Part shown: in pieces, positions 1 to 64,000 of the stretch
How positions within the stretch are numbered: the stretch's first letter is position 1
Layout of the letters: the number at the start of each line of letters is the position of its first letter
IMG/VR virus record: IMGVR_UViG_3300022187_000019
Strand: one strand, 5' to 3'
Source: a virus
Taxonomy: Duplodnaviria; Heunggongvirae; Uroviricota; Caudoviricetes
Length of the DNA: 64,000 nucleotides
Translations under genes and position numbers: made by a program
Notes under the pieces: model-generated
The model's database searches: none
What the model saw: the letters and a program-made list of their open reading frames with translations, nothing else
What the model was told of the DNA's origin: nothing

Positions 1-6834: not shown

Positions 6835-7401
6835 TCCTCACCCTTTCCGCCATCGTCCGTTGGCGTCCGAGTTATTACTCACCGCAATTCTAACTTGACA
6901 CCAACGACAGTTTCGATTATCTCTCCGCACCCATTCACCCGGCGGAGACGGACCATCACTACCATCTGCTATCGCGACGGCGTCCTCGCTGCCGATACCC
7001 TAATCGCCTATAACACCTACACAAATGGCCACCGGGACAAGATCGCCGAATGCGGCAATTACCTCGTCGCGCTGGCTGGTGCTGTCTGTTACCGGCGCAT
7101 TCTCGAAAAGTGGGTCAAGGACGGTTGTCATAGCGACGAAGTTCCGGCCGACCTTCTCAACAACACCTCCGAATTCTCCGCGCTGCTCGTCGATCGTGTT
7201 TCCGGCCGCGCCTATGAATTCGATGATGGACACCTCGTCCCGATCTATGCCGATTACACCGCAATCGGCTCCGGGACGATGCTGGCCCTCGGTGCGCTGG
7301 CCGCAGGGGCTACCGCCGAAGAGGCCGTCGAAGCAGCCTCGCTGCACGACAAGAACACAGGTGGCCCGGTGACCACCTACGATCTCAACCTCACCAAATA
7401 A
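6832..7401 (+). CDS. HslV/proteasome-type Ntn-hydrolase family peptidase (start uncertain)
   Basis: 189-aa ORF; TTICYRDGVLAADT...GHRDKIAE...LVALAGAV...AIGSG resembles the HslV Thr1 core. Confidence 0.5.
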   Translation: MSSPFPPSSVGVRVITHRNSNLTPTTVSIISPHPFTRRRRTITTICYRDGVLAADTLIAYNTYTNGHRDKIAECGNYLVALAGAVCYRRILEKWVKDGCHSDEVPADLLNNTSEFSALLVDRVSGRAYEFDDGHLVPIYADYTAIGSGTMLALGALAAGATAEEAVEAASLHDKNTGGPVTTYDLNLTK

Positions 7402-7408
7402 GGTCCTC

Positions 7409-10400
7409 ATGGCTCTATACACCAAATTCATCTGCGATCTGTTCGATCGCACGACCGGCGCGATCACCGTTTCCGATGCTGATGGGAACGAGTTCACGAG
7501 CGATGATCTCCTGCAAGTCGGCGCGTGGGCGTCAAATGCCAACGACCCGTGGATCGATCTGGTCACTGACACCGGCGATGCTGTCGGCATCTTCGTCGCG
7601 GGTAATCCCGACGTGGTCGAGCCTCAGCCTTCGTTCGACGTGTCCGGCGGTATGATCTACATGCTCGACGGCGATCCTGTCTCCGGGCAGAAGAGCGGCC
7701 TGCACCTGTGCCCGCTCTCGGTCTTCCTCGATAGCAAGGGCAAGGTCAATCTCGACGGCCTGAACTGGTATCTCCCGCAGGACCTCGACATCCAGACGCC
7801 GGGCACCATGACAAACATCACGCTCATGACCGGCCGCCGCCGCGATGAAGCGCAGGGCAAGTGGAAGGAGGTGTCCAGCACCTTCGGCCAGTTCGAGACG
7901 ATGTTGCAGGATCACAAGGAAGGCCAGAAGGACGGTCCCTGCTTCCTGCAAGGACAGTCCGCGAACGGTGCCCGCAAGGCCGTCGCCATGATCGCCAACC
8001 ACATCCTCGGCGTCGATCTCGACTCCGGTGCGCCGCTCGACGACGTGATGCGGACGATCCAGCAGCATGGTTTGGAGGCGGTGATCTACACCACCCACAG
8101 CCACCTCAAGAACACGTCGGTCATCAAGCGCGACCACTTCATGAAGTGGGCCGAGGCATCCGAGGTCGAAGAGGAAGCGGTCCGCGACTACCTGATCAAG
8201 AAGAAGGGTGTGCTGCCGGCGATCGTCGAGGAACTGACGATTCTGGATGACGCCCACCACTCGGAAGACGGCGTCGTCATCCTCGTCCAGCATAAGCCGA
8301 TGCCGAAGTTCCGTGCGGTATTTCCGCTCAAGGAAGCCTTCGTGTTCGCCAAGCGCGGCGGCTCGCAGAAGGATGCGATCGACGAGTGGAAGGAACGCTA
8401 TGCTGGCTTCTGCACCGCGCTCGATCTCTTCTTCGATGAGAAGTGCGTAGACCCTGCCCGCCTCTTCTACCTGCCCCGCCACGCCTCGAAGGACAAGGCG
8501 TTCGGTTCGTGGGTGGTCTGCGGCGAGCCGCTGGACCTCGACAAGTTCGACCGGGTCAAGATGCGCCGGGGCCGCGACAACAAGCGTAGCGCCGTGGCCA
8601 GCAACGCCTTCACGGCGGCCGGTGGAGCGGATGACGGCGACGAGGACGACGCAAACCGCTACATCACCAGCGGCGGTTTCAACCTCAAGGGCTGGTCGAT
8701 CAAGCACGCCAAGCGCTTCGATGTGCAGGCGATGCTTGAGGATGTGATCGGTGGCGACTTCATCCGCGAAGGCCGGGGTAACAAGGCCGGCGTCCACGTC
8801 GAATGCCCGTTCGAGGCCGAGCACTCCAGCTTCGGCGGCGGCGGCACCTTCGTGGTCAACGCTTCCGACAATCTGGAAGACGGCTATGAAGGCGGCTTCA
8901 CCTTCAACTGCACCCACAACGCCTGCTCCGGCCGCGATCGCCTCGACTACCTCAAGGAACTGATCGAGCAGGAATTGATCACGCCGGCCGACCTCACCAA
9001 CAAGGACTATCTGTTCGAACTGGAGGAGGACGAGGAAGAGGAGGAAGAGCCGGTCAAGCCGAAGAAGCCGACGCCGCGCGCCGACGCCCCTACGACCGAC
9101 GAGGCCGAGGAGCCGGAGTTCGAGGACGACGATCTTGACTTCGGCGATTCCGAGGAAACCATGCTGCGTGCGTTCAACCGGCGCTATGCAGTGATCCGCA
9201 CGTCCGGCGGCGTCAAGATTCTGGTGGAGCCGCGCTCCGCCGATGATGACGTGATCTTCGAAACGCAGGGAGACGTGAAGCTGTTCGAGAAGAACCGCGT
9301 GATCTGGATCGCCGAGGGCAAGCAGTCGAAGAAGCTGGCCGGGTTCGACCTGTGGCTGGAATGGGACAAGCGCCGCACCTACCGTCAGGTGGTGTTCGCT
9401 CCCGGCCGCCGCGTCGCCAAGGACATCTACAACCTGTTCCGTGGCTGGCCGTATGAGCCGGTCCCGACGACGTGGGAGAACATCCTCGACAACAAGGACG
9501 AACCGGTCGCCGGTGACTGGTCGATGCTGCGTGGTCACATCTACGAGAACATCTGCGAGTCGAACGACGAGTATTTCGAGTGGCTGATGACGTGGCTGGC
9601 GATGCTGTTCCAGAAGCCGGAGGCCAAGCCGGGTTCGACGCTGGTCATCACCGGCGGTAAGGGCACGGGTAAGTCCACCCTGTTCGACTTCATCAACAAG
9701 CTGCTTGGCTTCCACGGCATCACCGTGAGCCAGCGGAAGCAGATCGTCGGTCAGTTCAACGGCCACCTTGAAACCGCCCTGCTCATGGTCTGCGAAGAAG
9801 CCTTCTGGGCCGCTGACCCGCAGGCGGAAGGTGTCCTCAAGGACATGATCACCAACAAGTCGGTGCTGATCGAAAAGAAGGGCTATGACCCGATCCAGTC
9901 CGAGAACTACACGCGCCTCGCGCTGATCTCGAACAACGATTGGGTGGTCCCTGCCTCGCTCAAGGACGAACGTCGCTTCTTCGTGCTGCGCTGCTCGGAT
10001 GCCCGCCAAGGCGATCTGGAGTTCTTCGGCCTGATGCGCGAGCAGATGGACAAGAAGGGTGGCCTGCAAGCCATGCTGCACGACCTGCTCCACTGGAAGC
10101 CGGTCAAGGGCACCTTCGCCAGCCTGTTCACGCCGCCCAAGACCGACCACCTCCAGAAGCAGCAGATCGAGACGCTGTCGGGCGTGCAGAAGTTCATGCT
10201 CGAACTGGTCAAGTCCGGCCTTTACGAGACGAGCGACGAGAACCGTTTCCCGTCGATCGAACTGAACGACGATCGCGAGACGATGGTCTACGCCAAGGAC
10301 CTGCGAGCAGCGGTGTCGGATTATGTCCGCTTCTTGTTCTCGTCGGACAAGGCCAAGACCAGCTTCGACGACATCTCGACGGTGGTGGGCGACTGGTTCG

Positions 10401-10567
10401 GCGCTCGGGAGGTCAAGATGAAGCTTGACGGTCAGACCAACCAGAGCCGCGTGTTCATCTTCCCGCCGCTCTCGCAGGTCCGCGCCAACCTCAAGGAAAG
10501 CAAGGGACTCGACATCGAGATCATGTCCGAAGAGGACGTGAAGGCGATGAAGGTCCGGGGCCTTTAA
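7409..10567 (+). CDS. DNA primase / SF3 helicase (D5 / P4-alpha-like, possible prim-pol N-terminus)
   Basis: 1052 aa; Walker A VITGGKGTGKST; acidic linker. Confidence 0.85.
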   Translation: MALYTKFICDLFDRTTGAITVSDADGNEFTSDDLLQVGAWASNANDPWIDLVTDTGDAVGIFVAGNPDVVEPQPSFDVSGGMIYMLDGDPVSGQKSGLHLCPLSVFLDSKGKVNLDGLNWYLPQDLDIQTPGTMTNITLMTGRRRDEAQGKWKEVSSTFGQFETMLQDHKEGQKDGPCFLQGQSANGARKAVAMIANHILGVDLDSGAPLDDVMRTIQQHGLEAVIYTTHSHLKNTSVIKRDHFMKWAEASEVEEEAVRDYLIKKKGVLPAIVEELTILDDAHHSEDGVVILVQHKPMPKFRAVFPLKEAFVFAKRGGSQKDAIDEWKERYAGFCTALDLFFDEKCVDPARLFYLPRHASKDKAFGSWVVCGEPLDLDKFDRVKMRRGRDNKRSAVASNAFTAAGGADDGDEDDANRYITSGGFNLKGWSIKHAKRFDVQAMLEDVIGGDFIREGRGNKAGVHVECPFEAEHSSFGGGGTFVVNASDNLEDGYEGGFTFNCTHNACSGRDRLDYLKELIEQELITPADLTNKDYLFELEEDEEEEEEPVKPKKPTPRADAPTTDEAEEPEFEDDDLDFGDSEETMLRAFNRRYAVIRTSGGVKILVEPRSADDDVIFETQGDVKLFEKNRVIWIAEGKQSKKLAGFDLWLEWDKRRTYRQVVFAPGRRVAKDIYNLFRGWPYEPVPTTWENILDNKDEPVAGDWSMLRGHIYENICESNDEYFEWLMTWLAMLFQKPEAKPGSTLVITGGKGTGKSTLFDFINKLLGFHGITVSQRKQIVGQFNGHLETALLMVCEEAFWAADPQAEGVLKDMITNKSVLIEKKGYDPIQSENYTRLALISNNDWVVPASLKDERRFFVLRCSDARQGDLEFFGLMREQMDKKGGLQAMLHDLLHWKPVKGTFASLFTPPKTDHLQKQQIETLSGVQKFMLELVKSGLYETSDENRFPSIELNDDRETMVYAKDLRAAVSDYVRFLFSSDKAKTSFDDISTVVGDWFGAREVKMKLDGQTNQSRVFIFPPLSQVRANLKESKGLDIEIMSEEDVKAMKVRGL

Positions 10568-10583
10568 CTTTTCCCTTTCACGG

Positions 10584-10612
10584 TTGACGACAGTTTGGCG
10601 TTACATTATACC
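10584..10612 (+). promoter_or_regulatory. promoter TTGACG-17-TATACC
   Basis: family match; followed by a 13-aa upstream ORF and a 10-bp stem hairpin at 10692-10729 before rtcB. Confidence 0.5.
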
Positions 10613-10757
10613 GAGTCTCACTGAACGATGAAATCGGTAGACGAAACCAAGGAGATCATCATGAAGTGAATCGCACTGGCGTAGAGCCATCACAGAAATA
10701 TGTGGGCCGACGTAGAGGAAGCTATGTCGGCCCACCAAAAAAGAAGGAGACAAAGAC

Positions 10758-11999
10758 ATGCGCGTTCATCAGGTTGAGGACAGTTTCGGCCGCAAGAAGC
10801 TGGTCAAGCTGTGGGAGCCGGAGGGCTATCCGTTCGAGGCTGAGGCCATCCAGCAGATCGAGAACATGGCGCGGATGCCTTTCGTCCACAAGCACGTCGC
10901 CGTGATGCCTGACGCTCACGCCGGCAAGGGTTCGACCGTAGGCACCGTGATCGCCACCAAGGGCGCGATCGTCCCGGCGGCGGTCGGCGTCGATATTGGC
11001 TGTGGGATGATGGCGCTTCGCCTCTCCCTGACCGCCGACGATCTCCCGGACAGCCTATCCCATATCCGTGGGATGATCGAGGCGGCGGTTCCTCACGGTC
11101 GCGGAACCATGGATCAGATTCGTGGCGGGCGTGATCCCGGCTCATGGGGCAACCCGCCGGCCTCCGTCGTCGAGCGCTGGAAGTATCTGGAGAAGGGTTA
11201 TGACGCGATCATCGCCAAGCACCCTAAGATCGCCCAGCGTCGGCTTCCGACCCAGCATCTGGGATCGCTCGGCACCGGCAACCACTTCATCGAGCTTTGC
11301 CTCGACGAGGAGAACCGGGTCTGGGTGATGCTGCACTCCGGCTCGCGCGGTATCGGCAACGCGATCGGCACCTACTTCATCGAGAAGGCGAAGGAGGAGA
11401 TGCACCGCTATCACATCGCGGACTATCTGCCGGATCAGGACCTGTCCTATCTGGTAGAGCACACCGAGGTCTACGACGACTACTGCGAGGCGGTCGAGTG
11501 GGCACAGGAGTTCGCCATGGAGAACCGGAAGGAGATGATGGCGGCTGTCCTCCGGGTGCTGCGTCAGACCCTTCCCCCGTTCATGTCCGAGCAGATGGCG
11601 GTCAACTGCCACCACAACTATGTGACCCGAGAGTCGCACTACGGCGAGAATGTCTGGGTGACCCGCAAGGGTGCCGTGCAGGCTCGTGAGGGCACCTTGG
11701 GGATCATCCCCGGCTCCATGGGCACCGGCAGCTTCATCGTGGAGGGCAAGGGCAACCCGAACTCGTTCCACTCGTGCAGCCACGGAGCCGGGCGGACCAT
11801 GAGCCGGACCAAGGCCAAGGCGCTGATCACCATGGAGCAGCACGCCGAGGCCATGAAGGGGATCGAGGCCCGCCTTGATGCGGATGTGCTGGACGAGAGT
11901 CCGGCCGCCTACAAGCCGATCGGTGCGGTCATGGCCGCTCAGGACGATCTGGTCGAGATCAAGCACCGGCTCCGGCAGGTCTTGAACGTCAAGGGCTAA
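10758..11999 (+). CDS. rtcB: RNA-splicing ligase RtcB
   Basis: 413 aa; MPDAHAGKGS, NCHHN and HxH motifs; RBS AAGGAGA. Confidence 0.9.
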   Translation: MRVHQVEDSFGRKKLVKLWEPEGYPFEAEAIQQIENMARMPFVHKHVAVMPDAHAGKGSTVGTVIATKGAIVPAAVGVDIGCGMMALRLSLTADDLPDSLSHIRGMIEAAVPHGRGTMDQIRGGRDPGSWGNPPASVVERWKYLEKGYDAIIAKHPKIAQRRLPTQHLGSLGTGNHFIELCLDEENRVWVMLHSGSRGIGNAIGTYFIEKAKEEMHRYHIADYLPDQDLSYLVEHTEVYDDYCEAVEWAQEFAMENRKEMMAAVLRVLRQTLPPFMSEQMAVNCHHNYVTRESHYGENVWVTRKGAVQAREGTLGIIPGSMGTGSFIVEGKGNPNSFHSCSHGAGRTMSRTKAKALITMEQHAEAMKGIEARLDADVLDESPAAYKPIGAVMAAQDDLVEIKHRLRQVLNVKG

Positions 12000-12068
12000 C
12001 CCAGCGTCGCGGGGAGTTTCACGCTTCCCGCGCCTAGACAGGTATCCGTTTACCCCTCTGGTCGCAAG

Positions 12069-12524
12069 GTGGATATAATGATTATACGCTTCTCTGGCTG
12101 GTATTCGCGCGGATTATGCGACGAACTGCCTAATTTTACGTTTGTTTTTGGTGACAATCTGCTCGGATTTGGTAAAGGTGGTCAGGCCATAATCCGTGGC
12201 GCGTCGAATGCCTACGGCGTGCCGACCAAGCGGAAGCCTGCCATGACACCGGGGTCGTTTTTCGTTGAGGGAAACGAGTCCGATCTGGACGCCGTCCTGA
12301 ACAGTCTCGGCGGGCTATGGGACATTCTGGAAGAGCGGGGCACTGTCATTATTCCCGTCAACAAGATGGGAGATGTCAGTCTTGGCCTCGAACGTGCAGA
12401 ACTCCGCGAACGCGCCCCCTCGATCTACAATACGATCGTCCACCATGTCGAAGAAATGGCAGACGCCTTCGGCAGCTTCACCGCGCAAGACGCCGATGAA
12501 ATCCGTAACTGGTTCGGGCGCTGA
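12069..12524 (+). CDS. hypothetical protein
   Basis: 151 aa ORF directly after rtcB. Confidence 0.55.
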   Translation: MDIMIIRFSGWYSRGLCDELPNFTFVFGDNLLGFGKGGQAIIRGASNAYGVPTKRKPAMTPGSFFVEGNESDLDAVLNSLGGLWDILEERGTVIIPVNKMGDVSLGLERAELRERAPSIYNTIVHHVEEMADAFGSFTAQDADEIRNWFGR

Positions 12525-12837
12525 TCAGGCGCTGCGGACGCTGAGCAGCCTGATGCACTTCGGAAAGCGGAACCTCACCCTCCGTCATCTCAAGGTGCTG
12601 ATCGCAGTGGAAGCGCATATCCGCATGTCAGGCCAGAAGGCTTATCCCACGGTGGACCAGATCGCAGTCCTCATCAAACTCAAGGCAGGGAAATTCGAGA
12701 AGGAGCTAAACGATCTCGTCGAGCTTCGTTACCTTCACGAGATGTTCCCCACCTTCGGTCCTGTGATCAAAACCTACAAGCTGGGTCCCATGGGCGGCAC
12801 GTTCATCAAGAAGGCGCTCCCCCTTTCCCCAGACTAA
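12499..12837 (+). CDS. hypothetical protein, possible winged-helix
   Basis: frame continues past the 12524 stop; start chosen at MKSVTGSG; uncertain. Confidence 0.35.
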   Translation, partial: KSVTGSGADQALRTLSSLMHFGKRNLTLRHLKVLIAVEAHIRMSGQKAYPTVDQIAVLIKLKAGKFEKELNDLVELRYLHEMFPTFGPVIKTYKLGPMGGTFIKKALPLSPD

Positions 12838-12901
12838 ATCATTGACGAAGTGATTGAACAAATGGCCGCTCGAAGTGTTTTCTTCGAGCGGCCATTTGTG
12901 C

Positions 12902-12930
12902 TTGCCTTTTCACCTCACCAGTGATATACT
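12902..12930 (+). promoter_or_regulatory. promoter TTGCCT-17-TATACT
   Basis: followed by hairpin GGTGAACGGTTCACC and RBS AAGGTG. Confidence 0.55.
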
Positions 12931-12986
12931 AGCGCCTTCGTTTTCGGTGAACGGTTCACCGGTCTCATCTCACCGAAGGTGTCTCT

Positions 12987-13352
12987 ATGTTCCTCGTCTT
13001 TCTGGCGGCGATCAGCAGCGCTGTGTCCTTCCTGACTGGCCTCGTGGCGGTCGGGTCTGGGCAACATTTCCAATACGAGTGGCGGGACATTCTGAGCGGT
13101 CGGCGCAATGCCCTGCTCTACGTCTGGGTCACCTTCTCTTCGATCTTCGCGCTGGTGCAGACGGCTGCATTCATCAATTACGGCATCACCTATCAGGGGC
13201 GTTGCCATGAACCCGATCAGGTGGTTTGGTTGGTCCTGCACACCGGCCTCGCTCTCCTGCTGACAACCGCTCATCTCTTCATCCGTGGTGACCTCCAAAA
13301 GGGTCAAGCAAACTCGATCTACCTCTGGGGTCCTCGCAGTCATGCCGATTAA
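12987..13352 (+). CDS. membrane protein (3-4 transmembrane helices)
   Basis: 121 aa, hydrophobic. Confidence 0.55.
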   Translation: MFLVFLAAISSAVSFLTGLVAVGSGQHFQYEWRDILSGRRNALLYVWVTFSSIFALVQTAAFINYGITYQGRCHEPDQVVWLVLHTGLALLLTTAHLFIRGDLQKGQANSIYLWGPRSHAD

Positions 13353-13734
13353 CTTCTCCGATTCCGAACTCCAGCAGGCGGTCTGGCTGGGTTCTGGCGG
13401 CGCTCTGCTCGTCCTTCTCCAGTCGATCCTGTCTGGGGAGCGCCGTGTCTGGTGGCGTCTCCTGCTTTCGTGCATCATCGGCGGCGGTGCCGCTGTGCTG
13501 GCCGGCTCGATCTTCCACGACAGCCGCTATGTTTACGCGATCTGTGGCGTTGCCGCGATCATCTCCGAGAACATCATCTTCGGCCTCTTCAAGGCGTCGA
13601 ACGAGTTCAAGAACAACCCAATCGCCGTGTTCGCCGACATCTGGCGTCTGGTCATGCCGACCTTCGGCCGAGGCACTGACAAGCCGTCGAACCTCGGCAC
13701 GTCGTCGCGTGATGACGCACCGCCGGCCGGCTGA
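13342..13734 (+). CDS. membrane protein
   Basis: ATG at 13342 overlaps the upstream stop; hydrophobic. Confidence 0.45.
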   Translation: MPINFSDSELQQAVWLGSGGALLVLLQSILSGERRVWWRLLLSCIIGGGAAVLAGSIFHDSRYVYAICGVAAIISENIIFGLFKASNEFKNNPIAVFADIWRLVMPTFGRGTDKPSNLGTSSRDDAPPAG

Positions 13735-13764
13735 TCTCTCCCCTTCCCACACCCCAGCGTTGAG

Positions 13765-13797
13765 CGCCTTCGGTAGAAATACCGAGGGCGTTTTTCG
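13765..13797 (+). terminator. rho-independent terminator
   Basis: CGCCTTCGG...CCGAGGGCG followed by TTTTTCGTTT. Confidence 0.6.
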
Positions 13798-13798
13798 T

Positions 13799-13827
13799 TT
13801 GACAAATCTTCCGGTCCGACTTACCCA
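13799..13827 (+). promoter_or_regulatory. promoter TTGACA-17-TACCCA
   Basis: spacer AATCTTCCGGT is the reverse complement of the conserved − strand spacer CCGGAAGATT. Confidence 0.45.
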
Positions 13828-13861
13828 AACCTTCTCATCAACCAATCTGTGGAGGAAGTCT

Positions 13862-14173
13862 ATGACATCAATCCCGTCTCCCCCTCTGGAGCACGGCAAC
13901 TGCCCAAGCTGCGGTGTTTCGCTGGATGGTGGAGGCATCTGGGAATTCTTCTACCAGAAGGCGCTTTCCGAGGACGCTATGTCTCCACAAGAGGCGGAGG
14001 CCGAAGCGGATCGGATAGCGGCGCTGTATGGTGCGTCGCGATCGAAGGGTCGATTGGGGCTTGCATCTGCGATGGTTGTGAACGACAGGGTTCGGTCCTA
14101 CCACTGCGGAGAATGTCAACAAGCATGGGATTCAAATACGGGGACCCTTATCCAGTCGCAGGTGCCGGCATGA
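13862..14173 (+). CDS. zinc-ribbon protein (CPSC...CGEC)
   Basis: 103 aa, strong RBS GGAGGAAG. Confidence 0.55.
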   Translation: MTSIPSPPLEHGNCPSCGVSLDGGGIWEFFYQKALSEDAMSPQEAEAEADRIAALYGASRSKGRLGLASAMVVNDRVRSYHCGECQQAWDSNTGTLIQSQVPA

Positions 14174-14565
14174 CCGATCAGGTATCGGATGCCACTTCAC
14201 GCCTGCTGACGTGGATTGCTGCGGAGACCCCGAAGGGGTTTCCCACCAATTTCACACCCAAAGACCGGGCGTGTCTGGCAGCGGATGTGCTGACGCTAAT
14301 TGATGCGCTCGACATTCGCAAGGTCCATCATGACAATTGTCTGGAATATGCTCCTTATACCAATGAGATATACGTCTATCTCGCTTGGGCGCTGACCCCG
14401 GACAAATGCACGCTGGTCGCGGTAGCCACCGACAAGGAGCACGCCGAAAGCACAAAGAAATCGGTCACGGATGCAGCAGCAGTTTTTCGTTGCGAGCGGG
14501 TGCGCCTCAACGAACCTCTCGGGGCGGGGAGACTTCAACAGGGAGGAATCGGTGGTCATGGCTGA
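14170..14565 (+). CDS. hypothetical protein
   Basis: ATGA overlap with the upstream stop; 131 aa. Confidence 0.5.
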   Translation: MTDQVSDATSRLLTWIAAETPKGFPTNFTPKDRACLAADVLTLIDALDIRKVHHDNCLEYAPYTNEIYVYLAWALTPDKCTLVAVATDKEHAESTKKSVTDAAAVFRCERVRLNEPLGAGRLQQGGIGGHG

Positions 14566-14791
14566 TGCCCGCACACCCGCACAGTCGGTCAAAGACTTCC
14601 GGGATCGCCACAAGATCGACCAGAGTCAGCTTGACCGGTTGATGGGGTTTTCCTCCGGCGGCCGGGCGACGCGTCGCTGGGAGGCTGAGGGCGCTCCTTA
14701 CTATGTGACGGTCCTCATGGCCTATGCGGACACCTACGGGCTGGGGAAGATGGAGGAATTGGCGGCAGCGCGCGAGCTTGCTCCCCAATAG
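14558..14791 (+). CDS. small HTH DNA-binding protein (Cro/XRE-like)
   Basis: RBS GGGAGGAA; DQSQLDRLMGFSSGG helix-turn-helix-like. Confidence 0.5.
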   Translation: MADARTPAQSVKDFRDRHKIDQSQLDRLMGFSSGGRATRRWEAEGAPYYVTVLMAYADTYGLGKMEELAAARELAPQ

Positions 14792-14820
14792 AAAACGCCC
14801 GGCGATTACCGGGCGTTTTT
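14792..14820. terminator. bidirectional rho-independent terminator
   Basis: AAAACGCCCGGCGATTACCGGGCGTTTTT between convergent genes. Confidence 0.8.
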
Positions 14821-15050
14821 CATTTCTCTTGGTAGATGTCCAGTATCCGGCCGAGGATGTGCCGGGCGACGCCAGCCTCGCTCGCCCCACCGGCGAGGAG
14901 CCGGGCCATGCTGGTATCCCAGCGCTCACCCCATTCCCAATTATACTGCTGGTCGAGCAGGTCGAGATCGCACAGACCGACGAGAGTGACCCACAGACGC
15001 CGTGCAGGGCCGTAATAGGGGCTGTTGGGGTTGTCGTAGGCGCGGGTCAA
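14820..15050 (-). CDS. hypothetical protein
   Basis: 76 aa, RBS GAGGAGGA. Confidence 0.55.
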   Translation of the reverse strand: MTRAYDNPNSPYYGPARRLWVTLVGLCDLDLLDQQYNWEWGERWDTSMARLLAGGASEAGVARHILGRILDIYQEK

Positions 15051-15376
15051 ACTTCGTCCTCCTCGCGCACCCAGAGCGCCACAGGCGGGATGCCATTACC
15101 GGATACCAGCAGGCGCAGCGGCTCGCCCTTGTTCAGCCGTTGAAGCTCCTCCTCCGTCGGCACCCATTCGGACAGGAACGCCGGATAGACATCCTCGCCG
15201 GAGGGCAGCGGACTCCGCACGACGCGGACTGCCGGCTCATACAGAACGTCGCCGGTGACGCCGACGCGGCGGGTGGCCAGCACCGAACAGTCCTCGTCCT
15301 TCCAGCCTTCCGGCTTGCCGAAGACGATGTAGTGGTTGGGCGCGTCGGGATGCGGCCCAATATCAACAGGTATCAT
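15047..15376 (-). CDS. hypothetical protein
   Basis: 109 aa, RBS GAGGAAA, ATGA overlap. Confidence 0.55.
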   Translation of the reverse strand: MIPVDIGPHPDAPNHYIVFGKPEGWKDEDCSVLATRRVGVTGDVLYEPAVRVVRSPLPSGEDVYPAFLSEWVPTEEELQRLNKGEPLRLLVSGNGIPPVALWVREEDEV

Positions 15377-15627
15377 GTGATTTCCTCAGGTGACAGAAGG
15401 GTGAGGTGCGGGCTGCAAAGCTGGGGATCGCCCCGCTTGCCGGTCAGGATGCAGAAGACCGGGGCGAAAGGCTCCGGCGTCTGGCCGTCCAAGATGTCGG
15501 TGAACCGATCGCCAAGAGGCTCGATCCGCTGGAGCGTGATGTGGACCTCGACATCAACCGCTTCCACGAGGTGCGGTTCGCCATCCATGAGGACGATCTG
15601 GCCGGGCTGGAGGTCGGTGCTCTTCAC
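15373..15627 (-). CDS. hypothetical protein
   Basis: 84 aa, GTG start with GGAGGG. Confidence 0.5.
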   Translation of the reverse strand: MKSTDLQPGQIVLMDGEPHLVEAVDVEVHITLQRIEPLGDRFTDILDGQTPEPFAPVFCILTGKRGDPQLCSPHLTLLSPEEIT

Positions 15628-16157
15628 AGGACCCTCCGCTTGCGCTCTTCCAGCACAGCTTCCAGCGCCTCCGAGAAATCCTCAGGAAGGATGGCGACCG
15701 GGCGGTGGGTGAACTCGTTGCAGGTGACGGTGAAGCCGCTGTTGATCAGGGCGTTGACGATGCTCTTGTCCTGCTCAAACCGCGCGATGCGGGCCTGTTC
15801 GATGATGTCCATCATCTTGAGCATGTCGAACGCGACGTTCGTGTCGTCCGCGACGTTGGAGGTGGTGACGTTGGAGGTGGTGACGCTACCGAAGAAGGTG
15901 GCGTAGTCATTCGCGCGGAGCTTTTCCATGGCGCGCTGGATGTCTTCGCTCAGGGTGTCCCCATCAGCAGGGAGATCGTCGTAGATTTCCTTGAGCGTGC
16001 GGACGGAACCGGTCTTCATCTCCACGATGGCGGTCTTGTCCGCGTCTCCGGCGGGGTCCACCGCCATGAAGACATCGTCGGGAATGAATTTGCTCACTTT
16101 GACAGGCATCCCGAAAAGGGAATGGCCAGTCGATTCGTTGTAAACGGGAAAGGTCAT
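15624..16157 (-). CDS. hypothetical protein with internal VTTSN tandem repeat
   Basis: about 177 aa; 15-bp direct repeat at 15855-15885. Confidence 0.5.
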   Translation of the reverse strand: MTFPVYNESTGHSLFGMPVKVSKFIPDDVFMAVDPAGDADKTAIVEMKTGSVRTLKEIYDDLPADGDTLSEDIQRAMEKLRANDYATFFGSVTTSNVTTSNVADDTNVAFDMLKMMDIIEQARIARFEQDKSIVNALINSGFTVTCNEFTHRPVAILPEDFSEALEAVLEERKRRVL

Positions 16158-16204
16158 TCTCACCGCATAGTAAGAATGACCATGACTGTCAAGTTAGAAT
16201 TGCC

Positions 16205-16390
16205 CTACGCGCCGACACCGACAGTAGGGGCACGGGCAAGCCGAGCCAGCGCCCGCAAGGCGTCGAAATACTCGACAACCTGTTCGTAGGTCTTCCCCTC
16301 GGCCCGGAGCGTGCGGGCACGGTCGCCCAGAACTTTGCTCTCTGCGTCCAGCCGCGTGATGAGTTCGTCGAAAGCCACAGCGCCTTTCAC
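16205..16390 (-). CDS. hypothetical small protein
   Basis: GTG start overlapping upstream stop (GTGA); about 62 aa. Confidence 0.35.
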   Translation of the reverse strand: MKGAVAFDELITRLDAESKVLGDRARTLRAEGKTYEQVVEYFDALRALARLARAPTVGVGA

Positions 16391-16629
16391 CTCGGCCGCA
16401 GCTTCTCGATCGCCCGGCGCTCGGTCTCCCGTGCGCTCTCCCGGCGTTCCCGGTCGCGGTCGATCTGTCGGGCGATCTCCTGCTCCCGGCGGATTTTCCG
16501 CTGCGTGTCGTTGGAATATGGCGTGCCATACACCTCGCCCTTGCGGACATCGGGATCGCCCCCTGCCGCTGACGCCTTGGCCGCCAGCGCGATGGCCGTG
16601 ATGACCACGGCGATGCGGACCGCCCTCAT
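16387..16629 (-). CDS. small secreted protein or lipoprotein
   Basis: signal-peptide-like MRAVRIAVVITAIALAA; Arg/Glu-rich C-terminus. Confidence 0.45.
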   Translation of the reverse strand: MRAVRIAVVITAIALAAKASAAGGDPDVRKGEVYGTPYSNDTQRKIRREQEIARQIDRDRERRESARETERRAIEKLRPR

Positions 16630-16910
16630 GCGACCACCCGGTCGGCGTGGACATCGGGATGGGCACCGGGGATGTCCCATCCAAACATCGAACCCATGTC
16701 CATGGCGAAGCGCTGCGCCGGGCTGACGCCCATGCGGTTGTTGAGGATCACCACCAGTTGCTCGAACGTGCAGTGCTCGTTCTCCGTGTAGCCTTCCGTG
16801 GGGAAGTAGCCGGTCTCGCCGCGCTTGATGATGATCAGTTCGCCGGTCGTGTTGAGGATCGAGTAGCAGTGCGCCGGCAGCGCTGCGAGGTTCTTTTCGA
16901 GTTGCGTCAT
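16626..16910 (-). CDS. hypothetical protein
   Basis: 95 aa; conserved leader AAGGAGACAGAC-ATG. Confidence 0.6.
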   Translation of the reverse strand: MTQLEKNLAALPAHCYSILNTTGELIIIKRGETGYFPTEGYTENEHCTFEQLVVILNNRMGVSPAQRFAMDMGSMFGWDIPGAHPDVHADRVVA

Positions 16911-16975
16911 GTCTGTCTCCTTGTTGCTGATGAATCTGGAATAGGACAAATCTTCCGGTTGGTCAAGCCTTACCA
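16911..16975 (-). promoter_or_regulatory. conserved promoter+leader module (TTGACC-AACCGGAAGATTTGTCC-TATTCC...CAACAAGGAGACAGAC)
   Basis: family member; see findings. Confidence 0.6.
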
Positions 16976-17905
16976 ACCTAGATTCTCTGCACAGATCGGG
17001 CCTATCGCCCGGTCGATTGATTCCGACTTCGTGAGTTTGCGCCCGCAGAACGAACACCTGCCCTCACGGCGGCCATAGGCAGTGGCGGCGGCCAGCGGGT
17101 CCATGGCAGCGGCAATGATCCGCTGCTCTTCCTCAGGGGTGCAGCCCCACGACTTGAGGAACTTCCCATCGGTGATCTTGCCGAGGTAGCGCTTCTCCCC
17201 ATCACGGTTCGTTTCCGTGAGGTGTTTGACGTAGATCGACCCGGCGTTCACGCCCGACCGGGCCGGCGAGAACATGAAGGTATCGAGGCGCAGCTTGGGA
17301 CGCGCGATGTCGCGGGCGATCGCAGCGGCGAATGCCTCCTCGATCTTGGCGAGTGATGCTTCCTCGATCACCGGCGCGGCTTCCTTCTGGGCGGCCTCCG
17401 CCTCAGTGCGGGCCTGTTCGCGGGCGATGAGCTTCTGCACCGCTGCCAACTGGCCGGGCGTCAGTTCACCATCCTTGAGCAGCTTGTCGAACATGCTCTT
17501 GGCGAAGTCGAACTTGGGAGCCTCCGTCGCGATCCATGCCCATTCGTCCGCGTGGGCGGTGACGAAGGCTTCGAGCTTGGTGGCGAGGTTCTTGCGCTTG
17601 CGCTCGGCATCAGCCGCCCGCTTCTCCGGTGAGGTCTTGAAGGGAACCTGTCCCTTGCCCTTGCACTTGAAGCAGGCCCCACCGACGCGGCCGGAATAGG
17701 TGATGAAGTTGCCCGACCCACGGCACGAGCCACAGGTGTCCCAATAGAGAACCGGGCCGGCGGCCGGGCGGGTGTTGTCCGAGACAGCCTTGGCGAACTC
17801 AGCAGCGCGTGCGGCGTCCTCGGTGCTCATCTGGCCCGTGCCGAAGATGTCGCCGATGTCATCGTCGAGATCGTCGTGAGCAAGGTTTCCACAAGTTCCG
17901 CACAT
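16970..17905 (-). CDS. zinc-finger protein with DUF6011-like C-terminus
   Basis: 311 aa; CxxC x4; C-terminal CSFCGRKLTKSESIDRAIGPIC. Confidence 0.6.
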   Translation of the reverse strand: MCGTCGNLAHDDLDDDIGDIFGTGQMSTEDAARAAEFAKAVSDNTRPAAGPVLYWDTCGSCRGSGNFITYSGRVGGACFKCKGKGQVPFKTSPEKRAADAERKRKNLATKLEAFVTAHADEWAWIATEAPKFDFAKSMFDKLLKDGELTPGQLAAVQKLIAREQARTEAEAAQKEAAPVIEEASLAKIEEAFAAAIARDIARPKLRLDTFMFSPARSGVNAGSIYVKHLTETNRDGEKRYLGKITDGKFLKSWGCTPEEEQRIIAAAMDPLAAATAYGRREGRCSFCGRKLTKSESIDRAIGPICAENLGW

Positions 17906-17975
17906 CGTCTGTCTCCTGATTCGCTGTTGCTGCGACTCAGATAGTTCAGCCCGGCGAATTGGTCAAGCACTTTCT
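17906..17975 (-). promoter_or_regulatory. conserved promoter+leader module
   Basis: TTGACC-17-TATCTG...CAGCGAATCAGGAGACAGACG-ATG. Confidence 0.55.
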
Positions 17976-18007
17976 CCACGAGTCCGCGCAGCGGACTCGT
18001 CCCTCAC

Positions 18008-18901
18008 TTACTCCGCATCCTTCCACCGGGAGTTCGTCCGGTCGATCGCATAGCTGGTGTTCAAGATGCCAAGTTCCGGGTTGCCCCGGTAGTGGGGCTG
18101 CACCAGCGTCACGGAGACGTTCTTGTAGCGTGGGTGGACGAGGAAGCGCAGATGCGCCCGGACGAAGTGCAGTTCGCGCTCAGGGCCGTCCCCCTGCCCC
18201 TGTGTGATGCTCAGGATGTGCTTGTCGATGTTGAGCCGCACCTCGTGATGCGGATGGAAGGGATATTTCCCACGCTTGAGTCGGCGGGCGTTCAGCCGCG
18301 CCTTGTCGCATTCCCGGATGCGGACGAGCTTCGGTGAATTGATGAACGCCAGCAGCGAGAACATCAGCGGCTTGGCGTGATCGAGCACGCCCGCATATTG
18401 CGAGTGGATCAGGATGGGATCAGTCGTCGCCCGCTGGTGGATCGCAAGCAGGGACAGGACAGCCGGGCTGGCGTTGTTGGCCTTGGCGGCGCGGGCGGCA
18501 AGCTGGTGATGATCTGCCCATACGAGGCTGTAGCTCTCCAGATCGTAGCGAACAGGGATGGCCATGATCTCACCATCAGGGAAGCCGATGAACACCAGCC
18601 CATGGCCTGCCGTGACGCTCTGCTCTTTCTTCGTGAGGCCGCCATAGAACAAGAACCCCATCGTGTGCTGCCCCTTGGGCGCTGGGATTTCGATCCATGT
18701 GTTATAGTCCGGCCAGCAGGTGAACTTGGCGATGCCGGCGATCTTGGTCGCGTCGCGTTCCATCAGTTCGACAGCCGCCTGATAGACATCGTCATGCACC
18801 GTGACGACCCTGACGCCCTCGAACAGTTCGCGCGCGAGGGGTTCGTCTTCACAGATGCGGTCGATGAAATTCAAGGCTGTCTCCTTCTCCGGTTGAGCCA
18901 T
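18008..18901 (-). CDS. hypothetical protein (start ATG 18901 or TTG 18868)
   Basis: conserved GGAGAAGGAGACAGCC-TTG suggests a TTG start. Confidence 0.55.
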   Translation of the reverse strand: MAQPEKETALNFIDRICEDEPLARELFEGVRVVTVHDDVYQAAVELMERDATKIAGIAKFTCWPDYNTWIEIPAPKGQHTMGFLFYGGLTKKEQSVTAGHGLVFIGFPDGEIMAIPVRYDLESYSLVWADHHQLAARAAKANNASPAVLSLLAIHQRATTDPILIHSQYAGVLDHAKPLMFSLLAFINSPKLVRIRECDKARLNARRLKRGKYPFHPHHEVRLNIDKHILSITQGQGDGPERELHFVRAHLRFLVHPRYKNVSVTLVQPHYRGNPELGILNTSYAIDRTNSRWKDAE

Positions 18902-18944
18902 AGCATTTACGGGAAGCAAGATATTCAGTCAATCACTTATTCCA

Positions 18945-18970
18945 TAAAAAAGGCCGCCCCGGAGGGCGGC
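18945..18970 (-). terminator. rho-independent terminator for the nadV operon
   Basis: GGCCGCCCC-GGA-GGGGCGGCC flanked by A6 on the + strand. Confidence 0.65.
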
Positions 18971-18977
18971 CCTTCCA

Positions 18978-20444
18978 TTAGCCGTGCCCGATGACGCGCC
19001 ACTGGCGAGCGCGCTCCCGGACCTGATCGAACGTCTCAGGGGCGACCAGTTCGCCGTCCTCGTAGACCGTCCGCAGATAGTTGAGACGACCGTTGAGTTC
19101 GTCTTCCGGGATGGTGATCAGCACGTCGTTCTCCATCACCACTGCGAAGCGCCCGGCCTTGGATGCCTTGGACGGATCGGTCTTGACCTCCTTGCGGACG
19201 GCGCTGGTGATACCGCCGATGACCACTTCCGAGGTCTTCATGGCGAAGCGGTGGGTGTCGCGCTCCACGTCGTGCATCATCAGACCACCGCCCGAACCGA
19301 AGGTCAGGTTGTCGATCGACCAAGTGTGGTAGACCACACGCTGGAGGATGCGGCGCAGCGATTCTTCGTGGATGCCGTCGCCCTGAATGACGCGAACGAA
19401 ATCCGGGAGGACGCGGAAGCCCTTCTCGTTGACCGTCCAGCCCGTCAGGCTTCCGATCAGGTCGAGCAGGTGGACGACGTTGATGATCGGATCACCCGAG
19501 TCCGGCCGCAGCACGACGCACATGTTCGACGCTTCCAGCTTCTCGCGGAGGCCGCAACCGCCCTTCTCGGCCGGCGTCAGCCACATGCGGACGGCGTTGT
19601 CCTGATCGTAGGTGTCGATCACCACCGACACCGGCGACCGGCCGCCCAGCGGGTTCACGGTCTGGCCATGGACTTCGAGAATGTGCTCGAAGAACGCCTG
19701 CTCGTTTTCCTTGCCCCACGACGTGGTGACCGAGTGCTCGGTCGCCGGGATCGAATATCCCAGCATGGTTTCGGTCGTGTAGGCGTTCTGGCCGAACAGG
19801 ATGCCAAGCAGATTGTCGGTCACCTGAAAGTTCAGGAGATGGGCCATGCCGGAGATGCCTGCGTCCTCGGACGACCGGACGCCGCGCGCCGAGAAGTCCA
19901 CCACCTTGAACTCCGCCGTCTCCGGCGTGCCGCTCTGGGTGAGGTAGCGATCGACCAGACGCCACCAGCGCATCGACCGGGTGGCGATCGTGGTGGGGAG
20001 CCAGACGCCGCGAAGCAGCAGGGTTTCGACGAACGCGGCGACACCGGCGCATTCCTCGTCGAGCGATTCCACCGTGACAAGGACACAGCCCTGCGGGACG
20101 AGGACGCCCTCTGGAAGCGCCTTGATCCGCACCGGCCACCGGCCATCGTGCTTGTCGCGGATGGTCGTCCACATTTCTTCGTTGAACGGCACGCCGTGCA
20201 GCGGGAGGAAGCGGCGGGCGTGGGCGATCACCGAGTCGGTGACGCGCTGGGTCAGGTAATAGCGCAGCAGGTATTGCAGGCCGAAGAACATGACCTCGCT
20301 GAACTCGCCACCCTTACGGGCTTCGATGTAGCCGTAGCTCGAAGTGAACTGCGGGTGCTCGAACGTCCAGTGGCTGTTCTTGTAGGTGTCGCTGTTGAGG
20401 ATCGGCTGGTTCAGCAGTTCCCCGATGGTCGTGATATAGCTCAT
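18978..20444 (-). CDS. nadV: nicotinamide phosphoribosyltransferase (NadV/NAMPT)
   Basis: 488 aa, global NAMPT-family similarity; RBS AGGAGAC. Confidence 0.85.
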   Translation of the reverse strand: MSYITTIGELLNQPILNSDTYKNSHWTFEHPQFTSSYGYIEARKGGEFSEVMFFGLQYLLRYYLTQRVTDSVIAHARRFLPLHGVPFNEEMWTTIRDKHDGRWPVRIKALPEGVLVPQGCVLVTVESLDEECAGVAAFVETLLLRGVWLPTTIATRSMRWWRLVDRYLTQSGTPETAEFKVVDFSARGVRSSEDAGISGMAHLLNFQVTDNLLGILFGQNAYTTETMLGYSIPATEHSVTTSWGKENEQAFFEHILEVHGQTVNPLGGRSPVSVVIDTYDQDNAVRMWLTPAEKGGCGLREKLEASNMCVVLRPDSGDPIINVVHLLDLIGSLTGWTVNEKGFRVLPDFVRVIQGDGIHEESLRRILQRVVYHTWSIDNLTFGSGGGLMMHDVERDTHRFAMKTSEVVIGGITSAVRKEVKTDPSKASKAGRFAVVMENDVLITIPEDELNGRLNYLRTVYEDGELVAPETFDQVRERARQWRVIGHG

Positions 20445-20456
20445 GGGGTCTCCTGA

Positions 20457-21572
20457 TTAGATCGTCAGATCGCGGAAGCGGTTCGAGAAATCCTCGATGA
20501 TGTTGAAGTGGTCTTCGAACATCATGTCACGGGTGATCTCGTCGATGTTCCACCAGCGGGCTTCGCGGGCGTCGTCAGCGCCTTCGATCAGCGGCCGGGT
20601 GAAGCTGCCGGGCAGCAGCGCGCCGTAAGCTACCGAGACGGTCACTTCGCGGTTCGACCGCCACGGATTGTCGAGCAGCTTGTCGCCCCGGATGTAGCTG
20701 TTGATCACGTCGGGCGTGATGGCTTCGTTCAGGTCGAAGATGCTGGTTTCCTGACCAAGCTCAGCGAGCGCTGCGTCGCGGAACGTCTGGTAGGCGTGCT
20801 TGTGCCCGCCGGGCACCGCCCACAGCCCTTCGCCGGGCATCCGATCGCGCTTGACCAGCAGGACAGCGCCGCCGTGCTGTAGATAGAAGTCGGCGCAATT
20901 GTGCTGCTGCGGCTGGCCGGTGTAGGGGTTCGGCTGGAACTTCTTGAGTTCGTCCCGCATGAACAGCGCCTCGGCCCGCATCTGCTGGAAGTGCTCGGTG
21001 TTCACCCACTGGCGCAGGAACCAGAAGGTGCCGTGCGGGAGATAGGAAGCGCCGAACAGGTCCTTCCACGTCTTGAGGACGCGGCCGGGGTCCTCGGCTT
21101 CGTAGAGCGCCATACGCATGGCGGTCGCCGACATCGATTCGCCGTCGTTCAGGATCGGCTCGACACCGATGCTTCCCCACTGGCGGAAGAGCTTGAGGTA
21201 ATAGGACGAGCCGTCCTTGTTGCAGCCTACCAGAGCGATACGCGGCTCGCCGGGGATCGACAGCGCGGTCGCCTGTTCGTGGACGATCTTCTGCACGTCG
21301 CGGACCCACGCAAGGTCATTGTCGCGGTCGCGGACGCCGTGGACGAAGACGCGATCATTCTCGGCCGCCGACAGCGAGCCACGGATCATGGTCTGGACTT
21401 CGTCGAACGTGAAGGGGTTCTTGAAGTGCGGGGCTTCACCGGTCGAGCCGATGATGACGAAGACATATTGGGAAGCGGCGAGGCCGGCGCGGATGTTGGC
21501 CAGATGAGCGGCCGTCGGCGGACGCATACGGCCAGCGAATACACAGATGTCGAACATGTGGCTCCTTTTCAA
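20457..21572 (-). CDS. nadM: bifunctional NMN adenylyltransferase / Nudix ADP-ribose pyrophosphatase (NadM-Nudix, NatV-like)
   Basis: 371 aa; N-terminal nucleotidyltransferase FAGRMRPPTAAH; C-terminal Nudix-like GGHKHAYQTFRDAALAELGQET. Confidence 0.8.
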   Translation of the reverse strand: MKRSHMFDICVFAGRMRPPTAAHLANIRAGLAASQYVFVIIGSTGEAPHFKNPFTFDEVQTMIRGSLSAAENDRVFVHGVRDRDNDLAWVRDVQKIVHEQATALSIPGEPRIALVGCNKDGSSYYLKLFRQWGSIGVEPILNDGESMSATAMRMALYEAEDPGRVLKTWKDLFGASYLPHGTFWFLRQWVNTEHFQQMRAEALFMRDELKKFQPNPYTGQPQQHNCADFYLQHGGAVLLVKRDRMPGEGLWAVPGGHKHAYQTFRDAALAELGQETSIFDLNEAITPDVINSYIRGDKLLDNPWRSNREVTVSVAYGALLPGSFTRPLIEGADDAREARWWNIDEITRDMMFEDHFNIIEDFSNRFRDLTI

Positions 21573-21904
21573 TCGTTGGGGATGTAGTTGACTTCGATGC
21601 CGAAGTCTTCGAGCTTGGCGGCGAGGGTTCGCAACGCGGTCAATGCTTCACGGATCAGCATGGGCGAGTCACGGGTTGGGGCGTGGGTGCGGTAGGTGGT
21701 GATCCACGATGTGTTCTCCACCGCCAACCGCAAGATCATCTTTTCGAGGTCCGAGAACGGCTCACGCAGATAATCGTCGAGTGCCATCGGACGGAGGCGC
21801 TTGCAGGCGGCCTCGAACTGCTCCGGCCTATACCCTGCCTTGAGCAGGAGATAGACCGGATCAGTCTCATCGTCCGGCGGCTCGTGAGCATAGTCCCCCA
21901 TCAT
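21569..21904 (-). CDS. hypothetical protein (start uncertain)
   Basis: N-terminal part of the 206-aa ORF overlaps another frame. Confidence 0.35.
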   Translation of the reverse strand: MMGDYAHEPPDDETDPVYLLLKAGYRPEQFEAACKRLRPMALDDYLREPFSDLEKMILRLAVENTSWITTYRTHAPTRDSPMLIREALTALRTLAAKLEDFGIEVNYIPND

Positions 21905-21969
21905 GGCGAAGCCCCAGAGCAAGGCTTCGGATTCCTTCAAGGTCAGGAGGACCGTGGCCGGCGGCCCGG

Positions 21970-22320
21970 TCAAAGAACGATCCGGCCGGCCCGGCGAGCC
22001 TTGGTGGTATATTCGGCCATGGTCATCGTCGGGGTGAACGAGATGTCCCGTTCGACCGGGAGACCCAGCCCGCCCCGGATCGACTTGATCTCGGTCAGCG
22101 AGACGTAACCAAGCTCTGGTTCTCCGAGGCCCAGATCGCACAGACCGAACAGCGTGTCGCCGTCGGCATCGATCTCGGAGATAAGCCACGTCGCCGCGCC
22201 GTCCGGGGTGAAGAGCTTGAGCACGGGACGAAGATCGCTGCCGTCGCCGGAGCGCGAGGCGACCGCCCCGTTCTGCCGCAGCACCTCCATCTGGTCATCA
22301 AGGATGAGCTTCTGAGCCAT
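21970..22320 (-). CDS. hypothetical protein (Gly-rich, DUF2958-like)
   Basis: 116 aa; conserved leader. Confidence 0.55.
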   Translation of the reverse strand: MAQKLILDDQMEVLRQNGAVASRSGDGSDLRPVLKLFTPDGAATWLISEIDADGDTLFGLCDLGLGEPELGYVSLTEIKSIRGGLGLPVERDISFTPTMTMAEYTTKARRAGRIVL

Positions 22321-22392
22321 AGGGTCTGTCTCCTTCGATTCGTTGTTGATGGGGTCGAATTAGGACGATTCTTCCGGTTCGTCAACCGCCAT
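22321..22392 (-). promoter_or_regulatory. conserved promoter+leader module
   Basis: TTGACG-AACCGGAAGAATCGTCC-TAATTC...CAACAACGAATCGAAGGAGACAGACCCT-ATG. Confidence 0.6.
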
Positions 22393-22401
22393 TTTGCCGT
22401 T

Positions 22402-22791
22402 TCAATATTCCGGCTCGGTGGGCAGACCCTCGTCCTTGAGGGTTTCGAACTCGTCGTCGAATTCCATTTCGTCAGGCAGTTCGAACGTGAAGTCGTCGGA
22501 GACCAATGCCTCCGCATCCGCAAGCGCGCCGATCCAGTCTTCGGTGGGCGAGGCGCGGTCGCCTTCGAGCCAGCGCTCCGACATGTCGTCATAGGCGCTC
22601 TGCTGTTCGGCTTGGATGTCCTCGATCACGCCACGCAGTTCCTCACGCTTCTCGTTGAGGGCGTCGAGCAGGCCGCTCAGTTCGCCCCGCCATTCGTCGA
22701 GCTTGTCGTTGATCTCGGTTCGCATATCGTCGAGTTCGCCGGCCAGCTTCATCACGCGGGCGTTGTCGGTCTTGGTGATCTTGAAAGCCAT
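22402..22791 (-). CDS. hypothetical acidic coiled-coil protein
   Basis: 129 aa; conserved leader. Confidence 0.55.
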   Translation of the reverse strand: MAFKITKTDNARVMKLAGELDDMRTEINDKLDEWRGELSGLLDALNEKREELRGVIEDIQAEQQSAYDDMSERWLEGDRASPTEDWIGALADAEALVSDDFTFELPDEMEFDDEFETLKDEGLPTEPEY

Positions 22792-22865
22792 CGGTCTGTC
22801 TCCTTCGAGTCGTTGTTGATGAGAAGCGAATAGGAAGATTTGTCCGATGGGTCAAGACGGAAAAT
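22792..22865 (-). promoter_or_regulatory. conserved promoter+leader module
   Basis: TTGACC-17-TATTCG...CAACAACGACTCGAAGGAGACAGACCG-ATG. Confidence 0.6.
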
Positions 22866-22906
22866 GACGTGATGGCGCGTGATGATCGACCAAGAGCTAT
22901 TATGAA

Positions 22907-22935
22907 TTGACAGTGATGGTCATTCTGGGTAGACC
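22907..22935 (+). promoter_or_regulatory. promoter TTGACA-17-TAGACC driving a leaderless xis-like gene
   Basis: the -10 element ends 1 nt before the ATG at 22936. Confidence 0.5.
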
Positions 22936-23256
22936 ATGAGCATGACCGACATGACCTCCCTGTGTGCGAAGATCGAGGCCGCTAAAGCCAGCGGCCTCGG
23001 TATCACCCTTGATGATGCCGAATTGAATGGCCTCCTCAGCATGGCCACTCTCCTCGGCACTATCACCCCGGCGCGTGATGCTGATCCCGACGAAATCATT
23101 ACGATCGCGGAAATCTGCGCCAAGCTCAAGATCAGCCGGCAGACGCTTTACCGCTGGCGGCGCGACGGAAAGTTCATGCCTCAGCCAGTGAACGTGCAGG
23201 CGACCCGCTGGCTGCGGAGTGAGTTTTCTCAATGGCTGCGTGAGCGGTCAGCCTGA
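22936..23256 (+). CDS. AlpA/Xis-family excisionase-like DNA-binding protein
   Basis: 106 aa; ISRQTLYRWRRDGKFMP motif; converges on the integrase. Confidence 0.6.
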   Translation: MSMTDMTSLCAKIEAAKASGLGITLDDAELNGLLSMATLLGTITPARDADPDEIITIAEICAKLKISRQTLYRWRRDGKFMPQPVNVQATRWLRSEFSQWLRERSA

Positions 23257-24535
23257 TCGGATCAAGGTGCTCCGCCCAAATGCGGAGCGCCGCCTTCTTC
23301 TCCGCGAAATAGTCGTGGTGATCGTAGTTGCCCCGGACGCCGCCGATGATGTGGTTGATGACCCGCTCGACGATGTCCGACAGGATGAGAGGCTTGTCCT
23401 CGGCATCCCTCAATCCCCGCATACCCGTCGCCAGCGTGCGACGCAGATCGTGGACGGTGAACCGCTCCATGGTCTTCCGCTCCTTCGCCGCCAGCTTCTG
23501 GCAGGTCTCGTTGAGCGCGTTCATGGGCTTCGTGAAGCTGATTAGCTCCTTCGACGTGTCCTCGTCTTCATCGACCGTCTCGCCCTGCCTCCACGAGAAC
23601 GGGGCCGGCCAGACGTATTTGTAATTGCCGGTGAGGCGCTTGCGTTGGCGCAGGATCGCGACCACCGTGTCCGGCATCCACAGCAGCAGGTCCAACCCGT
23701 TCTTGATCCGCTCACCGCTGATCAGAATCGTGTTGTCGTGGAAGCGGACCTCGTCCCATGTCAGACCGGCCGCCTCGCTCCGTCGCAGGCCGGTGTAGAG
23801 GATGACGGTCATCATCTCAGCGAAGGTGTCACGAGCCAAATAGGTTCCTTTGAAGAACACCCCGATCTCGTAATTCGTGAGGTAGCGACGACGCTTGTTC
23901 TCGTCGGCGAGGCTCACCAGATCGATCGCCGGGTTGACGGTCAGACCGGTCACGGCCCGGCCGCGCGAGACGCCCCACTTCCACCAGCGGGCGATGAGCG
24001 CCTTGAGCCGGTTCGACGCCGGCCCCTTCCCTTCCGCAAACTTCTTCTGCACGATCGCCGCCAGATCGTCGTAGGTGATGGTGTCGATCTGCCGCTCACC
24101 CAGCGTCGGTTTGATCTCCCGGTTGTAGGTGGTCCGCTTCTCCTTGGCCGTCTTCCTCGTCTCGCCCTCGGCCGCCATATATTGATCGAACATCCAGTCG
24201 CAGGTGAGGGAGGCGCGCGGGTCGATCGCCGGCTCGGATGACTCCTCGCTGGGCGTTAGGAAGCTCACCGCTCTTCCCTCGACCTTGGCGGTGTTGATCT
24301 CGGTCGCTCGCTCGCGGGCGGCGGACAGGTCCATGCCTCCGGTCTCCAACCACTGACCCAGCGTCACCGTCTTCGGCTCACCGTTCACCTTGCCTTGCCA
24401 TGCCCAAATCTTTCGCCCGGTCGGGTGGACGATCAGGCGGAGGTTGGCCGCCACAGAATCAGTGATCACCTGTTTCTTCGGACCGGGCTTGAGGCCCTTG
24501 ACGAAGGCCGCCGTAAGCTGTTTCTTCATGGACAA
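23174..24535 (-). CDS. int: tyrosine recombinase / phage integrase
   Basis: 453 aa; HDLRRT box; RBS AGGAAG. Confidence 0.9.
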   Translation of the reverse strand: MSMKKQLTAAFVKGLKPGPKKQVITDSVAANLRLIVHPTGRKIWAWQGKVNGEPKTVTLGQWLETGGMDLSAARERATEINTAKVEGRAVSFLTPSEESSEPAIDPRASLTCDWMFDQYMAAEGETRKTAKEKRTTYNREIKPTLGERQIDTITYDDLAAIVQKKFAEGKGPASNRLKALIARWWKWGVSRGRAVTGLTVNPAIDLVSLADENKRRRYLTNYEIGVFFKGTYLARDTFAEMMTVILYTGLRRSEAAGLTWDEVRFHDNTILISGERIKNGLDLLLWMPDTVVAILRQRKRLTGNYKYVWPAPFSWRQGETVDEDEDTSKELISFTKPMNALNETCQKLAAKERKTMERFTVHDLRRTLATGMRGLRDAEDKPLILSDIVERVINHIIGGVRGNYDHHDYFAEKKAALRIWAEHLDPIRLTAHAAIEKTHSAASGSPARSLAEA

Positions 24536-24560
24536 ATCTTCCTGTTTGCAGATCGAGTTT

Positions 24561-24622
24561 CTGACCTACTTCTGACCTACCCGGAGCGCCGCCGCAAGAG
24601 GGCTGACCTACTCCTGACCTAC
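24561..24622 (+). repeat. integrase arm-type site repeats CTGACCTAC (4 copies)
   Basis: copies at 24561, 24572, 24603 and 24614. Confidence 0.55.
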
Positions 24623-24752
24623 TTTTTGTCGTTTCTGGATGAAACAGGATGTCCCACGTTGTTACTAAGAAAGGACCAAAAATGGCGGATTTCCGGGGTT
24701 TTCTTGAGACAGCTTGTCTCGGCGCGTCTCGTCGTGTAACAGGAGTTTGTCA

Positions 24753-24797
24753 CTCTTAATCAGCGGGTCCTAGGTTCGAACCCTAGTGCGTCCACCA
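24753..24797 (+). other. attP core: 3' fragment of tRNA-Lys(CTT)
   Basis: anticodon loop CTCTTAA + 3' stem TCAGC + variable loop GGGTC + T-arm CTAGGTTCGAACCCTAG + acceptor TGCGTCC-A-CCA; no 5' half upstream. Confidence 0.6.
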
Positions 24798-24826
24798 TTT
24801 TCTCCCTTGTAAATCAAGGGTTTATA

Positions 24827-24860
24827 GCCCCGCCCTAACCGGCGGGGCTTTTCGTTTCTT
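24827..24860 (+). terminator. rho-independent terminator after att core
   Basis: GCCCCGCC-CTAACC-GGCGGGGC followed by TTTTCGTTTCTT. Confidence 0.6.
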
Positions 24861-24864
24861 GGCG

Positions 24865-25029
24865 CTGACCTACTTTCTGACCTACTTTTCCTTGGCTCAC
24901 GGTGTTACGCCATGGGTCAAGATGGGTCTTATGGGGGAAATTCAGCGGCTCGCGAATCACAAAACAAAACACCCGCCGGCCTTTCGGACGACGGGTGAGG
25001 TGGAGACAACGGTAGGTCAGCGGTAGGTC
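24865..25029. repeat. further CTGACCTAC arm-type repeats (2 direct, 2 inverted)
   Basis: direct at 24865 and 24877; inverted GTAGGTCAG at 25011 and 25021. Confidence 0.5.
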
Positions 25030-25321
25030 AGGCGGCCTTGGCCTCCTCGAAGGTCATCGGATCGTGAAGGCCGAGGGTGGTGCCGGGCGGGATAGCAATC
25101 CAAGCATGGGCACCGCAGGCGAGCCGGTCGGCGCTGAACACGCAGCGCGAGGGACCATCGACGGAGACCTCGCGGGCATAGATCGGTGTCGAGTTCGGGC
25201 CGTTGGGCTTGAGGGTGTAGACGGGGCGGTTGCCTCCGTCCTTGGCGTTCATGGCGATGAACTGGCGGTTGACGTGGAGGATGGCACCTAGCGGGCCGGG
25301 TGAGAGCAATTCGAAGCTCAT
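25028..25321 (-). CDS. hypothetical protein
   Basis: 97 aa. Confidence 0.45.
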   Translation of the reverse strand: MSFELLSPGPLGAILHVNRQFIAMNAKDGGNRPVYTLKPNGPNSTPIYAREVSVDGPSRCVFSADRLACGAHAWIAIPPGTTLGLHDPMTFEEAKAA

Positions 25322-25545
25322 GCGTCGCGTCCCGGCTGGAGGTTGCGGATGTGGTGCTGGACGATCGATCCCCGGACGATGTCGATCTTGAAGTCCTCGT
25401 CGGCCGCCCGGTCGATGGCGTCAGCCACCATCCGGTAGTGGGCCGCCCGGCGGCGCATGATGGAGACCATATCCTCGATCGAGCGCTCGTCCCAATCCAG
25501 ATAGCCCTCCCCGGACGGCAGACCGGGGAGGAGGATGCGGGTCAT
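25318..25545 (-). CDS. hypothetical small protein
   Basis: about 75 aa after trimming a spurious N-terminal extension. Confidence 0.3.
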   Translation of the reverse strand: MTRILLPGLPSGEGYLDWDERSIEDMVSIMRRRAAHYRMVADAIDRAADEDFKIDIVRGSIVQHHIRNLQPGRDA

Positions 25546-25553
25546 CTTGGCGC

Positions 25554-26162
25554 TCACGCGGCTTCTGCCAGCCGGGGCGCTGTCAGGCGGCGGCGAGCTT
25601 CGACCACGGCCAGCGCCTGAGCCTTGGCGTCGTCGAGGGCGTTGTGGGCGGTGCCGAAGCTGGGGATGCCCGTCTTGGGGTCCATACCGGCCGCTTCGAG
25701 AAAGGTCCGCAGGTCGCGCGGTGCCCGGTAGAGCCATGGTGCCTTGAGGTAGGACTTGCCCCACTGCTTCTCCGCTTTCACGAGGCGGTAGGCGGCGGCC
25801 AGAAGCTGCTCGTCGAAGTGAGGCCCGTGCGCCCAGAAGCGGGTGTAGTCGAAGCTCTCGTGCTTGCGCCACCAGTCATCCAGCATCCCCAGCGCTTCGC
25901 CTATGCTAACCGGGTTGGTGAAAGCGTTCTGTGCTTCCTCCGACTGCTGCGACCACCACTTGATGGTGTCAGCAGAGCGGGTCAGCTTGCCGAACGGCCA
26001 CCACCACCGCTTTATGAGATACCAAGGCGTCTTGATCGCGACATAGAACTCGTCGATGAACTCGCCCGTCTCGATGTCGAAGATGACCGCGCCGATGCTG
26101 CGGAGATCGGAACCGGGGATCAGGTCCCACGTCTCCAGATCGACCATCGCGTTCTTCGCCAT
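25554..26162 (-). CDS. DEDD-family 3'-5' exonuclease (DnaQ/RNase T-like)
   Basis: about 203 aa from MAKNAMVDLETWDL; H-x4-D motif HNALDDA; RBS AGGAAGGAA. Confidence 0.65.
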   Translation of the reverse strand: MAKNAMVDLETWDLIPGSDLRSIGAVIFDIETGEFIDEFYVAIKTPWYLIKRWWWPFGKLTRSADTIKWWSQQSEEAQNAFTNPVSIGEALGMLDDWWRKHESFDYTRFWAHGPHFDEQLLAAAYRLVKAEKQWGKSYLKAPWLYRAPRDLRTFLEAAGMDPKTGIPSFGTAHNALDDAKAQALAVVEARRRLTAPRLAEAA

Positions 26163-26398
26163 TAGATTCCTTCCTGTAGCATGGCGGCCAGATGCTGCTG
26201 GCCGTCGGGTTTGAGGTAAGCCATCCCAATCACCCACCCTACCCAGCCCTCTTCTATGAGGCGGCAGTATTGGCTGTAGAATGCCTTGTGGTGAAAACCG
26301 GGGTGCTCAGCCATCTGGAGGAGCCGCCGGGTGCGGAGCGGGGACAAGCGGACCACACGGAGTCCATATTCGTCCCGGACGACGGGGCTATGCGACAT
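26162..26398 (-). CDS. hypothetical small protein
   Basis: 78 aa, coupled to the upstream ATPase. Confidence 0.35.
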   Translation of the reverse strand: MSHSPVVRDEYGLRVVRLSPLRTRRLLQMAEHPGFHHKAFYSQYCRLIEEGWVGWVIGMAYLKPDGQQHLAAMLQEGI

Positions 26399-27608
26399 CC
26401 AGCAGGATCGCGCGCATCTGTGCCCCGGTCATCTCCACGTCATTTGCGACGAGGAACTGGTTAGGGTCCTTGCCGAACAGGCGGGCCATGCGGACGAAAT
26501 CGTCATAGCCCAGCTTGCCAAGCTCGATCAGGTGATCGAAGCGGCCGGGGCGGCGCAGGGCCGGGTCCAGCCGGTCGAGGTGGTTGGTGGTGGCGATGAC
26601 GACGAGACCGTCCGGGCACAGGATGCCGTCCAGCGAGTTCAACAGCACAGACAGGCTCACAGGGCTGCTGGAGGCGGTTACCGCCGCGTCCTGCTCCTTC
26701 GCCTTGTCTTTCTTCTTCTTGCCCTTCTCAGCGCCTCCCTCGGCCCTGTTGACCATCACGCCGGTTGCGTCGATGTCCTCCAGCACCAGTAGCGCCTTCG
26801 ACCAATCACGCGTCCCGGCCAGCAGGCTCGTGAGGCAGGAGTCGTCGGTGACCGACCCCAGATTGAGATAATAGATCGACCGCTGGAGTTCGGAGGCGAC
26901 GGCATGGATCAGGCTCGACTTACCACAGCCCGGTTCGCCATGCAGGAGGATGCCGATGTGATGGGGCAGGCCGAGGCGGTGATGCTCATCCTTCTTGGCC
27001 TCGAAGGCGCGGACGGCGTCCACCACATGCTGCCCGGCGTCGTCCGCCGTGAACACGCTCTCGATCGAACGCAGGGGCAGCTTGCCGGTGCGATCCCAAT
27101 AGGACGAAGTGTTGGTGTAGATTGGGACGTGCTTGAACACGGCCGACCCGGCGCTGGTGATCTTGACCAGTTCGTCGATGAAATCCCGGACGACGGCCTT
27201 GTCGCGAGTGATGAAGGTCACGACCAGCGTTTCCTTGAACGTCCCCGCCCGGTTGCTCTCGTCGAGGGATCGCTCCACTTCGATCAGGGTGCCACGGAAG
27301 CGCCCGGCGTGGTTGCCGTAGCCGATCGCCAGCGTCTGGTTCTCGGTGGTTTCCTCGCCGTCCCGCCAGCGGCTGTCCGCCGAATAGGTGAAGGACCGGC
27401 TCCGCTCGGTGTCGAGCAGATGATCGGTGATGTAGCGCGTGATGGCGGCATAGTCAGGCATGTCCGAATTGAACCGGACCCGAAGCACCTGCCGCTCCTG
27501 ATATGCCTCGTAGAGCTTGGTGATGAGCGCCGCGCCACCGGACAGGATCGCGCCGTGGAGGGCGCTGTTGTGCTTGAGTTGATGCGTGATGGACTTGCGG
27601 ATGCTCAT
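26388..27608 (-). CDS. AAA+ ATPase, Bcs1-like
   Basis: 406 aa; Walker A GEPGCGKSS, Walker B LLVLEDID, RRPGRFD. Confidence 0.85.
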   Translation of the reverse strand: MSIRKSITHQLKHNSALHGAILSGGAALITKLYEAYQERQVLRVRFNSDMPDYAAITRYITDHLLDTERSRSFTYSADSRWRDGEETTENQTLAIGYGNHAGRFRGTLIEVERSLDESNRAGTFKETLVVTFITRDKAVVRDFIDELVKITSAGSAVFKHVPIYTNTSSYWDRTGKLPLRSIESVFTADDAGQHVVDAVRAFEAKKDEHHRLGLPHHIGILLHGEPGCGKSSLIHAVASELQRSIYYLNLGSVTDDSCLTSLLAGTRDWSKALLVLEDIDATGVMVNRAEGGAEKGKKKKDKAKEQDAAVTASSSPVSLSVLLNSLDGILCPDGLVVIATTNHLDRLDPALRRPGRFDHLIELGKLGYDDFVRMARLFGKDPNQFLVANDVEMTGAQMRAILLDVA

Positions 27609-27609
27609 G

Positions 27610-27858
27610 TTATTCCCAGCCCGCCGCGACGGCGAAAAGAAAGGGTTCAGGGTCGGCAGGGCGACGGCATTCGTGCGCCACCCACTCGTAATCCCGGCCG
27701 ATGATGCGGTGGAATTCCCATCCGCTCATGTCCTCCGGCGTCAGGCCACCCCGGCAGCGGAAGGGGTTGCCGTGATCGAAAAGCTGCATGTAGGCCGGGA
27801 CCTCGCGGAGGCCGTCCGGGAACATGACCTTGACGGTCGCTTGGTTTCTCATCCCCAT
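27610..27858 (-). CDS. hypothetical small protein
   Basis: 82 aa, RBS GAAGAGG. Confidence 0.4.
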   Translation of the reverse strand: MGMRNQATVKVMFPDGLREVPAYMQLFDHGNPFRCRGGLTPEDMSGWEFHRIIGRDYEWVAHECRRPADPEPFLFAVAAGWE

Positions 27859-28319
27859 TTGGAAGCCTCTTCGAAGGGATCGATCTCAGGGGTAAGGAAC
27901 ACGCGTTCGATCCCCAGCTTGCGTGCTGTTCGTGCGCAGTGGGTCGTGCCCACGCCACCGGGAAACACTCCCAGATAGTCCGGCTGGAAGTCCTCCAGCA
28001 TGGCGGTGTTGCGGATGGAGCCGGCGGCGGTGCCGAACCGATCCCAATCGGCGACGTAGCGAGTCCACGCCACGTTCTTGGCGATCGCCCATTCCAGCAC
28101 CAAGGCATCCACGCCGGTGGCGCAGCCGATTCCGATCTCGGCGATCGCCCCTACCTCGGCATAGCCGTTCAGTTCGTAGAGGTTGCGCCAGACCCAATCC
28201 TTGTCGGTGAAATCCCGGCCGCCGGTGAAGCAGCAGCGGTATAAGGCGTTCGGGTCTGGCTCCAGTTCACTCACTTCGACGCACAGAACGCCGGGCAGAT
28301 TACTCGTTATTGGAACCAT
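27849..28319 (-). CDS. DUF2493 / SLOG-family Rossmann protein
   Basis: 156 aa; TGGRDFTDKDWVW...GCATGVDALVLEWA...GGVGTTHCA. Confidence 0.6.
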   Translation of the reverse strand: MVPITSNLPGVLCVEVSELEPDPNALYRCCFTGGRDFTDKDWVWRNLYELNGYAEVGAIAEIGIGCATGVDALVLEWAIAKNVAWTRYVADWDRFGTAAGSIRNTAMLEDFQPDYLGVFPGGVGTTHCARTARKLGIERVFLTPEIDPFEEASKWG

Positions 28320-28440
28320 CGGATCAGAGTCTCACCGAACAAAGCACAGGCTGTCGCAAGGATGAGGAACGAGCCGGGATCAGGAAGTGGCGGCGGTGTG
28401 CCGGTAACGCCGGCCAGCGCAGCGATCGTCTTGGACGCGA

Positions 28441-28785
28441 TCACGGGCTGACCCACCGGGTCTGGCGGATGACAGGCACGAAGCGCGGCCCCAGCCGGGT
28501 GACCGAGCCATCGTGGTAGCTCACGGCTTCGGTGAACTCATGCGCAGGACGCGCGAAGACCACTTCGGAGGACGGGGCCTCGCCGAAGGTCAGGAGTTCA
28601 AGGTCATCACATTCGGCCGGGCGATAGCACACCGCCGCCTCCCCGCTCGCCTCAAGCGTAACGTGGCCGGTCACCTCGTAGACCTTGCCCGACGACTGGT
28701 GCCGCCAGTGGGAGCCTACAGGGAATTGGCAAGACGCCGCTCGCTGATGTCCAGAAAGCATCTTGAGGGTCGGGCGGGTGGACAT
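28441..28785 (-). CDS. DUF1653-like protein
   Basis: start chosen at the second ATG, which has GGAGAA upstream. Confidence 0.5.
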   Translation of the reverse strand: MSTRPTLKMLSGHQRAASCQFPVGSHWRHQSSGKVYEVTGHVTLEASGEAAVCYRPAECDDLELLTFGEAPSSEVVFARPAHEFTEAVSYHDGSVTRLGPRFVPVIRQTRWVSP

Positions 28786-28843
28786 GACATTCTCCATATT
28801 GAAAATGATCGTTATGTCAAGTCAAAATGTCGGTCGTGACGCT

Positions 28844-29128
28844 TTAACGTGACGGCGGTTTGGGCAGTTCCGGCTCCGGCTTGTCAGCACGGGCTGACAG
28901 GCGGCACCACTTCGTGCAGGGGTTCTCGCGGCCGAGCCGGCATTCGTCGCCCGAACAGATGGGCGGCAGGTCCGGCTGGCCGATGAGGACTTCGGCCTGT
29001 GGCGCTGCGGGCGCTGGGCGTGATGGCTTGCTGCCCACCCAGCGTCCGAATGCCCCGGCCGTCCCTTCCGTCCGATACCGGGGCAACCGGTAGATCGGCA
29101 GACGAGAGTTCGGATCGGCGTCAGGCAC
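28844..29128 (-). CDS. questionable Cys-containing ORF
   Basis: competing + strand ORF; weak. Confidence 0.2.
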   Translation of the reverse strand: MPDADPNSRLPIYRLPRYRTEGTAGAFGRWVGSKPSRPAPAAPQAEVLIGQPDLPPICSGDECRLGRENPCTKWCRLSARADKPEPELPKPPSR

Positions 29129-29336
29129 TCCGAATTTCCACGACCTTGACCTTGTTGAGCAGGTCGATCGTCAGGTCGAGGGCTTCGATCTCGCGATCAC
29201 GCTGCTCACACTCAGCATTGAGTGCTTTGGTCAGGCGATCGCCGAAGTTCTTTCGCATGACTTCATTACGCTGCGAAAGGGCGATGTGCTGTTCACGCAA
29301 AAGGCGAACTGCAAGGTTACGCTGGTTTTCAGTCAC
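29121..29336 (-). CDS. hypothetical small protein
   Basis: GTG start, GGAG. Confidence 0.4.
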   Translation of the reverse strand: MTENQRNLAVRLLREQHIALSQRNEVMRKNFGDRLTKALNAECEQRDREIEALDLTIDLLNKVKVVEIRSA

Positions 29337-29580
29337 TACGACTCCGATTTCTTTGTTCAGTGATTCTGGTAACTGTGTTAAGTCAGAATGTCAATGGCCG
29401 GATCGCCTTATCGTGCGATCCTATATTCCCAACGACCAGCGACGCGGCGTCGCTCGACGGTTTCGAGCCACATGATGGCGGTGATCTCCAGCGCTTCGTC
29501 GCGGATCAGACGCGGATACCAGACATACCACGGAGTCCACGGGGCTTCGAATGCCCAAGGGCTTTTACGTTCGACCAAGC

Positions 29581-30105
29581 TCAGCGGGCCTCCTTCAACG
29601 ATTCGATCCAGCGCATGTCGTAGTCGATATGCCCCTTCGGGAGGTAGGGTTCGATCAACTTCGTCTGGTCGTAATTGAGGAAGGGCTGCTTGACCGCATA
29701 GTCAGGCATGTGCTCCGGCTTGGGCTTGCCGAAATACGCCTCATACCCGTTCGAGGTGAGGATGCTGGTCTCCGTGATGGGGACGCCCATCTCGGTGATG
29801 AAGATCGCGAGGCCGGGTTCGTCGGTCGGTCCGGTCATCCAACTCCAGACCGGCTTGCCGGGCACGACTCGGAAGTGCGGCATGACCAGCTTGACGATCT
29901 GGTTGTCGATGACGTTGCTACCACGGGTGTAGAGGACGCCTTCCTCGATCCGTTCGTTGATCCATGTCCCCACCAAGGCGGCGTGCGGGTTGTCGAGCGT
30001 GCCGGGTGCCCATTCGATGGCGGTGCTGCGGGCGAAGGCGACGGTAGGCAGCAAGGCCCCCACGGCGGCGACGCCGATGCTGGCGAGAATTTCGCGGCGG
30101 TTCAT
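29581..30105 (-). CDS. Tat-signal secreted protein, unknown function
   Basis: MNRREILASIGVAAVGALLPTVAFA; RBS AAGGAGAC. Confidence 0.55.
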   Translation of the reverse strand: MNRREILASIGVAAVGALLPTVAFARSTAIEWAPGTLDNPHAALVGTWINERIEEGVLYTRGSNVIDNQIVKLVMPHFRVVPGKPVWSWMTGPTDEPGLAIFITEMGVPITETSILTSNGYEAYFGKPKPEHMPDYAVKQPFLNYDQTKLIEPYLPKGHIDYDMRWIESLKEAR

Positions 30106-30116
30106 GATGGGTCTCC

Positions 30117-30686
30117 TTATCGGCGGAGGATGTTCACGAAGTTCGTGGCATCGGTGTGATGGATGCGGCCATCCGATTGGCGGCCGGTGGCGGGGATGTT
30201 GGCGTCCAGCCATGTGCGGATCAGGTCGTGATCGACGAAGGTGCTGGTGCCATAATAGAAGAGGAGCTTCTGTCCATCGACGACGGCGGTGGTCAGACTG
30301 ACCCAGCACTCGCGTCCGTCATAGGTGCCGACGCAGGTCCGAAGCCCGACAGTGTTGGCTACCCACGAGTAACGGATGCGCTTACCGCTGTCGAAGAACT
30401 TGGTCGCTTCCTCAGCGAAGCGTTCCCACAATGCGTGGTAGGCGTAGTCGTCCGCATCCACCGCGCCGGTGACGCCCTCAAGGAACTCGACCATCTGTGA
30501 GTCGGTTTCCGCGCCAACCTGCCGTGGCGTGCGCCGGGCGACGATCTGATCGAGCGCCTTGACGATCGATTTGGTGTCGTCGAGGAGTTCGGTGAAATCC
30601 TGTTCGGTCGCGTCGCGGTTCTGGAGCCAATGGATGTCAGCCCAAGCTGCCTTGATGCGGGTCTGGAGTGCGAGAAGGTCTTTCAT
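30117..30686 (-). CDS. hypothetical protein
   Basis: 189 aa. Confidence 0.5.
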   Translation of the reverse strand: MKDLLALQTRIKAAWADIHWLQNRDATEQDFTELLDDTKSIVKALDQIVARRTPRQVGAETDSQMVEFLEGVTGAVDADDYAYHALWERFAEEATKFFDSGKRIRYSWVANTVGLRTCVGTYDGRECWVSLTTAVVDGQKLLFYYGTSTFVDHDLIRTWLDANIPATGRQSDGRIHHTDATNFVNILRR

Positions 30687-31042
30687 GCGTGTGCGCCCTC
30701 CCCGGTCAGGCCGGCAGCGTCGGCAACAGCAAGGATCACGTCCGCGCGGTCCATGTAGAAATTCCAGTGCAGATATTCTTGCAGGCGCTTGCGAGGAGAC
30801 ATCGCCTTGATGTCTTCGACCGTATGGTCGCGCTCCAGCAGTGCGTGGATCAGATCGTGGTGGTCGATGCCGGTCTCGATCATGGCTTCCCGCACCAGAT
30901 AGCCGGCGGTGTTGTAATAGCGCACGGTCGGCTTTTCCTTCATGGGCGGCAAGCCCTGACGGCCCCGGCGCGGCATCGGGCGAAGGATGGTGGCGTCGGA
31001 CGCTGCGGCGCGGTCTACGGCAACCTGAGATGAAGCAAGCAT
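30683..31042 (-). CDS. hypothetical protein
   Basis: 119 aa. Confidence 0.45.
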   Translation of the reverse strand: MLASSQVAVDRAAASDATILRPMPRRGRQGLPPMKEKPTVRYYNTAGYLVREAMIETGIDHHDLIHALLERDHTVEDIKAMSPRKRLQEYLHWNFYMDRADVILAVADAAGLTGEGAHA

Positions 31043-31128
31043 TCTGTGTCTGTCTCCTTATTCTGTCTGTGACTTCATCTAGGATGATTCGACTGCCCGG
31101 TCAACCGATTCGTTCACCACTTAATCTA

Positions 31129-31452
31129 CTAATCGTCTGCGTAGGCGATCCGGTAGTCGCGCGCCTCCGGCGGCGTGTCCCACATGTCCTCCGAATAGAG
31201 TTCATTGGCGTTGCCATGCTTCACGACGATCTGGTCGTTGGCCTTGGCGATCCGCAGGCCCTCTTCCCGATCGACAAAGCGCCCGTGGGTGGTGAGGAAC
31301 CCCTGCTTCGCTTCGCCGCCGGTCTTCTTCCCGTCCACGAACAGCCGCGTCCACATGACATGGTGGTGGCGGGCGGGCGCGGGCAGCGCAAGAGTCCCGA
31401 TGTCGGGATACTTGATCGCGACGCAGGCGATTTCTTCGGGCATATCCTTCAT
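31129..31452 (-). CDS. hypothetical protein
   Basis: RBS GAGGAAGG, ATGA coupling. Confidence 0.45.
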   Translation of the reverse strand: MKDMPEEIACVAIKYPDIGTLALPAPARHHHVMWTRLFVDGKKTGGEAKQGFLTTHGRFVDREEGLRIAKANDQIVVKHGNANELYSEDMWDTPPEARDYRIAYADD

Positions 31453-31841
31453 ACGTTCACGCCTTCCTCGATCTCGGACCGGCGCTCTTCGATCACCTTC
31501 TGCAAGGTGTTGAGGCGATAAGCCTCGCCGGCCGGGATGTCCCAGATGAACTCCTCCCATGCGATCTGGGCGTCGTTGCGTGCGGCCCGGTCAGGCTTGG
31601 CTACCGGTTTGGGTGCCGGAGGAGCGACAGGTGCGGGGGGAATGTCCTGTGGCTCCTCCAGCGATGCGTCAGGGACGGCACCTGAGTGCGCCTGTCGCAT
31701 CAACTCGTTGAGGCGATTCATGATCGCCTCCTTGGTCAGATCAACTTCGACCGTCTCGAACTTCGGATCGATCCGCTTGGCGTCCGCTTGGAGGTGGACG
31801 TATTGCGGGCCGTCGGTAGTCTGGCAGAGGTAGAATTTCAA
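31449..31841 (-). CDS. hypothetical protein
   Basis: 130 aa. Confidence 0.5.
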   Translation of the reverse strand: MKFYLCQTTDGPQYVHLQADAKRIDPKFETVEVDLTKEAIMNRLNELMRQAHSGAVPDASLEEPQDIPPAPVAPPAPKPVAKPDRAARNDAQIAWEEFIWDIPAGEAYRLNTLQKVIEERRSEIEEGVNV

Positions 31842-32080
31842 GGTTCGTTGCCCTCGTTTTCCATGATCGCGATGAAGTCCTCGGCTTTCATACCGGAGGC
31901 GAGGCCGCCACCTCCGAGAACGGAGTCAATGATGCTGTCAGCGTCCAGATCGGAAGGGGTGGTTCCGAAGTGGGATAGGCAGAACGCATCCAGCGCGGAG
32001 ACCGCCTTGAAGTGTTCGCTGGTTGCCTCGGCCGCCCGGTCAATCAGGCGTTGAAGGCGTTCCTTGTCCCGCTTATTCAT
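31838..32080 (-). CDS. hypothetical protein
   Basis: 80 aa. Confidence 0.45.
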   Translation of the reverse strand: MNKRDKERLQRLIDRAAEATSEHFKAVSALDAFCLSHFGTTPSDLDADSIIDSVLGGGGLASGMKAEDFIAIMENEGNEP

Positions 32081-32718
32081 GCTGCCTGCACGCCTTTCAC
32101 GTTGAAAGCGATGCGGAAATCCTCAATCGGGATGATCCGCTGCTCGTCGCCGTCCTGCACGAGGACGCAGTTGGATTTCTCGTCCGCGTAGGGCACCGCC
32201 TCAGTGTAGGCCCGGCCCGGCTTGCGATACTCCTCCGGCGTGGAACGCGAGGTCAGGCCGTCATACCAGACCAGCGCCGTTACCGGCCGGCCCTGATAGG
32301 TGCCCTCATTCGTCAGCGCCTGACTCGTATAGGCGACACCAGCGTCGTCACCGATCTCGGCGTCCGGCTTGATCAGGTCGAAAAGCTTCTCTTCCCGATA
32401 GCTCAGGATGGCTTCTCGGACCCGTCGGGCGTCCTCCGCCGAAATCCATTCTACGTTGGTGCTGGACTTGCGCGCCGTCTGCATGGAACAGCCGACCGGT
32501 TCGCCATCGAAATAGATGGCGTTGAGGCCGACGTGCGTGTCGGTGCAGAGCCAGTTGAAGATCGGGTAGGACTGGAGGCGCGTCTGGAGTTCTTCCGGCT
32601 CGTTCCAGTCATAGTCGATGCCCAGCGCCTCGCAGATTTCCTCCAGCGGCGCGGAGTGACGCCACCGATCCGGCTCGGCCGGGCGGGTGACATTGCGGAT
32701 CGCGTCGATCAGTTTCAT
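32077..32718 (-). CDS. hypothetical protein
   Basis: about 214 aa from MKLIDAIRNV; RBS GAGGAGGG. Confidence 0.55.
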   Translation of the reverse strand: MKLIDAIRNVTRPAEPDRWRHSAPLEEICEALGIDYDWNEPEELQTRLQSYPIFNWLCTDTHVGLNAIYFDGEPVGCSMQTARKSSTNVEWISAEDARRVREAILSYREEKLFDLIKPDAEIGDDAGVAYTSQALTNEGTYQGRPVTALVWYDGLTSRSTPEEYRKPGRAYTEAVPYADEKSNCVLVQDGDEQRIIPIEDFRIAFNVKGVQAA

Positions 32719-32978
32719 GCTTCGCCCTCCTCTTCGATGCGTTCGATGTTGCGCCGCTCGGCGTGATAAGTCGGCGGCGAGACCGCCTCGAAATAATAGT
32801 CCGGGTTGCGCCGGGCGACGGTCTCCGCCTTCTCGGCGGCCTCTTCCTCCGTCTCGGCCCGGACCTCGAAATCGACATAGTTGCAGTCGTCGTGGCTGCT
32901 GATCACCCGGACGTGCCACAGTTCGCCCTCACCAGCGGCAAGGAAGTCGTCGTCATCCTTATAGCTGAACTCGGTCAT
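32715..32978 (-). CDS. hypothetical acidic protein
   Basis: 87 aa. Confidence 0.5.
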   Translation of the reverse strand: MTEFSYKDDDDFLAAGEGELWHVRVISSHDDCNYVDFEVRAETEEEAAEKAETVARRNPDYYFEAVSPPTYHAERRNIERIEEEGEA

Positions 32979-32979
32979 G

Positions 32980-33342
32980 TCAGTCCTCGCTCGGATAGAA
33001 GGTCAGGTCGAAGCTGTAATAGGGTTCGACGAGCTTGCCGGTGGTGGAGCCGATCTCCATGCTCGCGGGGATCGCCCACTGGAACGGGCCGCTCTCCCAA
33101 CACACGATCCAGACGCCCGGCTGGCCGCCGAGGAAGTCGCCGGATTCTTCCGGGGTCTTCATGAAGACCTCGTAATCGGGGTTCTGACCGTAGGCGACGC
33201 AGGTGTCGCAGCAGACCTTGTAGGCCGCCTTCGCCATGGTCTCCGCCGTCTTGACCGGCAGCGCACCCAGCGTGAGCGCGAGGGTCGTGATGAAGTTGTT
33301 GGCGAAGTCCCGTTCAGCGCGTTCGATCGAGTCGAAATCCAT
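32980..33342 (-). CDS. hypothetical protein
   Basis: 120 aa, conserved leader. Confidence 0.55.
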   Translation of the reverse strand: MDFDSIERAERDFANNFITTLALTLGALPVKTAETMAKAAYKVCCDTCVAYGQNPDYEVFMKTPEESGDFLGGQPGVWIVCWESGPFQWAIPASMEIGSTTGKLVEPYYSFDLTFYPSED

Positions 33343-33410
33343 GGTCTGTCTCCTGAGTCGTTGTTGGTGACACCGAACTAGGACGATTCTTCCGGTTCGT
33401 CAACAGTCAT
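33343..33410 (-). promoter_or_regulatory. conserved promoter+leader module
   Basis: TTGACG-AACCGGAAGAATCGTCC-TAGTTC...CAACAACGACTCAGGAGACAGACC-ATG. Confidence 0.6.
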
Positions 33411-33773
33411 GTGTAAATGTCTGTCGCGGATACGCCAAAGCTCGGTGGCCTGACAGACGCCGCCGCGCCGGCCGAAGCGATCGGCCAGCCCGGTCGCCGC
33501 CAGAAGCACCGGTATCAGGTCCGGGTTCTCGGCGATATACTCGTCCCACAGCGCGGCGTAGAGCGCCCGCACCTCCCGGCCGTTGACCGGGCGCAGTCCC
33601 TTCGCCTCCTTGATGGAGAGGCCCGTGGAGCCGCAGGAGAAGACCTTGGCTCCTTGGTATAGCTGCTCGATCGTTTGCCCTTCCCTGCCCCTCAGACGGG
33701 CGTAGAATGCACTGAACCGACGGTCGCCGGCACTTGAGCATTCGAGGAAGGGAGGCTTGCCGTGGTAGATCAA
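33378..33773 (-). CDS. hypothetical protein (TTG start)
   Basis: 131 aa; upstream region disrupted by the endonuclease insertion. Confidence 0.4.
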   Translation of the reverse strand: MIYHGKPPFLECSSAGDRRFSAFYARLRGREGQTIEQLYQGAKVFSCGSTGLSIKEAKGLRPVNGREVRALYAALWDEYIAENPDLIPVLLAATGLADRFGRRGGVCQATELWRIRDRHLHMTVDEPEESS

Positions 33774-33827
33774 TCAAATGGTCCCTATTACCTAGCTTTA
33801 CCGGAAACTATGTGATATACTAATTAC

Positions 33828-34469
33828 ATGGCCGAAGCACTTCCTTATGTCTACATACTGGTTCACCGGGACACTCGCCATTTCTACTTTGGTTACCGCG
33901 AGTCGAACAAAAACAACGCGAGCGACGATCTGGGTGTCTATCAATCGTCATCGAAGAAGGTCAAAGACATGGGGTATGCTAGTTTCCATGCCTATGTCGT
34001 CCGAGAATTTGAAACACCGTTAGAGGCTTACGATTATGAGCAGCGCCTCATTGAAGCCAACTTTGACAATCCGTTGATCCTGAACCAGCAATATCGAAGA
34101 GAAGGGGACGCACGGTTTAAGACGCCTCCTAGGCTGACCCCTGAGTGGCGTAGCCGGATAAGAGAATCATCCTACCGGCGTAGCCCAATATCTGAGGAAA
34201 CGAGAGACAAGCTCCGGCGGGCCAAACTAGGGAAGACGCGCGGCAAGGAGGACCCAAAACGAACCGCGAAAAGAGTCTCAGCTATCCTAGATACTTTTGA
34301 CCATGTCTGGGAGGTAACGACTCCTAATGGAGAGGTCGTAGAAGTAAGAAGCCTTAATGCTTACTGCGTCGAAAATAACCTAGGGATGGGCCATATGAGT
34401 TCCGTAGCTAGTGGTAAAAGGAAGCACCATAAGGGCTACTCGGTCAGGAAGCTATCTTCACCTTCCTAG
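33828..34469 (+). mobile_element. free-standing GIY-YIG homing endonuclease gene
   Basis: 213 aa; YVYILVH...YFGY; + strand island inside a − strand block; visibly lower GC; extended -10 TGTGATATACT upstream. Confidence 0.75.
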
Positions 34470-34989
34470 AAGGATATTGATGGAATGGCTTACCGTTCTT
34501 AGAGTAATTCATAATCTGCTGGGTCCGCCATGCGACCTTAGAGCCGTCCGGCTTAGTGACGATCAGCGTCGAATAGGACCAGACGTGGTTGCCGTGCAGC
34601 ACGGCAGCGGTCACGTCGCCGACCTTGTTGATGAGCTTGAGGATGAAGGCGTCGTATTCGGCCGCCGCCTGTTCCATCTGCTGCGTGATGTAGCGCTGTC
34701 CGCGCTCGGCATCCATGACGACATAGACCGGCCGGGTGCCGTTGTTCGACTGGTAGCCACGCGCCGGGTCCTGCTGCGTGACCGCGTGGAACAGGTTGTG
34801 CTTGACCCGCGCCGCGAAGAACTGGAGGCCGCCACCCAAGTCGCGCGGATAAGGGGCCGCCGCGTTGATGTTCCACTCATGCGCCGCGAGCGCGATGTGG
34901 ACGTTCTTGATCGCTTCCTCGGCCCCTTGCCGGGCGCGCTCGATCGCGTCTGCCCGGAGGGGTTCTACGGCTTGTCGGACGAAGTCCAT
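34444..34989 (-). CDS. hypothetical protein
   Basis: 181 aa, conserved leader. Confidence 0.55.
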   Translation of the reverse strand: MDFVRQAVEPLRADAIERARQGAEEAIKNVHIALAAHEWNINAAAPYPRDLGGGLQFFAARVKHNLFHAVTQQDPARGYQSNNGTRPVYVVMDAERGQRYITQQMEQAAAEYDAFILKLINKVGDVTAAVLHGNHVWSYSTLIVTKPDGSKVAWRTQQIMNYSKNGKPFHQYPSRKVKIAS

Positions 34990-35058
34990 GTCTGTCTCCT
35001 TCGATTAGTCTAGCTTGACCGAAGTAGGTTTGTTGTTCGATTCGGTCAATCTATTTTG
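34990..35058 (-). promoter_or_regulatory. conserved promoter+leader module
   Basis: TTGACC-17-TACTTC...AATCGAAGGAGACAGAC-ATG. Confidence 0.55.
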
Positions 35059-35114
35059 TCATCCTGATATTCCACCTATCGCTGATCAAACTTGTTTGTC
35101 AGCCAGCGGAGGAA

Positions 35115-35396
35115 TCAGTCGGTCGCCCAATCGTCGTAGCGATCAACGGCGGCCTGCACGATCTCCTCGATCTCCTTGTTCATCCGGTCGAGCTTTTCCT
35201 GCACGAACGGGCACAGATAATGGCCCGGCCCGGCCTCCGACTGGACGAGATAAAAGTCGTCGTGGATCGCGAAGATTTCGTTCTCGTATCCGGTGCGCCC
35301 GTTCTCGGTCATGAAGTTCAGGATCATCTCTTCACGAGAGCCGACGGCCGGCATCCACGGCGCGCGAAGTGTTGCGGTCATGCGGATTTCCTGCAT
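35115..35396 (-). CDS. hypothetical protein
   Basis: 93 aa. Confidence 0.45.
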   Translation of the reverse strand: MQEIRMTATLRAPWMPAVGSREEMILNFMTENGRTGYENEIFAIHDDFYLVQSEAGPGHYLCPFVQEKLDRMNKEIEEIVQAAVDRYDDWATD

Positions 35397-35749
35397 CAGT
35401 AAGCCTCCAATCCATAGAAATAGCGCTGCTCGGCCCGAACCTCGGCTTCGTATTCCGCCTCGGCCTGCATCTCTTCACGCCACCGGGCGAGTTGGTCGGC
35501 GTTCATCCGATCGGTGTCGGCGACCTTCACCTTACCCGCACCATCACATGCCTCGCACTGGCGATCATAGACGCCGGCCTTGTAGTCCTCCCACGCGTCC
35601 GGGTCCCAATCGTCGAGGTCCTGCTGGGTCATCGCGCCCAGATGACGCGAGTGCGCGCCGTCGCCGTTGCAGGTGCCGCAGATCACCCACTTGGTGGGGA
35701 GTTCGATGCGGTTCTCGTCCTCATCGTAGAAGTAGGTGATGTTCGCCAT
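35396..35749 (-). CDS. zinc-ribbon protein (CGTCNGDG...CEACDGAG)
   Basis: conserved leader GGAGACAGACA-ATG. Confidence 0.5.
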   Translation of the reverse strand: MANITYFYDEDENRIELPTKWVICGTCNGDGAHSRHLGAMTQQDLDDWDPDAWEDYKAGVYDRQCEACDGAGKVKVADTDRMNADQLARWREEMQAEAEYEAEVRAEQRYFYGLEAY

Positions 35750-35815
35750 TGTCTGTCTCCGGTGTCGCTGTAACACGAATCGGAATAGGACAATTGTTCC
35801 TCTTCGTCAATCGAC
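35750..35815 (-). promoter_or_regulatory. conserved promoter+leader module
   Basis: TTGACG-17-TATTCC-GATTCG...GGAGACAGACA-ATG. Confidence 0.55.
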
Positions 35816-36016
35816 ATTCGCGAGACGATACCGCGTCTGCTGATACACCGGGCGGCTGGGGTCCTGTTCTTTGATCACCTCGCCGGCGCAGACCATCTCC
35901 ATCAAGGGCGATGCCAGTCCCTCCCCGCCGCGCAGGGCAATGTCGGGATAGGTCGCGTCTCCCATCTGCTGGAGGATAGTGGTGATCGCGAGCTTGTCAC
36001 GTTCGCTGTGAGTCAT
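35807..36016 (-). CDS. hypothetical small protein
   Basis: 69 aa. Confidence 0.4.
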   Translation of the reverse strand: MTHSERDKLAITTILQQMGDATYPDIALRGGEGLASPLMEMVCAGEVIKEQDPSRPVYQQTRYRLANVD

Positions 36017-36072
36017 GTTGCTTCCTTTGCGGTGAATGTGATGGCTAATCGCCGCGTGATGTGCGGAGAATA

Positions 36073-36100
36073 AAAAGCCCCGGAGATTGCTCTCCGGGGC
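36073..36100 (-). terminator. rho-independent terminator
   Basis: GCCCCGGAGA-TTGC-TCTCCGGGGC preceded by A5 on the + strand. Confidence 0.65.
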
Positions 36101-36127
36101 TACTCGTTGACGCGGCGAGTGATGCGG

Positions 36128-36523
36128 TCAGTTCGGCAGGATCAGGGTCCACGCGAAGGCGGACGCGAGGACCATGGTCATGAACACGCAGACGATGGTG
36201 AACCGCTTGGCCGCGTCGCTGAAAATCGCGGGGTCCGGCTTGTTCTCAGGCATCTCCCGCATCGCCCCGGCGACCTTGGCGTCCTTCGCGGTCAGCAGGC
36301 TCACGATGAGCGCCGCGCCGATCGCCGTCTTGAACGACAGGGTAGCATAGCCGGCCGGCACGAGAAACCAGTCCCAGATCGTGGTCAGGACGAAGGCCCC
36401 GTAGGCGGCGACGCCCAGCCCGACGATGAAGATCACGACGATCGAGAACAGATCGGTGACGATCTTTCCGATGATGGGGGACAGGCTATCGCCGGTCTCC
36501 GATTCCAGAGTGATGGCGTTCAA
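36128..36523 (-). CDS. membrane protein
   Basis: 131 aa, multiple transmembrane helices. Confidence 0.55.
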   Translation of the reverse strand: MNAITLESETGDSLSPIIGKIVTDLFSIVVIFIVGLGVAAYGAFVLTTIWDWFLVPAGYATLSFKTAIGAALIVSLLTAKDAKVAGAMREMPENKPDPAIFSDAAKRFTIVCVFMTMVLASAFAWTLILPN

Positions 36524-36532
36524 TTCGATCTC

Positions 36533-36853
36533 CTATTTGTCGTGGGCGGTTGAGATGAAGGCGACCAAGTCCTCATAGGGCATGGTGCCGATGCGCGAGC
36601 CGAGCGGCTGGCCGTCCTTCATGAGGAGCAGCGTGGGCGTCCCCTTGATCTGCATCGCGCGGGTGAGCTTGGGGAAAGCTTCGACATCAATGTCGATGAT
36701 GTCCTCATCAGCCAGCCAGCCCTCGTCGAACAGGTGATCGAGAAGGCCGGCGACGACATTGGACGGGCCGCAGAAAGACGAGCGGAAGTTGAGCAGGAAC
36801 GGCCGGGTCGTCGCCGGCAGCACCTGCTCGAAATTGTCGTCAGTCAGCTTCAT
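36533..36853 (-). CDS. thioredoxin-fold protein with monothiol CGPS site
   Basis: about 106 aa from MKLTDDNFEQVL; FCGPS in place of WCGPC. Confidence 0.65.
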   Translation of the reverse strand: MKLTDDNFEQVLPATTRPFLLNFRSSFCGPSNVVAGLLDHLFDEGWLADEDIIDIDVEAFPKLTRAMQIKGTPTLLLMKDGQPLGSRIGTMPYEDLVAFISTAHDK

Positions 36854-37115
36854 TGACGGGCGCTTCCTCGGCGACGGTCGGCGTGAAGTCGCCGCCTGCC
36901 GACCACGAGTGGATCGGGGTGGCAACGCTGGTGACCGGATCGACCTCCAGCAGGACCGCCGCGAACGGCGTCTTGTTCCCGACGACGGTCGGATCGCCAA
37001 GCGCGAAGCGGTTCAGATAGTTGATGGCGGCTTCAAGGCCGGTGCCCCGCCCGGAGGACAGGCTGGTGCCCTCAGCGGTGATGGCAGTCAGGCGATAAGT
37101 GGGCGTCGATTTCAT
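36840..37115 (-). CDS. hypothetical protein
   Basis: 91 aa. Confidence 0.4.
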   Translation of the reverse strand: MKSTPTYRLTAITAEGTSLSSGRGTGLEAAINYLNRFALGDPTVVGNKTPFAAVLLEVDPVTSVATPIHSWSAGGDFTPTVAEEAPVNEAD

Positions 37116-37129
37116 GGTGGTTCCTTGTG

Positions 37130-37504
37130 TCAGTCGATTTCGGAATGACCGATGTCTCGGCCGGCGATGGCGTCCTGCAACGCCATGATGTCGTCGCTGG
37201 GCGTGTATTCACTCCAAGCGGCGTGATAGCTCTCGTAGAAGTCGCCGATGCGGGCGGCCTCGAACCCGGCGCGGAATGCCTCTTCGTTCGACTGGACGGC
37301 GAAGTCGCTCAGGCGGCCGGAGTTGGCGACCATGTCGGAGTCATCGGTGGCGACCACCGAGATATGCGTCATGTCGAGCGCGACCATGTTCAGGCCGCCG
37401 GCCATGGTGATGATCTCGCGATCGTAGCCAGCCTCTTCCAAAGCCATGGCCATGATGTCCCACGCAGCGCGCGGGATACCCATGATCGCCGTGGTGTAGG
37501 TCAA
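37130..37504 (-). CDS. hypothetical protein (TTG start, TTGA coupling)
   Basis: RBS GAGGAGAT inside the upstream gene's 3' end. Confidence 0.4.
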   Translation of the reverse strand: MTYTTAIMGIPRAAWDIMAMALEEAGYDREIITMAGGLNMVALDMTHISVVATDDSDMVANSGRLSDFAVQSNEEAFRAGFEAARIGDFYESYHAAWSEYTPSDDIMALQDAIAGRDIGHSEID

Positions 37505-37740
37505 AGCCTGATCTCCTCGATCTGGGCCGGCGTCGCCGCGCGTGCCCATTCGACGATCTGCCACATGGTCAGCGCCAGTTCGGGGTCGATCCGAAACTCG
37601 TGCGTCTCGCTGTAAGTGTAGAGCGCTTCGGACAGCGCACGGTTCGACTGCGCCACCGCCGGGACCGGCAGACCGGCCTCCAAGGTGTTGTAGCGGGCGC
37701 GCGGCGTGTTCTGCTCGTCGTCTTCGAGATCAAAAGGCAT
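37501..37740 (-). CDS. hypothetical protein
   Basis: 79 aa. Confidence 0.45.
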   Translation of the reverse strand: MPFDLEDDEQNTPRARYNTLEAGLPVPAVAQSNRALSEALYTYSETHEFRIDPELALTMWQIVEWARAATPAQIEEIRL

Positions 37741-37799
37741 TAAGGCTGTCTCCGAGTGATTCTTGATTGCCTGTTAGTAGGCTTGGACCTGACTCGATG

Positions 37800-38036
37800 T
37801 CAAGCCATAATGTCGGTGTCAGCCACGGTCTTCGCCATCAGCGCCTTGAGGTCTTCGATCTCGACCTCGTAGGCGGCGATCGCCCCGGTGAGGATGTGCT
37901 TGTTCTTGCGCTGCCACCACGGCAGGCTGGCACGGGATTCCCGCAGCGCTTTCAACTGCGCCCCAAGCCGGTGGAGCAGACCGACGGACGGGAGAACCAT
38001 ACCGGGATAGGAGGGCGTGGGGGACTGAACGATCAA
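37800..38036 (-). CDS. hypothetical protein
   Basis: 78 aa. Confidence 0.4.
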   Translation of the reverse strand: MIVQSPTPSYPGMVLPSVGLLHRLGAQLKALRESRASLPWWQRKNKHILTGAIAAYEVEIEDLKALMAKTVADTDIMA

Positions 38037-38275
38037 TTCTCGATCCTCTCGAAATAGTAGCCGCTCCGCGTGTGGACGCTGGGGTAGGCGGTCGTGATGT
38101 AACGCTCATCGAAATCCTTGGCCGGATCGTAGGTCGCCACATCGACCGGGCCGTTATGCTTCTTGGCGAAGCGGCCGGCCTTGGCGCGGGCATGGACCTT
38201 CTCCTCGAAACCCATGACTTCGGAGGCGATGAGTTCCAGCTTCTCGCTGTAGATGTCGAACTGATAGAGCGCCAT
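38033..38275 (-). CDS. hypothetical protein
   Basis: about 80 aa from MALYQFDIYS; RBS AAGGGGA. Confidence 0.45.
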   Translation of the reverse strand: MALYQFDIYSEKLELIASEVMGFEEKVHARAKAGRFAKKHNGPVDVATYDPAKDFDERYITTAYPSVHTRSGYYFERIEN

Positions 38276-38276
38276 G

Positions 38277-38468
38277 TCAGGTCCCCTTCTTCGCGAGAGC
38301 GGCGAGGTCGGCCACCTTATCGCCCAGCGCATAGGAAGCGCCGGTCGTGACGCCCCGCTCTATGAGGTTGTGGTGGACGTGCTTGAGATCGTCCTCGAAC
38401 TCGGAGATGTGGAAATCCCAATCGAGGGCGTTCTGCGGGTCGCGGAAGACGGTGATGTAGCGCGCCAT
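38277..38468 (-). CDS. hypothetical protein
   Basis: 63 aa. Confidence 0.4.
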   Translation of the reverse strand: MARYITVFRDPQNALDWDFHISEFEDDLKHVHHNLIERGVTTGASYALGDKVADLAALAKKGT

Positions 38469-38469
38469 A

Positions 38470-38652
38470 TCAGCCGACCATGTTCACGTCGCGGGCGACG
38501 TAGCCGGCGCGCTCGGCGATGCGAGCAGCCTGATCGCGGTTCGTCGCTCGGACCAGCACATCCGTGATCGTCTTGGGGTCCTTGCCGTCCCAGACGCCGA
38601 CGCCATAGGCGTGTGGCGCTTTCGATTCCGGGTTCAGTTCAATCATGGTCAT
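38470..38652 (-). CDS. hypothetical protein
   Basis: 60 aa, conserved leader. Confidence 0.45.
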   Translation of the reverse strand: MTMIELNPESKAPHAYGVGVWDGKDPKTITDVLVRATNRDQAARIAERAGYVARDVNMVG

Positions 38653-38720
38653 CGCCTGTCTCCTCAGCCGTTGTTACACGAATCGGATTAAGCCGGATGA
38701 CCGATTCGGTCAAGCACTTT
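38653..38720 (-). promoter_or_regulatory. conserved promoter+leader module
   Basis: GTGCTTGACCGAATCGGTC-...-TAATCC-GATTCG...GAGGAGACAGGCG-ATG. Confidence 0.55.
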
Positions 38721-38726
38721 ATCCAC

Positions 38727-39014
38727 TTACGCCCTACATTTGCAGGTAGTTTCCTCGGTGCGCTCCATGTCGCGGATGCGGTTCAGCAGCGTGTCGCGAT
38801 AGCCTTTGTCATAGGCATCGCCGGAGGAGAACATGAAGCTCTCCTCGTAGAAATGCTCGATCGCCGTCCGGTTGTCCCAATTATGCTGCAACAGTTCCTT
38901 GGCGGAATCCACGCCCCGGAAATATTTGACCTGTGCTGCCTCTGGCCAAAAGGACCAGACAAGCGCGATCAGGCCCGCGCCGATGGCGAAGGATGTGATG
39001 CTAAAGTCGATCAT
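38727..39014 (-). CDS. membrane-anchored hypothetical protein
   Basis: 95 aa. Confidence 0.4.
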   Translation of the reverse strand: MIDFSITSFAIGAGLIALVWSFWPEAAQVKYFRGVDSAKELLQHNWDNRTAIEHFYEESFMFSSGDAYDKGYRDTLLNRIRDMERTEETTCKCRA

Positions 39015-39026
39015 TCGTCGTCCTTA

Positions 39027-39470
39027 CTAAGCGGCTCTACGCGCTCTTTGTAAATCCCGCGCGCAAGTCTTGCAGCGTCTATGGCCTTTGCGGTCGATAT
39101 GCAGGTTGCTTCCTGCATACTCATGACCAGCGGGGCAGTGAGTTACGGTCGAATACCGGATCGCTGAGACTTTATCGAGATTGCCTCTGGTGACATTCTC
39201 TTGGTGTGTCACATCTTCTAAACAGGCTGGACGACAGCACAGAGTTTTCTCACAATTGTGATCCCACTCTGGAGGTGTTCCCTTCCCGGCAAGGAAGGCT
39301 GTCAGACGATGGACGCGCCACGTCTTGCCCTTGTATTTTATAGTCCCATATCCTCGGTCAGAGGCGGAACCCGGCCATATCCAGCACCCATCATCATCCT
39401 TCTCACAGTGGCTTTCAATCCATGCGAGAAGTTCAAGACCATCTATCCCTCTCTTGCGGTAGGAGATCAC
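39027..39470 (-). mobile_element. free-standing HNH homing endonuclease gene
   Basis: 147 aa; VHRLTAF...DHNCE...CCRPACL...THQEN; lower-GC patch. Confidence 0.7.
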
Positions 39471-40168
39471 GCGTCGCCTTTGTCAGGTAAAGCGATTGGA
39501 GGAGGGGAATGTCCGGTTCCGTCGGTCAAAGCAGCGATCCCGGCGCGCTGGAAGAGGCTGGTTGCATAGCCATGGATTTCCACCTTGGCCCGTTCCAGTT
39601 CCTTCTCCATATGCTCACCGAACTGGTTGGCGACGAACGGCGCGGCGTCGCTGATCTTGCGATGGGCCGTGATGATCCGGGCCTTCATCCGATCAGCCTT
39701 GGCTTTCGACAGGCCCAGCGTGCCCACCTCTTCCAGTGCTTCCTTGAGCGCCTGAATGGCTTCGTCGAAGTCTTCCTGAAACTCTTTGCCGAACTGGTCG
39801 GCACGCGCCTCGGGCATGGGCAGGCCGGGGATCACCCCCTTCCCTTCCTGCCATGTCAGCGTGCAGGGCACGCCGCTACCGATGTTCATCGACGAGACGA
39901 ACGAGGACCATTGCGCTTCACTCATCGCCAGTTCGATGATCTGCTTGCGGCCGAAGTGCCAGTCGTTCGACAGGGTGCGGTTAAGCTCGCTCGCCGTCAC
40001 GGTGATCGTGATGTAATTCTGGTGGACGAAGTCCGAGCCGTAGAGGACGGTCTGACCGCTGACGCGTGATGCGACGATCTGCGCGAACGACGGGTGCCGG
40101 GTCTTCGTCCCACCGAGCGGGCCGTCCTGTTCGATGGTGATGGGGTCTTCGATTTCGCGTGCCATCAA
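39467..40168 (-). CDS. hypothetical protein
   Basis: 233 aa. Confidence 0.55.
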   Translation of the reverse strand: MMAREIEDPITIEQDGPLGGTKTRHPSFAQIVASRVSGQTVLYGSDFVHQNYITITVTASELNRTLSNDWHFGRKQIIELAMSEAQWSSFVSSMNIGSGVPCTLTWQEGKGVIPGLPMPEARADQFGKEFQEDFDEAIQALKEALEEVGTLGLSKAKADRMKARIITAHRKISDAAPFVANQFGEHMEKELERAKVEIHGYATSLFQRAGIAALTDGTGHSPPPIALPDKGDA

Positions 40169-40824
40169 GCTTCCTCCACCAGCTTCCAGCCGGTATTTTC
40201 GTGTAGGGGATCACCGGCAAAGGCAGTCTCGACATTGAGACCCGGTTTGCCATCTTTCTTGAGCAGGCGGACGAACGAGGTGCCCATGTTCGGTAGGCTC
40301 CAGTTGCCCCGATTTGCCGGCAAGTTGGTGTCGGCGCGGCGCGTTTCGATTAGGCCGAAGACGACCTCCTCGCGCTTACCCATACGGCCGGCACGGATCG
40401 TCTTGTAGACCTTCTTACCTTCGTGCGGGTGGCCCACGATCGCGCGCTGTTCCGCCCATTTCTCCTCGCGATAAAGGGCCTGCGCCTGATCGCTCAGTAG
40501 GTTCAGTTCGGCCTTCTGCTCAGCAGCGATCTCCGCTTTCAGGGCGGCGATGCGGCGGTCGGCTTCCGCCTTGAGTTCACCCTGCCGGGCTTGGATCACC
40601 TTCTGCGCGGTGGTGATCACGCTGATCGCGCGCGGAAGGGTGTCAGATACCCGGAATGGCGCGACGGAGGCCAGCATGATAATGGACCCATCTTCCTTGG
40701 TGAAGAGCTTCCCATCCTTGCGGCTGATCAGATAGACCTCACCGTAGGTCGATTGCGAGACCTCTACGATCTCGACTTCGGTGCTGTGGGGCGCGTCGTG
40801 GACTGCTTCGGTGAGGTATACCAT
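40165..40824 (-). CDS. hypothetical protein
   Basis: 219 aa, conserved leader. Confidence 0.55.
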   Translation of the reverse strand: MVYLTEAVHDAPHSTEVEIVEVSQSTYGEVYLISRKDGKLFTKEDGSIIMLASVAPFRVSDTLPRAISVITTAQKVIQARQGELKAEADRRIAALKAEIAAEQKAELNLLSDQAQALYREEKWAEQRAIVGHPHEGKKVYKTIRAGRMGKREEVVFGLIETRRADTNLPANRGNWSLPNMGTSFVRLLKKDGKPGLNVETAFAGDPLHENTGWKLVEEA

Positions 40825-40890
40825 TGTCTGTCTCCAAGTTCGTTGCTTCGCGAATCGGAATAGGACAATACTTCCTCCACGTCAACGGTG
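40825..40890 (-). promoter_or_regulatory. conserved promoter+leader module
   Basis: TTGACG-17-TATTCC-GATTCG...GGAGACAGACA-ATG. Confidence 0.55.
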
Positions 40891-41124
40891 ATTCACACCG
40901 TTCACCGATTCATCCACCATCCGGGCAGCGTCAAGCTGGGCGACCCGGTCGAACAGATTGTTCATCCGCTCCAACCGGGTCTGCGGCGTGTTCCCCAGAT
41001 GCCAATGCCGGCACTTGGGACAGAAGTAAGGCACCAACCGGCCGGTCCTGCTCTGGACGTTGAGGAGCGCCTTATGAGCGCTCCGCTTTCCCCGGTGCAT
41101 TACCTTGCCGGTCGGGCATCCCAT
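40882..41124 (-). CDS. small zinc-ribbon protein
   Basis: about 80 aa; CPKCRHWH. Confidence 0.4.
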   Translation of the reverse strand: MGCPTGKVMHRGKRSAHKALLNVQSRTGRLVPYFCPKCRHWHLGNTPQTRLERMNNLFDRVAQLDAARMVDESVNGVNHR

Positions 41125-41420
41125 CAGAGCGCTTCTATCATCTGCTGGATGAAGGCGTCGCGCTCCTTGCTGTCCACGTCGTAGACTTCGGGATAGTCCG
41201 GGTCTTCCTCGTCGATCGTGCCTTTGATGCAGCCGTTCTTCACCAGCACGAAGTCGAGGCACATTTCCCAGCCGCTGTTGCCGAACGGGCGCTTGCCGGA
41301 GAAGCTTTCGCCTTCCTCCCACAGCGTCGCCAGTTGCAGCTTGAAATAGTCGGCGATCGAGGTTTCTTCGTAGTTGTCCTGATCGAAGAAGATCAGGTTC
41401 AGGGCTTCATCGGGACGCAT
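41124..41420 (-). CDS. hypothetical protein
   Basis: 98 aa. Confidence 0.45.
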   Translation of the reverse strand: MRPDEALNLIFFDQDNYEETSIADYFKLQLATLWEEGESFSGKRPFGNSGWEMCLDFVLVKNGCIKGTIDEEDPDYPEVYDVDSKERDAFIQQMIEAL

Positions 41421-41576
41421 TGTTCAGTTGTCTTTCTTTGATGATGATGGCCGGGTCCCACGAGGGCGGGAGCAGGATCAGGGTGATACAGACGGCGATG
41501 AGAGCCACGCCGATGGACTCGCCGACATAGATGGCCAACAGGAAAGCAGTGGCGAGCAAAGCCAACCCCTTGAGCA

Positions 41577-42206
41577 TCAGAGACCGAGGGCCGCGAAAGC
41601 CTGCTTCACATAAGGCTTCGACAGGATGTGCGCGGAAGCCGACGTGCCGGAGACGCGGGTGGTGTGGTAGGCGTCGATGATCCGGTCGATCAGCGCGGCC
41701 TTGGCCAAGGTGATGTCCGCTGTCCCCGGACGGAGGTCAGGACGGTGTGCCCACAAAGCTTCGAGCGAGGTGGCCGCATCCGCGTGGTCGATCCAGACGC
41801 CGCCGGCCGCGATCCACTTCGAGCGGTGCTTGGGCGTGTCGTCGATCAGGATGTCGCCCGGCTGGCAATATTGCGCCTTCTTGGCCGACAGGCAGGTGAT
41901 GACCTTGACGTTGGGGAAATGGGCGGCGGCCCATCGGCGCTTCTGGATGTCCGCCCAGCCGCCCTTGGGCATACCGGTCAGGATGATCGGCCGCAGGTGC
42001 TTGACGCCTTCATACAGCGTCAGCGCGTCCCGCATCAGCGGAAGGGTGCCGAAGAAGTCGGGATGGCCTTCGATCTCTTCCCAGAAACGGGTGGAGCCAT
42101 AGCGCTTCTCATAGTCGGCGCTGAGCATTCCCCAATGCTCCTCGAAGCCGCGATCGAAATCCGCGAGCACGCCGTCGCAGTCGAGATAGATGGTCGGCTG
42201 GCGCAT
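41577..42206 (-). CDS. HAD-family 5'(3')-deoxyribonucleotidase (NT5C-like)
   Basis: 209 aa; IYLDCDGVLADF. Confidence 0.7.
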   Translation of the reverse strand: MRQPTIYLDCDGVLADFDRGFEEHWGMLSADYEKRYGSTRFWEEIEGHPDFFGTLPLMRDALTLYEGVKHLRPIILTGMPKGGWADIQKRRWAAAHFPNVKVITCLSAKKAQYCQPGDILIDDTPKHRSKWIAAGGVWIDHADAATSLEALWAHRPDLRPGTADITLAKAALIDRIIDAYHTTRVSGTSASAHILSKPYVKQAFAALGL

Positions 42207-42667
42207 CAGTTGAATCCTTCACGGTCGATGTGGTTGATGGCGGGTTCACGGGTCCGGTCCGGTTCCTTGCCCCAGCGATCCCGGATGTTGGCGAGGCGCT
42301 TGGATGCGGTCTCGACGGCGTCGCCATAGACCCGCTCCACATAGTCGTGGGTGAAGTGGATGGTGCCGTCTGTCTGCGGGTAGGCGCGGAGCAGATCGCG
42401 GTCGGGGTCCGGGCGATCGACGATCAGAAGGACGTTCCGGTAGGAGTGATGATTGGGCGAACCAACGACTTCCAGACCACGCCTCTTGAGTTCATAGGCG
42501 TAGATCATCCGCGTCTTGTTACCACCGCAGACGACGACATCGCCCGGCTGGACCTGCTCCACGGTCCGGGTGGTCCGGCCGGTTTTGCGGTTGGTGTTTT
42601 CGAGGGTCCGCATGAAGGAGCGGACAGCCGCGCCGACGCCAAATATGTCGTAATATGGGAGGGTCAT
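42206..42667 (-). CDS. hypothetical protein
   Basis: 153 aa. Confidence 0.45.
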   Translation of the reverse strand: MTLPYYDIFGVGAAVRSFMRTLENTNRKTGRTTRTVEQVQPGDVVVCGGNKTRMIYAYELKRRGLEVVGSPNHHSYRNVLLIVDRPDPDRDLLRAYPQTDGTIHFTHDYVERVYGDAVETASKRLANIRDRWGKEPDRTREPAINHIDREGFN

Positions 42668-43125
42668 TTCTTGTCCCGTTCGCGCGGATAGAGGATGCGG
42701 CGGAGAGCGCCGAGCATTTCGCAGGCGCGGTCGTAATCGGAATGGATGATCTGCCCGTCGAGCAGTTCGTGATACATTTCCCGGACGAGGTCGAAGTCCG
42801 CGCGCTCAGGCCAGCCGGCGATGTCCTTGAGGGTATCCCCCATCATCGCGGCGACGGCGCAATGCGTCTTGTTGCCTCCGTAGGTCGTGATGTGTTCGCC
42901 GTTGATTTCGTCGTCGGGATTGGCGATCCGACGCGCCATGATGACGACCTGATCGTAGCCATAGTCCTTGGCGATCCGTTCGGCCGCCGAGATCGGGATG
43001 GGTTTCATCTTCCGGGGCTTCTCAGCGATGGGCGTGACGCCGGCCGCGATCTCTTCCTTGCAGCGAGAGCACTTCATGCACCCGGTGCCGAGGGCGATCG
43101 AACCCTTGCAATATATGTCGGTCAT
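42664..43125 (-). CDS. hypothetical Cys-cluster protein
   Basis: about 153 aa from MTDIYCKGS. Confidence 0.45.
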   Translation of the reverse strand: MTDIYCKGSIALGTGCMKCSRCKEEIAAGVTPIAEKPRKMKPIPISAAERIAKDYGYDQVVIMARRIANPDDEINGEHITTYGGNKTHCAVAAMMGDTLKDIAGWPERADFDLVREMYHELLDGQIIHSDYDRACEMLGALRRILYPRERDKK

Positions 43126-43177
43126 GATGTGCTCCCGAGGAAGCGGCGAGGCGTCGGGCACCTCGCCGCTTCGGCCC

Positions 43178-43969
43178 TTACTTGGCGGTGTAGAGCGCCT
43201 GTCCGCCGACGATCAGGGTGCATTTGCCACCGTCGGCGCAGCTTTCCTTGATGGCCTTGACCCGCTCCAGTTCGACGAACTGGTCCGGGCTGAGGTTCAT
43301 CTGGGTGCGGTAGGCGTTGTCCGCCTCGGCGCGGGCCAACTCGCGGGCCTTGCGGGTCACTTCGGCCTTCTGGCCGGCGGCCTCGGTCTCGGCGCGCTGC
43401 TGCTCCTGCGCCGTCTTCACGCGCTGGTCCTTGACCGACGGGGGCGGATTGGCCTTGCCGACGGTGCTGCGGCCGACGGCCAGCGGCAGGCCCTTCTCGG
43501 CGATATATTTCTTGAGTTCGGCGTTGATCACCCGGTCGATGTTGTCGATCGCCGTGGTGTCGATCGCGACCTCGGTCATCGGGTGCTTGCGGACTTCCTG
43601 ACGGATCAGGCTTCCGTAGACGCTCTGGATGTTGTTCTCGAACCACTTGGGGCCGAACTTCTCGACCAGCTTGACCGAGTCCGTGATGGTCAGGACCAGC
43701 GTCGCGTCGAAGTGCATCGGCACGCCGTCCTTGGTCATGAGGTCGTCGAACGAGACCTTATATTCCTTGGGGAACATATCGACATAGATCGCGTCGGTCG
43801 TGAACGCCGTGTATGCCTTGCCGGTCTTCACCGGGGTATCAACGACGCCGCCGTGGCCGAAGAACATGGGCTTCTGCACGAGGACGGCTTCCTGACCCGG
43901 ATCGGGCGAAGCGACGCCGCAGGCGCTCAGGCCCAGAACCATGGCAAATGCGAGAGCGATTTTCTTCAA
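43178..43969 (-). CDS. SPFH/band-7-like lipoprotein
   Basis: TTG start after GGAGG; lipobox LGLSAC; SPFH-like core. Confidence 0.55.
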   Translation of the reverse strand: MKKIALAFAMVLGLSACGVASPDPGQEAVLVQKPMFFGHGGVVDTPVKTGKAYTAFTTDAIYVDMFPKEYKVSFDDLMTKDGVPMHFDATLVLTITDSVKLVEKFGPKWFENNIQSVYGSLIRQEVRKHPMTEVAIDTTAIDNIDRVINAELKKYIAEKGLPLAVGRSTVGKANPPPSVKDQRVKTAQEQQRAETEAAGQKAEVTRKARELARAEADNAYRTQMNLSPDQFVELERVKAIKESCADGGKCTLIVGGQALYTAK

Positions 43970-44026
43970 AAGTTACCTCCTGTTTTGTTTGGGATGACTG
44001 CCTGTTAAGTGAGACTGTCGGTGCCG

Positions 44027-44302
44027 TCAAGGCAATTTTTCAAATTCTTCCGGCTGGCGCAGCATCAGTGCGATCAGTTCGCCGTGGTTCTTGCGAGCGC
44101 CGCCAAAGCTCCCGCGACTGCGATGTTCGCTGAGGATCAGCTTATCGCTCATCGCGATCTGTGCCGCATATTCGAGCACCATTTCGATGATCGCCACGGT
44201 GGCATCTCTGGTGTGGCGAAACTCGCCGATGTCCACGCCGTTCTCATACAGCGTGTCCTCCACCATTTCGGTGATTCGCTCTTCCAGTTCCGCGCGCTTC
44301 AT
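44027..44302 (-). CDS. hypothetical protein
   Basis: about 91 aa; RBS GGAGGAC. Confidence 0.45.
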   Translation of the reverse strand: MKRAELEERITEMVEDTLYENGVDIGEFRHTRDATVAIIEMVLEYAAQIAMSDKLILSEHRSRGSFGGARKNHGELIALMLRQPEEFEKLP

Positions 44303-44694
44303 CTGGTCCTCCAGTTCATGCGGGCCGCCAGTTCGTCGTAGAGGTCTTCGGTGATCAGCTTCTCCGGCGGTATCCAGAAGCCTACCGGGATGCCGTGATC
44401 TTTGGCGATCGTGATCTCGGCCTGAACGCCGGTCGATTCTTCCCAGCCGGGCAGAATGAGGACGCACAAGCGATCGCATCGGGTGAGCAGCTTCTTGGAG
44501 AAGTCGGCCCAATAGTCCCACGTCAGCGGGAACTCGTTGCCCGTCTCGGCGAGGAGATGGTTCATCAGCGGGGACACCGGGTGATGTCCCAAGGCGATGA
44601 GTTCCCGCATGGTGTGCGTGAAGGCGTTGACGCGTGATGCGACGACGGCCGGATCGGCATGGCTGTAAGGCGCGGCGACGTAGATCAAGCTCAT
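44299..44694 (-). CDS. DUF1937 / nucleoside 2-deoxyribosyltransferase-like protein
   Basis: about 131 aa from MSLIYVAAPYS; PGWEESTGV. Confidence 0.55.
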   Translation of the reverse strand: MSLIYVAAPYSHADPAVVASRVNAFTHTMRELIALGHHPVSPLMNHLLAETGNEFPLTWDYWADFSKKLLTRCDRLCVLILPGWEESTGVQAEITIAKDHGIPVGFWIPPEKLITEDLYDELAARMNWRTR

Positions 44695-44891
44695 TCGATG
44701 GGCCTCCAGAAAAACCAGCGCCAGCCTGTTGCCACCACATAGAAGAGGCCGACCAAGGGGATGAGTCCCGCGACCAGAACCTTCTCGAAGCGGCTGTAGA
44801 GTGCATAGCGGTCCCGCAGTCCGGCCACGGTAAAGCCTACGACGCACCATGTTATGTATGCGATGCCGCACCAAGCGAGGAACACCATCAT
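44691..44891 (-). CDS. small membrane protein
   Basis: about 66 aa, hydrophobic. Confidence 0.3.
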   Translation of the reverse strand: MMVFLAWCGIAYITWCVVGFTVAGLRDRYALYSRFEKVLVAGLIPLVGLFYVVATGWRWFFWRPIE

Positions 44892-45127
44892 TCCTTGAAC
44901 TCCACGCATTCGAGGTTCCGCGTCTCCACGAACCAGTAGAGGCCATCCTCGTCGGCCGGGTCGCCGTCGCTTCGCGCCTCGATCACATAGAAGGTGTCGC
45001 CATCCTCCCAGCACGTCCCATGCGCCTCGTTGATCGCGCCCTCGCGGGTAAGGCACGGGCCGGACAGATCGAACACGTCGTCAGGGTAGAGGCCGGCATA
45101 CCAGCGCCACGGTGTCGGTTCGCTCAT
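44888..45127 (-). CDS. hypothetical protein
   Basis: 79 aa. Confidence 0.4.
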   Translation of the reverse strand: MSEPTPWRWYAGLYPDDVFDLSGPCLTREGAINEAHGTCWEDGDTFYVIEARSDGDPADEDGLYWFVETRNLECVEFKE

Positions 45128-45432
45128 GCGTCGTCACTCCGGGCGGCGCGGGCGGCAATGACCTGCCAGTCCGTCTCCGGGTCCCAATGACCGCAGTCAC
45201 CGGAATTGATCAGGGCGGTGTAGAGGTCCGTCATGTCGTCGAGCGCCTGTCGCAGCGCAGCGATCTCGGTAAGCGCTGCCCGCATGTGCCCGACGCATGT
45301 GACTTCGGCGACGCCTGCCGCGTCTTTCCATGCCTTGATGTCGGCACGCTTACCGGTCTCCTGCGCCTTGCGATAGGCGACCGCGTTGGCTTCCAGCACC
45401 CCAAGGATGTCGTCGATCGGTGTCAGGAACAT
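45124..45432 (-). CDS. hypothetical protein
   Basis: about 102 aa from MFLTPIDD. Confidence 0.4.
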   Translation of the reverse strand: MFLTPIDDILGVLEANAVAYRKAQETGKRADIKAWKDAAGVAEVTCVGHMRAALTEIAALRQALDDMTDLYTALINSGDCGHWDPETDWQVIAARAARSDDA

Positions 45433-45755
45433 GCTGCTGCTTTCTCCCGGTTCGCCGGGATGATGGGGTTGTTGCTGTAGGCCCACCGATAGAGGCGACG
45501 CTTGCCTTCCTTGGTGAGCGCGAACATGCGGGTGTCGAAGGCGCGCTTGTTCGGCTGGAGCAAGCCCTTCAATTCCTCGAACAGCTTGGCCGGGACGCGC
45601 ATCTTCTCGAAGTGGTTCTGGTAATAATGGTGGGTCGGACCTTCCTCGAAAGGCGCTCCGGGCCTGTAATCACCGCCGACGATGTGGTGCTCGTTGGTGT
45701 GAATCCAGAGAAGAACATCCTCGACGGTCTTCATCGTCTTCTGCTTCAAGCCCAT
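45423..45755 (-). CDS. hypothetical protein
   Basis: 110 aa. Confidence 0.45.
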   Translation of the reverse strand: MGLKQKTMKTVEDVLLWIHTNEHHIVGGDYRPGAPFEEGPTHHYYQNHFEKMRVPAKLFEELKGLLQPNKRAFDTRMFALTKEGKRRLYRWAYSNNPIIPANREKAAACS

Positions 45756-46162
45756 TATTCAGGTCCTACAGCGCGCTTTGCGGCTCGATAGTGTTTGATG
45801 AGAAGACGGAACTTCGCCCATTCTTCGTCATCTTCGGTGGCGTCGATGAACTCGCAACAGTCCGCGAAGGGGCGAAGCGCCCTCAGCGCCACATCATATT
45901 CCCCATTCAAACGAGAGAAATCGGCTTTCCACTGCTGGGCACGGTCGAACCACAGCATCGCCTCGGTCGCTTCCTTATGCTTCTCGTCGAGCAGGAAAGC
46001 GCCGGAGTTGCGGAGGAGTTCGATCTCGTCCGCCATGTCGTGGATCAGATTGTGCGCCTCGTAGAGCTTTTCGATCTGCCGGGGCGTCAGCGTGTCTGCA
46101 AGTTCGTCGGCGATCGACATCGGCCATACTGCCGTCCCGCGCGCCTCGTCGGTGTTGATCAT
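45755..46162 (-). CDS. hypothetical protein
   Basis: 135 aa. Confidence 0.45.
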   Translation of the reverse strand: MINTDEARGTAVWPMSIADELADTLTPRQIEKLYEAHNLIHDMADEIELLRNSGAFLLDEKHKEATEAMLWFDRAQQWKADFSRLNGEYDVALRALRPFADCCEFIDATEDDEEWAKFRLLIKHYRAAKRAVGPE

Positions 46163-46353
46163 GGGGTGCTATCCAGAATTTCGTCCAGCATGGATTCCAT
46201 GCGATCGGCATCGCAGACGATCGCAGCGTAGAAGCACATGATCCCGCCGATGATGAGCGAGATGGTGCTGCAATAGTGACCCTGATCGGCCATCCAGCCG
46301 GCGGTGATGACGCAGGCGATGCTCGCCGCGCCATAGAAATGGCGCTTGCTCAT
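46159..46353 (-). CDS. small membrane protein
   Basis: 64 aa, 2 transmembrane helices. Confidence 0.4.
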   Translation of the reverse strand: MSKRHFYGAASIACVITAGWMADQGHYCSTISLIIGGIMCFYAAIVCDADRMESMLDEILDSTP

Positions 46354-46514
46354 TTCGCGAAGGTGCCATCGATCTCAGCCATCAGGCCGATAGCGATCAC
46401 GACGGCGGCGATGCCCGCGCTGATCGCAGCGGACGAGAGGCCGAGTTGGGCGAGGACGCCGGTCACCAGAATGAAGGCGATAATGGCGAAGAAGAAGAGG
46501 TAGCGATTGTTCAA
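46350..46514 (-). CDS. small membrane protein (TTG start)
   Basis: 54 aa, not in the supplied ORF track; ATGA-coupled to downstream gene. Confidence 0.3.
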   Translation of the reverse strand: MNNRYLFFFAIIAFILVTGVLAQLGLSSAAISAGIAAVVIAIGLMAEIDGTFAK

Positions 46515-46584
46515 GTGGTGTCCCCTGTTATTCTTGAACGACTCGATGTCATGTTAAAATGACTATGCGAAGTGAGTCGTGATG

Positions 46585-46773
46585 TCAACCAGCAACGCGG
46601 CGATCGAACCGGGTTTCGAGGATCAATTCGCGGAGGATGTGCTTGAGGTCATCCACCGTTTCGGCCGCATCCACGTCGCGGAGCATCTGTCGCTGCATGA
46701 CGCGGTGGAAGGCTTCGAATATCGAGACGCCCTCCCCGTCCCGCTCGCGCTTTACCTCGTCGGCGAATGTCAT
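46585..46773 (-). CDS. hypothetical protein
   Basis: 62 aa. Confidence 0.35.
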   Translation of the reverse strand: MTFADEVKRERDGEGVSIFEAFHRVMQRQMLRDVDAAETVDDLKHILRELILETRFDRRVAG

Positions 46774-47042
46774 CGGACTTCCAGCGCCTCTCTCATGACG
46801 CCGGCTTGGAACCGGCGGCCCTGCCAGTGGGCGGCCTTCATCAGCGTCTCGACGCCTTGGATGCGATAGATGAACCGCAGCAGCGTCTCGCCTTCATCGC
46901 GGAGGAAGACATGGGTGTCGCGGCCGGGACCGAAGCACTCGATCTCGCAGCGGTTCAGGCGCTCGTCCGTGCGATCGCAGGGCGTGATGCTATTGAAGCC
47001 GGCGGCCGGCCGCCAGAAATGCAGCTTGTAGAAGTCGCTCAT
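46770..47042 (-). CDS. hypothetical protein
   Basis: about 90 aa from MSDFYKLHFW. Confidence 0.45.
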   Translation of the reverse strand: MSDFYKLHFWRPAAGFNSITPCDRTDERLNRCEIECFGPGRDTHVFLRDEGETLLRFIYRIQGVETLMKAAHWQGRRFQAGVMREALEVR

Positions 47043-47581
47043 GCGTCGCGCTTCTCCGCCAGCTTGGCGAGGCCCTGCTGGACGATCTCGTGTGCCTCTT
47101 GCCACAGGGATTCATTCCCCTCGATCAGCACCCCGAGCAGCCGGATTTTCTCCGGTAGGTAGATGCGGGCGAAGCCTTCGTCCAGCGCGAGGATCGACCG
47201 GGAGTTCGAGATCAGGTCGGCCAGCTTGATCGTCTTCGTCCGGGGCGGAGCCTTCGCGATATGCTCACGGTCCATCGCCTTGCGGATCGCCCGGTTGCCG
47301 TCCGACGGCTTGCTCACGTCAGTCAGCCATTGGACATGGTTCGCCACCTCGTAGCCGAAGCGGTTCCACACCTCGCCGATTTGCGTGTTGGTGTCCTCCA
47401 CCACGTCGTGCAGGATCGCGGCGATGATCATGTCGGTGTCGTCGGTCACTTGCGCGACGATGGAGGCGACCTCCAAGGTGTGCGTGACGTAAGGCTCACC
47501 GGTCCATTTGCGGACCTGCCCGTGATGGCGGCTGGCGGCGAACGCAGCGGCCTCAAGGATCAGCATCTGGTCGGCGCTCAA
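47039..47581 (-). CDS. HD-domain phosphohydrolase (SpoT/RelA-type)
   Basis: 180 aa; H...HD motif AAILHDVVEDT. Confidence 0.7.
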   Translation of the reverse strand: MSADQMLILEAAAFAASRHHGQVRKWTGEPYVTHTLEVASIVAQVTDDTDMIIAAILHDVVEDTNTQIGEVWNRFGYEVANHVQWLTDVSKPSDGNRAIRKAMDREHIAKAPPRTKTIKLADLISNSRSILALDEGFARIYLPEKIRLLGVLIEGNESLWQEAHEIVQQGLAKLAEKRDA

Positions 47582-47952
47582 TATCCTTCCTCCCGGCCGA
47601 CGATCAGCACGGCGAAATAGCCGCTGAGGTCGAGGCCCGTGATGAAGTTACCGGTGCTGCTGCCGGGGTTCGCAACCCATAGCGTCTCGTCGCCGTTGTA
47701 GCGATAGTCCCCGCCCTTCCAGCCGGTGAAGATCGTGCCGATCGCACCTTCAAGCTGTTCGATCAGTGCCTCAGCCTCCGGCGGGCGGGCGTCGCCGTCG
47801 TATCCGGTCGGTTCCCAGCCCAGCGCTGGCTGGTCATAATATCCGCGATAGCTGGCCACGGTCGTCGGCGCGATGTCAGCAAAGCTGAACACGACCGGGC
47901 GTTCCGGTGCCAGTTCCTTGAGGGCGGCGATCACTTGGTTCATGGTCATCAT
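47578..47952 (-). CDS. hypothetical protein
   Basis: 124 aa. Confidence 0.45.
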   Translation of the reverse strand: MMTMNQVIAALKELAPERPVVFSFADIAPTTVASYRGYYDQPALGWEPTGYDGDARPPEAEALIEQLEGAIGTIFTGWKGGDYRYNGDETLWVANPGSSTGNFITGLDLSGYFAVLIVGREEGY

Positions 47953-47965
47953 GGCAGCGGTCTCC

Positions 47966-48283
47966 TCAGTGCATGGTCGGTTCGGCCACGATGCTGTGAT
48001 CGTGGAAGCGGCTTACCAGCGTGACGGTCGCGCCGGCCAGTTCCGGGTGGTCGCGCAGATGACTCAGGAATGCCTTGTAGGTGCGCGGACCGTGATAGTG
48101 GGTGCTGTATCCCGACCGCAGTTCGCGGGACTCTTCCCACGTCAACCAGCGCTTCGCCTTGTCCGACCACCACAGGGCATGACCGTCGGCGTCCGACGCG
48201 CAGATGCCCCAGAAATGCGATCGCAGGATGCGCGTGCCGACCTCGGCCTCGAAGCGGATATTATGTGTGAGGGCCTTGCCCAC
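47966..48283 (-). CDS. hypothetical protein
   Basis: 105 aa. Confidence 0.45.
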   Translation of the reverse strand: MGKALTHNIRFEAEVGTRILRSHFWGICASDADGHALWWSDKAKRWLTWEESRELRSGYSTHYHGPRTYKAFLSHLRDHPELAGATVTLVSRFHDHSIVAEPTMH

Positions 48284-48346
48284 GTCAGTCTCCTTTTATT
48301 TCTAATCGACTCAGTGTCGTGTGAGACTGTCGTAGGATGATTCGTC

Positions 48347-48577
48347 CTATGCGTCAACCCATGTGGCGCATTCCTGTGCAGCGTGCGCCTCATGGTAATA
48401 GGGACTGTCCGGCAACATCGTCGCCAGATTGATGTGGCGGCGCACGTCCGTCACGTTGAAGCCGATCATGGTGATGGTCGGGAGCGGGTATTCACAGGTC
48501 GCCGAATGCTCCGGTTCCTTGGAGCACTGCGGAGTCCGTGCCGGTCCCCGCCACTTGCAGGTCAGGCAGTTACGCAT
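48347..48577 (-). CDS. Cys-rich small protein
   Basis: 76 aa. Confidence 0.4.
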   Translation of the reverse strand: MRNCLTCKWRGPARTPQCSKEPEHSATCEYPLPTITMIGFNVTDVRRHINLATMLPDSPYYHEAHAAQECATWVDA

Positions 48578-48583
48578 GGTGTG

Positions 48584-48793
48584 TCAGTCCCCAAGCGACT
48601 GGCGGTAGGTAGCTCCGGCCAATCGGTTCATTTCCTCGGCGTCGGCTTCATCGCTCGCCCGGCGGGCTTCGGCGTCCAGAAGCTCCAGCGCCTCCACCGC
48701 GAGATGGTAGGAAGCGATGAAGCCATCTTGCAAGCAGACCACGTCGTCGTGGTCATAATTGCAAAGGTTCAGTTCGCCCTCCAGCACGATCAT
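48584..48793 (-). CDS. hypothetical small protein
   Basis: about 69 aa. Confidence 0.3.
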   Translation of the reverse strand: MIVLEGELNLCNYDHDDVVCLQDGFIASYHLAVEALELLDAEARRASDEADAEEMNRLAGATYRQSLGD

Positions 48794-48819
48794 TTCGCTC
48801 AGGATGTCCCGGATGGTTC

Positions 48820-49107
48820 TCAAAACAGGTCCACCCCAACAGGCACGAAAGCGCACACCGCGCCGCAGGTCATCATCGTCCAGAAGGCACCGCAGCTTTT
48901 CGCCGTGAAGCCATCGACCATCCACGCAGCAGCCGTGACGGCGAAGCTCAGGACGCCCATGATGCCGAAGCTCAGGATGACAGCGGTGGTGGTCCCGTCG
49001 GTCCATGCCGCCATGGCGAAGCCCAAGATGGTCGTGATGACCACGCACGGGATGTAGCTGTGATACCAGCGCTCGGTCGGGACAGGGTAGCTCCGCGTCA
49101 TTTCCAT
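48820..49107 (-). CDS. membrane protein
   Basis: 95 aa, 3 transmembrane helices. Confidence 0.4.
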   Translation of the reverse strand: MEMTRSYPVPTERWYHSYIPCVVITTILGFAMAAWTDGTTTAVILSFGIMGVLSFAVTAAAWMVDGFTAKSCGAFWTMMTCGAVCAFVPVGVDLF

Positions 49108-49268
49108 GCTTCCAGTTCTTCGCAGATGCCCTCGTAATCGTCCTCATCCAGCATGATCTGGATACGGCCGGCCGAGTTCACCATGTGAGATTTGATGTGG
49201 TTGATCTGGTGCTCAAGCTCCTCGATCCGGCGCTTGAGCATGACGACCTCGATCCGATCGTCGGTCAC
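49098..49268 (-). CDS. small coiled-coil protein (GTG start, GTGA coupling)
   Basis: about 56 aa, not in the supplied ORF track. Confidence 0.3.
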   Translation of the reverse strand: MTDDRIEVVMLKRRIEELEHQINHIKSHMVNSAGRIQIMLDEDDYEGICEELEAWK

Positions 49269-49549
49269 GCCCAGCCCTTCGCCCGGCTACGCTTGCGGAA
49301 GTCCGCCAGCGGATACCAGTATTCGACGAAGGACATACCGACGGTCAGGCCGCCTTCGCGGAGGTGGACGCCGCGCTTGATGCCCTTATAGCGCCATGCG
49401 AACGGGTTACCATCCTTGTCGTAGCACTCGACCCGGACATTCACCTCGTTGTCATGGTCAACCAGCGCCACCAGCCGGCGGCGGAGAACCCATGCGAGGA
49501 GACGGCGGAACGGCGCGTAAGGGACAGGCTGTGTGGGGCGGTGGTTCAT
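49265..49549 (-). CDS. hypothetical protein
   Basis: 94 aa. Confidence 0.4.
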   Translation of the reverse strand: MNHRPTQPVPYAPFRRLLAWVLRRRLVALVDHDNEVNVRVECYDKDGNPFAWRYKGIKRGVHLREGGLTVGMSFVEYWYPLADFRKRSRAKGWA

Positions 49550-49746
49550 TTCTTCCTCACGATGATCTCGAACTCGCCCAGATCGGCGTGGTCGATCGTT
49601 ACGGTGTTGAGCACGCGGGTGACGGCCATCAGGAAGCCGTCCAGCGACGGCGCTTCGATGATGCCCTGCGCCGCTGCGCTGGCGATCTTCATGGCGACCG
49701 ACCGGGTGTAGTCGTCGCCCATGTAATGGAGTGAGCTATCCGCCAA
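49546..49746 (-). CDS. hypothetical protein
   Basis: 66 aa. Confidence 0.4.
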   Translation of the reverse strand: MADSSLHYMGDDYTRSVAMKIASAAAQGIIEAPSLDGFLMAVTRVLNTVTIDHADLGEFEIIVRKK

Positions 49747-50182
49747 CGGCCAGCGCCTTCTTCTGGTGCTTGCGCGCGTCCTTCTCGTCCTTGACCTCTT
49801 CCGTCAGGGCGAACTTGATGTCCGGGTGGTCAAGGTTGCTGCCCAGCCATTCCATCGCCATGTCGAACCGCACCAGCGGCCGGTAGACGAGGCCGCCGTA
49901 GCGGTTGAAGGCTTCGACGCTGGCCAGACCCTTGGTCACCAGTTCGTCAAGCGCCGCCTGAGCGCGCGGGGAAGGCTTGGCCTTCTGCAACTGGAAGGTG
50001 ACTTCGCCCTTGCCCGGCACCATCATGCCGAACCATGCGCCGGCTACGCCCTTGGCGTCGAAGCTGAGGTCGTCGAACCAGTTTTCGTTTTCGATGATCG
50101 CGGTCACAGATGATTCCATGTCAGAGGGTGGCTGCTGAATTGGAGATAAGCTCATTGTGACCCAGCCCGTTGCGGAAGTCAT
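49736..50182 (-). CDS. hypothetical protein
   Basis: 148 aa. Confidence 0.45.
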   Translation of the reverse strand: MTSATGWVTMSLSPIQQPPSDMESSVTAIIENENWFDDLSFDAKGVAGAWFGMMVPGKGEVTFQLQKAKPSPRAQAALDELVTKGLASVEAFNRYGGLVYRPLVRFDMAMEWLGSNLDHPDIKFALTEEVKDEKDARKHQKKALAVGG

Positions 50183-50448
50183 AGGTCTCCTCCTTGATGC
50201 AGATGAATGCCGGCCAGCGGCCGGTCCTCGTCCGTAAGTGTGATGTCACGCGCCTTGAGCCAGATCGTGTGGTGGGTAGCGCCCTTCCGCTTCACGTCGA
50301 ACTCGATCTTGATCGGATCACGAAAGTTGCTCTCGACGATGGAAGTCACGGTCGCAAGGCGACCATCGTTTCCCAATTTGCGGTAGGGCTGCTTCCAGTT
50401 TTCCGGGTCGGCCAACTTAACGCGGTCCCCGATTGAGAAGTCCGTCAT
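50179..50448 (-). CDS. hypothetical protein
   Basis: 89 aa. Confidence 0.45.
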   Translation of the reverse strand: MTDFSIGDRVKLADPENWKQPYRKLGNDGRLATVTSIVESNFRDPIKIEFDVKRKGATHHTIWLKARDITLTDEDRPLAGIHLHQGGDL

Positions 50449-50805
50449 GGCCGGCTCTCGTCGATCTCGACCAGCACGTCGTCCTGCGATCCGCCGATGA
50501 TCTCGTTGCAGGGATTGCTCCCCGGCGGATTGGCATAGCGCGTCTCGAACTCGACCTCGCGGCAGAGATTCGTGATGGGACCGCCGCCGGGGCGGATGGT
50601 CTCCATGTTGTCGATCTGGAACTCGGCATCCGACGCCGCCGACGCGGCCAGCCGCTCGCAGGTCTTCACGACGCCAAGGAAGGCGGCCTGATAGATACGG
50701 GCGTAGTTGGACGTGATGGACTTCCAGCCGGAGTTATCCGCCACCTGCTTCGCGATCTCCTCGGCGAGGACGCGCTGCGATTCCTTCGTGTTGGGGATGG
50801 TCATG
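50445..50805 (-). CDS. hypothetical protein
   Basis: about 120 aa from MTIPNTKES; RBS GGAGGAGAAG. Confidence 0.45.
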
Positions 50806-51025
50806 GCTTCTCCTCCAGCAGGTCGGTGCCGTCGAACGCATAGCACTTGGCGTAGCGGTCGTAATCGATCAGGTCCGGGTGGGCGTCCATGAACGTCTGG
50901 ATGTCCGACGATGCGATCGCCAGCGTCACGTCGAACTTCTCGACGATCTGCTTGCGGCGGATCATGCCGTAAGTCATCAGCGTGGCGCGGATGAAGTCCT
51001 GCCGCTGTTTCTGGAACCAACTCAT
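50801..51025 (-). CDS. hypothetical protein
   Basis: 74 aa. Confidence 0.4.
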   Translation of the reverse strand: MSWFQKQRQDFIRATLMTYGMIRRKQIVEKFDVTLAIASSDIQTFMDAHPDLIDYDRYAKCYAFDGTDLLEEKP

Positions 51026-51300
51026 GCCGATGCCTTGTCGATGACGAAGGTTTCGAGGAGGTCCACGTTGGTCGTGATGCCCATATCCACCGACGGGCCA
51101 TAGCCTTCGATGAACTCGCCGCAGTGTTTCGACGGTTCCGCGATACCGCGCGCCGCAAGCTGGGCGAGGTGTTCCGCGTGCTCTTCGAGCGTATCGAATT
51201 GGAAGAACGACTGGCGGAATTCATCCATGAACTCCGACGTGAACTTGGTCTCGTCGAGCGTGACGGTGACGATCTGCGTCACCTCAACCGTGAACTTCAT
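51022..51300 (-). CDS. hypothetical protein
   Basis: about 92 aa from MKFTVEVTQ; RBS AGGGGAG. Confidence 0.4.
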   Translation of the reverse strand: MKFTVEVTQIVTVTLDETKFTSEFMDEFRQSFFQFDTLEEHAEHLAQLAARGIAEPSKHCGEFIEGYGPSVDMGITTNVDLLETFVIDKASA

Positions 51301-51626
51301 GGGTGCTCCCCTTTGATGGCGTTGAACCGGTGGTCGCCCAGCGAGCCGGCCATGATGAAGAAGCGTCGCCCGAACGCCTGATAGGACAGGTAGAAAGGGC
51401 GCTCGTTGATCGGCCAGTCGCTCGCCGGCCATTCGTCTTTCGGCGTCTGGCTAAGGGCCGTGTGATGCCACGCCGCCAGCGAAAGACGGCGCTGCGTCTT
51501 GCGGAACAGGATCGCCTCGAACCGCTGGTGGATCAGGTTCGCATAGAGGCAGACGAGGACGAACAGGCCCGCCGCGATCCCTGCGAGGATCACCACGACA
51601 TAGCCGATGATCTCGAAGACGCTCAC
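51297..51626 (-). CDS. membrane protein (GTG start)
   Basis: GTGA coupling; 1 transmembrane helix. Confidence 0.35.
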   Translation of the reverse strand: MSVFEIIGYVVVILAGIAAGLFVLVCLYANLIHQRFEAILFRKTQRRLSLAAWHHTALSQTPKDEWPASDWPINERPFYLSYQAFGRRFFIMAGSLGDHRFNAIKGEHP

Positions 51627-51948
51627 GGCCGGAACTTCGCCAGTATCCGGTGCGCCGTGTAACCGATGCACTGGAAATCCCCCACGATGGAGGAGGACAT
51701 AGGGTCCGTAGTGTCCAACCGGTCGCGGCTGATCCGCAGGATTCGTTCGAGCGCTTCCACCAACTCGGCGTTCTGCTCTTCCAGCGCCTTCTCATAGGCG
51801 GTCGGTTCGGCTGGGTTCGCCTCCGGGTCAGCCGCCAGAAGCTCATCGGCCAAAGACCAAACCTCCTTCGGGTTCCATACCCGGCCGCGCGCCAGCATAC
51901 CAGAAGCGATGGACGCAGCGATCTCGGTGCGCGGGTTGTGGTAGCTCA
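51623..51948 (-). CDS. hypothetical protein (GTG start)
   Basis: GTGA coupling with upstream stop. Confidence 0.35.
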
Positions 51949-52200
51949 CGGGAAGACCTCCGTTTCGAGGAAGAACTGGACCGCTCGGAGGTGAAGCTCC
52001 CAATCGGTTCCGGGATATTGCTCCGCCTCCCCGTCCAGAGCGGCGAGGATGCGGGCGCGTTCGGCGGCGATCTCCGGGGAGACCGGCGCGGCTGGGGCGC
52101 ACATATAGTTGCACACCTCCCCGTCCGACGGGCGACGATGAGCGCCACCCGTCGTTTCAGGGCCGAAGTAGCCGCACTTGTTGCAGAAGGCGTCAGCCAA
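51946..52200 (-). CDS. hypothetical Cys-containing protein
   Basis: 84 aa. Confidence 0.4.
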   Translation of the reverse strand: MADAFCNKCGYFGPETTGGAHRRPSDGEVCNYMCAPAAPVSPEIAAERARILAALDGEAEQYPGTDWELHLRAVQFFLETEVFP

Positions 52201-52492
52201 CCTGCTCGGCCGCCTCGTCTTCGACCGAGCGCATGAAGTTGCTCAGGGTCGCGGACAGATTGCGGGCGATGTTCTCGGCATCTTCCTGATCGATCCGAGC
52301 GAGGAAATCCTCGGCCTCGGCCCAGCCCTGCGGGGTGTCGGTGAACGGGCCGGCGCGGAACGCCGGCTCGACGCCTTCGGCGGTTTCGCCGCGCAGGCAG
52401 ATCGTCGGGCCGTCGAAGTCGTCACCGACGCCTTCGATCGTTGCGAGCAACTGACCGTGTTCGGTCTCGAACAGCTTTGCGAACTTTGCCAT
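52193..52492 (-). CDS. hypothetical protein, paralog A
   Basis: 99 aa; shares FAKLFxTxHGQLL...DGP...RG...EGW with the next gene. Confidence 0.5.
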   Translation of the reverse strand: MAKFAKLFETEHGQLLATIEGVGDDFDGPTICLRGETAEGVEPAFRAGPFTDTPQGWAEAEDFLARIDQEDAENIARNLSATLSNFMRSVEDEAAEQVG

Positions 52493-52504
52493 CGGTCCCT
52501 CCGA

Positions 52505-53128
52505 TCAGACCGCGTCGCGGTGCTTGGTGGTGTCGGTCATGCCCGCTTCGGCGGACGCAGCCATGGCGGCCATCAACTGCTCGGAGAACGCCGCCTGACC
52601 ACGCGCCGACAGATCGGCTGCTGCACCTTCGGCGACTTCCTGCGAGAAGGCATCGAACGCGCGCGCGGCCGACAGCCAGCCCTCGTCGGTGCCCGTGTAG
52701 GCCATGACGAACTCGGGCGTGTATTCGCGCGGACCGGCACCGCGAATGACGATGTGCGGTCCGTCGTGCTCCGGCGTCGGGTTGTTGAGCGTGACCAGCA
52801 ACTGGCCGTGGCGGGTGCTGAACAGCTTGGCGAAGGGCACCATCGCGAACGGCGCGGCAGTCGGAGCCACCGGCGGCACGCCCAGCAGAGCGGACATCAG
52901 GTCGATGAAGGCGAGCGCGTTCTCGATGTCTTCCTTGTCGGCAGCGGTCGGTTCCGGCTGGGCCGTGGGCTTGGCAGCGCCGAAGATTTCGTCGAGCAGC
53001 GCGCCGAATGCTGCGCTGGAGTCGATCGTGCGGTCGGTGGTGGTCTGCATGGAGGCTCCTTTTCCTTCGGTGAGTATCTGGTCGATCTCCGCGAAGAAGG
53101 ACCGGGTGGCTTGCGATTCGTTCGTCAT
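52505..53128 (-). CDS. hypothetical protein, paralog B (longer)
   Basis: 207 aa. Confidence 0.5.
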   Translation of the reverse strand: MTNESQATRSFFAEIDQILTEGKGASMQTTTDRTIDSSAAFGALLDEIFGAAKPTAQPEPTAADKEDIENALAFIDLMSALLGVPPVAPTAAPFAMVPFAKLFSTRHGQLLVTLNNPTPEHDGPHIVIRGAGPREYTPEFVMAYTGTDEGWLSAARAFDAFSQEVAEGAAADLSARGQAAFSEQLMAAMAASAEAGMTDTTKHRDAV

Positions 53129-53188
53129 GTGATTCTGATACCTATGTCATGTGAGACTGTCTATAGGGTTTGTGCAAATGGCGGTGAA

Positions 53189-53452
53189 TTATTTCGCCTG
53201 TTGCATCCGCTGGTATTGCGCCCACGCCTTCTGAGCGGTCAGGTCCATGGGGCGCGTGCCTCCGCTTGTGTGGCGCAGAGCCGCCTCGTATCCGGCATGG
53301 AAGATGTCTTCGGGCGTCTGGTCGGCCGGCGTGAGGCGATCGGCGATGTCACGGATACGCTGGCGCTCGGCTTCGAGGTCTCCCGGCGTCATCCAGTCGC
53401 GGGTGTATGGCCAGTGGGAAGCGACCATGGTGAGGAATTCCTTGTCGTTCAT
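53189..53452 (-). CDS. hypothetical protein
   Basis: about 87 aa from MNDKEFLTM. Confidence 0.4.
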   Translation of the reverse strand: MNDKEFLTMVASHWPYTRDWMTPGDLEAERQRIRDIADRLTPADQTPEDIFHAGYEAALRHTSGGTRPMDLTAQKAWAQYQRMQQAK

Positions 53453-53453
53453 G

Positions 53454-53747
53454 CTATCCCCCGATCTTGAGCGTTTCAGCGAGCGCGGCGCGCTTCTGGG
53501 CAAGGGCATCGGCTTCATCCGTGCAGCGGCGACCATAGCGCCGCATATCGCGTGCGTTGTTTTCCGCTTGCGTGGCCCGCTCGTGGTGTTCCTTGGCGTC
53601 GCGCCGCAGTTGCTCCTCCTGCTCCGCCATGTTGTCCATGGACTGGCGGATCGCGTTCATGGCAACTGAGGTCGCTTCCGGCGTCAGGCCGACGAGGACC
53701 TGCGTCACCGGCGCGGCCGGCCGCTTGCGATTGAAGAAGCCGAACAT
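53454..53747 (-). CDS. hypothetical protein
   Basis: 97 aa. Confidence 0.4.
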   Translation of the reverse strand: MFGFFNRKRPAAPVTQVLVGLTPEATSVAMNAIRQSMDNMAEQEEQLRRDAKEHHERATQAENNARDMRRYGRRCTDEADALAQKRAALAETLKIGG

Positions 53748-54118
53748 CAGGCCGCCGCCTTCTCGTGCTCAGCAAGGACGGCGCGGGAGTCGAGGAGAAT
53801 CTGCATGTCGCGCTCGGCCGACCATGCGGGCACAGCCTCATAGCGCTTGACCCAGCGGCGCAGCAGTTCCCAGACGACGGCACCGGCCGGCGTCTTGTAT
53901 GCGATCAGGTTCTGCATCTGGGCGGCCATGCCACGCATAGCTTCCTCGGCCGCGTCGGCGCGCTTGTTTGCGAGACGCTTGGCCGACCGGAGATTAGCCA
54001 TCCGGGTTTCATATTCCTTCCGCTGGCCGTTCTTCTCGGCCGTCAGCAGACCAACGCGATCGCGCAGGCGGGCAACCAGTTCGAGCAACTGATCGCGGTC
54101 CATATCTTCGGATTTCAT
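53747..54118 (-). CDS. hypothetical coiled-coil protein
   Basis: about 123 aa from MKSEDMDRDQ; RBS AGGAGGA. Confidence 0.45.
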   Translation of the reverse strand: MKSEDMDRDQLLELVARLRDRVGLLTAEKNGQRKEYETRMANLRSAKRLANKRADAAEEAMRGMAAQMQNLIAYKTPAGAVVWELLRRWVKRYEAVPAWSAERDMQILLDSRAVLAEHEKAAA

Positions 54119-54183
54119 GTGTCCTCCTGTTGTTTCGTTGAGACGGACATAACCGCGTGATGTGATTCGATCAACCACTTATT

Positions 54184-55532
54184 CTACGAATCAGACGCCG
54201 CCTGCCGGTGGGCGCGCGCTTCCCGATCCGAATAGGACCGGCGCACATATTTGGCCCGGCGGGCGGCGAGCTTCTGCTCCGGCGTCGGGTTGATGATCTG
54301 CACGCGCTTGGCCTTCTCGATCGCGATCTCCTCCGGTGTCAGGAACCGGCGCTCTGGCGCGTTCGCCCGGCGGCGCGCGAGGTCAGCCATCTCCTCTTCA
54401 TAGAGGCGGTCGCGTTCCTCTTGGGCGCGGGCGGCTTCGATCGCTTCCAGTTCCTCGCGGCGCTCGCGGTTCGCCTTCTCTTCCGGCGTCTCCACCAGCG
54501 CGCGGGCCAGCCGCACCGAGAAGGGCGCGAGGTCGGCATATTCGTTTGCCGCTTCTTTTGCACTGTCGAGTCGGGTGTAGGACTTGTATCCGCGCCCGTC
54601 GCGCACATATGCACAGACCCGCGTGTCGAACAGCGAATAGGGCCGGCCGTCGTGGATGGCGGGCGTCAGGTGAACCTCAACATGATCGACCCGGTAGTGG
54701 GTGATCCCTTCCATCGGCAGCTTGGGTTCCGGCGCTTGCTCGTAAAAGAACTTGGCCTCCCGTTCCGCGTCGATCCACGTCGGATAGATATAGGCCACGC
54801 CGTCTTCATCCGAGGCGGCCGAATAGACGCCCCGGTCATAGTGCGTGATGAGGTAGCTCCCCATCAGGTGCGGAAGGTCGCCGGTCTGGTTGTTCCCGGT
54901 GCGCGCCCGGCGGCCACGAGCAGGAGCCGTGTTCGAGACGCAGCGCCAGACCTGTGCGATCGGGTTGGAAAGCTCCGGCTCGATGCGGAAGCGATCAACC
55001 AGCGCGGTCAAGGACACGGGCGGATGCTCGATCGGCGCGGGCGGCTGGGGTTTCGGCTTGGGTCCGCGCTTCTTCGGTTCGGGCGGTTTGGGCTTCGGTC
55101 CCGGCTTCTGCGGCTTGGGTGCATTCTTGCTGCCCACCGGCCGGCCACGCTTGCGAGGGGGCACAGGGTCTAAGTTCTGGATGCCGGCGGCATTGTTGGC
55201 CTCAACACCTTCATAGCTGGCCAACCATTTGCGGACGGCAGGATCAGCGGCGATCGCGTCCTTGGTCGCCCGGCGCATGAAGCGCACGGCCTTGTCATAC
55301 TCGTTGAAGCCGCGAACGCGCTTGGGACCACCAGCGACCGGGCGCTTGTTGTAGGTGCGCGCGTGAATCCAGAAGCGGATGGGGCCGTCGTGCTCCATCA
55401 CATAGAAGATGCCCGTGGTGATCATCACGCGCTCGTTGGGTAGCGCACCGGAGCGGCTGGTGAAGGGCACATCAGGGACGGCGGCGGGCGTCTGCGAGTC
55501 GGCAGCGTCAGTATGGCTGGTTGGTGTGGTCA
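54184..55532 (-). CDS. hypothetical protein with basic PKPKP-repeat linker
   Basis: about 449 aa if started at MTTPTSH (ATG also at 55551); promoter TTGACA at 55568-55573 (− strand). Confidence 0.55.
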
Positions 55533-55704
55533 TTCTCACATGATGGTGCATCACGCGATAATTGTCAACGATCCAAAATGTTAGAAAAAGTGGTGGAAGG
55601 TGAAAGCGACGGATTTCCAAGGGTTTCAGGGGCCGCCGGGTGTCTTTTTATTTTTTATTGGACATTTTGTCGGGATATTCGGGTGTCATTTTGACGTGAC
55701 GGCC

Positions 55705-55865
55705 ATGATGGCGTGATGATCGTGATGGCGTGATGATCGTGATGCCGAGGAGGCGTGATGGAGGGGATCGAGATGGCGTGATGGGCGTGATGGCGGGGTG
55801 GGTTTTTGCGATTTGGGCGTGATGGAGAGGTAATTAGAGGAGGTGATAAGGGACGAGTGATGGTG
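55705..55865 (+). repeat. array of about 10 GCGTGATGG direct repeats
   Basis: GGCGTGATG recurring every 9-25 bp in the divergent intergenic region. Confidence 0.6.
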
Positions 55866-56019
55866 TAGAAATGGCTGTTTTCTGCGGGTTACAGCGATTT
55901 TACCGGGCTTTTTTGAGCCGCCACCAACTTTTACGTTTCGTTTTTATTCAGCCCAGCCACGAATTAGGTCTGCCCTGATCGCCCCGTTCTGACCGGTGAG
56001 GCCCTATGCGAAGGTTCTT

Positions 56020-56090
56020 GGTTATATACTTTATTATTAAAAATATATAAATATATAATATAGTAGGGAACCTTCCGTAAACGACGGCGG
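56020..56090. other. AT-rich tract (TATATA / AAATATATAA)
   Basis: sharp GC drop in a 62%-GC genome. Confidence 0.5.
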
Positions 56091-56228
56091 ATTACCGTGG
56101 GTTAGCGGTCCAACCAGTTTTATTAGATTTTTCAGTAATTTTTACAAACCTCCCTGACCGCCATTTTCCCTTGACATTGGGTATCTTCTGGCTGACCATA
56201 GGCCCTCAAGCCACGGAGTTCCCTATCA

Positions 56229-56570
56229 ATGCTCACCCACGGGTATCGGCTGGTCTACAACGCGAAGACCGCCCCGACCGACTACATCCCCTCTCTCATC
56301 GCGATCGACGAACATCAACTCGGTCCGAACGCCAAAGACCTCTATTTCGAGAGCGTCGAGCTTCCCAAGCACACGATCACCTCGATCAGCTATTCGCGCT
56401 GGGTCAGCTATGACAGCACACCTTCCCTCACCCGCGATCCGATCGTTGGTATCAAGGCAGGCGCGCTGAGCTACTATGTTCCCTACTCGGAACTGGTCGC
56501 CCTGCTCGACGACGCAGATTGCGACCCGGTCACTGCCGCGATGATCCGCGCGCTGGGTTCCAACACATGA
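56229..56570 (+). CDS. hypothetical protein, first gene of the + strand operon
   Basis: 113 aa; upstream TTGACA promoter (56172) and GGAG RBS. Confidence 0.5.
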   Translation: MLTHGYRLVYNAKTAPTDYIPSLIAIDEHQLGPNAKDLYFESVELPKHTITSISYSRWVSYDSTPSLTRDPIVGIKAGALSYYVPYSELVALLDDADCDPVTAAMIRALGSNT

Positions 56571-56905
56571 GCCGGGAGCTACCCTTCGCCGAATTGGTGG
56601 AGGCGGCTGCGCTGGCTGGCGTCCCTCAGATCATGGCTGCGACCAAGCGCCGCAAGGTGGTGGTCGATTATTTCCCCGCCCGCAGCGCGATCTCCTATCC
56701 CCGCGAGCCTGACGACGAGGACGGGATCGACCCCTTCCCAATCCGACCGGTCACGCTGACCTTCACGTTGGAAGACGCGATGCTCGGCGGCACGGTGTTC
56801 GCATCACTCGTCTGCGGTCATCGCGTCATCATTCACCCCTTCCCATGGGAAGGCTTCCACCAACTCGCGGACATCAAGCTGGAGGACTATCTTGTTTACC
56901 GCTGA
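56567..56905 (+). CDS. hypothetical protein
   Basis: ATGA overlap; about 112 aa. Confidence 0.45.
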   Translation: MSRELPFAELVEAAALAGVPQIMAATKRRKVVVDYFPARSAISYPREPDDEDGIDPFPIRPVTLTFTLEDAMLGGTVFASLVCGHRVIIHPFPWEGFHQLADIKLEDYLVYR

Positions 56906-57227
56906 GCTACCGCCGACCAGCCGCGAAGCACTGGCGGCAATCTTCTGGCAGCATCTGGGTTTCAGTCGCTACCATCGCGGCTTCGGTCCGACGATGCGGC
57001 TGTCGTGGGTGCCTCCCATGAAGCTGATCCCACCACCGGCCGAATATGACGATCTGCACGCACTGACCCCACAGCACGAAATCCGCTTCTCGGTCGAGGT
57101 CTTCACCTACGGGAACGAGGAGTGGGTCGCCGTCGGCTCGAACGGGATGCTTGTCGTTGCGCCGTTTCTCTACCCGGAGGAAGGTGAGCCATGGCCGACC
57201 ACCCCGGAGGAGTGCCGCCGTGTTTAG
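56892..57227 (+). CDS. hypothetical protein
   Basis: 111 aa. Confidence 0.45.
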   Translation: MFTAELPPTSREALAAIFWQHLGFSRYHRGFGPTMRLSWVPPMKLIPPPAEYDDLHALTPQHEIRFSVEVFTYGNEEWVAVGSNGMLVVAPFLYPEEGEPWPTTPEECRRV

Positions 57228-57579
57228 CTTCCCGGTCACCGTCCCGATCCGGCGGCCCGACTCGATCGAAACACTGACAGTCTCGATTGACATTGACAAA
57301 ATCGCTGTTGTCAAGTCATTGCTTGACAAAGTGGAGGAAAGTGGTGTAGAGTCCGACTTCTGCTCCCTTCTACCTGCAACCGAAATCCTTCTGGACGATG
57401 GCAGGAAGCTCCCGGTGGTCGAACCGGTGGAAGAAATCCTCCGCTACCTCGACGCCTACCGAGAACTTGATCTCTTCTTCACCGGCGGCCCGCCGGTGCT
57501 GGAGACCAGAGAGGGGAATGTCATCCCTCTGTTCAAAGTCTCCCCATGCGCTTCATCGGTGGGATCGACCCCGGCCTGA
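57222..57579 (+). CDS. hypothetical protein (GTG start)
   Basis: overlaps neighbouring genes. Confidence 0.35.
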
Positions 57580-58094
57580 CCGGGGCACTCGCGGTCCTCG
57601 ATCTCCAAGATTTCCAGCTTCACCTCTGGGACACCCCCACTCTGATCGTCAAGGTCGGGGACAAAGAACGCAAGCGCTGCGACGTGGATGGCTACGTCGC
57701 GGCGTTTTCGCATTTCCCGCTCGACTACTGCACGATCGAAAACGTGCAATCGACGCCGAACGATGGTCATGTCGGCGCGTTCACCTTCGGTAAGGTTACT
57801 GGCATCGCCCTCGGCATCGCCGCCGGCCTCGACATCCCCATGGCTTCGGTCGCCCCGGCCAAGTGGAAGATGCACATGCAGTGCCCGGCCGACAAGGAGC
57901 AGACCAAGCACCGCGCTTCGCTCCTCTTCCCGAATTGCACCGCCGGCTGGTCCCGCAAGATGGATCATGGCCGGGCCGAGTCCGCTCTGATCGCCCTCTA
58001 TTCCGCGATCCTGTTGGGCCACCAGCCCACCCAACCCTTCCACCTCGGTCTCATCAACGGGACCCTCCCCAAGAGAAAAGGGGCACCCAAGTAA
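57546..58094 (+). CDS. ruvC: RuvC-like Holliday-junction resolvase
   Basis: 182 aa; MRFIGGIDPGLTGALAVLD. Confidence 0.75.
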   Translation: MRFIGGIDPGLTGALAVLDLQDFQLHLWDTPTLIVKVGDKERKRCDVDGYVAAFSHFPLDYCTIENVQSTPNDGHVGAFTFGKVTGIALGIAAGLDIPMASVAPAKWKMHMQCPADKEQTKHRASLLFPNCTAGWSRKMDHGRAESALIALYSAILLGHQPTQPFHLGLINGTLPKRKGAPK

Positions 58095-58633
58095 TGGCCC
58101 AAACCTACCTGAACAAGAAGCAGGAGCTTTTCGCCAAGTTCCTCGCCGAAGGCTGCACGCAGCTAGATGCCTACACCAACGCTGGATACGAGCCATCAAG
58201 CTCGAACGCCAGCACCCTCGCCAGCCAGCCGCTCGTGAAACAACGGGTGGAAGAATTGCGTGCGGAGATCGAGCGCAAAAGCGTGGAGTTCGACATTCTC
58301 CGAAAGCAAGCCGCAGGCAGTCCCGAAAGCGCTGTCGAAGTGGCTGCTTGGACCTTCCAACGTGTCATGGACATGATGGCTTCCAATGTGAAGTTCGCTC
58401 AGGCGGCCGGCGAATACAAGGCCGCCAATGAATGCCTCAAGATGATGGGCGATGCCCTCAAAATGTTCGAGAAAGCACAAGCAGATGCAACTAGCGGAAA
58501 GCAAGCGGGACCGCAAAACACGCTTGCACTCATCGGTCAAGTCACTCAAGTCCTTGCAGACGCGAGTGGAGGAAGCAGTCCGCAAGCAGACAACCCTCTC
58601 GCCCCACGACTACCAAGCACTTCGGACGCTTAG
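58094..58633 (+). CDS. terS: terminase small subunit
   Basis: N-terminal HTH-like YLNKKQELFAKFLAEG. Confidence 0.65.
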   Translation: MAQTYLNKKQELFAKFLAEGCTQLDAYTNAGYEPSSSNASTLASQPLVKQRVEELRAEIERKSVEFDILRKQAAGSPESAVEVAAWTFQRVMDMMASNVKFAQAAGEYKAANECLKMMGDALKMFEKAQADATSGKQAGPQNTLALIGQVTQVLADASGGSSPQADNPLAPRLPSTSDA

Positions 58634-60215
58634 TCAGTCCGACGATCTCGACACGCAGCTAACCACGCTCGATAAGACGATCGACTTCGCCGAGGCCGAA
58701 CTGGACGAAGTCTGGATCGAACTGGCGCGCGAGAGCTACCACGATTTCTATGAGTTCATGCAGCGCGAGAATGGTTACACCATGTCGCCGCACCAGAAAC
58801 TCATCGGAGACTTGCTCATGTCCTCCGCTTCCAAGGAGACCATGCGCTTCATGCTGTCCATGCCTCCGGGGCACTGTAAATCGACCCACTCGTCGCACCA
58901 CTTCCCTGCGTGGTGGTTCGGCAAGTTCGGATCGAAGCAGAAGTTCCTGCAAGCCGGGCACAGTCAGGACTTCGTCGCCAAGGAAATCGGTGCAACCGTT
59001 CGCCAGATCATCGCGTCTGAGGATTACCAGCGCGTCTTCCCCGACATCAAGATCAAGCACGACATGCGCGCCATGGACTATTGGGCACTGACCAATGGTA
59101 AGGGCAAATATGTCGGCAAGGGTGTCGGACAGGGTATCTCCGGCTTCCGTGGTCACTACGGTATGGTGGACGATCCCTACAAGAGCCGCAAGGACGCTGA
59201 AAGCCCGACGATCCGCGACACCGCGTTCAAATGGTATTCAGACGACTTCTCCACGCGCCTTCTGCCGGGTTCCCCGCTGGGCATTATTATGACCCGCTGG
59301 CACTCTGACGACCTCTGCGGACGCATCTCAGATCGCGAAGAACGGGAAAAAAGAGAAGAGCAAGAAAAAATAGAAAAAGATTTTGCGGACCAACTCATTG
59401 ATTCTCTTGAGGAAAAAGAGGGAAAACGCAAAAAATACCGCTTTGAAATTATTAATCTCCCCGCCATCGCCGAAGAAGACAACGATATTCTAGGCCGGGC
59501 GTCCGGCGAAGCATTGTGGCCAGAGGTTTACGACCTCGACGCATTGGAAAATCTCAGAAGCGATATGACTTCCGCGTCGTGGAACTCGCTGTATCAGGGC
59601 ACGCCTATGGACGTGAGCGGCGGCGCGGTCGATGCTGAATGGTTCCAGCGCTACACCCATCCGCCGGCCAAGGCCGATCCTGAGAAGGGAACGCAGAACC
59701 AGATTCGTCGCACCGTGGTTTCGGTTGACGCCGCGAACACGGACAAGGAGCGAAGCGACTACACCGTCATCACGGTCTGGATCGAAGACCTCAAACGGAA
59801 CCATTATCTGGTGGACGTGATCCGCAAGCGAATGGAACTGGTCGAACTGTCGTCCGAGATCGCCCGCGTGGTGAAGCGCTACGACGCCGACGCCCTGCTG
59901 GTCGAAGCCAAGGGCAACGGTCTGGCCTATTGCCAGTTGAAGGCGAATGGTGGTGCTCCTACCGCGCTGATCCCAATCGAGGTGGGCACCGCGAGCAAGT
60001 CGTTCCGTTTCGACGAAGTGACGCCGATGTTCGAGGCCGGGCAGGTCTACCTGCCGGAAAGCGCCAAGTGGCTTGCCGATTATGAGAAGGAACTCGTGGC
60101 CTTCCCTAACGGCAAGAATGACGACCAAGTGGACGCCACCTCGCAATATCTGAAATGGGCCAAGCAGAAGGCCCGTCGCGGGACGAAGAAGATGACCGGC
60201 GCTGGCCACCGCTGA
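58452..60215 (+). CDS. terL: terminase large subunit (start uncertain)
   Basis: Walker A SMPPGHCKS, Walker B GMVDDP, nuclease motifs; first in-frame ATG lies 182 nt inside terS. Confidence 0.8.
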   Translation: MPSKCSRKHKQMQLAESKRDRKTRLHSSVKSLKSLQTRVEEAVRKQTTLSPHDYQALRTLSQSDDLDTQLTTLDKTIDFAEAELDEVWIELARESYHDFYEFMQRENGYTMSPHQKLIGDLLMSSASKETMRFMLSMPPGHCKSTHSSHHFPAWWFGKFGSKQKFLQAGHSQDFVAKEIGATVRQIIASEDYQRVFPDIKIKHDMRAMDYWALTNGKGKYVGKGVGQGISGFRGHYGMVDDPYKSRKDAESPTIRDTAFKWYSDDFSTRLLPGSPLGIIMTRWHSDDLCGRISDREEREKREEQEKIEKDFADQLIDSLEEKEGKRKKYRFEIINLPAIAEEDNDILGRASGEALWPEVYDLDALENLRSDMTSASWNSLYQGTPMDVSGGAVDAEWFQRYTHPPAKADPEKGTQNQIRRTVVSVDAANTDKERSDYTVITVWIEDLKRNHYLVDVIRKRMELVELSSEIARVVKRYDADALLVEAKGNGLAYCQLKANGGAPTALIPIEVGTASKSFRFDEVTPMFEAGQVYLPESAKWLADYEKELVAFPNGKNDDQVDATSQYLKWAKQKARRGTKKMTGAGHR

Positions 60216-60234
60216 GCCGGTCATCCAATCAAAA

Positions 60235-60289
60235 ATTATGGATCGAGGCCATTTTGCCTTGCGGTTATTATGGATCGAGGTCATTTTGA
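60235..60289 (+). repeat. 2 copies of ATTATGGATCGAGG(C/T)CATTTTG
   Basis: same 22-mer family as the 61304-61487 array. Confidence 0.6.
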
Positions 60290-60368
60290 TGCTCCCGTTC
60301 GGGAACATTAGCGTAAAAACCGCCCGAATCTGACCGAAATGACCCCGTTCGGGAACATTCGGGCGGTC

Positions 60369-60488
60369 GTTAACCTTAACGAAATCGCTCCCGGCGTTAA
60401 CCTTAACAGAAATGCCGGCCGCGTTAACCTTAACGAAACCTTCCAATCCGTTAACCTTAACAAATCCCCTCCCCGCGTTAACCTTAAC
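60369..60488 (+). repeat. 5 phased copies of GTTAACCTTAAC (27-bp period)
   Basis: copies at 60369, 60396, 60423, 60450 and 60477. Confidence 0.7.
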
Positions 60489-61303
60489 AAAAGGCCCGCC
60501 ATGCTCTCGTCCGCCAGCCTGCATCCGCACCGTCCCGCCGATCAGGGGGACCCCGACGAACGACATCCGGCCGACGGTCCCCACGACACAGACTAGGGGA
60601 CCCTCCCCCTCAGAGCAAGGGCCGGGGACCCCTTTTCTCCAGACCTCTGGGACCCTCCCCGTCAGGACATAGGCCGGGGTGTTGGATTTCGATTTTCCAT
60701 CACTCCTTCCACCCATATCTCCACCATTTCCGGGCAGCACGCCCCCCTCCCACCTCCATCACATCCTCCAGCCGCCTCCACAAATCGCCCTGAGAAGCCT
60801 CGGGAAGCGATCGACGACCCATGTCCGGCGTCCCGGATCGTCCCCTTGAGGCCGCGCCGCGCCGGTAATGTTGCACCGACTAAAGTCACACAATCTGTAG
60901 ATTGGAATATTAGAAGGGAAAATGGCAGTTTTCTGCGGGTTTGAAGGGGCAAAGTCGAAAAAAGATTTTGTGATTTTACAGCCTAATGTTGTAAAAGATG
61001 GTTCGTCAAATCGGACCCCGGCCGGGTCGGCTCCACCACCAATGTCAAGTGAAACTGTCGGTGTAATGTCGAAAAACGGACATTTGGCGACATAAGGCCG
61101 GGAAATTGACCCCTCAGAGGGTAAAATGGCGGATTTGACCCGTTTTCTGGTGCTTCGACCGCCATTCTGGCTTTACAGTGCCCGTCTGGAGGCCCCTCAG
61201 AGCCGTTCTAAGCGCCGTGGAGCCTCAACAGGTCCTCCCGGTGCCTTCTGGGGCCTCCTGACGCCCTGTGGCGCTCCCTGAGCCTCCCACGGGCCTTCCC
61301 ATG

Positions 61304-61487
61304 TCATGGATCGAGGTCATTTTGCTGGGTGATCGCCCGCGACCGCTCCGAAGTCATGGATCGAAGTCATTTTGCAAAATTATGGACCGAGGCCATTTTG
61401 CATCTGCTATTATGGATCGAGGTCATTTTGCGATTCTATGGACCGAGGCCATTTTGCGCCGGGAGTTATGGACGAAGGTCATTTTGC
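61304..61487 (+). repeat. 6 iteron-like copies of (T)ATGGA(T/C)CGAGG(T/C)CATTTTGC
   Basis: copies near 61304, 61353, 61379, 61408, 61435 and 61466. Confidence 0.7.
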
Positions 61488-61567
61488 ATCTGATTTTGAA
61501 AACCGCGCCCGCGATCGTCGCCGCGCGCCCAGCCGATGGTTAACGCGCGCGAAACCGCGCCGGCCGG

Positions 61568-61751
61568 GTAAGGTTAACGAAATCGACCGATCCGTTAAGG
61601 TTAACGACTTAGTTAGTGTTAACGGTTCGTTAAGGTTAACAAAATCCACCACTTCGTTAAGGTTAACGCCGGAGCCGTTAAGGTTAACGCGGCGTTAAGG
61701 TTAACGACTTCCTCCATCTGTTAAGGTTAACGCCCAGCCCCAGCCCGTTAA
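61568..61751 (+). repeat. 7-8 copies of GTTAAGGTTAAC (inverse orientation of the 60369 array) plus GTTAAC half-sites
   Basis: copies at 61568, 61594, 61629, 61656, 61677, 61694 and 61720; half-sites at 61539, 61618 and 61746. Confidence 0.7.
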
Positions 61752-61776
61752 CCATTTGCGCGGTGGAATTAGTGCT

Positions 61777-61838
61777 TGACCGAATCACTCTCCTCCCCTA
61801 GCAAGATGGCGTGCAATGTCGCACAGGAGACAGACGCA
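61777..61838 (+). promoter_or_regulatory. conserved promoter+leader module (+ strand version)
   Basis: AGTGCTTGACCGAATC-...-TAGCAA...CAGGAGACAGACGCA-ATG. Confidence 0.55.
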
Positions 61839-62240
61839 ATGCCCTTCCCTCTCTCGACCCAAGAGCAACTGGCCACATTCCGCGAAGACGCGGACTCTGG
61901 CGTCGCTATGGTTCATGTCGATACCTGCATCGGCTGCTATTTGCAGGATCATCACAATCGCGATGGCGAATGCCTTTTCGGCGTCTATGTCGATGGCAAT
62001 TCGACCGTTGACGACGTTCGGAAAGGACTCATCGACGAGGTGCGCCAGACGGGCGACCGCGTGCCGGACGAGGTGACAGACGAGGCAATCGCCGCCGCTA
62101 TCGACGCGACATTCGATGGCGTCGATCCTGCCCGGATTTTCGATGCTTCGCTGGAGGTGCCGGACGAGGATGCGGACGACGACGGCGCGGAAAGCTGCCA
62201 AGCGTGGTTCGTCCTTACATGGGAGATCGCCGATAATTGA
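61839..62240 (+). CDS. hypothetical acidic protein
   Basis: start at MPFPLST directly after GGAGACAGAC. Confidence 0.5.
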   Translation: MPFPLSTQEQLATFREDADSGVAMVHVDTCIGCYLQDHHNRDGECLFGVYVDGNSTVDDVRKGLIDEVRQTGDRVPDEVTDEAIAAAIDATFDGVDPARIFDASLEVPDEDADDDGAESCQAWFVLTWEIADN

Positions 62241-62283
62241 AGCCATCACGCGCCTAATAGGCGGCATCATCCTTATCATCTTG

Positions 62284-62314
62284 GCGGCTGGACTCTCTTG
62301 AGTCCGGCCGCTTT
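62284..62314 (+). terminator. rho-independent terminator
   Basis: GCGGCTGGACTC-TCTT-GAGTCCGGCCGC followed by TTT. Confidence 0.55.
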
Positions 62315-62335
62315 GGCTTGCCGGTCCTAACCATT

Positions 62336-62446
62336 CGTTAAGGTTAACGCGGCGGTCCAGCCCGTTAACCATTGATCGGTGGAAAAAGTGCTTGACCGAA
62401 TCGGTCCCCTCACCTAGAAACGAATCATCAAATAGGGAGACACGAT
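62336..62446 (+). promoter_or_regulatory. operator GTTAAGGTTAACG...GTTAACCA + promoter TTGACC-17-TAGAAA + leader
   Basis: GACCGAATCGGTC palindrome spanning the -35 element. Confidence 0.55.
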
Positions 62447-62728
62447 TTGTCGGATCATTTTTTCGCACGCAGTCCCATGCCGGGCTTCATCGAAGTGGAC
62501 ATATGGGAAAAGCAAGCGCGCCGCGATGATTGCGGACCGGGCTTCGCCATGATCGCCGTCCCTCACGTCGCTGCGGTCCTGAACGTCTGGAACGACGCTG
62601 ACCGCGAAATCTGGGACCATTGCACGATTATTCTCGCGTCCGGCCTGCGGATCGAAACAACGGCGTGCTTTGAGCAAATCGAAGAGGCCATCATCAACGC
62701 CACGAAGCAAAAGGAGATCGCCGCATGA
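62447..62728 (+). CDS. hypothetical protein (TTG start)
   Basis: 93 aa. Confidence 0.5.
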   Translation: MSDHFFARSPMPGFIEVDIWEKQARRDDCGPGFAMIAVPHVAAVLNVWNDADREIWDHCTIILASGLRIETTACFEQIEEAIINATKQKEIAA

Positions 62729-63138
62729 AGAAAGGCCCGACCGTCTATGTCGCCGTCATCGAGCACGGCAACGGCAATAACGTCTATGTGGCGGAATCGC
62801 CGAAAGTGCTGGAAGAGGAAATTTATGCGTTTGTCGCCGACTGGTGGGAAACCGAATATCCTGACAAGGCGATGCCGGAGGATAAGGCTGACGCCATTGC
62901 GGAATATTTCGAGGATCATCATTCGGAATATCTGACCCGGATCGGCGAAACCTACATTTCCGTCGCCGACGCCCCTCCCCGCCTGTCCGAACAAGCCCGG
63001 CTGGGCCTGATCGAAGAACTGAACGAGAAAGGCGAGGCGGACGGCTGCGCCGACATGACAAGCATGATCCGCCGCGCCTTGCTGGTCGAGACCGAGGAGG
63101 AGGCGGAAGCCCTTCGGGAAGAATACGGCCTGAACTAA
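62725..63138 (+). CDS. hypothetical acidic protein
   Basis: 137 aa, ATGA coupling. Confidence 0.55.
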   Translation: MKKGPTVYVAVIEHGNGNNVYVAESPKVLEEEIYAFVADWWETEYPDKAMPEDKADAIAEYFEDHHSEYLTRIGETYISVADAPPRLSEQARLGLIEELNEKGEADGCADMTSMIRRALLVETEEEAEALREEYGLN

Positions 63139-63143
63139 GGGAG

Positions 63144-63165
63144 GGAGGCGAAAGCCTCCCTTTCC
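63144..63165 (+). terminator. rho-independent terminator
   Basis: GGGAGGC-GAAA-GCCTCCC followed by TTTCC. Confidence 0.55.
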
Positions 63166-63184
63166 TGTCATCCGTTACCATCCG

Positions 63185-63277
63185 TTAAGGTTAACGCCCA
63201 GCCCGGATAATATGGAAAAAGTGCTTGACCGAATCGGCGGAGCATACTAGAAACGAATCACCAACAAGGAGACAGAC
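63185..63277 (+). promoter_or_regulatory. operator GTTAAGGTTAACG + promoter TTGACC-17-TAGAAA + leader
   Basis: CAACAAGGAGACAGAC-ATG. Confidence 0.6.
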
Positions 63278-63481
63278 ATGCCCAAGTTTTTCGTTGATTA
63301 TACGGTGACGGAATTCACGCACCAGCGCGTCGTCGTGGAAGCGGAGACGGCGGAACAGGCCCTCGAACTCATGTATGAATATGAGGTGGACCTGTCCGAA
63401 TCGTGGCAGATCGACTCGATGAAATACGAGATCGATTATGTCGAGATCACCGGCACGGTGGCGGAGGACGCGAAGGCATGA
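63278..63481 (+). CDS. hypothetical protein
   Basis: 67 aa. Confidence 0.55.
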   Translation: MPKFFVDYTVTEFTHQRVVVEAETAEQALELMYEYEVDLSESWQIDSMKYEIDYVEITGTVAEDAKA

Positions 63482-63684
63482 CGACGCCCGCGATGCCGGA
63501 CGCGATCCGCGCAACCATCATTAACGCCCTGCACTGCCACGGCGATGCCGTCTTTCAGGGGTCGCAATATGGCGACTATTCCGAGGAGGAGTTGCACGAC
63601 TCCAATATGGAAATCGCCGCCGCACTAGAATGGCTGGGCGAAGCGGAGTCCGCCGCATCCTTTCGGACGGCTGGCGGTGAGTAA
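63478..63684 (+). CDS. hypothetical protein
   Basis: ATGA coupling; about 68 aa. Confidence 0.45.
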   Translation: MTTPAMPDAIRATIINALHCHGDAVFQGSQYGDYSEEELHDSNMEIAAALEWLGEAESAASFRTAGGE

Positions 63685-63862
63685 GCGCCACCGCGTCGCC
63701 GTCGTCCATTGCCCGGACGGTTTCCTGCGTCAGCGCGTCCTATCGCGCTGGGCAACCATAGCGGAGGCGGAGGCGGAAATCGCCCGCATAGAGCGCGAGG
63801 AAGACCCGCAAGGCGTCCCAAGGGGCGACTATGGGATTGATCCGCCGGAGGATATGATTTGA
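63677..63862 (+). CDS. hypothetical protein (GTG start)
   Basis: 61 aa. Confidence 0.35.
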   Translation: MSKRHRVAVVHCPDGFLRQRVLSRWATIAEAEAEIARIEREEDPQGVPRGDYGIDPPEDMI

Positions 63863-63863
63863 G

Positions 63864-63889
63864 GGGGCTAACGCCCCCTCTTTCTTTTT
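63864..63889 (+). terminator. rho-independent terminator
   Basis: GGGGGC-TAAC-GCCCCC followed by TCTTTCTTTTT. Confidence 0.7.
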
Positions 63890-63898
63890 GTGGAATAA

Positions 63899-63956
63899 GT
63901 GCTTGACCGAATCAGTCCCTTCGCCTAGAAACGAATCAACAGCAAGGAGACAGACA
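63899..63956 (+). promoter_or_regulatory. conserved promoter+leader module
   Basis: TTGACC-17-TAGAAA-CGAATCAACAGCAAGGAGACAGACA-ATG. Confidence 0.6.
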
Positions 63957-64000
63957 ATGTTCAAGGTTTATCGCTCTTCCGTCCGCGAAGTCGGTCCCAG
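63957..64000 (+). CDS. hypothetical protein, 5' fragment (runs off the window)
   Basis: MFKVYRSSVREVGP... Confidence 0.35.
   Translation, partial: MFKVYRSSVREVGP

What the first reader, a model, noticed from the sequence alone, without database searches (positions are those of the whole stretch)
16911..16975. About 75-bp promoter-plus-leader module reused in front of at least 15 genes on both strands
Fourteen copies were confirmed by eye. Ten face − strand genes, at 16911, 17906, 18869, 22321, 22792, 33343, 34990, 35750, 38653 and 40825. Four face + strand genes, at 61777, 62388, 63223 and 63899. Related versions occur at 5446, 10584 and 13799. Consensus: (GTGC)TTGAC(C/G) - 17 nt - TA(G/T/A)(A/T)(A/T/C)(C/A) - CGAATC... 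- CAACAA(C/G)GA(A/C)TCGAAGGAGACAGAC(N0-3) - ATG. The element is typical of the alphaproteobacterial housekeeping sigma promoter type (TTGACGS...GCTANAWC). In six − strand copies the spacer is almost invariant (AACCGGAAGAATCGTCC); its core CCGGAAGATT also appears inverted in the + strand promoter at 13799. In + strand copies the -35 is embedded in the palindrome GACCGAATCGGTC. Such invariance beyond the -35/-10 implies a dedicated repressor or operator and uniform translation initiation (GGAGACAGAC at fixed spacing). The module also allows reassigning several starts in the ORF track: TTG at 18868, the second ATG at 28785, TTG at 62447.
Basis: seen in the sequence. Interest (0 to 1): 0.65.

Follow-up and report, generated by a model that had tools for sequence, protein, structure and literature searches.

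The report
Phage promoter-leader cassettes with matching small RNA
A large phage of marine alphaproteobacteria starts about twenty of its gene groups with the same compact promoter plus ribosome-site cassette, in two versions, and it also carries a conserved small RNA whose loop is the exact complement of that ribosome site, so the phage may be able to silence all these genes at once.

Summary
A position-weight scan finds about 20 copies scoring 19-44 bits (best shuffle 5.8). All of them point at genes, and 18 lie 53-74 nt upstream of a start codon of unrelated ORFs.

The window comes from a CbK-like siphophage related to Erythrobacter phage XM05. The cassette is found across this family: XM05 has 44 copies, and vB_EliS-L02, Lacusarx and several IMG/VR contigs also carry it.

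It is two promoter classes, not one module:
- **Class A** (GTGGAAAAAGTGC-TTGACC-GAATC...TAGAAA-CGAATCA) clusters just downstream of terL, in the probable terminal-repeat, pre-early region.
- **Class B** (TTGACG-N4-GGAAGAATCGTCC-TAttcc) carries a 13-bp palindromic operator in the spacer. The operator changes symmetrically between phages.

Both classes share the leader and the block GGAGACAGAC.

New findings:
- One conserved hairpin-plus-terminator RNA per genome (window 6746-6833) displays GUCUGUCUCC, the exact complement of that block. In Lacusarx the RNA and the ribosome site have changed together.
- GANTC sites inside the cassettes almost all fit the GcrA-preferred heptamer YGAKTCK.
- A conserved Cro-like 77-aa protein (14558-14791) is the best operator-binding candidate.

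Function is inferred, not shown.

The parts
16908..16980 (-). Class B cassette (the given finding). TTGACC starts at 16966, operator GGAAGATTTGTCC is at 16944-16956, followed by -10 TATTCC, GGAGACAGAC at 16920-16911 and ATG at 16910.
22318..22399 (-). Class B cassette. TTGACG starts at 22385, operator GGAAGAATCGTCC is at 22363-22375, GGAGACAGAC at 22333-22324, ATG at 22320.
22789..22869 (-). Class B cassette. TTGACC starts at 22855, operator GGACAAATCTTCC is at 22833-22845, ATG at 22791.
33340..33417 (-). Class B cassette. TTGACG starts at 33403, operator GGAAGAATCGTCC is at 33381-33393, ATG at 33342.
35747..35824 (-). Class B cassette with a looser operator (GGAACAATTGTCC). TTGACG starts at 35810, ATG at 35749.
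40822..40899 (-). Class B cassette with a looser operator (GGAAGTATTGTCC). TTGACG starts at 40885, ATG at 40824.
48281..48371 (-). Class B cassette with a longer leader. TTGACG starts at 48357, operator GGACGAATCATCC is at 48335-48347, RBS block is GGAGACTGAC, GTG at 48283.
31040..31118 (-). Cassette with a partial class B operator (AGTCGAATCATCC). TTGACC starts at 31104, GGAGACAGAC at 31057-31048, ATG at 31042.
6453..6495 (+). Class B promoter without an RBS. TTGACA starts at 6467, operator GGAAGAATCATCC is at 6477-6489, -10 is TATCTG. It heads the non-coding transcript that ends in the anti-RBS hairpin.
   Evidence: XM05 has the same promoter directly in front of the hairpin
6746..6833 (+). 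Candidate small RNA, or 3' end of a roughly 330-nt RNA. A weak promoter-like site lies upstream (TTGACC 6717, TATCAG 6740). Hairpin 1 has the stem 6753-6760 / 6788-6795. Its loop displays GUCUGUCUCC (6765-6774), the exact complement of GGAGACAGAC. An intrinsic terminator follows at 6798-6825, then TTTTCTTT.
61762..61841 (+). Class A cassette, the first one after terL. GGTGGAATTAGTGC-TTGACC (61776)-GAATC, -10 TAGCAA, GGAGACAGAC at 61826-61835, ATG at 61839.
62378..62449 (+). Class A cassette. GGTGGAAAAAGTGC-TTGACC (62392)-GAATCGGTC, -10 TAGAAA, then CGAATCA, RBS GGGAGACACG, TTG at 62447.
63211..63280 (+). Class A cassette. TTGACC starts at 63225, -10 is TAGAAA followed by CGAATCA, GGAGACAGAC at 63268-63277, ATG at 63278.
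63889..63959 (+). Class A cassette preceded by an intrinsic terminator (63861-63880 plus a T run). TTGACC starts at 63903, GGAGACAGAC at 63946-63955, ATG at 63957.
38650..38727 (-). Hybrid cassette. The upstream half is class A (AGTGGATAAAGTGC-TTGACC-GAATCGGTC). The downstream half is class B-like (TAATCC-GATTCG). ATG at 38652.
17903..17980 (-). Class A-like cassette. CGTGGAGAAAGTGC-TTGACC (17966), -10 TATCTG, GGAGACAGAC at 17916-17907, ATG at 17905.
18872..18946 (-). Class A-like cassette behind a terminator. TATGGAATAAGTGA-TTGACT (18932), RBS GGAGACAGCC, TTG start at 18874.
34987..35063 (-). Class A-like cassette with the vB_EliS-L02 type of upstream element. AAAATAGA-TTGACC (35049)-GAATCG, GGAGACAGAC at 34999-34990, ATG at 34989.
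54116..54188 (-). Degenerate class A-like cassette. GTAGAATAAGTGG-TTGATC (54174)-GAATC, RBS AGGAGG, ATG at 54118.
43967..44044 (-). Promoter of the same architecture without class marks. GAAAAATTGCC-TTGACG (44030), -10 TAACAG, RBS AGGAGG, TTG at 43969. It precedes an SPFH/Band 7 gene.
37738..37817 (-). Weak copy (12 bits). TTGACA starts at 37803, RBS GGAGACAGCC, ATG at 37740.
13785..13864 (+). Promoter of the operon that ends with the Cro-like protein. TTGACA (13799) is followed at once by AATCTTCCGG, the inverted left half of the class B operator. XM05 and Lacusarx have the same arrangement.
14558..14791 (+). A 77-aa protein conserved at the same position in XM05 (76% identity), vB_EliS-L02 (52%), Lacusarx (45%, as the N-terminus of LAV_00121) and RXM (35%). 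The model is a five-helix bundle whose top structural matches are all Cro/C-protein/HipB/HigA-type HTH proteins, though the scores are weak. It is the candidate operator-binding protein.
5432..5502 (+). Related promoter TTGACG (5446)-N17-TAGAGA with CGAATCG in the spacer. It lies upstream of the tmRNA region.
10570..10760 (+). Related promoter TTGACG (10584)-N17-TATACC-GAGTC with a long leader. RBS AAGGAGACAAAGAC, ATG at 10758 (RtcB).
28783..28834 (-). Related promoter TTGACA (28820) with a very short leader. ATG at 28785.

Best explanation
The repeat is a compact 'start cassette' of a large CbK-like siphophage of Erythrobacteraceae. It consists of:
- a promoter for the host RNA polymerase with its primary sigma factor (-35 TTGAC(C/G), 17-nt spacer, -10 TA(G/T)nnn with an invariant A at position 2);
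- a leader of roughly 20-25 nt, if transcription starts about 7 nt after the -10;
- a GGAG Shine-Dalgarno inside a conserved 10-mer GGAGACAGAC;
- a start codon 0-6 nt later.

Each copy opens a transcription unit of otherwise unrelated genes. There are two promoter classes.

**Class A.** An A-tract or UP-like element GTGGAAAAAGTGC sits upstream, CGAATCG abuts the -35, the -10 is weak (TAGAAA), and CGAATCA lies at the start site. This class drives the many small genes packed just downstream of terL, the region that is the terminal repeat in phiCbK and Lacusarx. It is most likely the immediate-early or pre-early host-takeover set.

**Class B.** A 13-bp palindromic operator (GGAAGAATCGTCC type) fills the spacer up to the -10. 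This class heads units in the long block of early and middle genes. It is most likely switched by a dimeric phage protein, and the conserved Cro-like 77-aa protein is the best candidate.

Both classes share the translation-initiation block. That block is the exact complement of the loop of one conserved small RNA per genome. The RNA most likely pairs with the ribosome-binding sites of all promoter-proximal genes and shuts off or tunes their translation later in infection.

**Shown here:** the repeat, its position relative to genes, the two classes and their distribution, conservation across the phage family, the palindrome and its symmetric variation, and the RNA hairpin, its terminator and its complementarity.

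**Inferred:** use of host sigma, timing, identity of the operator protein, and the action of the RNA.
For: **Repeat and position.** 20 sites score 19-44 bits against a shuffle maximum of 5.8. 18 of 20 lie 53-74 nt upstream of same-strand start codons, and the downstream proteins are not paralogous.

**Phage context.** The window has a 13-tRNA array, a primase 77% identical to that of XM05, RtcB, NAMPT and TerL.

**Family-wide occurrence.**
- The 15-mer GTGCTTGACCGAATC occurs up to 19 times per locus in IMG/VR contigs of 24-176 kb.
- It occurs only as single hits in the listed bacterial genomes.
- XM05 has 44 PWM hits. 31 are class A at 78.1-96.5 kb, immediately downstream of terL (97.9-99.6 kb). 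12 are class B or mixed at 103.9-138 kb, and one more is at 149651.
- The layout is the same in vB_EliS-L02 (terL 129.2-130.9 kb, class A 133.7-150 kb).
- It is the same in Lacusarx (terL 117.7-119.5 kb, class A 121.6-128.7 kb).
- It is the same in the window (terL 58452-60215, class A from 61776).
- The region after terL is the terminal repeat in phiCbK and Lacusarx.

**Selection rather than recent copying.** Spacer and leader positions between the conserved blocks are randomised. TGGAAAAAG, which was not part of the search pattern, carries 1.3-2.0 bits, and the -10 A carries 2.0 bits over 153 copies.

**Operator.** The 13-mer GGA[ACT][GA]A[AT]T[CT][GAT]TCC occurs 7 times in the window. Six of these are at the fixed register TTGACN-N4-[13-mer]-TA. 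In XM05, 11 of 12 occurrences are at that register. The variants GGACGAaTCGTCC (window, XM05, Lacusarx) and GGACAAaTTGTCC (L02, RXM) differ at mirror positions.

**Small RNA.**
- The hairpin plus terminator folds with z = -4.4.
- GUCUGUCUCC occurs once per genome in antisense orientation, at the same locus upstream of HslV and primase, in the window, XM05, four distinct IMG/VR versions and L02.
- The outer stem differs between lineages but stays paired: CCGCCGGA/UCCGGUGG, GCCGGGAG/CUCCCGGC, GUGUCCCGGA/UCCGGGACAC, GCCGGGC/GCCCGGC.
- The CUCC core is predicted unpaired with probability 0.80-0.97 in all six folded versions.
- A covariance model built without L02 and Lacusarx finds both at the syntenic place, with E = 1.8e-8 and 2e-4.
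- In Lacusarx the cassette RBS is GGGAGACACC and the RNA loop is UGUCUCCC, so the two have changed together.
- In the 43 kb of RXM examined, neither the GGAGACA-type RBS nor the RNA is present.
- Predicted duplex energies have a median of -20.9 kcal/mol for cassette start regions and -10.1 for the other 97 start regions.
Against: - No transcript, TSS or protein-DNA data exist for any member of this phage family in the papers searched.
- The -10 lacks T at -7, and in many relatives also the first T (CAGAAA, GAAAAC). Recognition by unaided host sigma is therefore not certain.
- Class A copies also occur inside the class B block of the window (17966, 18932, 38713), so the spatial separation is not strict.
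- The small-RNA evidence rests on few independent lineages: the window, the XM05 group, L02 and Lacusarx.
- A proposed extra covarying pair at RBS position 11 holds for the window and the XM05 group but fails in L02.
- A promoter directly in front of the hairpin is clear only in XM05. Elsewhere the hairpin is the 3' end of a longer RNA, or follows only a weak promoter-like site.
- The same pattern would arise if the 10-mer were a double-stranded DNA site.
- The Cro-like assignment rests on a single-sequence model (pLDDT 77) and Foldseek E-values of 0.26 or worse. Pfam finds nothing.
Confidence: 0.72

Rival explanations
1. The conserved CGAATC(G/A) units are the functional core. The cassettes would be methylation-reading promoters. 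The host CcrM methylates GANTC, and the host cell-cycle factor GcrA, a sigma-70 cofactor, is needed to open these promoters with their weak -10. Phage early transcription would thereby be tied to the host's replication and cell-cycle state. This can coexist with the main explanation.
For: - GANTC is under-represented in the window (153 observed, 191-228 expected), yet 29 sites lie in 1,520 bp of cassettes at fixed offsets of +6, +14, +29/30 and +44 from TTGAC.
- 22 of 24 (window) and 81 of 87 (XM05) in-cassette sites fit YGAKTCK on one strand, against 33-38% of sites elsewhere.
- CGAATCA is the reverse of TGATTCG, the top GcrA motif. GcrA-activated Caulobacter promoters have such sites near -20 and from +2 to +30, and GcrA stimulates open-complex formation (PMC4647560).
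- The middle base varies (GAATC, GATTC, GACTC, GAGTC) at equivalent positions.
- The site next to the -35 is kept in L02 and Lacusarx at a register shifted by one base.
- phiCbK-like phages encode GcrA homologues (PMC3556154).
Against: - No GcrA homologue and no CcrM-like (DPPY) methyltransferase were found in the window or in XM05. The annotated XM05 'DNA methyltransferase' has no Pfam or PDB support. Virion DNA methylation is therefore unknown.
- In class B the spacer GANTC is often replaced (GATTT, AATTG) while the palindrome is kept. In L02 and RXM it is absent.
- In Lacusarx the site after the -10 is mostly lost.
- The sites at -29..-25 and -6..-1 lie outside the two zones reported for Caulobacter.
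- The copies are not independent samples.
Confidence: 0.3
2. The similarity reflects copying rather than regulation. The cassettes would be mobile or recombination-spread promoter units, like the promoter-early stem-loop cassettes of T4-type phages. Their extra conservation would be inherited, and the antisense 10-mer upstream of the primase would be a stranded remnant of one copy.
For: - Hybrid copies exist. 38713 has a class A upstream half and a class B downstream half.
- Cassettes flank small, poorly conserved ORFs in variable regions.
- Some copies follow terminator hairpins, such as 18932 and 63903.
Against: - Positions between the conserved blocks are randomised while the blocks stay fixed over 150-240 copies and across phages with only 56-77% primase identity.
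- The operator changes symmetrically.
- The antisense copy sits in the loop of a hairpin whose stem covaries, is followed by a terminator, is syntenic in all lineages, and has no ORF behind it on the other strand.
Confidence: 0.12
3. One or both classes are read by a phage-modified polymerase or a phage sigma-like factor rather than by the unmodified host holoenzyme. In class A the conserved GTGGAAAAAGTGC would then be a factor-binding box, not a UP-like element.
For: - The -10 is poor in many copies (CAGAAA, GAAAAC) while the upstream block is very strongly conserved.
- Relatives encode RNAP-associated RapA-like and T5 A1-like proteins.
- The Lacusarx homologue of the 77-aa protein carries a sigma region 4-like C-terminus and is annotated SigA.
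Against: - A perfect TTGAC -35 at a canonical 17-nt spacing from a hexamer with the invariant -11 A is what the primary sigma reads.
- Genes in the first DNA to enter the cell must be read by the host enzyme.
- The sigma-like C-terminus is absent from the window, XM05 and L02 homologues.
Confidence: 0.12
4. GGAGACAGAC is a double-stranded DNA site for a protein, and the copy at 6765-6774 is just one more site in the opposite orientation. No RNA-RNA pairing would be involved.
For: Co-change of the motif at both kinds of place (Lacusarx) is equally expected for a DNA site. No expression data exist.
Against: - More than 30 copies per genome are all co-oriented with genes at a fixed 0-6 nt from the start codon, where GGAG serves as the SD.
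- The single inverted copy lies in a predicted accessible loop of a covarying hairpin followed by an intrinsic terminator.
Confidence: 0.15

Closest known systems
T4 early promoters and PeSL (promoter-early stem-loop) cassettes; T5 pre-early and SPO1 host-takeover regions (established knowledge, not tested here)
   Same: Many strong host-sigma promoters share a consensus that extends well beyond -35 and -10 and includes an upstream A-rich element. Each is paired with a strong RBS and placed in front of small, unrelated early genes. In T5 and SPO1 these genes are concentrated in the terminal repeat, which enters the cell first.
   Different: Here the host is an alphaproteobacterium and the -10 has a relaxed form (TAGAAA or TATTCC, no T at -7). 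GANTC heptamers are built into the consensus. There are two classes, one carrying an operator inside the spacer. The RBS-to-start spacer is itself conserved. A stem-loop partner is present at only some copies.
GcrA/CcrM-dependent sigma-70 promoters of Caulobacter (Haakonsen et al. 2015, PMC4647560)
   Same: These are primary-sigma promoters carrying GANTC in the extended context YGAKTCK close to the start site and in the spacer. GcrA compensates at the step of open-complex formation.
   Different: This is phage DNA, not chromosome. The site positions only partly match the -20 and +2..+30 zones. No phage GcrA or CcrM was found. Methylation and GcrA dependence are untested.
Cro/CI-type and restriction-modification controller (C) protein operators
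   Same: A short palindromic operator overlaps the core promoter. There is a small dimeric HTH candidate protein, and a (half-)operator sits at the promoter of the regulator's own operon.
   Different: The operator is repeated at a fixed register in about 7-13 promoters spread over about 40 kb, rather than clustered at one switch region. Binding is not shown.
P1/P7 c4 antisense RNA, and the anti-SD 'toxic small RNA' family RF02278
   Same: A short hairpin RNA with a terminator has a loop or 5' seed (UGUCUCC in RF02278 and here) that is complementary to a ribosome-binding site and blocks translation in trans.
   Different: c4 has one or two targets in its own operon. Here one RNA matches the shared RBS block of 12-20 or more phage transcription units. 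The Rfam match is only 23 bits against a gathering score of 50, so this is not a member of that family.
T4 RegB and RegA (PMC3014915)
   Same: This is global post-transcriptional shut-off of early genes through a feature common to their translation-initiation regions. RegB cuts GGAG Shine-Dalgarno sequences of early mRNAs. RegA competes with ribosomes at about 30 start regions.
   Different: Those are proteins. Here the proposed effector is an RNA that recognises the shared block by base pairing.

Membership tests
Primary-sigma (sigma-70/RpoD type) promoter | -35 hexamer close to TTGACA | tested here: met
   TTGAC(C/G/A) is present in all copies of 19 bits or more, except TTGATC at 54174.
Primary-sigma (sigma-70/RpoD type) promoter | 17 +/- 1 nt spacer to a -10 hexamer with A at position 2 and T at position 6 | tested here: inconclusive
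   The spacer is 17 nt throughout, and the A at position 2 carries 2.0 bits over 153 copies. T at position 6 is absent, so the E. coli-type scan lists none of the copies. This fits the relaxed alphaproteobacterial consensus TTGACGS...GCTANAWC, which I recall from the literature and did not test.
Primary-sigma (sigma-70/RpoD type) promoter | Transcription start 6-8 nt downstream of the -10, dependent on host holoenzyme | not testable with these tools
   No transcript data were found for this phage family.
GcrA-activated methylated promoters | GANTC within about 40 bp of the start site in the context YGAKTCK | tested here: met
   15 of 17 window cassettes and 42 of 42 XM05 cassettes have at least one site. 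22 of 24 and 81 of 87 sites fit YGAKTCK, against 33-38% elsewhere. Motif from PMC4647560.
GcrA-activated methylated promoters | Sites centred near -20 or between +2 and +30, none over the -10 | tested here: inconclusive
   The offsets +14 (about -21..-17) and +44 (about +9..+13) fit. The offsets +6 (about -29..-25) and +29/30 (about -6..-1) do not fit strictly. No site lies over the -10.
GcrA-activated methylated promoters | N6-adenine methylation of the sites and GcrA-dependent activation | not testable with these tools
   No phage CcrM or GcrA was found. Host enzymes would be required.
Operator-controlled promoter (Cro / C-protein type) | Palindromic operator overlapping the core promoter at a fixed register | tested here: met
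   A 13-mer with 4-5 of 6 symmetric positions sits at TTGACN-N4-[13-mer]-TA. Six of 7 window occurrences and 11 of 12 XM05 occurrences are at that register.
Operator-controlled promoter (Cro / C-protein type) | Half-sites change together between relatives | tested here: met
   GGACGA.TCGTCC (window, XM05, Lacusarx) against GGACAA.TTGTCC (L02, RXM).
Operator-controlled promoter (Cro / C-protein type) | A cognate dimeric DNA-binding protein | tested here: inconclusive
   The candidate at 14558-14791 is conserved and syntenic. The model has pLDDT 77, and all top Foldseek hits are XRE/Cro/C-protein folds, but with E of 0.26 or worse. Pfam finds nothing. The PDB profile search gives only Aca3 at E = 0.87.
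Trans-acting anti-RBS small RNA | Discrete RNA gene: own terminator and a promoter | tested here: inconclusive
   The intrinsic terminator is conserved with compensatory changes. A strong promoter directly upstream exists only in XM05. The window has a 12-15-bit site at 6717 and a class B promoter 280 nt upstream.
Trans-acting anti-RBS small RNA | Accessible seed complementary to the target RBS, conserved and co-evolving with the targets | tested here: met
   The 10-nt perfect complement is invariant in 7 versions. The CUCC core is predicted unpaired with probability 0.80-0.97. The Lacusarx seed UGUCUCCC matches its own RBS GGGAGACA.
Trans-acting anti-RBS small RNA | Expression, and an effect on target translation | not testable with these tools
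   No RNA-seq or genetic data are available.
Rfam RF02278 (Betaproteobacteria toxic sRNA) | Score at or above the family gathering threshold | tested here: not met
   23.1 bits against a threshold of 50, E = 0.03. Only the UGUCUCC seed and the terminator align.
T4-type PeSL mobile regulatory cassette | Early promoter coupled to a conserved stem-loop, flanking small ORFs in plastic regions | tested here: inconclusive
   Promoters in front of small unrelated ORFs: met. A stem-loop or terminator immediately upstream is seen at some copies only, such as 18932 and 63903.

The most novel reading that the evidence does not exclude
A virulent phage encodes a single small RNA whose loop is an 'anti-address' for the shared ribosome-binding block (GGAGACAGAC) of all its promoter-proximal early genes. 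One RNA would therefore switch off, or time, translation of a regulon of 12-30 or more of the phage's own transcription units. This would be an RNA counterpart of T4 RegA and RegB, and it would explain why the spacer between SD and start codon is conserved across a whole phage family. In the same cassettes, GcrA-type methylation heptamers would couple early transcription to the host cell cycle.
Probability: 0.4. Interest if true: 0.8.

Novelty: new variant of a known kind. Interest (0 to 1): 0.64.

Why it matters
Multi-copy early promoters are a classic feature of large lytic phages. They have not been described for the CbK-like phages of sphingomonads. The papers on vB_EliS-L02 and Lacusarx either do not discuss promoters at all (vB_EliS-L02) or report only generic BPROM/ARNold predictions of one promoter and terminator per region (Lacusarx).

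The cassette gives an immediate, sequence-based map of transcription units and true start codons for a family in which most genes are 'hypothetical'.

Three layers of control can be read from the DNA:
- a palindromic operator that splits the promoters into two temporal classes;
- CcrM/GcrA-type heptamers embedded in the promoters;
- a conserved small RNA complementary to the common ribosome-binding block.

If the RNA works as proposed, it would be the first case I know of where a phage regulates a large set of its own early genes through one trans-acting anti-RBS RNA. Isolates and hosts exist for XM05, vB_EliS-L02 and Lacusarx, so every step is directly testable. The cassettes are also ready-made strong expression parts for Erythrobacter and Sphingomonadales engineering.

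Tried and rejected
1. I looked for a phage GcrA (tblastn with a recalled GcrA sequence) and a CcrM-like methyltransferase (DPPY plus FxGxG motif scan of all six frames of the window, XM05 and the loci). Nothing was found. The XM05 'DNA methyltransferase' has no Pfam or PDB support. A self-contained phage methylation and GcrA circuit is therefore not supported.

2. The first IMG/VR pattern for the small RNA (GTCTGTCTCCAAN{0,1}CACG) returned 40 loci, all unrelated chance matches. A pattern from the XM05 group found the real homologues.

3. A single-protein locus search with the primase found only distant relatives. The two-sequence alignment worked.

4. The idea that RBS position 11 covaries with the base 5' of the RNA seed holds for the window (A:U) and the XM05 group (C:G). 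It fails in vB_EliS-L02 (C opposite C). I dropped it as evidence.

5. MAFFT could not align the eight RNA versions sensibly. I used single-sequence folds and a covariance model instead. The other covariance-model hits are generic terminators.

There is no evidence that the cassette copies a host promoter.

7. The HTH at 22936-23256 was rejected as the module regulator. It is AlpA/excisionase-like and belongs to the integrase module.

The single-sequence model is of moderate quality only.

9. Sequence strings of the cassette were not found in any relevant paper.
Full report
**What is there.** The given coordinates (16911-16975, - strand) read GGC-TTGACC-AACCGGAAGATTTGTCC-TATTCC-AGATTCATCAGCAACAA-GGAGACAGAC-ATG. 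The element fits exactly between the stop of the upstream gene and the ATG at 16910.
- AAGGAGACAGAC with up to 2 mismatches occurs 22 times, against 4.5 +/- 2.3 in shuffles.
- I built a 50-column PWM from 16 copies. It scores 20 sites at 19-44 bits, while three shuffled windows peak at 5.8 bits. It also recovers copies that were not in the seed set: 62392, 6467, 54174 and 44030.
- 18 of the 20 lie 53-74 nt upstream of a same-strand start codon of an ORF of at least 60 aa. The exceptions are 6467, which heads non-coding RNA, and 63903, whose ORF leaves the window.
- The proteins behind the copies are not paralogous. The cassette is therefore not carried along by gene duplication.

**Context.** The window is phage DNA.
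- It has a 13-tRNA array, a permuted alpha-type tmRNA, DUF5906 primase, RtcB and NAMPT/Nudix genes, and TerL at 58452-60215.
- A 40-kb block of small - strand genes fills much of it.
- The primase is 77% identical to that of Erythrobacter phage XM05, 66% to vB_EliS-L02, 64% to Sphingobium phage Lacusarx and 56% to Citromicrobium phage RXM. These are CbK-like prolate siphophages (PMC9127768, PMC5648845).

**Two classes, family-wide.** The copies fall into two promoter classes that share one leader.
- Class A: (G)TGGAAAAAGTGC-TTGACC-GAATC(G)-N12-TAGAAA-CGAATCA-...-GGAGACAGAC-N0-3-ATG.
- Class B: TTGAC(G/C)-N4-GGAAGAATCGTCC-TATTCC-GATTCG-...CAACAAC...-GGAGACAGAC-ATG.
- The class A 15-mer GTGCTTGACCGAATC is multi-copy in IMG/VR contigs of 24-176 kb, with up to 19 copies in one 15-kb locus. 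In the bacterial genomes listed it occurs only as single scattered hits.
- XM05 has 44 PWM hits. 31 are class A on one strand at 78.1-96.5 kb, directly downstream of terL (97.9-99.6 kb). 12 are class B or mixed at 103.9-138 kb, and one is at 149651.
- vB_EliS-L02 has terL at 129.2-130.9 kb and about 30 class A-like copies at 133.7-150 kb.
- Lacusarx has terL at 117.7-119.5 kb and class A-like copies at 121.6-128.7 kb.
- The window repeats this layout: terL, then 1.5 kb of repeats, then class A from 61776.
- In phiCbK the terminal repeat starts inside terL and runs about 10 kb downstream (PMC3556154). In Lacusarx the region after terL has double read coverage (PMC5648845). Class A therefore most likely drives the small genes of the terminal repeat. 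This is an inference by synteny.

**Selection, not recent copying.** Over 153 non-identical class A copies the block TGGAAAAAG, which was not part of the search pattern, carries 1.3-2.0 bits per position. The A at -10 position 2 carries 2.0 bits. The 12 spacer positions and most leader positions are near 0 bits.

**Promoter type.** A perfect TTGAC, a constant 17-nt spacer and a TA(G/T)nnn hexamer with an invariant A fit a primary-sigma promoter.
- T at -7 is missing, and an E. coli-type scan lists none of the copies.
That consensus is literature knowledge and was not tested here.
- The A-tract GAAAAAGTG just upstream of the -35 resembles the proximal UP-element subsite AAAAAARNR of E. coli. 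This is a resemblance from memory, so it is a lead only.

**Class B operator.** The conserved spacer is a 13-bp palindrome.
- The pattern GGA[ACT][GA]A[AT]T[CT][GAT]TCC occurs 7 times in the window. Six are at the register TTGACN-N4-[13-mer]-TA. The seventh abuts the integrase ATG at 24530-24542.
- The pattern occurs 12 times in XM05, 11 of them at that register.
- Between phages the two half-sites change at mirror positions. The window, XM05 and Lacusarx have GGACGA-a-TCGTCC. vB_EliS-L02 and RXM have GGACAA-a-TTGTCC.

**Candidate operator protein.**
- The 77-aa protein at 14558-14791 is conserved and syntenic in all four named relatives.
- In Lacusarx it is the N-terminal part of LAV_00121, annotated SigA.
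- Its single-sequence model (pLDDT 77) gives only Cro/C-protein/HipB/HigA/P22 c2-type top matches, at weak E-values. Pfam finds nothing.
- The promoter of its operon carries an inverted half-operator (TTGACA-AATCTTCCGG) in the window, XM05 and Lacusarx, and a matching half in RXM (TTGACA-ATTTGTCC). This suggests autoregulation.
It sits beside a tyrosine integrase and an attP-like region.

**GANTC heptamers.**
- GANTC is under-represented in the window (153 observed, 191-228 expected). Yet 29 sites fall in 1,520 bp of cassettes, at offsets +6, +14, +29/30 and +44 from TTGAC.
- 22 of 24 (window) and 81 of 87 (XM05) in-cassette sites fit YGAKTCK, against 33-38% of sites elsewhere. The dominant forms are CGAATCG and CGAATCA, which is the reverse of TGATTCG.
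- YGAKTCK, best TGATTCG, is the sequence preferred by Caulobacter GcrA. [quoted passage not shown]
- The weak -10 of class A would suit such help.
- Counter-evidence: no phage GcrA or CcrM was found. The spacer GANTC of class B is often lost while the palindrome stays. The site after the -10 is mostly lost in Lacusarx.
- I keep this as a non-exclusive rival at about 0.3.

**The complementary small RNA.**
- Of 13 exact GGAGACAGAC copies in the window, 12 are co-oriented with genes. One (6765-6774) is inverted.
- On the + strand it reads GUCUGUCUCC, inside a hairpin with stem 6753-6760 / 6788-6795. An intrinsic terminator follows (6798-6825 plus TTTTCTTT). The fold energy is -41.4 kcal/mol, z = -4.4.
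- It lies downstream of a class B promoter (6467) and a weak promoter-like site (6717), just upstream of the HslV and primase genes.
- The same element occurs once per genome at the same place in XM05 (directly behind a class B promoter), in four distinct IMG/VR versions and in vB_EliS-L02.
- The 10-mer is invariant while its flanks vary.
- The outer stem differs between lineages but stays paired, and the terminator shows compensatory changes.
- The CUCC core is predicted unpaired with probability 0.80-0.97 in every version.
- A covariance model built from five sequences finds the vB_EliS-L02 element (36.7 bits, E = 1.8e-8) and the Lacusarx element (23.9 bits, E = 2e-4) at the syntenic positions.
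- In Lacusarx the class A RBS is ACGGGAGACACCAAAUG and the RNA loop reads UGUCUCCC. The loop has lost the part matching ...GAC and gained a C matching the extra G.
- In the 43 kb of RXM examined there is neither a GGAGACA-type RBS nor such an RNA.
- The predicted duplex between the loop region and start regions has a median of -20.9 kcal/mol for the 19 cassette-headed genes and -10.1 for the 97 others.
- ACAGAC is not complementary to the 16S rRNA 3' tail as I recall it, so SD pairing does not explain its conservation.
- Rfam gives only a sub-threshold match to the anti-SD 'toxic sRNA' family, which shares the seed UGUCUCC and a terminator (23 bits against 50).
- A 2025 review of phage sRNAs lists the P1/P7 c4 RNA as an RBS-blocking example but no regulon-wide case (PMC12197685).
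- T4 does the analogous job with proteins. RegB cuts GGAG of early mRNAs, and RegA competes with ribosomes at about 30 start regions (PMC3014915).

**Caveats.**
- Independent lineages are few.
- A direct promoter for the RNA is clear only in XM05.
- No expression data exist.
- A double-stranded DNA-site reading cannot be excluded by sequence alone.

The promoter-plus-leader reading and the operator reading hold. A single family and some details do not.
- The cassettes themselves are a new example of a known kind, multi-copy phage early promoters.
- The two-class architecture with a co-evolving operator, the embedded GcrA-type heptamers and above all the conserved anti-RBS RNA make it a new variant worth experimental follow-up.

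Noticed in passing
window 5922-6376 (+): A phage-encoded permuted (two-piece) alphaproteobacterial tmRNA gene. Rfam scores are RF01849 at 68.8 bits and RF04321 at 79.6 bits. ARAGORN did not report it. Lacusarx has an annotated ssrA at the syntenic position.
   Followed up: partly
window 6496-6745 (+): About 250 nt of unassigned RNA lies between the class B promoter at 6467 and the anti-RBS hairpin. It contains a T-arm-like GAGGGTTCGACTCCCTC. No Rfam family reaches threshold. XM05 lacks this stretch, while the IMG/VR relatives and vB_EliS-L02 have a different insert there.
   Followed up: partly
window 60216-61775: This is a 1.5-kb non-coding region between terL and the first class A promoter. 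GTTAACCTTAAC occurs 5 times at an exact 27-bp period (60369-60488). The inverse GTTAAGGTTAAC occurs about 8 times at 61594-61737, with further copies at 62337 and 63184 just upstream of class A promoters. TATGGAyCGAGGyCATTTTG repeats occur at 60238 and 60270 and 6 more times at 61290-61480. It may be a packaging site, a terminal-repeat boundary or an origin.
   Followed up: no
window 22936-25027: A complete-looking integration module sits inside a CbK-like 'lytic' genome. It has a tyrosine integrase with an arm-binding domain (23174-24529, -) and an AlpA/excisionase-like HTH (22936-23256, +). The attP-like non-coding stretch carries a tRNA 3' fragment (...GGTTCGAACCCTAGTGCGTCCACCA, near 24790-24820) and at least 8 CTGACCTAC repeats. 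Lacusarx and RXM have a recombinase at the same place.
   Followed up: partly
window 24530-24542: One copy of the class B 13-mer operator (GGAAGATTTGTCC) lies outside any promoter. It abuts the integrase start codon directly, so the same protein may also control the integrase.
   Followed up: no
window 3-1564 (+): An array of 13 tRNA genes (Phe, Arg, Ser x2, Leu x3, Thr, His, Gln x2, Cys, Trp). Its order is shared with the end of the Lacusarx tRNA array.
   Followed up: no
L007, L040, L063, L038 and XM05 (for example XM05 78570, 84446, 95249): A subset of class A leaders in relatives carries a small 5' hairpin with compensatory variants (CCGCaatcaaGCGG, CCGGaagcaaCCGG, GCGCactcaaGCGC) between CGAATCA and the RBS. 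It may be an mRNA-stabilising 5' stem. The window copies do not have it.
   Followed up: no
window 28783-28834 (-): In the promoter TTGACA-N17-TATGGA the -10 overlaps the GGAG of the RBS, and the ATG at 28785 lies about 7 nt after the -10. Transcripts from this promoter would therefore be leaderless or nearly so.
   Followed up: no

What the first reader, a model, noticed from the sequence alone, without database searches (positions are those of the whole stretch)
55690..56228. Divergent switch region: ~10x GCGTGATGG repeat array, an AT-rich TATATA tract, then TTGACA promoter for the terminase operon
This is the only place where the long − strand block and the terminase-containing + strand operon diverge. 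About ten direct GTGATG(G) repeats (55705-55865) look like binding sites for a multimeric regulator. The 70-bp AT-rich island (56020-56090) is a striking GC drop that could be a DNA-unwinding element or UP element. It is an origin-like or late-activator architecture.
Basis: seen in the sequence. Interest (0 to 1): 0.55.

Follow-up and report, generated by a model that had tools for sequence, protein, structure and literature searches.

The report
Conserved repeat array beside AT island
A 700-base gene-free stretch between two oppositely read gene blocks of a large sphingomonad phage holds about a dozen close-packed copies of one short DNA word and the only AT-rich island in the sequence. Both are kept in every relative examined, so they are real protein-docking signals, probably for gene timing and perhaps for starting DNA replication, but the protein that reads them is unknown.

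Summary
Thirteen same-strand sites (SGTGATGR; nine with exact GTGATG) lie at 55695-55863. An 87.5% AT island lies at 56020-56067 and is unique in the window. A TTGACA promoter lies at 56172. The window is a Lacusarx/XM05-like siphophage with a long terminal repeat.

The layout (array, about 160 bp, AT island, about 100 bp, promoter, packaging operon) recurs in six further phages, down to 53% TerL identity.
- Site spacing follows an 8-bp lattice, not the 10.5-bp helical repeat.
- A second, inverted array lies upstream of phoH, near the inferred right boundary of the terminal repeat, in Lacusarx, XM05 and L02.
- Array and AT island are separable. phiCbK has the AT tract but no array, and array B has no island. 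The island is bracketed by a different 18-bp repeat.

Best reading (about 0.4): the array is a platform coated by a compact sequence-specific protein, like the omega, MetJ or ParG repeat arrays, controlling operon heads. The AT island with its 18-mers is a separate candidate unwinding element. Rivals are iteron origin, terminase signal, Chi-like barrier and RNA motif. No binding protein was identified.

The parts
54184..55533 (-). gpX, first gene of the leftward block (449 aa). It belongs to an orphan family and carries a canonical AT-hook (PRKRGRPVGSKN).
   Evidence: ORF. No Pfam, PHROG or NCBIfam family. Homologues sit next to the array in L007, Lacusarx and XM05, with 3 genes between in L02. 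Only 14 relatives among 1.84 billion representative proteins. The RGRP core is present in the window clade, L007 and XM05, with a weak match to the HMG-I/Y AT-hook peptide 2ezd (E 0.87, not significant).
55540..55568 (-). Leftward sigma-70-type promoter-like site, TTGACA-17-CATCAT. It ends 7 bp before the gpX ATG, so the mRNA would be leaderless or nearly so.
   Evidence: 10 of 12 matches. Equivalent TTGACA or TTGCAA sites were read in L005, XM05, Lacusarx and L02. No transcription start was mapped.
55548..55555 (-). One inverted copy of the motif (CGTGATGC on the - strand) inside the spacer of the leftward promoter.
   Evidence: One to three inverted copies lie left of the array in XM05, Lacusarx, L02 and L007, but not at a fixed distance from the promoter. 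The copy is absent at this spot in L005.
55608..55625 (+). Copy a of the 18-bp repeat GGCGGATTTCYGNGGGTT ('site2').
   Evidence: (family D5). Identical in L005.
55637..55680 (.). T-rich tract (gtgtctttttattttttattggacattttgtcgggatatt), identical in L005.
   Evidence: segment 55601-55694 is 89% identical.
55695..55863 (+). Array A: 13 same-orientation sites, consensus GGCGTGATGR. Spacings are 9, 8, 9, 8, 9, 16, 15, 8, 9, 32, 24 and 14 bp.
55873..55890 (+). Copy b of the 18-bp site2 repeat, just right of the array.
   Evidence: (D7). The homologous copy is inverted in L007, as expected of a protein site rather than an RNA.
55950..55967 (.). Conserved block GCCnGTGAATTrGG, about 70 bp left of the island.
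   Evidence: Alignment A2 of six phages.
56011..56075 (.). 8-bp inverted repeat GAAGGTTC / GAACCTTC (56011-56018 and 56068-56075) that brackets the AT island.
   Evidence: I3. Relatives have only 4-5 bp equivalents, and L005 has an uncompensated mismatch. A conserved hairpin is therefore not supported.
56020..56067 (.). AT island, 87.5% AT, unique in the window. Its right end is TATAAT-rich.
   Evidence: It is also the only such island in all of Lacusarx (130 kb) and in the 150 kb of XM05 examined. It is 99% identical to L005, while the flanks are 64% and 74%.
56086..56103 (+). Copy c of the 18-bp site2 repeat, 19 bp right of the island.
   Evidence: In Lacusarx the only two copies in 130 kb lie one on each side of the island.
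56172..56203 (+). Rightward promoter: TTGACA, 12 bp, then CTGGCTGACCATAGG. It resembles the alphaproteobacterial housekeeping type (TTGAC...GCTA).
   Evidence: TTGA and CT.GCT are invariant columns in six phages. The simple E. coli-type scan did not flag it because the -10 differs.
56229..56570 (+). First gene of the packaging operon (113 aa, no known family).
58094..60215 (+). TerS (58094-58633) and TerL (58452-60215), the end of the operon headed by this region.

Best explanation
The 700-bp gap is the main cis-acting control region of a CbK/Lacusarx-like siphophage. It holds two separable elements between two divergent host-type promoters.

(1) The GTGATG array is a landing platform for a compact, sequence-specific DNA-binding protein. 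One protein unit binds per roughly 8 bp, and neighbouring units touch. Together they would coat 110-170 bp as a spiral around fairly straight DNA, as the ribbon-helix-helix proteins omega (pSM19035), MetJ and ParG do on their 7-8 bp repeats. The same word, inverted, forms a second array at the head of the phoH-portal-capsid operon. The protein would therefore act at operon heads. Most likely it holds the late packaging and structural operons, and the leftward block, under temporal control by repression or insulation. It could double as a centromere-like handle.

(2) The AT island with its flanking 18-bp repeats is a distinct, older element, because phiCbK also has an AT tract there. It is the best candidate for the unwinding site of a replication origin. 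That origin would be served by the phage's P4-alpha/D5-type primase-helicase.

Shown: the sites, their lattice, their conservation, the second array and the separability.
Inferred: that a protein coats them, which protein it is, the direction of control, and origin function.
For: Conservation:
- Array, AT island and promoter recur in the same order in L005, XM05, Lacusarx, L02, L007 and RXM.
- Motif cores are better conserved than spacers against L005 (71/80 against 69/93, P 0.019).

8-bp lattice:
- 67 adjacent spacings from 10 arrays cluster at 8-9, 15-17, 23-25 and 32 bp.
- The best period is 7.9-8.2 bp (Rayleigh R 0.58, against 0.26 at 10.5 bp). None of 2000 random sets reached this under either null.
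- The same lattice holds in the arrays of Lacusarx and L007, which have different spacer sequences.

Second array at an operon head:
- Lacusarx has 6 CATCACG at record 17-183, then 3 GTGATG.
- XM05 has 4 + 3 between phoH and the small-gene block.
- L02 has 3.
- Each lies 10-60 bp downstream of a promoter-like GCTAACCAT element.

Orientation rule:
- Read along the nearest operon (gpX block for A, phoH operon for B), both arrays read CATCAC, then the gene.
- An intergenic pair of sites sits directly upstream of a TTGACC-17-TATTCG promoter at 22.87-22.91 kb.

Known analogue:
- pSM19035 parS/operators are 7-10 consecutive WATCACW heptads in direct and inverted order. They occur at several promoters, and each heptad binds one RHH dimer in a left-handed spiral (PMC9499535). 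The core ATCAC is shared.

Separability of array and island.

Island as a selected element:
- It is unique per genome.
- It is 99% identical to L005 within 64-74% flanks.
- It is bracketed by 18-mers that occur only twice in the 130-kb Lacusarx genome.
- The window encodes a 1052-aa DUF5906 (SF3-type) primase-helicase with a weak P4-family match.
Against: - No candidate binding protein was found. Pfam found no RHH, Arc, MetJ, ParG or HTH regulator among 77 small predicted proteins of the window. The window holds less than half of a genome of the relatives' size (130-152 kb).
- Array A is 127 bp upstream of the leftward -35 and about 310 bp upstream of the rightward -35. That is not a classical operator position.
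- Thirteen sites is more than simple repression needs.
- Gaps of 16-32 bp break the contiguity that omega requires.
- The promoters are consensus matches only. No transcription start is known.
- The window, L005 and XM05 arrays are related, so the lattice statistic overcounts independent evidence.
- The lattice could partly reflect origin by slippage of a 17-bp unit.
- The motif is also about twofold enriched in coding DNA genome-wide. A pure operator model does not explain this.
- Origin function of the island is untested, and the primase gene lies 45 kb away.
Confidence: 0.4

Rival explanations
1. One integrated iteron-type origin. GTGATG sites bind the initiator (gpX or the primase-helicase). 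The AT island 155-175 bp away melts. Inverted copies near the gpX promoter autoregulate the initiator. Array B is a second origin or a handcuffing/control locus, as ori and crr are in satellite phage P4, which uses 8-bp repeats (author's knowledge, not checked in the library).
For: - The order AT-rich, direct repeats, inverted copies, promoter, adjacent conserved gene is the textbook iteron-replicon layout.
- The array-to-island distance is roughly constant (about 155-175 bp) in six phages.
- gpX has an AT-hook and sits beside the array in most relatives.
- The phage has an SF3/P4-alpha-like primase-helicase. As general knowledge, such initiator helicases typically read short repeats.
- Related CbK-like phages persist as replicating episomes whose origin is unknown (PMC12195562).
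Against: - Array and island are separable: phiCbK has the AT tract without the array, and array B has no island.
- In RXM they lie 390 bp apart with other repeats between them.
- The island is bracketed by a different repeat.
- Sites are 7-10 bp on an 8-bp lattice, not 17-22 bp iterons in helical phase.
- There are no DnaA boxes.
- The inverted copies are not at a fixed position relative to the promoter, and the one in the promoter spacer is missing in L005.
- gpX has no detectable initiator domain, and its structure model is unusable (pLDDT 41).
- GC skew is uninformative.
Confidence: 0.2
2. A packaging signal. The small terminase (TerS) oligomer binds the arrays. Array A marks the head of the packaging operon, and array B marks the right end of the long terminal repeat. 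Both would guide the start or end of genome cutting.
For: - Array A always precedes the TerS/TerL operon.
- Array B lies in the intergenic region that, by homology with the mapped phiCbK terminus, holds the right boundary of the terminal repeat. The GGGACCCAAAGG and CGTTAACC motifs are shared with that terminus.
- The TerS N-terminal helix-turn-helix (AGYxPSxxNASTLAxxP) is nearly invariant in all six motif-bearing phages aligned. It differs in phiCbK, which lacks the motif, and in DSS3P8, whose repeats read GGTGAC.
- As general knowledge, P1 and SPP1 pac sites are arrays of 6-7 bp repeats.
Against: - Array A is about 4.5 kb from the inferred left boundary of the repeat, just after TerL (PMC5648845; PMC3556154; contig L004 ends near 60716).
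- That boundary region has its own dense repeat families (GTTAACCTTAAC, GGGGACCC, ATGGAyCGAGGyCATTTTGC) and no GTGATG.
- The GTTAAC and GGGACCC families, not GTGATG, are the ones found near both termini.
- An 8-bp spacing does not suit wrapping DNA around a ring, which needs contacts every 10-11 bp.
Confidence: 0.1
3. A polar barrier read from the genome ends. It could be a cluster of Chi-like sites that tames the host AddAB nuclease, a replication-fork barrier, or a T5-style injection stop. Seen from the nearer end of the linear genome, both arrays present the same polarity.
For: - Arrays A and B are inverted relative to each other. They bracket the packaging operon plus the terminal repeat.
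- CGTGATG is the most frequent 7-mer on the + strand of the window (48 against 11).
- It is about twofold above synonymous-codon expectation in three genomes, ranking 33-46 of 5,000-10,000 7-mers.
- The motif is G/T-rich, like the Caulobacter Chi GCGGTGGT. A 15-copy array of that Chi blocks AddAB in vivo (PMC5443536).
- phiCbK carries that Chi at about 0.47 per kb, close to the density of GCGTGATG here.
Against: - GCGTGATG is not over-represented in 50 kb of a sphingomonad replicon, N. aromaticivorans pNL2: 3 copies, rank 4424. This is a proxy only, not the host chromosome.
- phiCbK has no Chi arrays at the equivalent places.
- About half of the strand bias is explained by amino-acid and codon content, and many other 7-mers deviate more.
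- The arrays lie 10-15 kb inside the ends, so essential genes would be lost before the barrier is reached.
Confidence: 0.06
4. An RNA-level signal. The arrays are transcribed as CAUCACG repeats in long leaders of the leftward block and of the phoH operon. They would bind an RNA-binding protein as a sponge or as a translation or antitermination control.
For: - Both arrays read CAUCAC in the sense of the nearest downstream operon.
- Array B follows a promoter-like element, so it would lie in a 5' leader.
- Sense-strand enrichment extends through the - block.
- Relatives are annotated with RNA-binding proteins.
Against: - No promoter was found to the right of array A that would transcribe it leftward.
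- There is no Rfam match.
- Inverted copies accompany both arrays, which suits duplex DNA recognition.
- The companion 18-mer flips orientation in L007.
Confidence: 0.05

Closest known systems
Omega (ParB of pSM19035) heptad arrays, serving as operator and centromere
   Same: Both have 7-10 short non-palindromic repeats per site. The core ATCAC is shared (WATCACW against CATCACG). Both mix direct and inverted copies and have several arrays per replicon at gene heads. A register shorter than a helical turn implies a protein spiral around the DNA (PMC9499535).
   Different: The register here is about 8 bp, not 7. Gaps of 16-32 bp are tolerated, whereas omega needs at least four contiguous heptads. 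Array A does not overlap a promoter. No RHH protein or ParA partner was identified. The host replicon is a large lytic-type phage, not a plasmid.
MetJ metbox and ParG (TP228) 8-bp repeat operators (author's knowledge)
   Same: Both use tandem 8-bp units, each bound by one ribbon-helix-helix dimer. Cooperative contacts link neighbours, and natural arrays mix good and degenerate boxes.
   Different: Those arrays have 2-5 (MetJ) or about 12 (ParG) units centred on a promoter. The sequences are unrelated. Membership cannot be claimed without the protein.
PICI/SaPI and satellite P4 origins served by Pri-Rep (SF3) initiators
   Same: Short repeats flank an AT-rich melting site (PMC6092414). A P4-alpha/D5-like primase-helicase is encoded. 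P4 uses 8-bp repeats in two clusters, ori and crr (author's knowledge).
   Different: Here the repeats that flank the AT island are the 18-mers, not the GTGATG sites. The helicase gene is 45 kb away rather than adjacent. Autonomous replication is untested.
Iteron origins of lambda and of plasmids (P1, F, RK2, pSC101)
   Same: Both have direct repeats near an AT-rich tract, and inverted copies near the promoter of the adjacent gene.
   Different: Iterons are 17-22 bp and usually spaced in helical phase next to the AT tract, often with DnaA boxes. Here the cores are 7-10 bp on an 8-bp lattice, 155 bp from the island, with no DnaA boxes.
Repeat-rich end regions of long-terminal-repeat phages, such as the T5 injection-stop region, T7 short-repeat arrays and the P1 pac hexamers (author's knowledge)
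   Same: These are arrays of 6-7 bp repeats near terminal-repeat boundaries or terminase genes. P1 pac has two repeat sets flanking a cut site.
   Different: Array A is not at a genome end. The inferred ends carry other repeat families.

Membership tests
Omega/RHH-type repeat operator-centromere | Runs of at least 4 contiguous short non-palindromic repeats, one protein dimer per repeat | tested here: met
   55695-55745 holds six sites at 9, 8, 9, 8 and 9 bp. XM05 has six consecutive sites at 8-9 bp. The overall lattice is 7.9-8.2 bp.
Omega/RHH-type repeat operator-centromere | Strict 7-bp register without gaps | tested here: not met
   The register is about 8 bp, and gaps of 16, 24 and 32 bp are common.
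Omega/RHH-type repeat operator-centromere | Arrays overlap the promoters they control | tested here: inconclusive
   Array B starts 10-60 bp after a promoter-like element. Array A lies 127 bp and about 310 bp from the two -35 boxes. Promoters are predicted only.
Omega/RHH-type repeat operator-centromere | A ribbon-helix-helix binding protein (and, for partition, a ParA ATPase) encoded by the replicon | tested here: inconclusive
   No RHH, Arc, MetJ or ParG domain was found among 77 small proteins of the window. Less than half of a genome of the relatives' size is in the window, and short RHH domains are easily missed. ParA was not searched for.
Iteron-type replication origin | 17-22 bp direct repeats in helical phase beside the AT-rich unwinding element | tested here: not met
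   The core is 7-10 bp. The period is 8 bp, with R of only 0.26 at 10.5 bp. The island is 155 bp away.
Iteron-type replication origin | Host initiator or architectural sites (DnaA boxes, IHF) | tested here: not met
   No TTATCCACA or TGATCCACA box (one mismatch allowed) is conserved. There is one isolated IHF match in XM05 only.
Iteron-type replication origin | Replication starts here (copy-number peak, autonomous replication) | not testable with these tools
   This needs reads from infected cells or a plasmid assay. GC skew follows gene orientation and is uninformative.
PICI/P4-type origin with Pri-Rep initiator | Two sets of repeats flanking an AT-rich site | tested here: met
   Met for the 18-mer GGCGGATTTCYGNGGGTT (55873 and 56086). 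In Lacusarx the only two copies in 130 kb flank the island. Not met for GTGATG, which lies on one side only.
PICI/P4-type origin with Pri-Rep initiator | SF3 primase-helicase gene next to the origin | tested here: inconclusive
   A DUF5906 primase-helicase is present (E 2e-22), and its TIGR01613 P4-family match is below cut-off (22.5 against 108.7 bits). The gene is at 7409-10567, 45 kb away.
Terminase recognition site (pac/cos) | Lies at a physical genome end, or the motif is shared by both ends | tested here: not met
   Array A is about 4.5 kb from the inferred left boundary. No GTGATG occurs in 60215-61776, which has other repeats. Array B is near the inferred right boundary. The ends are inferred by homology, not mapped.
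Chi (AddAB/RecBCD regulatory sequence) | Strong over-representation in the host genome | tested here: not met
   There are 3 copies of GCGTGATG in 50 kb of N. aromaticivorans pNL2, rank 4424 of 15966 8-mers. This is a proxy replicon. The true host chromosome was not available.
Chi (AddAB/RecBCD regulatory sequence) | Active orientation towards the nearest DNA end | tested here: met
   GTGATG is on the 3'-ending strand as seen from the nearer end at both arrays, assuming E. coli/B. subtilis polarity.

The most novel reading that the evidence does not exclude
The region is a plasmid-like maintenance module in a 'lytic' giant siphophage. The origin would be the AT island with its bracketing 18-mers, fired by a P4-alpha-type primase-helicase. 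The omega-like arrays, which bracket the packaging operon and terminal repeat, would serve as centromere and global operator. Such a module would let Lacusarx/CbK-type phages persist as replicating, partitioned episomes with late genes silenced. It would be the missing cis element behind the episomal pseudolysogeny reported for Dolichocephalovirinae.
Probability: 0.12. Interest if true: 0.75.

Novelty: new variant of a known kind. Interest (0 to 1): 0.5.

Why it matters
Lacusarx, XM05, L02, RXM and the phiCbK-like phages are abundant, large alphaproteobacterial siphophages. The papers on these phages read here describe no origin or gene-timing switch, nor these repeats. This analysis gives a defined, testable cis-element set shared by the sphingomonad clade, listed below.

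- A 13-site array on an 8-bp lattice.
- A partner array at the head of the structural operon.
- A genome-unique AT island with bracketing 18-mers.

If the array is a regulator platform, it points to the protein that separates early from late expression. If the island is the origin, it supplies the sequence that Mohammadi and Ely postulated for episomal persistence of related phages. Either way it gives a handle for engineering these phages. It also serves as a marker for recognising the clade in metagenomes.

Tried and rejected
- **Viral-collection scan** for three spaced GTGATG.
- **Genome-collection scan** for three spaced CGTGATG. It returned perfect 7-, 9- and 15-bp microsatellites from unrelated taxa. 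A sphingomonad megaplasmid was used as a proxy.
- **Rfam search on the region.** Nothing was found.
- **Terminator scan.** None was found.
- **gpX.** It has no Pfam, PHROG, NCBIfam or PDB relatives. Only close homologues turned up in the 5.8-billion-protein search, and only 14 in the representative library, none with a domain. The AlphaFold model from four near-identical sequences is unusable (pLDDT 41), so no fold search was run.
- **The 113-aa first operon protein.** It has no family and no PDB match.
- **GC-skew peak as evidence for an origin or terminus.** Rejected, because skew tracks gene strand in all blocks.
- **Hairpin around the AT island.** Rejected, because the stems are not conserved and one mismatch is uncompensated.
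- **Sigma-54 reading of the 18-mer.** Rejected, because the GG-to-GC spacing is 9, not 10 (read directly from the sequence).
- **Mini-cluster at 2053-2113.** It is coding (GTIT peptide repeats conserved in Lacusarx), not regulatory.
- **Literature searches.** Searches for the motif, for the Caulobacter Chi word and for the P4 octamer mostly returned primer lists.
- **DSS3P8 roseophage.** It has only a weak GGTGAC cluster and a mild AT-rich tract. This is suggestive, not counted as evidence.
Full report
**What the window is.** The 64-kb window is 60% GC. It starts with 13 tRNA genes and holds a long block of small leftward genes (about 13-55.5 kb). A rightward operon then ends in RuvC, TerS and TerL. 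Its nearest named relatives are four phages:
- Erythrobacter phage XM05 (TerL 76% identical);
- Sphingobium phage Lacusarx (72%);
- Erythrobacter phage vB_EliS-L02 (66%);
- Citromicrobium phage RXM (53%).

The Caulobacter phiCbK group and the DSS3P8 roseophages are further out. Two uncultured relatives came from IMG/VR: L005, whose first operon protein is 90% identical, and L007 at 49%. Lacusarx has a terminal repeat of about 10.5 kb that starts just after the terminase genes (PMC5648845). In phiCbK the left end was mapped inside terL and the right end in an intergenic gap 10.3 kb downstream (PMC3556154).

**The observation.** It holds.
- *Array.* CGTGATG occurs eight times on one strand in 113 bp, where 0.07 is expected (P about 1e-14). 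With one mismatch allowed there are 13 sites, all in the same orientation, between 55695 and 55863.
- *AT island.* It spans 56020-56067 (48 bp, 87.5% AT).
- *Rightward promoter.* TTGACA at 56172, followed by GCTGACCATAGG, is a conserved promoter-like block.
- *Leftward promoter.* A TTGACA-17-CATCAT site abuts the first leftward gene.

**Conservation.** The homologous gaps of XM05, Lacusarx, L02, L005, L007 and RXM all show the same order:
- one to three inverted CATCAC copies on the left (none in L005);
- 7-13 direct GTGATG sites;
- a spacer of about 155-175 bp (390 bp in RXM);
- a 40-50 bp AT island;
- about 100 bp;
- then TTGAC...GCTaAC-CATAGG and the operon.

The flanking proteins are only 35-50% identical, and the spacer DNA does not align. 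Against L005, the island with its flanks is 99% identical (67/68), while the neighbouring segments are 64% and 74%. Within the array, the cores are conserved 71/80 against 69/93 for spacers (P 0.019). These are selected sites.

**New anatomy 1: an 8-bp lattice.** Adjacent spacings pooled from ten arrays fall at 8-9, 15-17, 23-25 and 32 bp. The best period is 7.9-8.2 bp (Rayleigh R 0.58). None of 2000 random sets reached this under either of two nulls. The helical repeat of 10.5 bp gives only 0.26. The window, L005 and XM05 arrays are related, so they are not independent. However, Lacusarx (16, 17, 15, 17, 14), L007 (16, 17, 17) and the second Lacusarx array (32, 24, 32, 32, 41) obey the same register. 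Units every 8 bp cannot all face one side of the helix. The geometry fits small dimers spiralling around the DNA. That is what omega does on WATCACW heptads in pSM19035 (PMC9499535). MetJ and ParG do the same on 8-bp boxes (author's knowledge).

**New anatomy 2: a second array.** In the whole Lacusarx genome, dense GTGATG clusters occur at only two places: the homologue of this array, and record positions 17-183. The second place holds six CATCACG copies in the opposite orientation, followed by three GTGATG inside the start of phoH. XM05 has the same arrangement (4 + 3 copies) between phoH and a 19-kb block of small genes. L02 has three copies.

This gap also carries GGGACCCAAAGG and CGTTAACC motifs. 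In phiCbK these motifs lie 20-50 bp from the mapped right terminus. Array B is therefore at or next to the right boundary of the terminal repeat, by inference. On a concatemer, the two arrays face each other across the packaging operon plus the repeat. Read along the nearest operon, both arrays read CATCAC and then the gene. Array B follows a promoter-like GCTAACCAT element by 10-60 bp.

**New anatomy 3: array and island are separable.**
- phiCbK has a 250-bp AT-rich tract upstream of its packaging operon but no GTGATG sites.
- Array B has no island. XM05 has only a 17-bp AT patch there.
- The island is bracketed by a different 18-mer, GGCGGATTTCYGNGGGTT, at 55873 and 56086, with a third copy at 55608.
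- In Lacusarx the only two copies of this 18-mer in 130 kb lie one on each side of the island. The left copy is inverted in L007.

It suggests two modules.

**Candidate readers.**
- *gpX (54184-55533).* It sits next to the array in the window clade, L007, Lacusarx and XM05. It has a canonical AT-hook and belongs to a family of only 14 representatives with no known domain. Its structure model failed.
- *TerS.* Its helix-turn-helix is almost invariant in the six motif-bearing phages aligned and differs in phiCbK.
- *Small proteins.* No RHH or HTH regulator was detected among the window's small proteins.
- *Primase-helicase.* The phage encodes an SF3-type, DUF5906 primase-helicase with a weak P4-family signal.

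None of this identifies the binder.

**Weighing the explanations.**
- *Regulator platform.* This reading best fits the 8-bp lattice, the recurrence at a second operon head, the consistent orientation relative to operons, and the intergenic pair of sites just upstream of a TTGACC promoter at 22.9 kb. Its weak points are the distance of array A from both promoters and the missing protein.
- *Integrated iteron origin.* It fits the order of elements and the roughly constant array-to-island distance. It does not fit the separability, the site geometry or the absence of DnaA boxes.
- *Terminase signal.* The inferred left end, after TerL, has its own repeat families and no GTGATG. Array A lies 4.5 kb from it.
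- *Chi-like barrier.* The mirror symmetry of the arrays and a genome-wide excess suggested this. CGTGATG is the commonest 7-mer on the + strand and about twofold above synonymous-shuffle expectation in three genomes. However, many 7-mers deviate more. The word is not enriched in a sphingomonad megaplasmid. phiCbK, whose host Chi is known (GCGGTGGT; PMC5443536), carries that Chi dispersed and not in arrays.
- *RNA reading.* It lacks a promoter for array A and any Rfam support.

**Verdict.** The feature is real, conserved across the clade, and not described in the papers on these phages that were read. It works most like the short-repeat operator/centromere arrays of RHH proteins. Membership in that family is not shown: the register and contiguity differ, and no such protein was found. 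The AT island with its 18-mers is a reasonable origin candidate of the type 'repeats flanking an AT-rich site' (PMC6092414). Related CbK-like phages persist as replicating episomes with an unknown origin (PMC12195562). That makes the combined 'origin plus centromere/operator' reading worth testing. Confidence in the leading explanation is about 0.4.

Noticed in passing
window 60215-61776: A 1.5-kb gene-free stretch after TerL is packed with other repeats. There are 2 + 7 copies of ATGGAyCGAGGyCATTTTGC. There are 5 copies of CGTTAACCTTAAC at 27-bp spacing (+ strand, 60368-60490) and 4 copies of GGGGACCC (60547-60650). About 10 inverted GTTAAGGTTAAC copies lie at 61538-61750. This is probably the left boundary of the long terminal repeat and the packaging start. 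IMG/VR contig L004 ends near 60716. XM05 and Lacusarx have an equivalent 1.5-kb gap.
   Followed up: partly
window 24559-25031 (beside gene 23174-24535): CTGACCTAC occurs six times on the + strand and twice on the - strand. The copies surround a sequence that looks like the 3' half of a tRNA (ggttcgaaccctagtgcgtccacca), next to a tyrosine-recombinase-like gene. This is an attP-like layout in a phage group described as virulent.
   Followed up: no
whole window; also Lacusarx and XM05 genomes: CGTGATG is the single most frequent 7-mer on the + strand (48 against 11). CATCACG in coding sense is about twofold above synonymous-codon-shuffle expectation in all three genomes, ranking 33-46 of 5,000-10,000. 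Amino-acid and codon content explains part of this, but not all of it.
   Followed up: partly
window 24684 and 60924: Two further copies of the 18-mer GGCGGATTTCYGNGGGTT, the repeat that brackets the AT island, lie in the other two large gene-free regions (attP-like and post-TerL). All five copies in the window are on the + strand.
   Followed up: no
window 22869-22913 and 36038-36119: Two small intergenic clusters of CATCAC (in the sense of the - genes) were seen. One sits directly upstream of a TTGACC-17-TATTCG promoter-like site. The other lies between a terminator hairpin and the next start codon.
   Followed up: partly
window 2053-2113; Lacusarx 71801-71861: Three CATCAC copies here are coding. 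They arise from repeated Gly-Thr-Ile-Thr peptides in a Gp80-like fibre protein that is conserved in Lacusarx. This shows that some clusters come from protein sequence alone.
   Followed up: yes
window 54184-55533: The orphan protein gpX carries an AT-hook (PRKRGRPVGSKNAPK) almost identical to that of eukaryotic HMGA, followed by a Pro/Lys-rich linker. It is encoded about 500 bp from the window's only AT-rich island.
   Followed up: partly
L014 (phiCbK 199.6-200.3 kb) and L014/L015 generally: phiCbK has a 250-bp AT-rich tract with two 27-bp repeats upstream of its packaging operon. It also carries the Caulobacter Chi word GCGGTGGT 11 times in 23 kb, far above chance.
   Followed up: partly
window 7409-10567: This 1052-aa primase-helicase has a DUF5906 (SF3-type) NTPase domain and a sub-threshold match to the P4-family primase C-terminal domain. 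It is annotated 'DNA primase' in XM05.
   Followed up: partly
window 3-1564: Thirteen tRNA genes sit in one tight cluster at the window start, matching the end of the 24-tRNA cluster of Lacusarx.
   Followed up: no
L258/L259 (vB_EliS-L02 record ends): The last 95 bases or so of the deposited L02 record repeat its first 95 bases. This looks like an untrimmed circular-assembly overlap rather than a biological terminal repeat.
   Followed up: no
L260 2100-2802 (Roseobacter phage DSS3P8): The divergent gap before the DSS3P8 packaging operon has 4-6 GGTGAC/GTGAC copies, including a 21-bp tandem duplication, and a mildly AT-rich tract in the same order. This hints that the layout is older than the sphingomonad clade.
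   Followed up: partly

What the first reader, a model, noticed from the sequence alone, without database searches (positions are those of the whole stretch)
60216..61775. 1.5-kb non-coding region after terL packed with two phased repeat families, candidate pac / ori / partition locus
Five copies of GTTAACCTTAAC sit at an exact 27-bp period (60369-60488). Seven to eight copies of the inverse GTTAAGGTTAAC lie at 61568-61731. Eight copies of a 22-mer (T)ATGGAYCGAGGYCATTTTGC lie at 60235-60289 and 61304-61487. There are additional GTTAAC half-sites. No ORF is present. Single GTTAAGGTTAACG...GTTAACCA units recur immediately upstream of the + strand family promoters at 61720, 62336 and 63185, so this 12-mer is also used as an operator. 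Opposed arrays of a near-palindromic 12-mer resemble ParB/parS-type centromeres, iteron origins, or terminase small-subunit binding arrays. A DGQHR/ParB-like gene is present at 4467..5324.
Basis: seen in the sequence. Interest (0 to 1): 0.7.

Follow-up and report, generated by a model that had tools for sequence, protein, structure and literature searches.

The report
Repeat arrays at phage genome end
The 1.5-kb gene-free stretch after the terminase gene is a conserved block of three phased repeat families that, in the two related phages whose DNA ends were mapped, fills the first 1-2 kb of the packaged chromosome inside a long terminal repeat; it probably combines a DNA-packaging recognition site with the operators of the early promoters, and is not a plasmid-style partition site.

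Summary
There are 5+7 clustered copies of GTTAACCTTAAC (14 in the window, 0.06 expected) and 8 copies of a 20-mer, all within 60236-61752.

The order is terL, GTTAAC array, phased GGGACCC array, 600-780-bp spacer with an AT-rich dip, 20-mer array, GTTAAC array, first early promoter. It recurs in XM05, Lacusarx, vB_EliS-L02, RXM, a phage contig in a Sphingobium assembly, at least 10 IMG/VR contigs, and Caulobacter phages phiCbK and CcrColossus. In the last two the left DNA end was mapped 0.1-0.85 kb upstream of the arrays, inside a long direct terminal repeat.

The 12-mer is the operator of the early promoters: 18 of 21 carry it at about -57 to -90. It contains the CtrA motif TTAACCAT, but its spacing is N17, not the canonical N7. 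The 20-mer diverges along with TerS, is absent from bacterial genomes, and is my candidate TerS site.

Best reading: a composite left-end control region (packaging recognition plus early-promoter operator arrays). Partition is unsupported; an origin is not excluded. No binding protein or DNA end was shown for this phage.

The parts
58094..58633 (+). terS, the small terminase subunit; candidate binder of the 20-mer
   Evidence: PHROG terminase small subunit 1.4e-14. Pfam Terminase_2 N-terminal part E=3.8e-5, just under the gathering score. The HTH region is conserved in 4 phages.
58452..60215 (+). terL, the large terminase subunit; its stop codon borders the repeat region
   Evidence: tblastn 66-76% identity to XM05, Lacusarx and L02 TerL, and 38% to phiCbK TerL. 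Terminase_6C in the called gene.
60236..60290 (+). Left pair of 20-mers (TTATGGATCGAGGYCATTTTG)
   Evidence: 38 bits each in the weight-matrix scan
60369..60488 (+). Left operator array: 5 x GTTAACCTTAAC at an exact 27-bp period, with no promoter downstream
   Evidence: The 27 bp equals the GTTAACC-to-GTTAACC spacing of type-B promoter operators.
60547..60690 (+). GGGACCC array (4 copies at 60547, 60597, 60625, 60649) ending in the best-conserved block of the centre (GGGACCC-N6-(C)TCAGGACATAGGCCGGGGT)
   Evidence: Homologous 3-7-copy arrays at 23-28-bp spacing occur in 13+ phages, including phiCbK and Colossus.
60691..61303 (.). Spacer or centre: pyrimidine-rich tract (~60695-60790), AT-rich dip (~60880-60980, 36% GC), two inverted GCCATTTT cores (60919, 61123). 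Length is conserved, sequence is not.
   Evidence: 594-782 bp in 13 phages, each with an AT-rich dip
61304..61488 (+). Right 20-mer array, 6 copies, alternating 26/30-bp spacing
61538..61753 (+). Right operator array: 7 x GTTAAGGTTAAC (one with 1 mismatch) plus GTTAAC half-sites at 61539, 61618 and 61747 (GTTAACCAT)
61776..61804 (+). First early promoter (TTGACC-17-TAGCAA), the first of a stereotyped family GTGCTTGACCGAATC...
62337..62397 (+). Operator pair (GTTAAGGTTAAC-N15-GTTAACCAT) plus the second early promoter
63184..63230 (+). Single operator plus the third early promoter

Best explanation
The region is the conserved cis-acting 'left-end control region' of a phiCbK/Lacusarx-type virulent siphophage. 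By homology with the two relatives whose ends were mapped, it forms the first ~1.5 kb of the packaged chromosome. It lies inside a long direct terminal repeat (DTR) that carries the early genes, just downstream of the site where terminase starts packaging.

It holds three kinds of protein-binding arrays.

(1) The GTTAACC-type 12-mers are the operator of the early promoters. At a promoter the unit is a 12-mer, N15, then GTTAACCAT, centred at about -57 to -90. In the gap the same unit is chained 5 and 7 times. The binder is most likely the host cell-cycle regulator CtrA or a protein with CtrA-like specificity, because the site contains the CtrA motif TTAACCAT and the sites are invariant from Caulobacter phages to sphingomonad phages.

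(2) The 20-mers (8 copies, one orientation) are the lineage-specific element. I propose they are the TerS recognition sites on which terminase assembles, cosB- or pac-like, lying inside the DNA that is about to be packaged.

(3) The phased GGGACCC array sits next to the end. It recurs at the far edge of the early block, and within 45 bp of the mapped right end of phiCbK. I take it to be an accessory boundary element for an unknown, highly conserved factor.

Shown: the motifs, their statistics, their conserved order, their promoter association, and their position relative to mapped ends in the relatives. Inferred: every binding protein, the DTR and the ends in this phage, and the packaging role.
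For: Repeats and statistics.

Conserved order after terL in XM05, Lacusarx and L02, RXM, at least 10 IMG/VR contigs with TerL 70-78% identical, a Lacusarx-like phage contig in a Sphingobium assembly, phiCbK and CcrColossus.

Position:
- In Lacusarx a ~10.5-kb region at 2x coverage starts right after the terminase genes (PMC5648845).
- The phiCbK left end was mapped by tag ligation inside terL. The Colossus left end lies in non-coding DNA just after terL and was interpreted as the packaging initiation site (PMC3556154).
- The arrays begin at +788 and +106 from those ends.

Operator role:
- 18 of 21 GTGCTTGACCGAATC promoters between 61.8 and 75.9 kb carry GGTTAAC or GTTAACC within 95 nt upstream.
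- TTAA is 13-25 times denser in the early block than elsewhere.
- TTAACCAT is a documented CtrA motif (PMC6180460).
- The DTRs of phiCbK-like phages and Lacusarx are reported rich in predicted CtrA sites, with EMSA support for phiCbK probes (PMC9437464).

20-mer and TerS:
- TerS has a Terminase_2-type N-terminal DNA-binding region.
- Its helix 'NASTLA' is invariant in the 4 sphingomonad phages aligned (the Lacusarx TerS was not included), and those four share the 20-mer core.
- phiCbK TerS is only 28% identical with a different helix, and its array unit has also diverged to GACG..GAGCGTTTTGAC.
- The exact 20-mer is absent from 185,579 bacterial species genomes.

GGGACCC: it is the only 7-mer present at least twice at both edges of the early block in all 4 phages tested. 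It lies 45 bp inside the mapped phiCbK right end.
Against: - No ends were mapped for this phage. Contig ends at 60553 and 60716 are most likely assembly breaks in repeats.
- The distance from the mapped end to the arrays differs between Colossus (~100-350 bp) and phiCbK (~790-850 bp), so the arrays do not set the cut at a fixed distance.
- All three motif families also occur next to internal early promoters in some relatives. L02 has a second module of 20-mer x3, a GGTTAAC array and a promoter. GGGACCC sits beside operators in XM05 and L02. Each phage has an isolated 20-mer deep in the early block. This fits transcription control at least as well as packaging.
- The co-variation between the 20-mer and TerS is only coarse; any phage-encoded protein would show it.
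- The operator spacing is N2/N17, not the canonical CtrA N7. No CtrA binding to these sites has been shown.
- GGGWCCC is not clearly avoided elsewhere in the genome.
Confidence: 0.45

Rival explanations
1. Purely transcriptional control hub. All three repeat families bind regulators of the early promoters (host CtrA plus phage or host factors). The gap is an enhancer, silencer or sink upstream of the first early promoter, for example for the CtrA-dependent 'lytic deferment' proposed for Alphaproteobacteria phages. It would have no role in packaging.
For: The 12-mer is the promoter operator. L02 has a second 20-mer + 12-mer module directly upstream of an internal promoter. GGGACCC sits between operator and -35 at several L02 and XM05 promoters. 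A 1.3-kb intergenic gap packed with CtrA sites is described in Brevundimonas phage Delta (PMC9437464).
Against: The left array and the GGGACCC array have no promoter downstream. The block is pinned to the terL stop and the chromosome end in every relative, including phages whose early genes are otherwise not conserved. The spacer length is conserved without sequence conservation, which is unusual for a promoter-upstream region.
Confidence: 0.25
2. Replication origin. The 20-mers are iterons for a phage initiator, the AT-rich dip in the spacer is the unwinding element, and the flanking CtrA-type sites gate initiation as they do in the Caulobacter chromosomal origin.
For: There are 6+2 direct repeats in one orientation. 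An AT-rich dip of 33-43% GC is present in all 13 phages. CtrA-type sites flank the centre. The 20-mer is lineage-specific, as expected for an initiator site.
Against: No DnaA box lies in the gap. The 20-mer spacing of 26/30 bp is not helically phased, and the array is ~330 bp from the AT-rich dip. No initiator gene is adjacent; in Lacusarx the annotated replication genes lie far from the gap. GC skew shows no origin-like inflection here, though skew is dominated by transcription.
Confidence: 0.15
3. T5-iss-like injection or end-handling element. If packaging runs left to right and the last-packaged right end enters first, the right-hand copy of this region lies at the inner edge of the first-entering terminal repeat. 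That is where T5 has its 1.66-kb untranslated repeat region (the injection stop signal). Bound host proteins would pause DNA entry or protect and organise the end.
For: The topology matches T5: long DTR, early genes, then a conserved ~1.5-kb untranslated repeat block with putative host-factor sites (bioRxiv 10.1101/866236). Colossus has a sharp left and a fuzzy right boundary, which implies left-to-right packaging.
Against: The phiCbK homologue of T5 A1 is in the replication module, not in the DTR, so a T5-style A1-dependent second step is not supported. Two-step transfer has not been reported for these phages in the papers read. The iss mechanism itself is unproven.
Confidence: 0.08
4. ParB/parS-type partition centromere served by the DGQHR protein at 4467-5324.
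For: There are repeat arrays of a near-palindromic site, and the ORF has an NDGQHR motif.
Against: The ORF has no Pfam or NCBIfam ParB hit. I saw no ParA-type gene in this window or among the annotated genes of the relatives' regions I read; XM05, L02 and RXM were read only in part and the window was not fully annotated. The sites are spread over about 20 promoters. The relatives are described as virulent, with linear DTR genomes.
Confidence: 0.02

Closest known systems
Left-end non-coding regions of Caulobacter phages phiCbK and CcrColossus (Dolichocephalovirinae), whose termini were mapped (Gill et al. 2012, PMC3556154)
   Same: Same order of elements after terL: GTTAACC sites, 6 x GGGACCC at 23-25-bp spacing, a spacer, an array of 16-29-bp units ending in ...CRTTTTG or ATTCCATT, a GTTA[AG]GGTTAAC array, then early genes, all inside a long DTR.
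   Different: The 20-mer-type unit has diverged. phiCbK has three small ORFs in the spacer, and its left end lies inside terL. None of the papers I read or searched mentions these repeats; a search for the 12-mer found no paper.
CtrA-binding-site-rich DTRs and gap regions of Alphaproteobacteria phages (Mascolo et al. 2022, PMC9437464)
   Same: TTAA-based sites are concentrated in intergenic DNA of the DTR. Lacusarx and the phiCbK-like phages are explicitly flagged. A 1.3-kb gap with 30 TTAA repeats occurs in phage Delta. The TTAACCAT motif is present here.
   Different: The dominant spacings here are N2 and N17/N23, not N7. The sites form phased arrays and sit at -57 to -90 rather than at the -35. 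CtrA binding has not been tested on these sites. The other two repeat families are not part of that description.
Untranslated repeat region / injection stop signal of the phage T5 terminal repeat
   Same: A 1.2-1.7-kb non-coding block inside a ~10-kb DTR, dense in direct and inverted repeats, conserved in order across relatives whose neighbouring genes are not conserved, with putative host-factor boxes.
   Different: T5 has DnaA boxes and palindromes at the DTR's inner (right) boundary. Here there are no DnaA boxes, and there is no sequence or protein homology. I found no report of two-step transfer for these phages.
TerS recognition sites: SPP1 pacL/pacR, P1 pac hexamer arrays, lambda cosB
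   Same: Repeated short sites for the small terminase, flanking or adjoining the cut, next to the terminase genes. TerS here is of the Terminase_2 (SPP1/SF6) type.
   Different: The scale is about 5-10 times larger (1.5 kb against 0.15-0.3 kb). The genome is expected to have exact long DTRs rather than headful or cos ends. Binding has not been shown. (My description of the SPP1, P1 and lambda sites is from memory, not checked here.)
KorB/OB of plasmid RK2 and SopB/centromere sites of phage N15 (ParB-family proteins doubling as global operator binders)
   Same: One short site is used both in clusters and singly upstream of many promoters.
   Different: No ParB-family DNA-binding protein or ParA was identified. 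The relatives are lytic phages. (Recalled from memory, not tested.)

Membership tests
phiCbK/Lacusarx-type left-end repeat region (homology group defined here) | Located directly after terL and before the block of small early genes | tested here: met
phiCbK/Lacusarx-type left-end repeat region (homology group defined here) | Ordered arrays: GTTAACC sites, phased GGGACCC, 0.6-0.9-kb spacer, 20-mer-type array, GGTTAAC array, promoter | tested here: met
phiCbK/Lacusarx-type left-end repeat region (homology group defined here) | Lies inside a long direct terminal repeat, next to the left physical end | not testable with these tools
   No reads are available for this phage. Inferred from Lacusarx coverage and the mapped ends of phiCbK and Colossus.
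pac/cos-type terminase recognition site | Adjacent to the packaging-initiation cut | tested here: inconclusive
   Met in the homologous regions of phiCbK (+0.79 kb) and Colossus (+0.1 kb). The cut is not mapped in this phage.
pac/cos-type terminase recognition site | Bound by the small terminase subunit | not testable with these tools
   Only indirect evidence: TerS has a Terminase_2 HTH, and there is coarse co-divergence of TerS and the 20-mer.
pac/cos-type terminase recognition site | Unique (or nearly unique) in the genome unit | tested here: inconclusive
   The 20-mer array is unique, but 1-3 extra copies lie deep in the early block. The 12-mer fails this test, being present at about 20 promoters.
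CtrA binding sites | Full site TTAA-N7-TTAA | tested here: not met
   There are only 2 N7 pairs in 60216-64000, against 13 N2, 10 N17 and 14 N23. The pattern is the same in the relatives.
CtrA binding sites | Ungapped variant / half-site TTAACCAT | tested here: met
   3 of the window's 4 copies lie in the region. In the sequenced portions of XM05 and L02, 35 of 36 and 25 of 27 lie in the early block; in Lacusarx, 8 of 12. The motif is documented in PMC6180460.
CtrA binding sites | Bound by CtrA~P | not testable with these tools
   EMSA exists only for canonical sites of phiCbK, Cp1R7A-A1 and Delta.
ParABS partition locus | ParA ATPase plus a ParB with an HTH, encoded next to the centromere | tested here: not met
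   The DGQHR ORF is 55 kb away and has no ParB family hit. No ParA was seen in the ORFs or annotations I read.
Iteron-type replication origin | Direct repeats adjoining an AT-rich unwinding element and host-factor (DnaA/IHF) sites, with an initiator gene nearby | tested here: inconclusive
   Direct repeats and an AT-rich dip are present, but they are ~330 bp apart. There is no DnaA box. No initiator was identified.
T5 injection stop signal region | DnaA-box pairs within large inverted repeats at the inner DTR boundary; A1/A2 pre-early genes in the DTR | tested here: not met
   No DnaA boxes. The A1 homologue of phiCbK lies outside the DTR.

The most novel reading that the evidence does not exclude
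The three arrays could assemble one large nucleoprotein complex at the edge of the terminal repeat. In it a host cell-cycle regulator (CtrA-type, on GTTAACC), an unknown and deeply conserved factor (on GGGWCCC) and the phage TerS (on the 20-mer) would act together. End formation or packaging of a long-DTR genome and firing of the early genes would then both be licensed by the host's cell-cycle state. This would be the first defined cis-acting signal set for generating long exact terminal repeats in the phiCbK-like superfamily.
Probability: 0.15. Interest if true: 0.8.

Novelty: new variant of a known kind. Interest (0 to 1): 0.55.

Why it matters
To my knowledge, how phages with long exact terminal repeats (T5, SPO1 and phiCbK types) recognise and cut their ends is still poorly understood, and no cis-acting packaging signal is defined for the phiCbK-like or Lacusarx-like group.

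This analysis gives a concrete and conserved set of candidates: three motifs in a fixed order with a fixed-length spacer. They lie within 1-2 kb of the experimentally mapped ends in two model phages, so the question can be tested directly in Caulobacter/phiCbK with existing genetics.

It also refines the published idea that CtrA controls these phages' terminal-repeat genes. The dominant site architecture is not the canonical CtrA box but a 12-mer + N15 + TTAACCAT unit at about -57 to -90.

In practical terms, the motif set (GTTAACC array, phased GGGACCC, 20-mer array after terL) should help to orient assemblies of such phages and to place their ends in metagenomes.

Tried and rejected
1. Contig ends as evidence of physical ends. 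One metagenome contig starts exactly at 60553 and another ends at ~60716. However, two other contigs end inside a 34-bp tandem repeat at ~75.7 kb, and many break elsewhere in the early block. Breaks at repeats explain all of these, so I discarded the evidence.

2. GGGACCC as the terminase cut site. It clusters at both edges of the early block, and in Lacusarx the two clusters are 10.47 kb apart, matching the published 10.5-kb repeat. But the mapped ends of phiCbK and Colossus lie 850 and 350 bp upstream of the array. Internal copies exist. The motif is not clearly avoided elsewhere. I therefore demoted it to an accessory or boundary element.

3. RcXuper as a relative with both DTR copies in its record. 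Its organisation is different, so it gave no help.

4. Rfam search and RNA folding of the gap. There was one match far below its gathering score (E = 0.83), and z = -1.0 for the GGGACCC region. No extra sigma-70-like promoter was found in the centre (plus reading the sequence).

5. DnaA boxes: none in the gap.

6. The metagenome-contig scan for a 30-mer at 60553 found nothing.

7. Host use of the motifs. The exact 20-mer is absent from GTDB species genomes. The composite operator occurs at about chance level, apart from one contig that is itself a phage.

8. A conserved ~90-aa gene downstream of the isolated 20-mer as a possible binder. It has no family hit, and RXM lacks the upstream 20-mer, so the question stays open.

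9. The supplement of Mascolo et al. gives only summary counts for Lacusarx, not site positions.

10. Fine-scale TerS/20-mer co-variation using the MK2 phage. Its terS is not in the fetched locus.
Full report
**The observation**

The sequence at 60216-61775 is as described.
- GTTAACCTTAAC occurs five times on the + strand at an exact 27-bp period (60369-60488).
- It occurs seven times on the - strand (six exact, one with one mismatch; 61567-61731), with single copies at 62337 and 63184.
- That is 14 matches against 0.06 expected, and none elsewhere in the 64 kb (TRF).
- The 20-mer ATGGAYCGAGGYCATTTTGC occurs eight times, always on the + strand: two at 60238 and 60270, six at 61306-61487, against 0.02 expected.
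- 18 of the 20 GTTAAC hexamers in the window lie here.

Chance ORFs do cross the repeats, and some pipelines called them. The relatives leave the gap unannotated, apart from one small ORF in L02.

**Context**

The window is part of a large phage of about 60% GC with a tRNA array.
- TerL (58452-60215) is 66-76% identical to those of Erythrobacter phages XM05 and vB_EliS-L02 and Sphingobium phage Lacusarx. It is 53% identical to Citromicrobium phage RXM and 38% to the Caulobacter phiCbK group.
- TerS is 58094-58633, preceded by a RuvC-like resolvase.
- The same phage occurs in several metagenomes as ~150-kb contigs. With those contigs I extended the sequence to window-equivalent 79.7 kb.

**The element is conserved, in order, over a wide evolutionary range**

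All close relatives have a 1.5-kb unannotated gap after terL carrying the same motifs. The order is: terL stop, zero to two 20-mers, a GTTAACC-type array, a GGGWCCC array (3-7 copies, 23-28 bp apart), a spacer, a 20-mer array (5-6 copies), a GGTTAAC array, then the first early promoter.

This order is found in:
- XM05, Lacusarx and L02;
- RXM;
- at least ten IMG/VR contigs with TerL 70-78% identical;
- a 143.9-kb contig in a 'Sphingobium sp. MK2' assembly, which is itself such a phage;
- phiCbK and CcrColossus.

The spacer is 594-782 bp in 13 phages and always has an AT-rich dip (33-43% GC), but its sequence is barely conserved. The exception is the block around the last GGGACCC unit.

GGGACCC and GTTAACC are invariant across the whole set. 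The 20-mer changes with lineage:
- TATGGATCGAGGCCATTTTG in the window phage, XM05 and RXM;
- CTATCGAGCGAGGCCATTTTG in L02 and Lacusarx;
- CTATGCCAARAGGYCATTTTG in the MK2 phage;
- GACG..GAGCGTTTTGAC in phiCbK;
- GACGC.ATTCCATT in Colossus.

**Where it lies on the chromosome**

For Lacusarx, a ~10.5-kb region at about twice the coverage starts immediately after the terminase genes and was interpreted as a direct terminal repeat. Its exact start could not be fixed (PMC5648845).

For phiCbK the ends were mapped by tag ligation. The left end is inside terL (codon 652). In CcrColossus it is in non-coding DNA just after terL, and that sharp boundary was taken as the packaging initiation site (PMC3556154).

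Reading those records:
- In phiCbK the arrays start 788 bp from the mapped left end, and the six GGGACCC are at 853-974.
- In Colossus the record starts at the end, GTTAACCAT is at 106, the six GGGACCC are at 355-475, and the whole first 1.9 kb is this repeat region.

By homology, the region in the window is the first ~1.5 kb of the packaged chromosome and lies inside the terminal repeat. This is an inference; no reads were available for this phage.

Contig ends that looked like termini (60553 and 60716) are best explained as assembly breaks in repeats, like the breaks in a 34-bp tandem repeat at ~75.7 kb.

**The 12-mer is the operator of the early promoters**

Downstream of the gap lie about 16 kb of small genes. 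Each has a near-identical promoter, GTGCTTGACCGAATC...AGAAACGAATCA.
- 18 of 21 such promoters carry the operator. It consists of a 12-mer (in either orientation), N15, then GTTAACCAT, followed by an A/T-rich stretch up to the -35. This places the sites at about -57 to -90.
- When the 12-mer is in the GTTAACC orientation, the two GTTAACC start 27 bp apart. This is exactly the period of the left array, so the arrays are chained operators without promoters.
- TTAA is 13-25 times denser in the early block than in the rest of each genome.
- The favoured spacers are N2, N17 and N23. The canonical CtrA spacing N7 is rare.
- TTAACCAT is a documented CtrA motif (PMC6180460).
- Mascolo et al. reported that the DTRs of phiCbK-like phages and Lacusarx are rich in predicted CtrA sites, and showed CtrA binding to canonical sites from phiCbK (PMC9437464).
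- The composite operator is not used in bacterial chromosomes beyond chance.

I therefore regard a CtrA-type regulator as the most likely binder. The architecture is not the canonical one, and binding is untested.

**The 20-mer**

- A weight-matrix scan finds it only in the gap, plus one to three copies deep in the early block of each phage: window-equivalent 75070, Lacusarx 129248, XM05 29790, L02 24937-24984.
- In L02 those internal copies head a second module of 20-mers, a 12-mer array and a promoter.
- The exact 20-mer is absent from 185,579 species-representative bacterial and archaeal genomes. The binder is therefore probably phage-encoded.
- TerS has a Terminase_2-type N-terminal DNA-binding region. 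Its putative recognition helix (NASTLA) is invariant in the four sphingomonad phages aligned, which share the 20-mer core; the Lacusarx TerS was not in that alignment.
- phiCbK TerS is 28% identical with a different helix, and its array unit has diverged too.

This coarse co-divergence, together with the position next to the packaging start, is why I propose TerS. It is not proof.

**GGGACCC**

- It is the only 7-mer present at least twice both in the post-terL gap and in the gap before the PhoH gene (the far edge of the early block) in all four phages tested. In this phage the second cluster is at window-equivalent 76572-76694.
- In phiCbK a copy lies 45 bp inside the mapped right end, followed by GTTAACCAT.
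- It is not the cut site, because the mapped left ends lie 350-850 bp upstream of the array.
- It also occurs beside operators at some internal promoters of XM05 and L02.
- Its total count is close to expectation.
- It is a quasi-palindrome (GGGWCCC), which suits a dimeric protein. I cannot name that protein.

**Rivals**

- Transcription-only hub. This is the main rival, because all three families touch promoters somewhere.
- Replication origin. It has generic support (direct repeats, an AT-rich dip, CtrA-type flanks), but there is no DnaA box, no helical phasing and no adjacent initiator gene.
- T5-iss-like role. It matches in topology, but the A1 homologue of phiCbK is outside the repeat.
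- Partition. It is not supported. The DGQHR ORF has no ParB family match, I saw no ParA, and the relatives are described as virulent phages with linear genomes.

**Novelty**

Two things are already published: the enrichment of predicted CtrA sites in these terminal repeats, and the existence of the repeats' host DTR. I found no description of the following:
- the three-family phased architecture;
- its conservation from sphingomonad to Caulobacter phages;
- its position at the very start of the packaged DNA;
- the non-canonical operator unit.

A literature search for the 12-mer returned nothing. I rate this a new variant of a known kind, namely a phage terminal cis-acting region that combines packaging and early-promoter control. 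Interest is moderate. It would rise if the arrays prove to be the long-sought signals for making long exact terminal repeats.

Noticed in passing
window 55712-55824 (- strand); also L017 7363-7522 and Lacusarx record 1-330: CATCACG is over-represented about 4-fold in the window (59 matches against 13.7 expected), mostly on the - strand. Eight copies sit within 113 bp in the divergent intergenic region upstream of the packaging operon. CATCACGCC repeats also precede the PhoH/portal operon in this phage, Lacusarx, XM05 and L02. This is probably a middle/late promoter or activator element.
   Followed up: partly
window 61776-61815, 62392-62430, 63225-63262, 63903-63940 and all later early promoters: Most early promoters (about 15 of the 21) contain two GANTC (GAATC) motifs at fixed places, one right after the -35 (TTGACCGAATC) and one right after the -10 (AACGAATCA); the first promoter (61776) has only one. 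GANTC is the CcrM methylation site (from memory) that GcrA reads. Gill et al. report a GcrA homologue in most phiCbK-like phages.
   Followed up: no
window-equivalent 75070 and 75342-75617 (outside the window; L017 ~5980-6530): An isolated 20-mer lies after a tiny membrane-protein gene and ~250 bp upstream of a conserved ~90-aa gene (FTHGRSPY motif). The gene is present in this phage, XM05, Lacusarx gp083 and RXM gene 1. It matches no Pfam or PHROG family. It could be a 20-mer-binding or end-associated protein.
   Followed up: partly
window-equivalent ~75665-75790 (L017 ~6575-6700): A 34-bp tandem repeat (GGCCTTCCCTGCCCGTGCCCCTGCCTGCCCTAGC, ~3.5 copies). One metagenome contig ends there and a second is calculated to end there, so it acts as an assembly breakpoint.
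   Followed up: partly
L073 (NZ_JAZDXA010000009.1, Sphingobium sp. MK2, 143.9-kb contig): This contig of a bacterial genome assembly is a Lacusarx-like phage genome (terL, repeat region, early genes). It may point to a host for this phage group. I did not determine whether it is a contaminant, a carrier state or a pseudolysogen.
   Followed up: partly
window 4467-5324 (-): A 285-aa protein with an NDGQHR (ParB/sulfiredoxin-like) motif. It matches PHROG 5931 (unknown function) and has no Pfam or NCBIfam hit.
   Followed up: partly
window 3-1564: Thirteen tRNA genes in a tight array, the tail end of a larger array as seen in Lacusarx (24 tRNAs).
   Followed up: no
L003 9997-10206 (vB_EliS-L02): L02 has a 70-aa ORF that looks hydrophobic, perhaps a small membrane protein, inserted between the left operator array and the GGGACCC units; its stop codon overlaps the first GGGACCC. 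phiCbK likewise has three small ORFs in the spacer, so the spacer tolerates gene insertion.
   Followed up: no
L039 2147-2290 (phiCbK): Six tandem 22-bp units (CGCCCCGGCGGAGGCCAGGGAC) lie between the GGTTAAC array and gp004. This is a further phiCbK-specific array in the same region.
   Followed up: no
L063 (JAYVXT010000122.1, 'Bryobacterales' MAG, 2.5-kb contig): Three composite operators spaced ~600 bp apart on a tiny contig. It is probably a mis-binned fragment of the early region of a related phage.
   Followed up: no
window 57274-57352: A good sigma-70-like promoter (TTGACA-18-TAGAGT, 10 of 12 matches) and a weaker one nearby lie inside the packaging operon, upstream of the resolvase and terS genes.
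   Followed up: no
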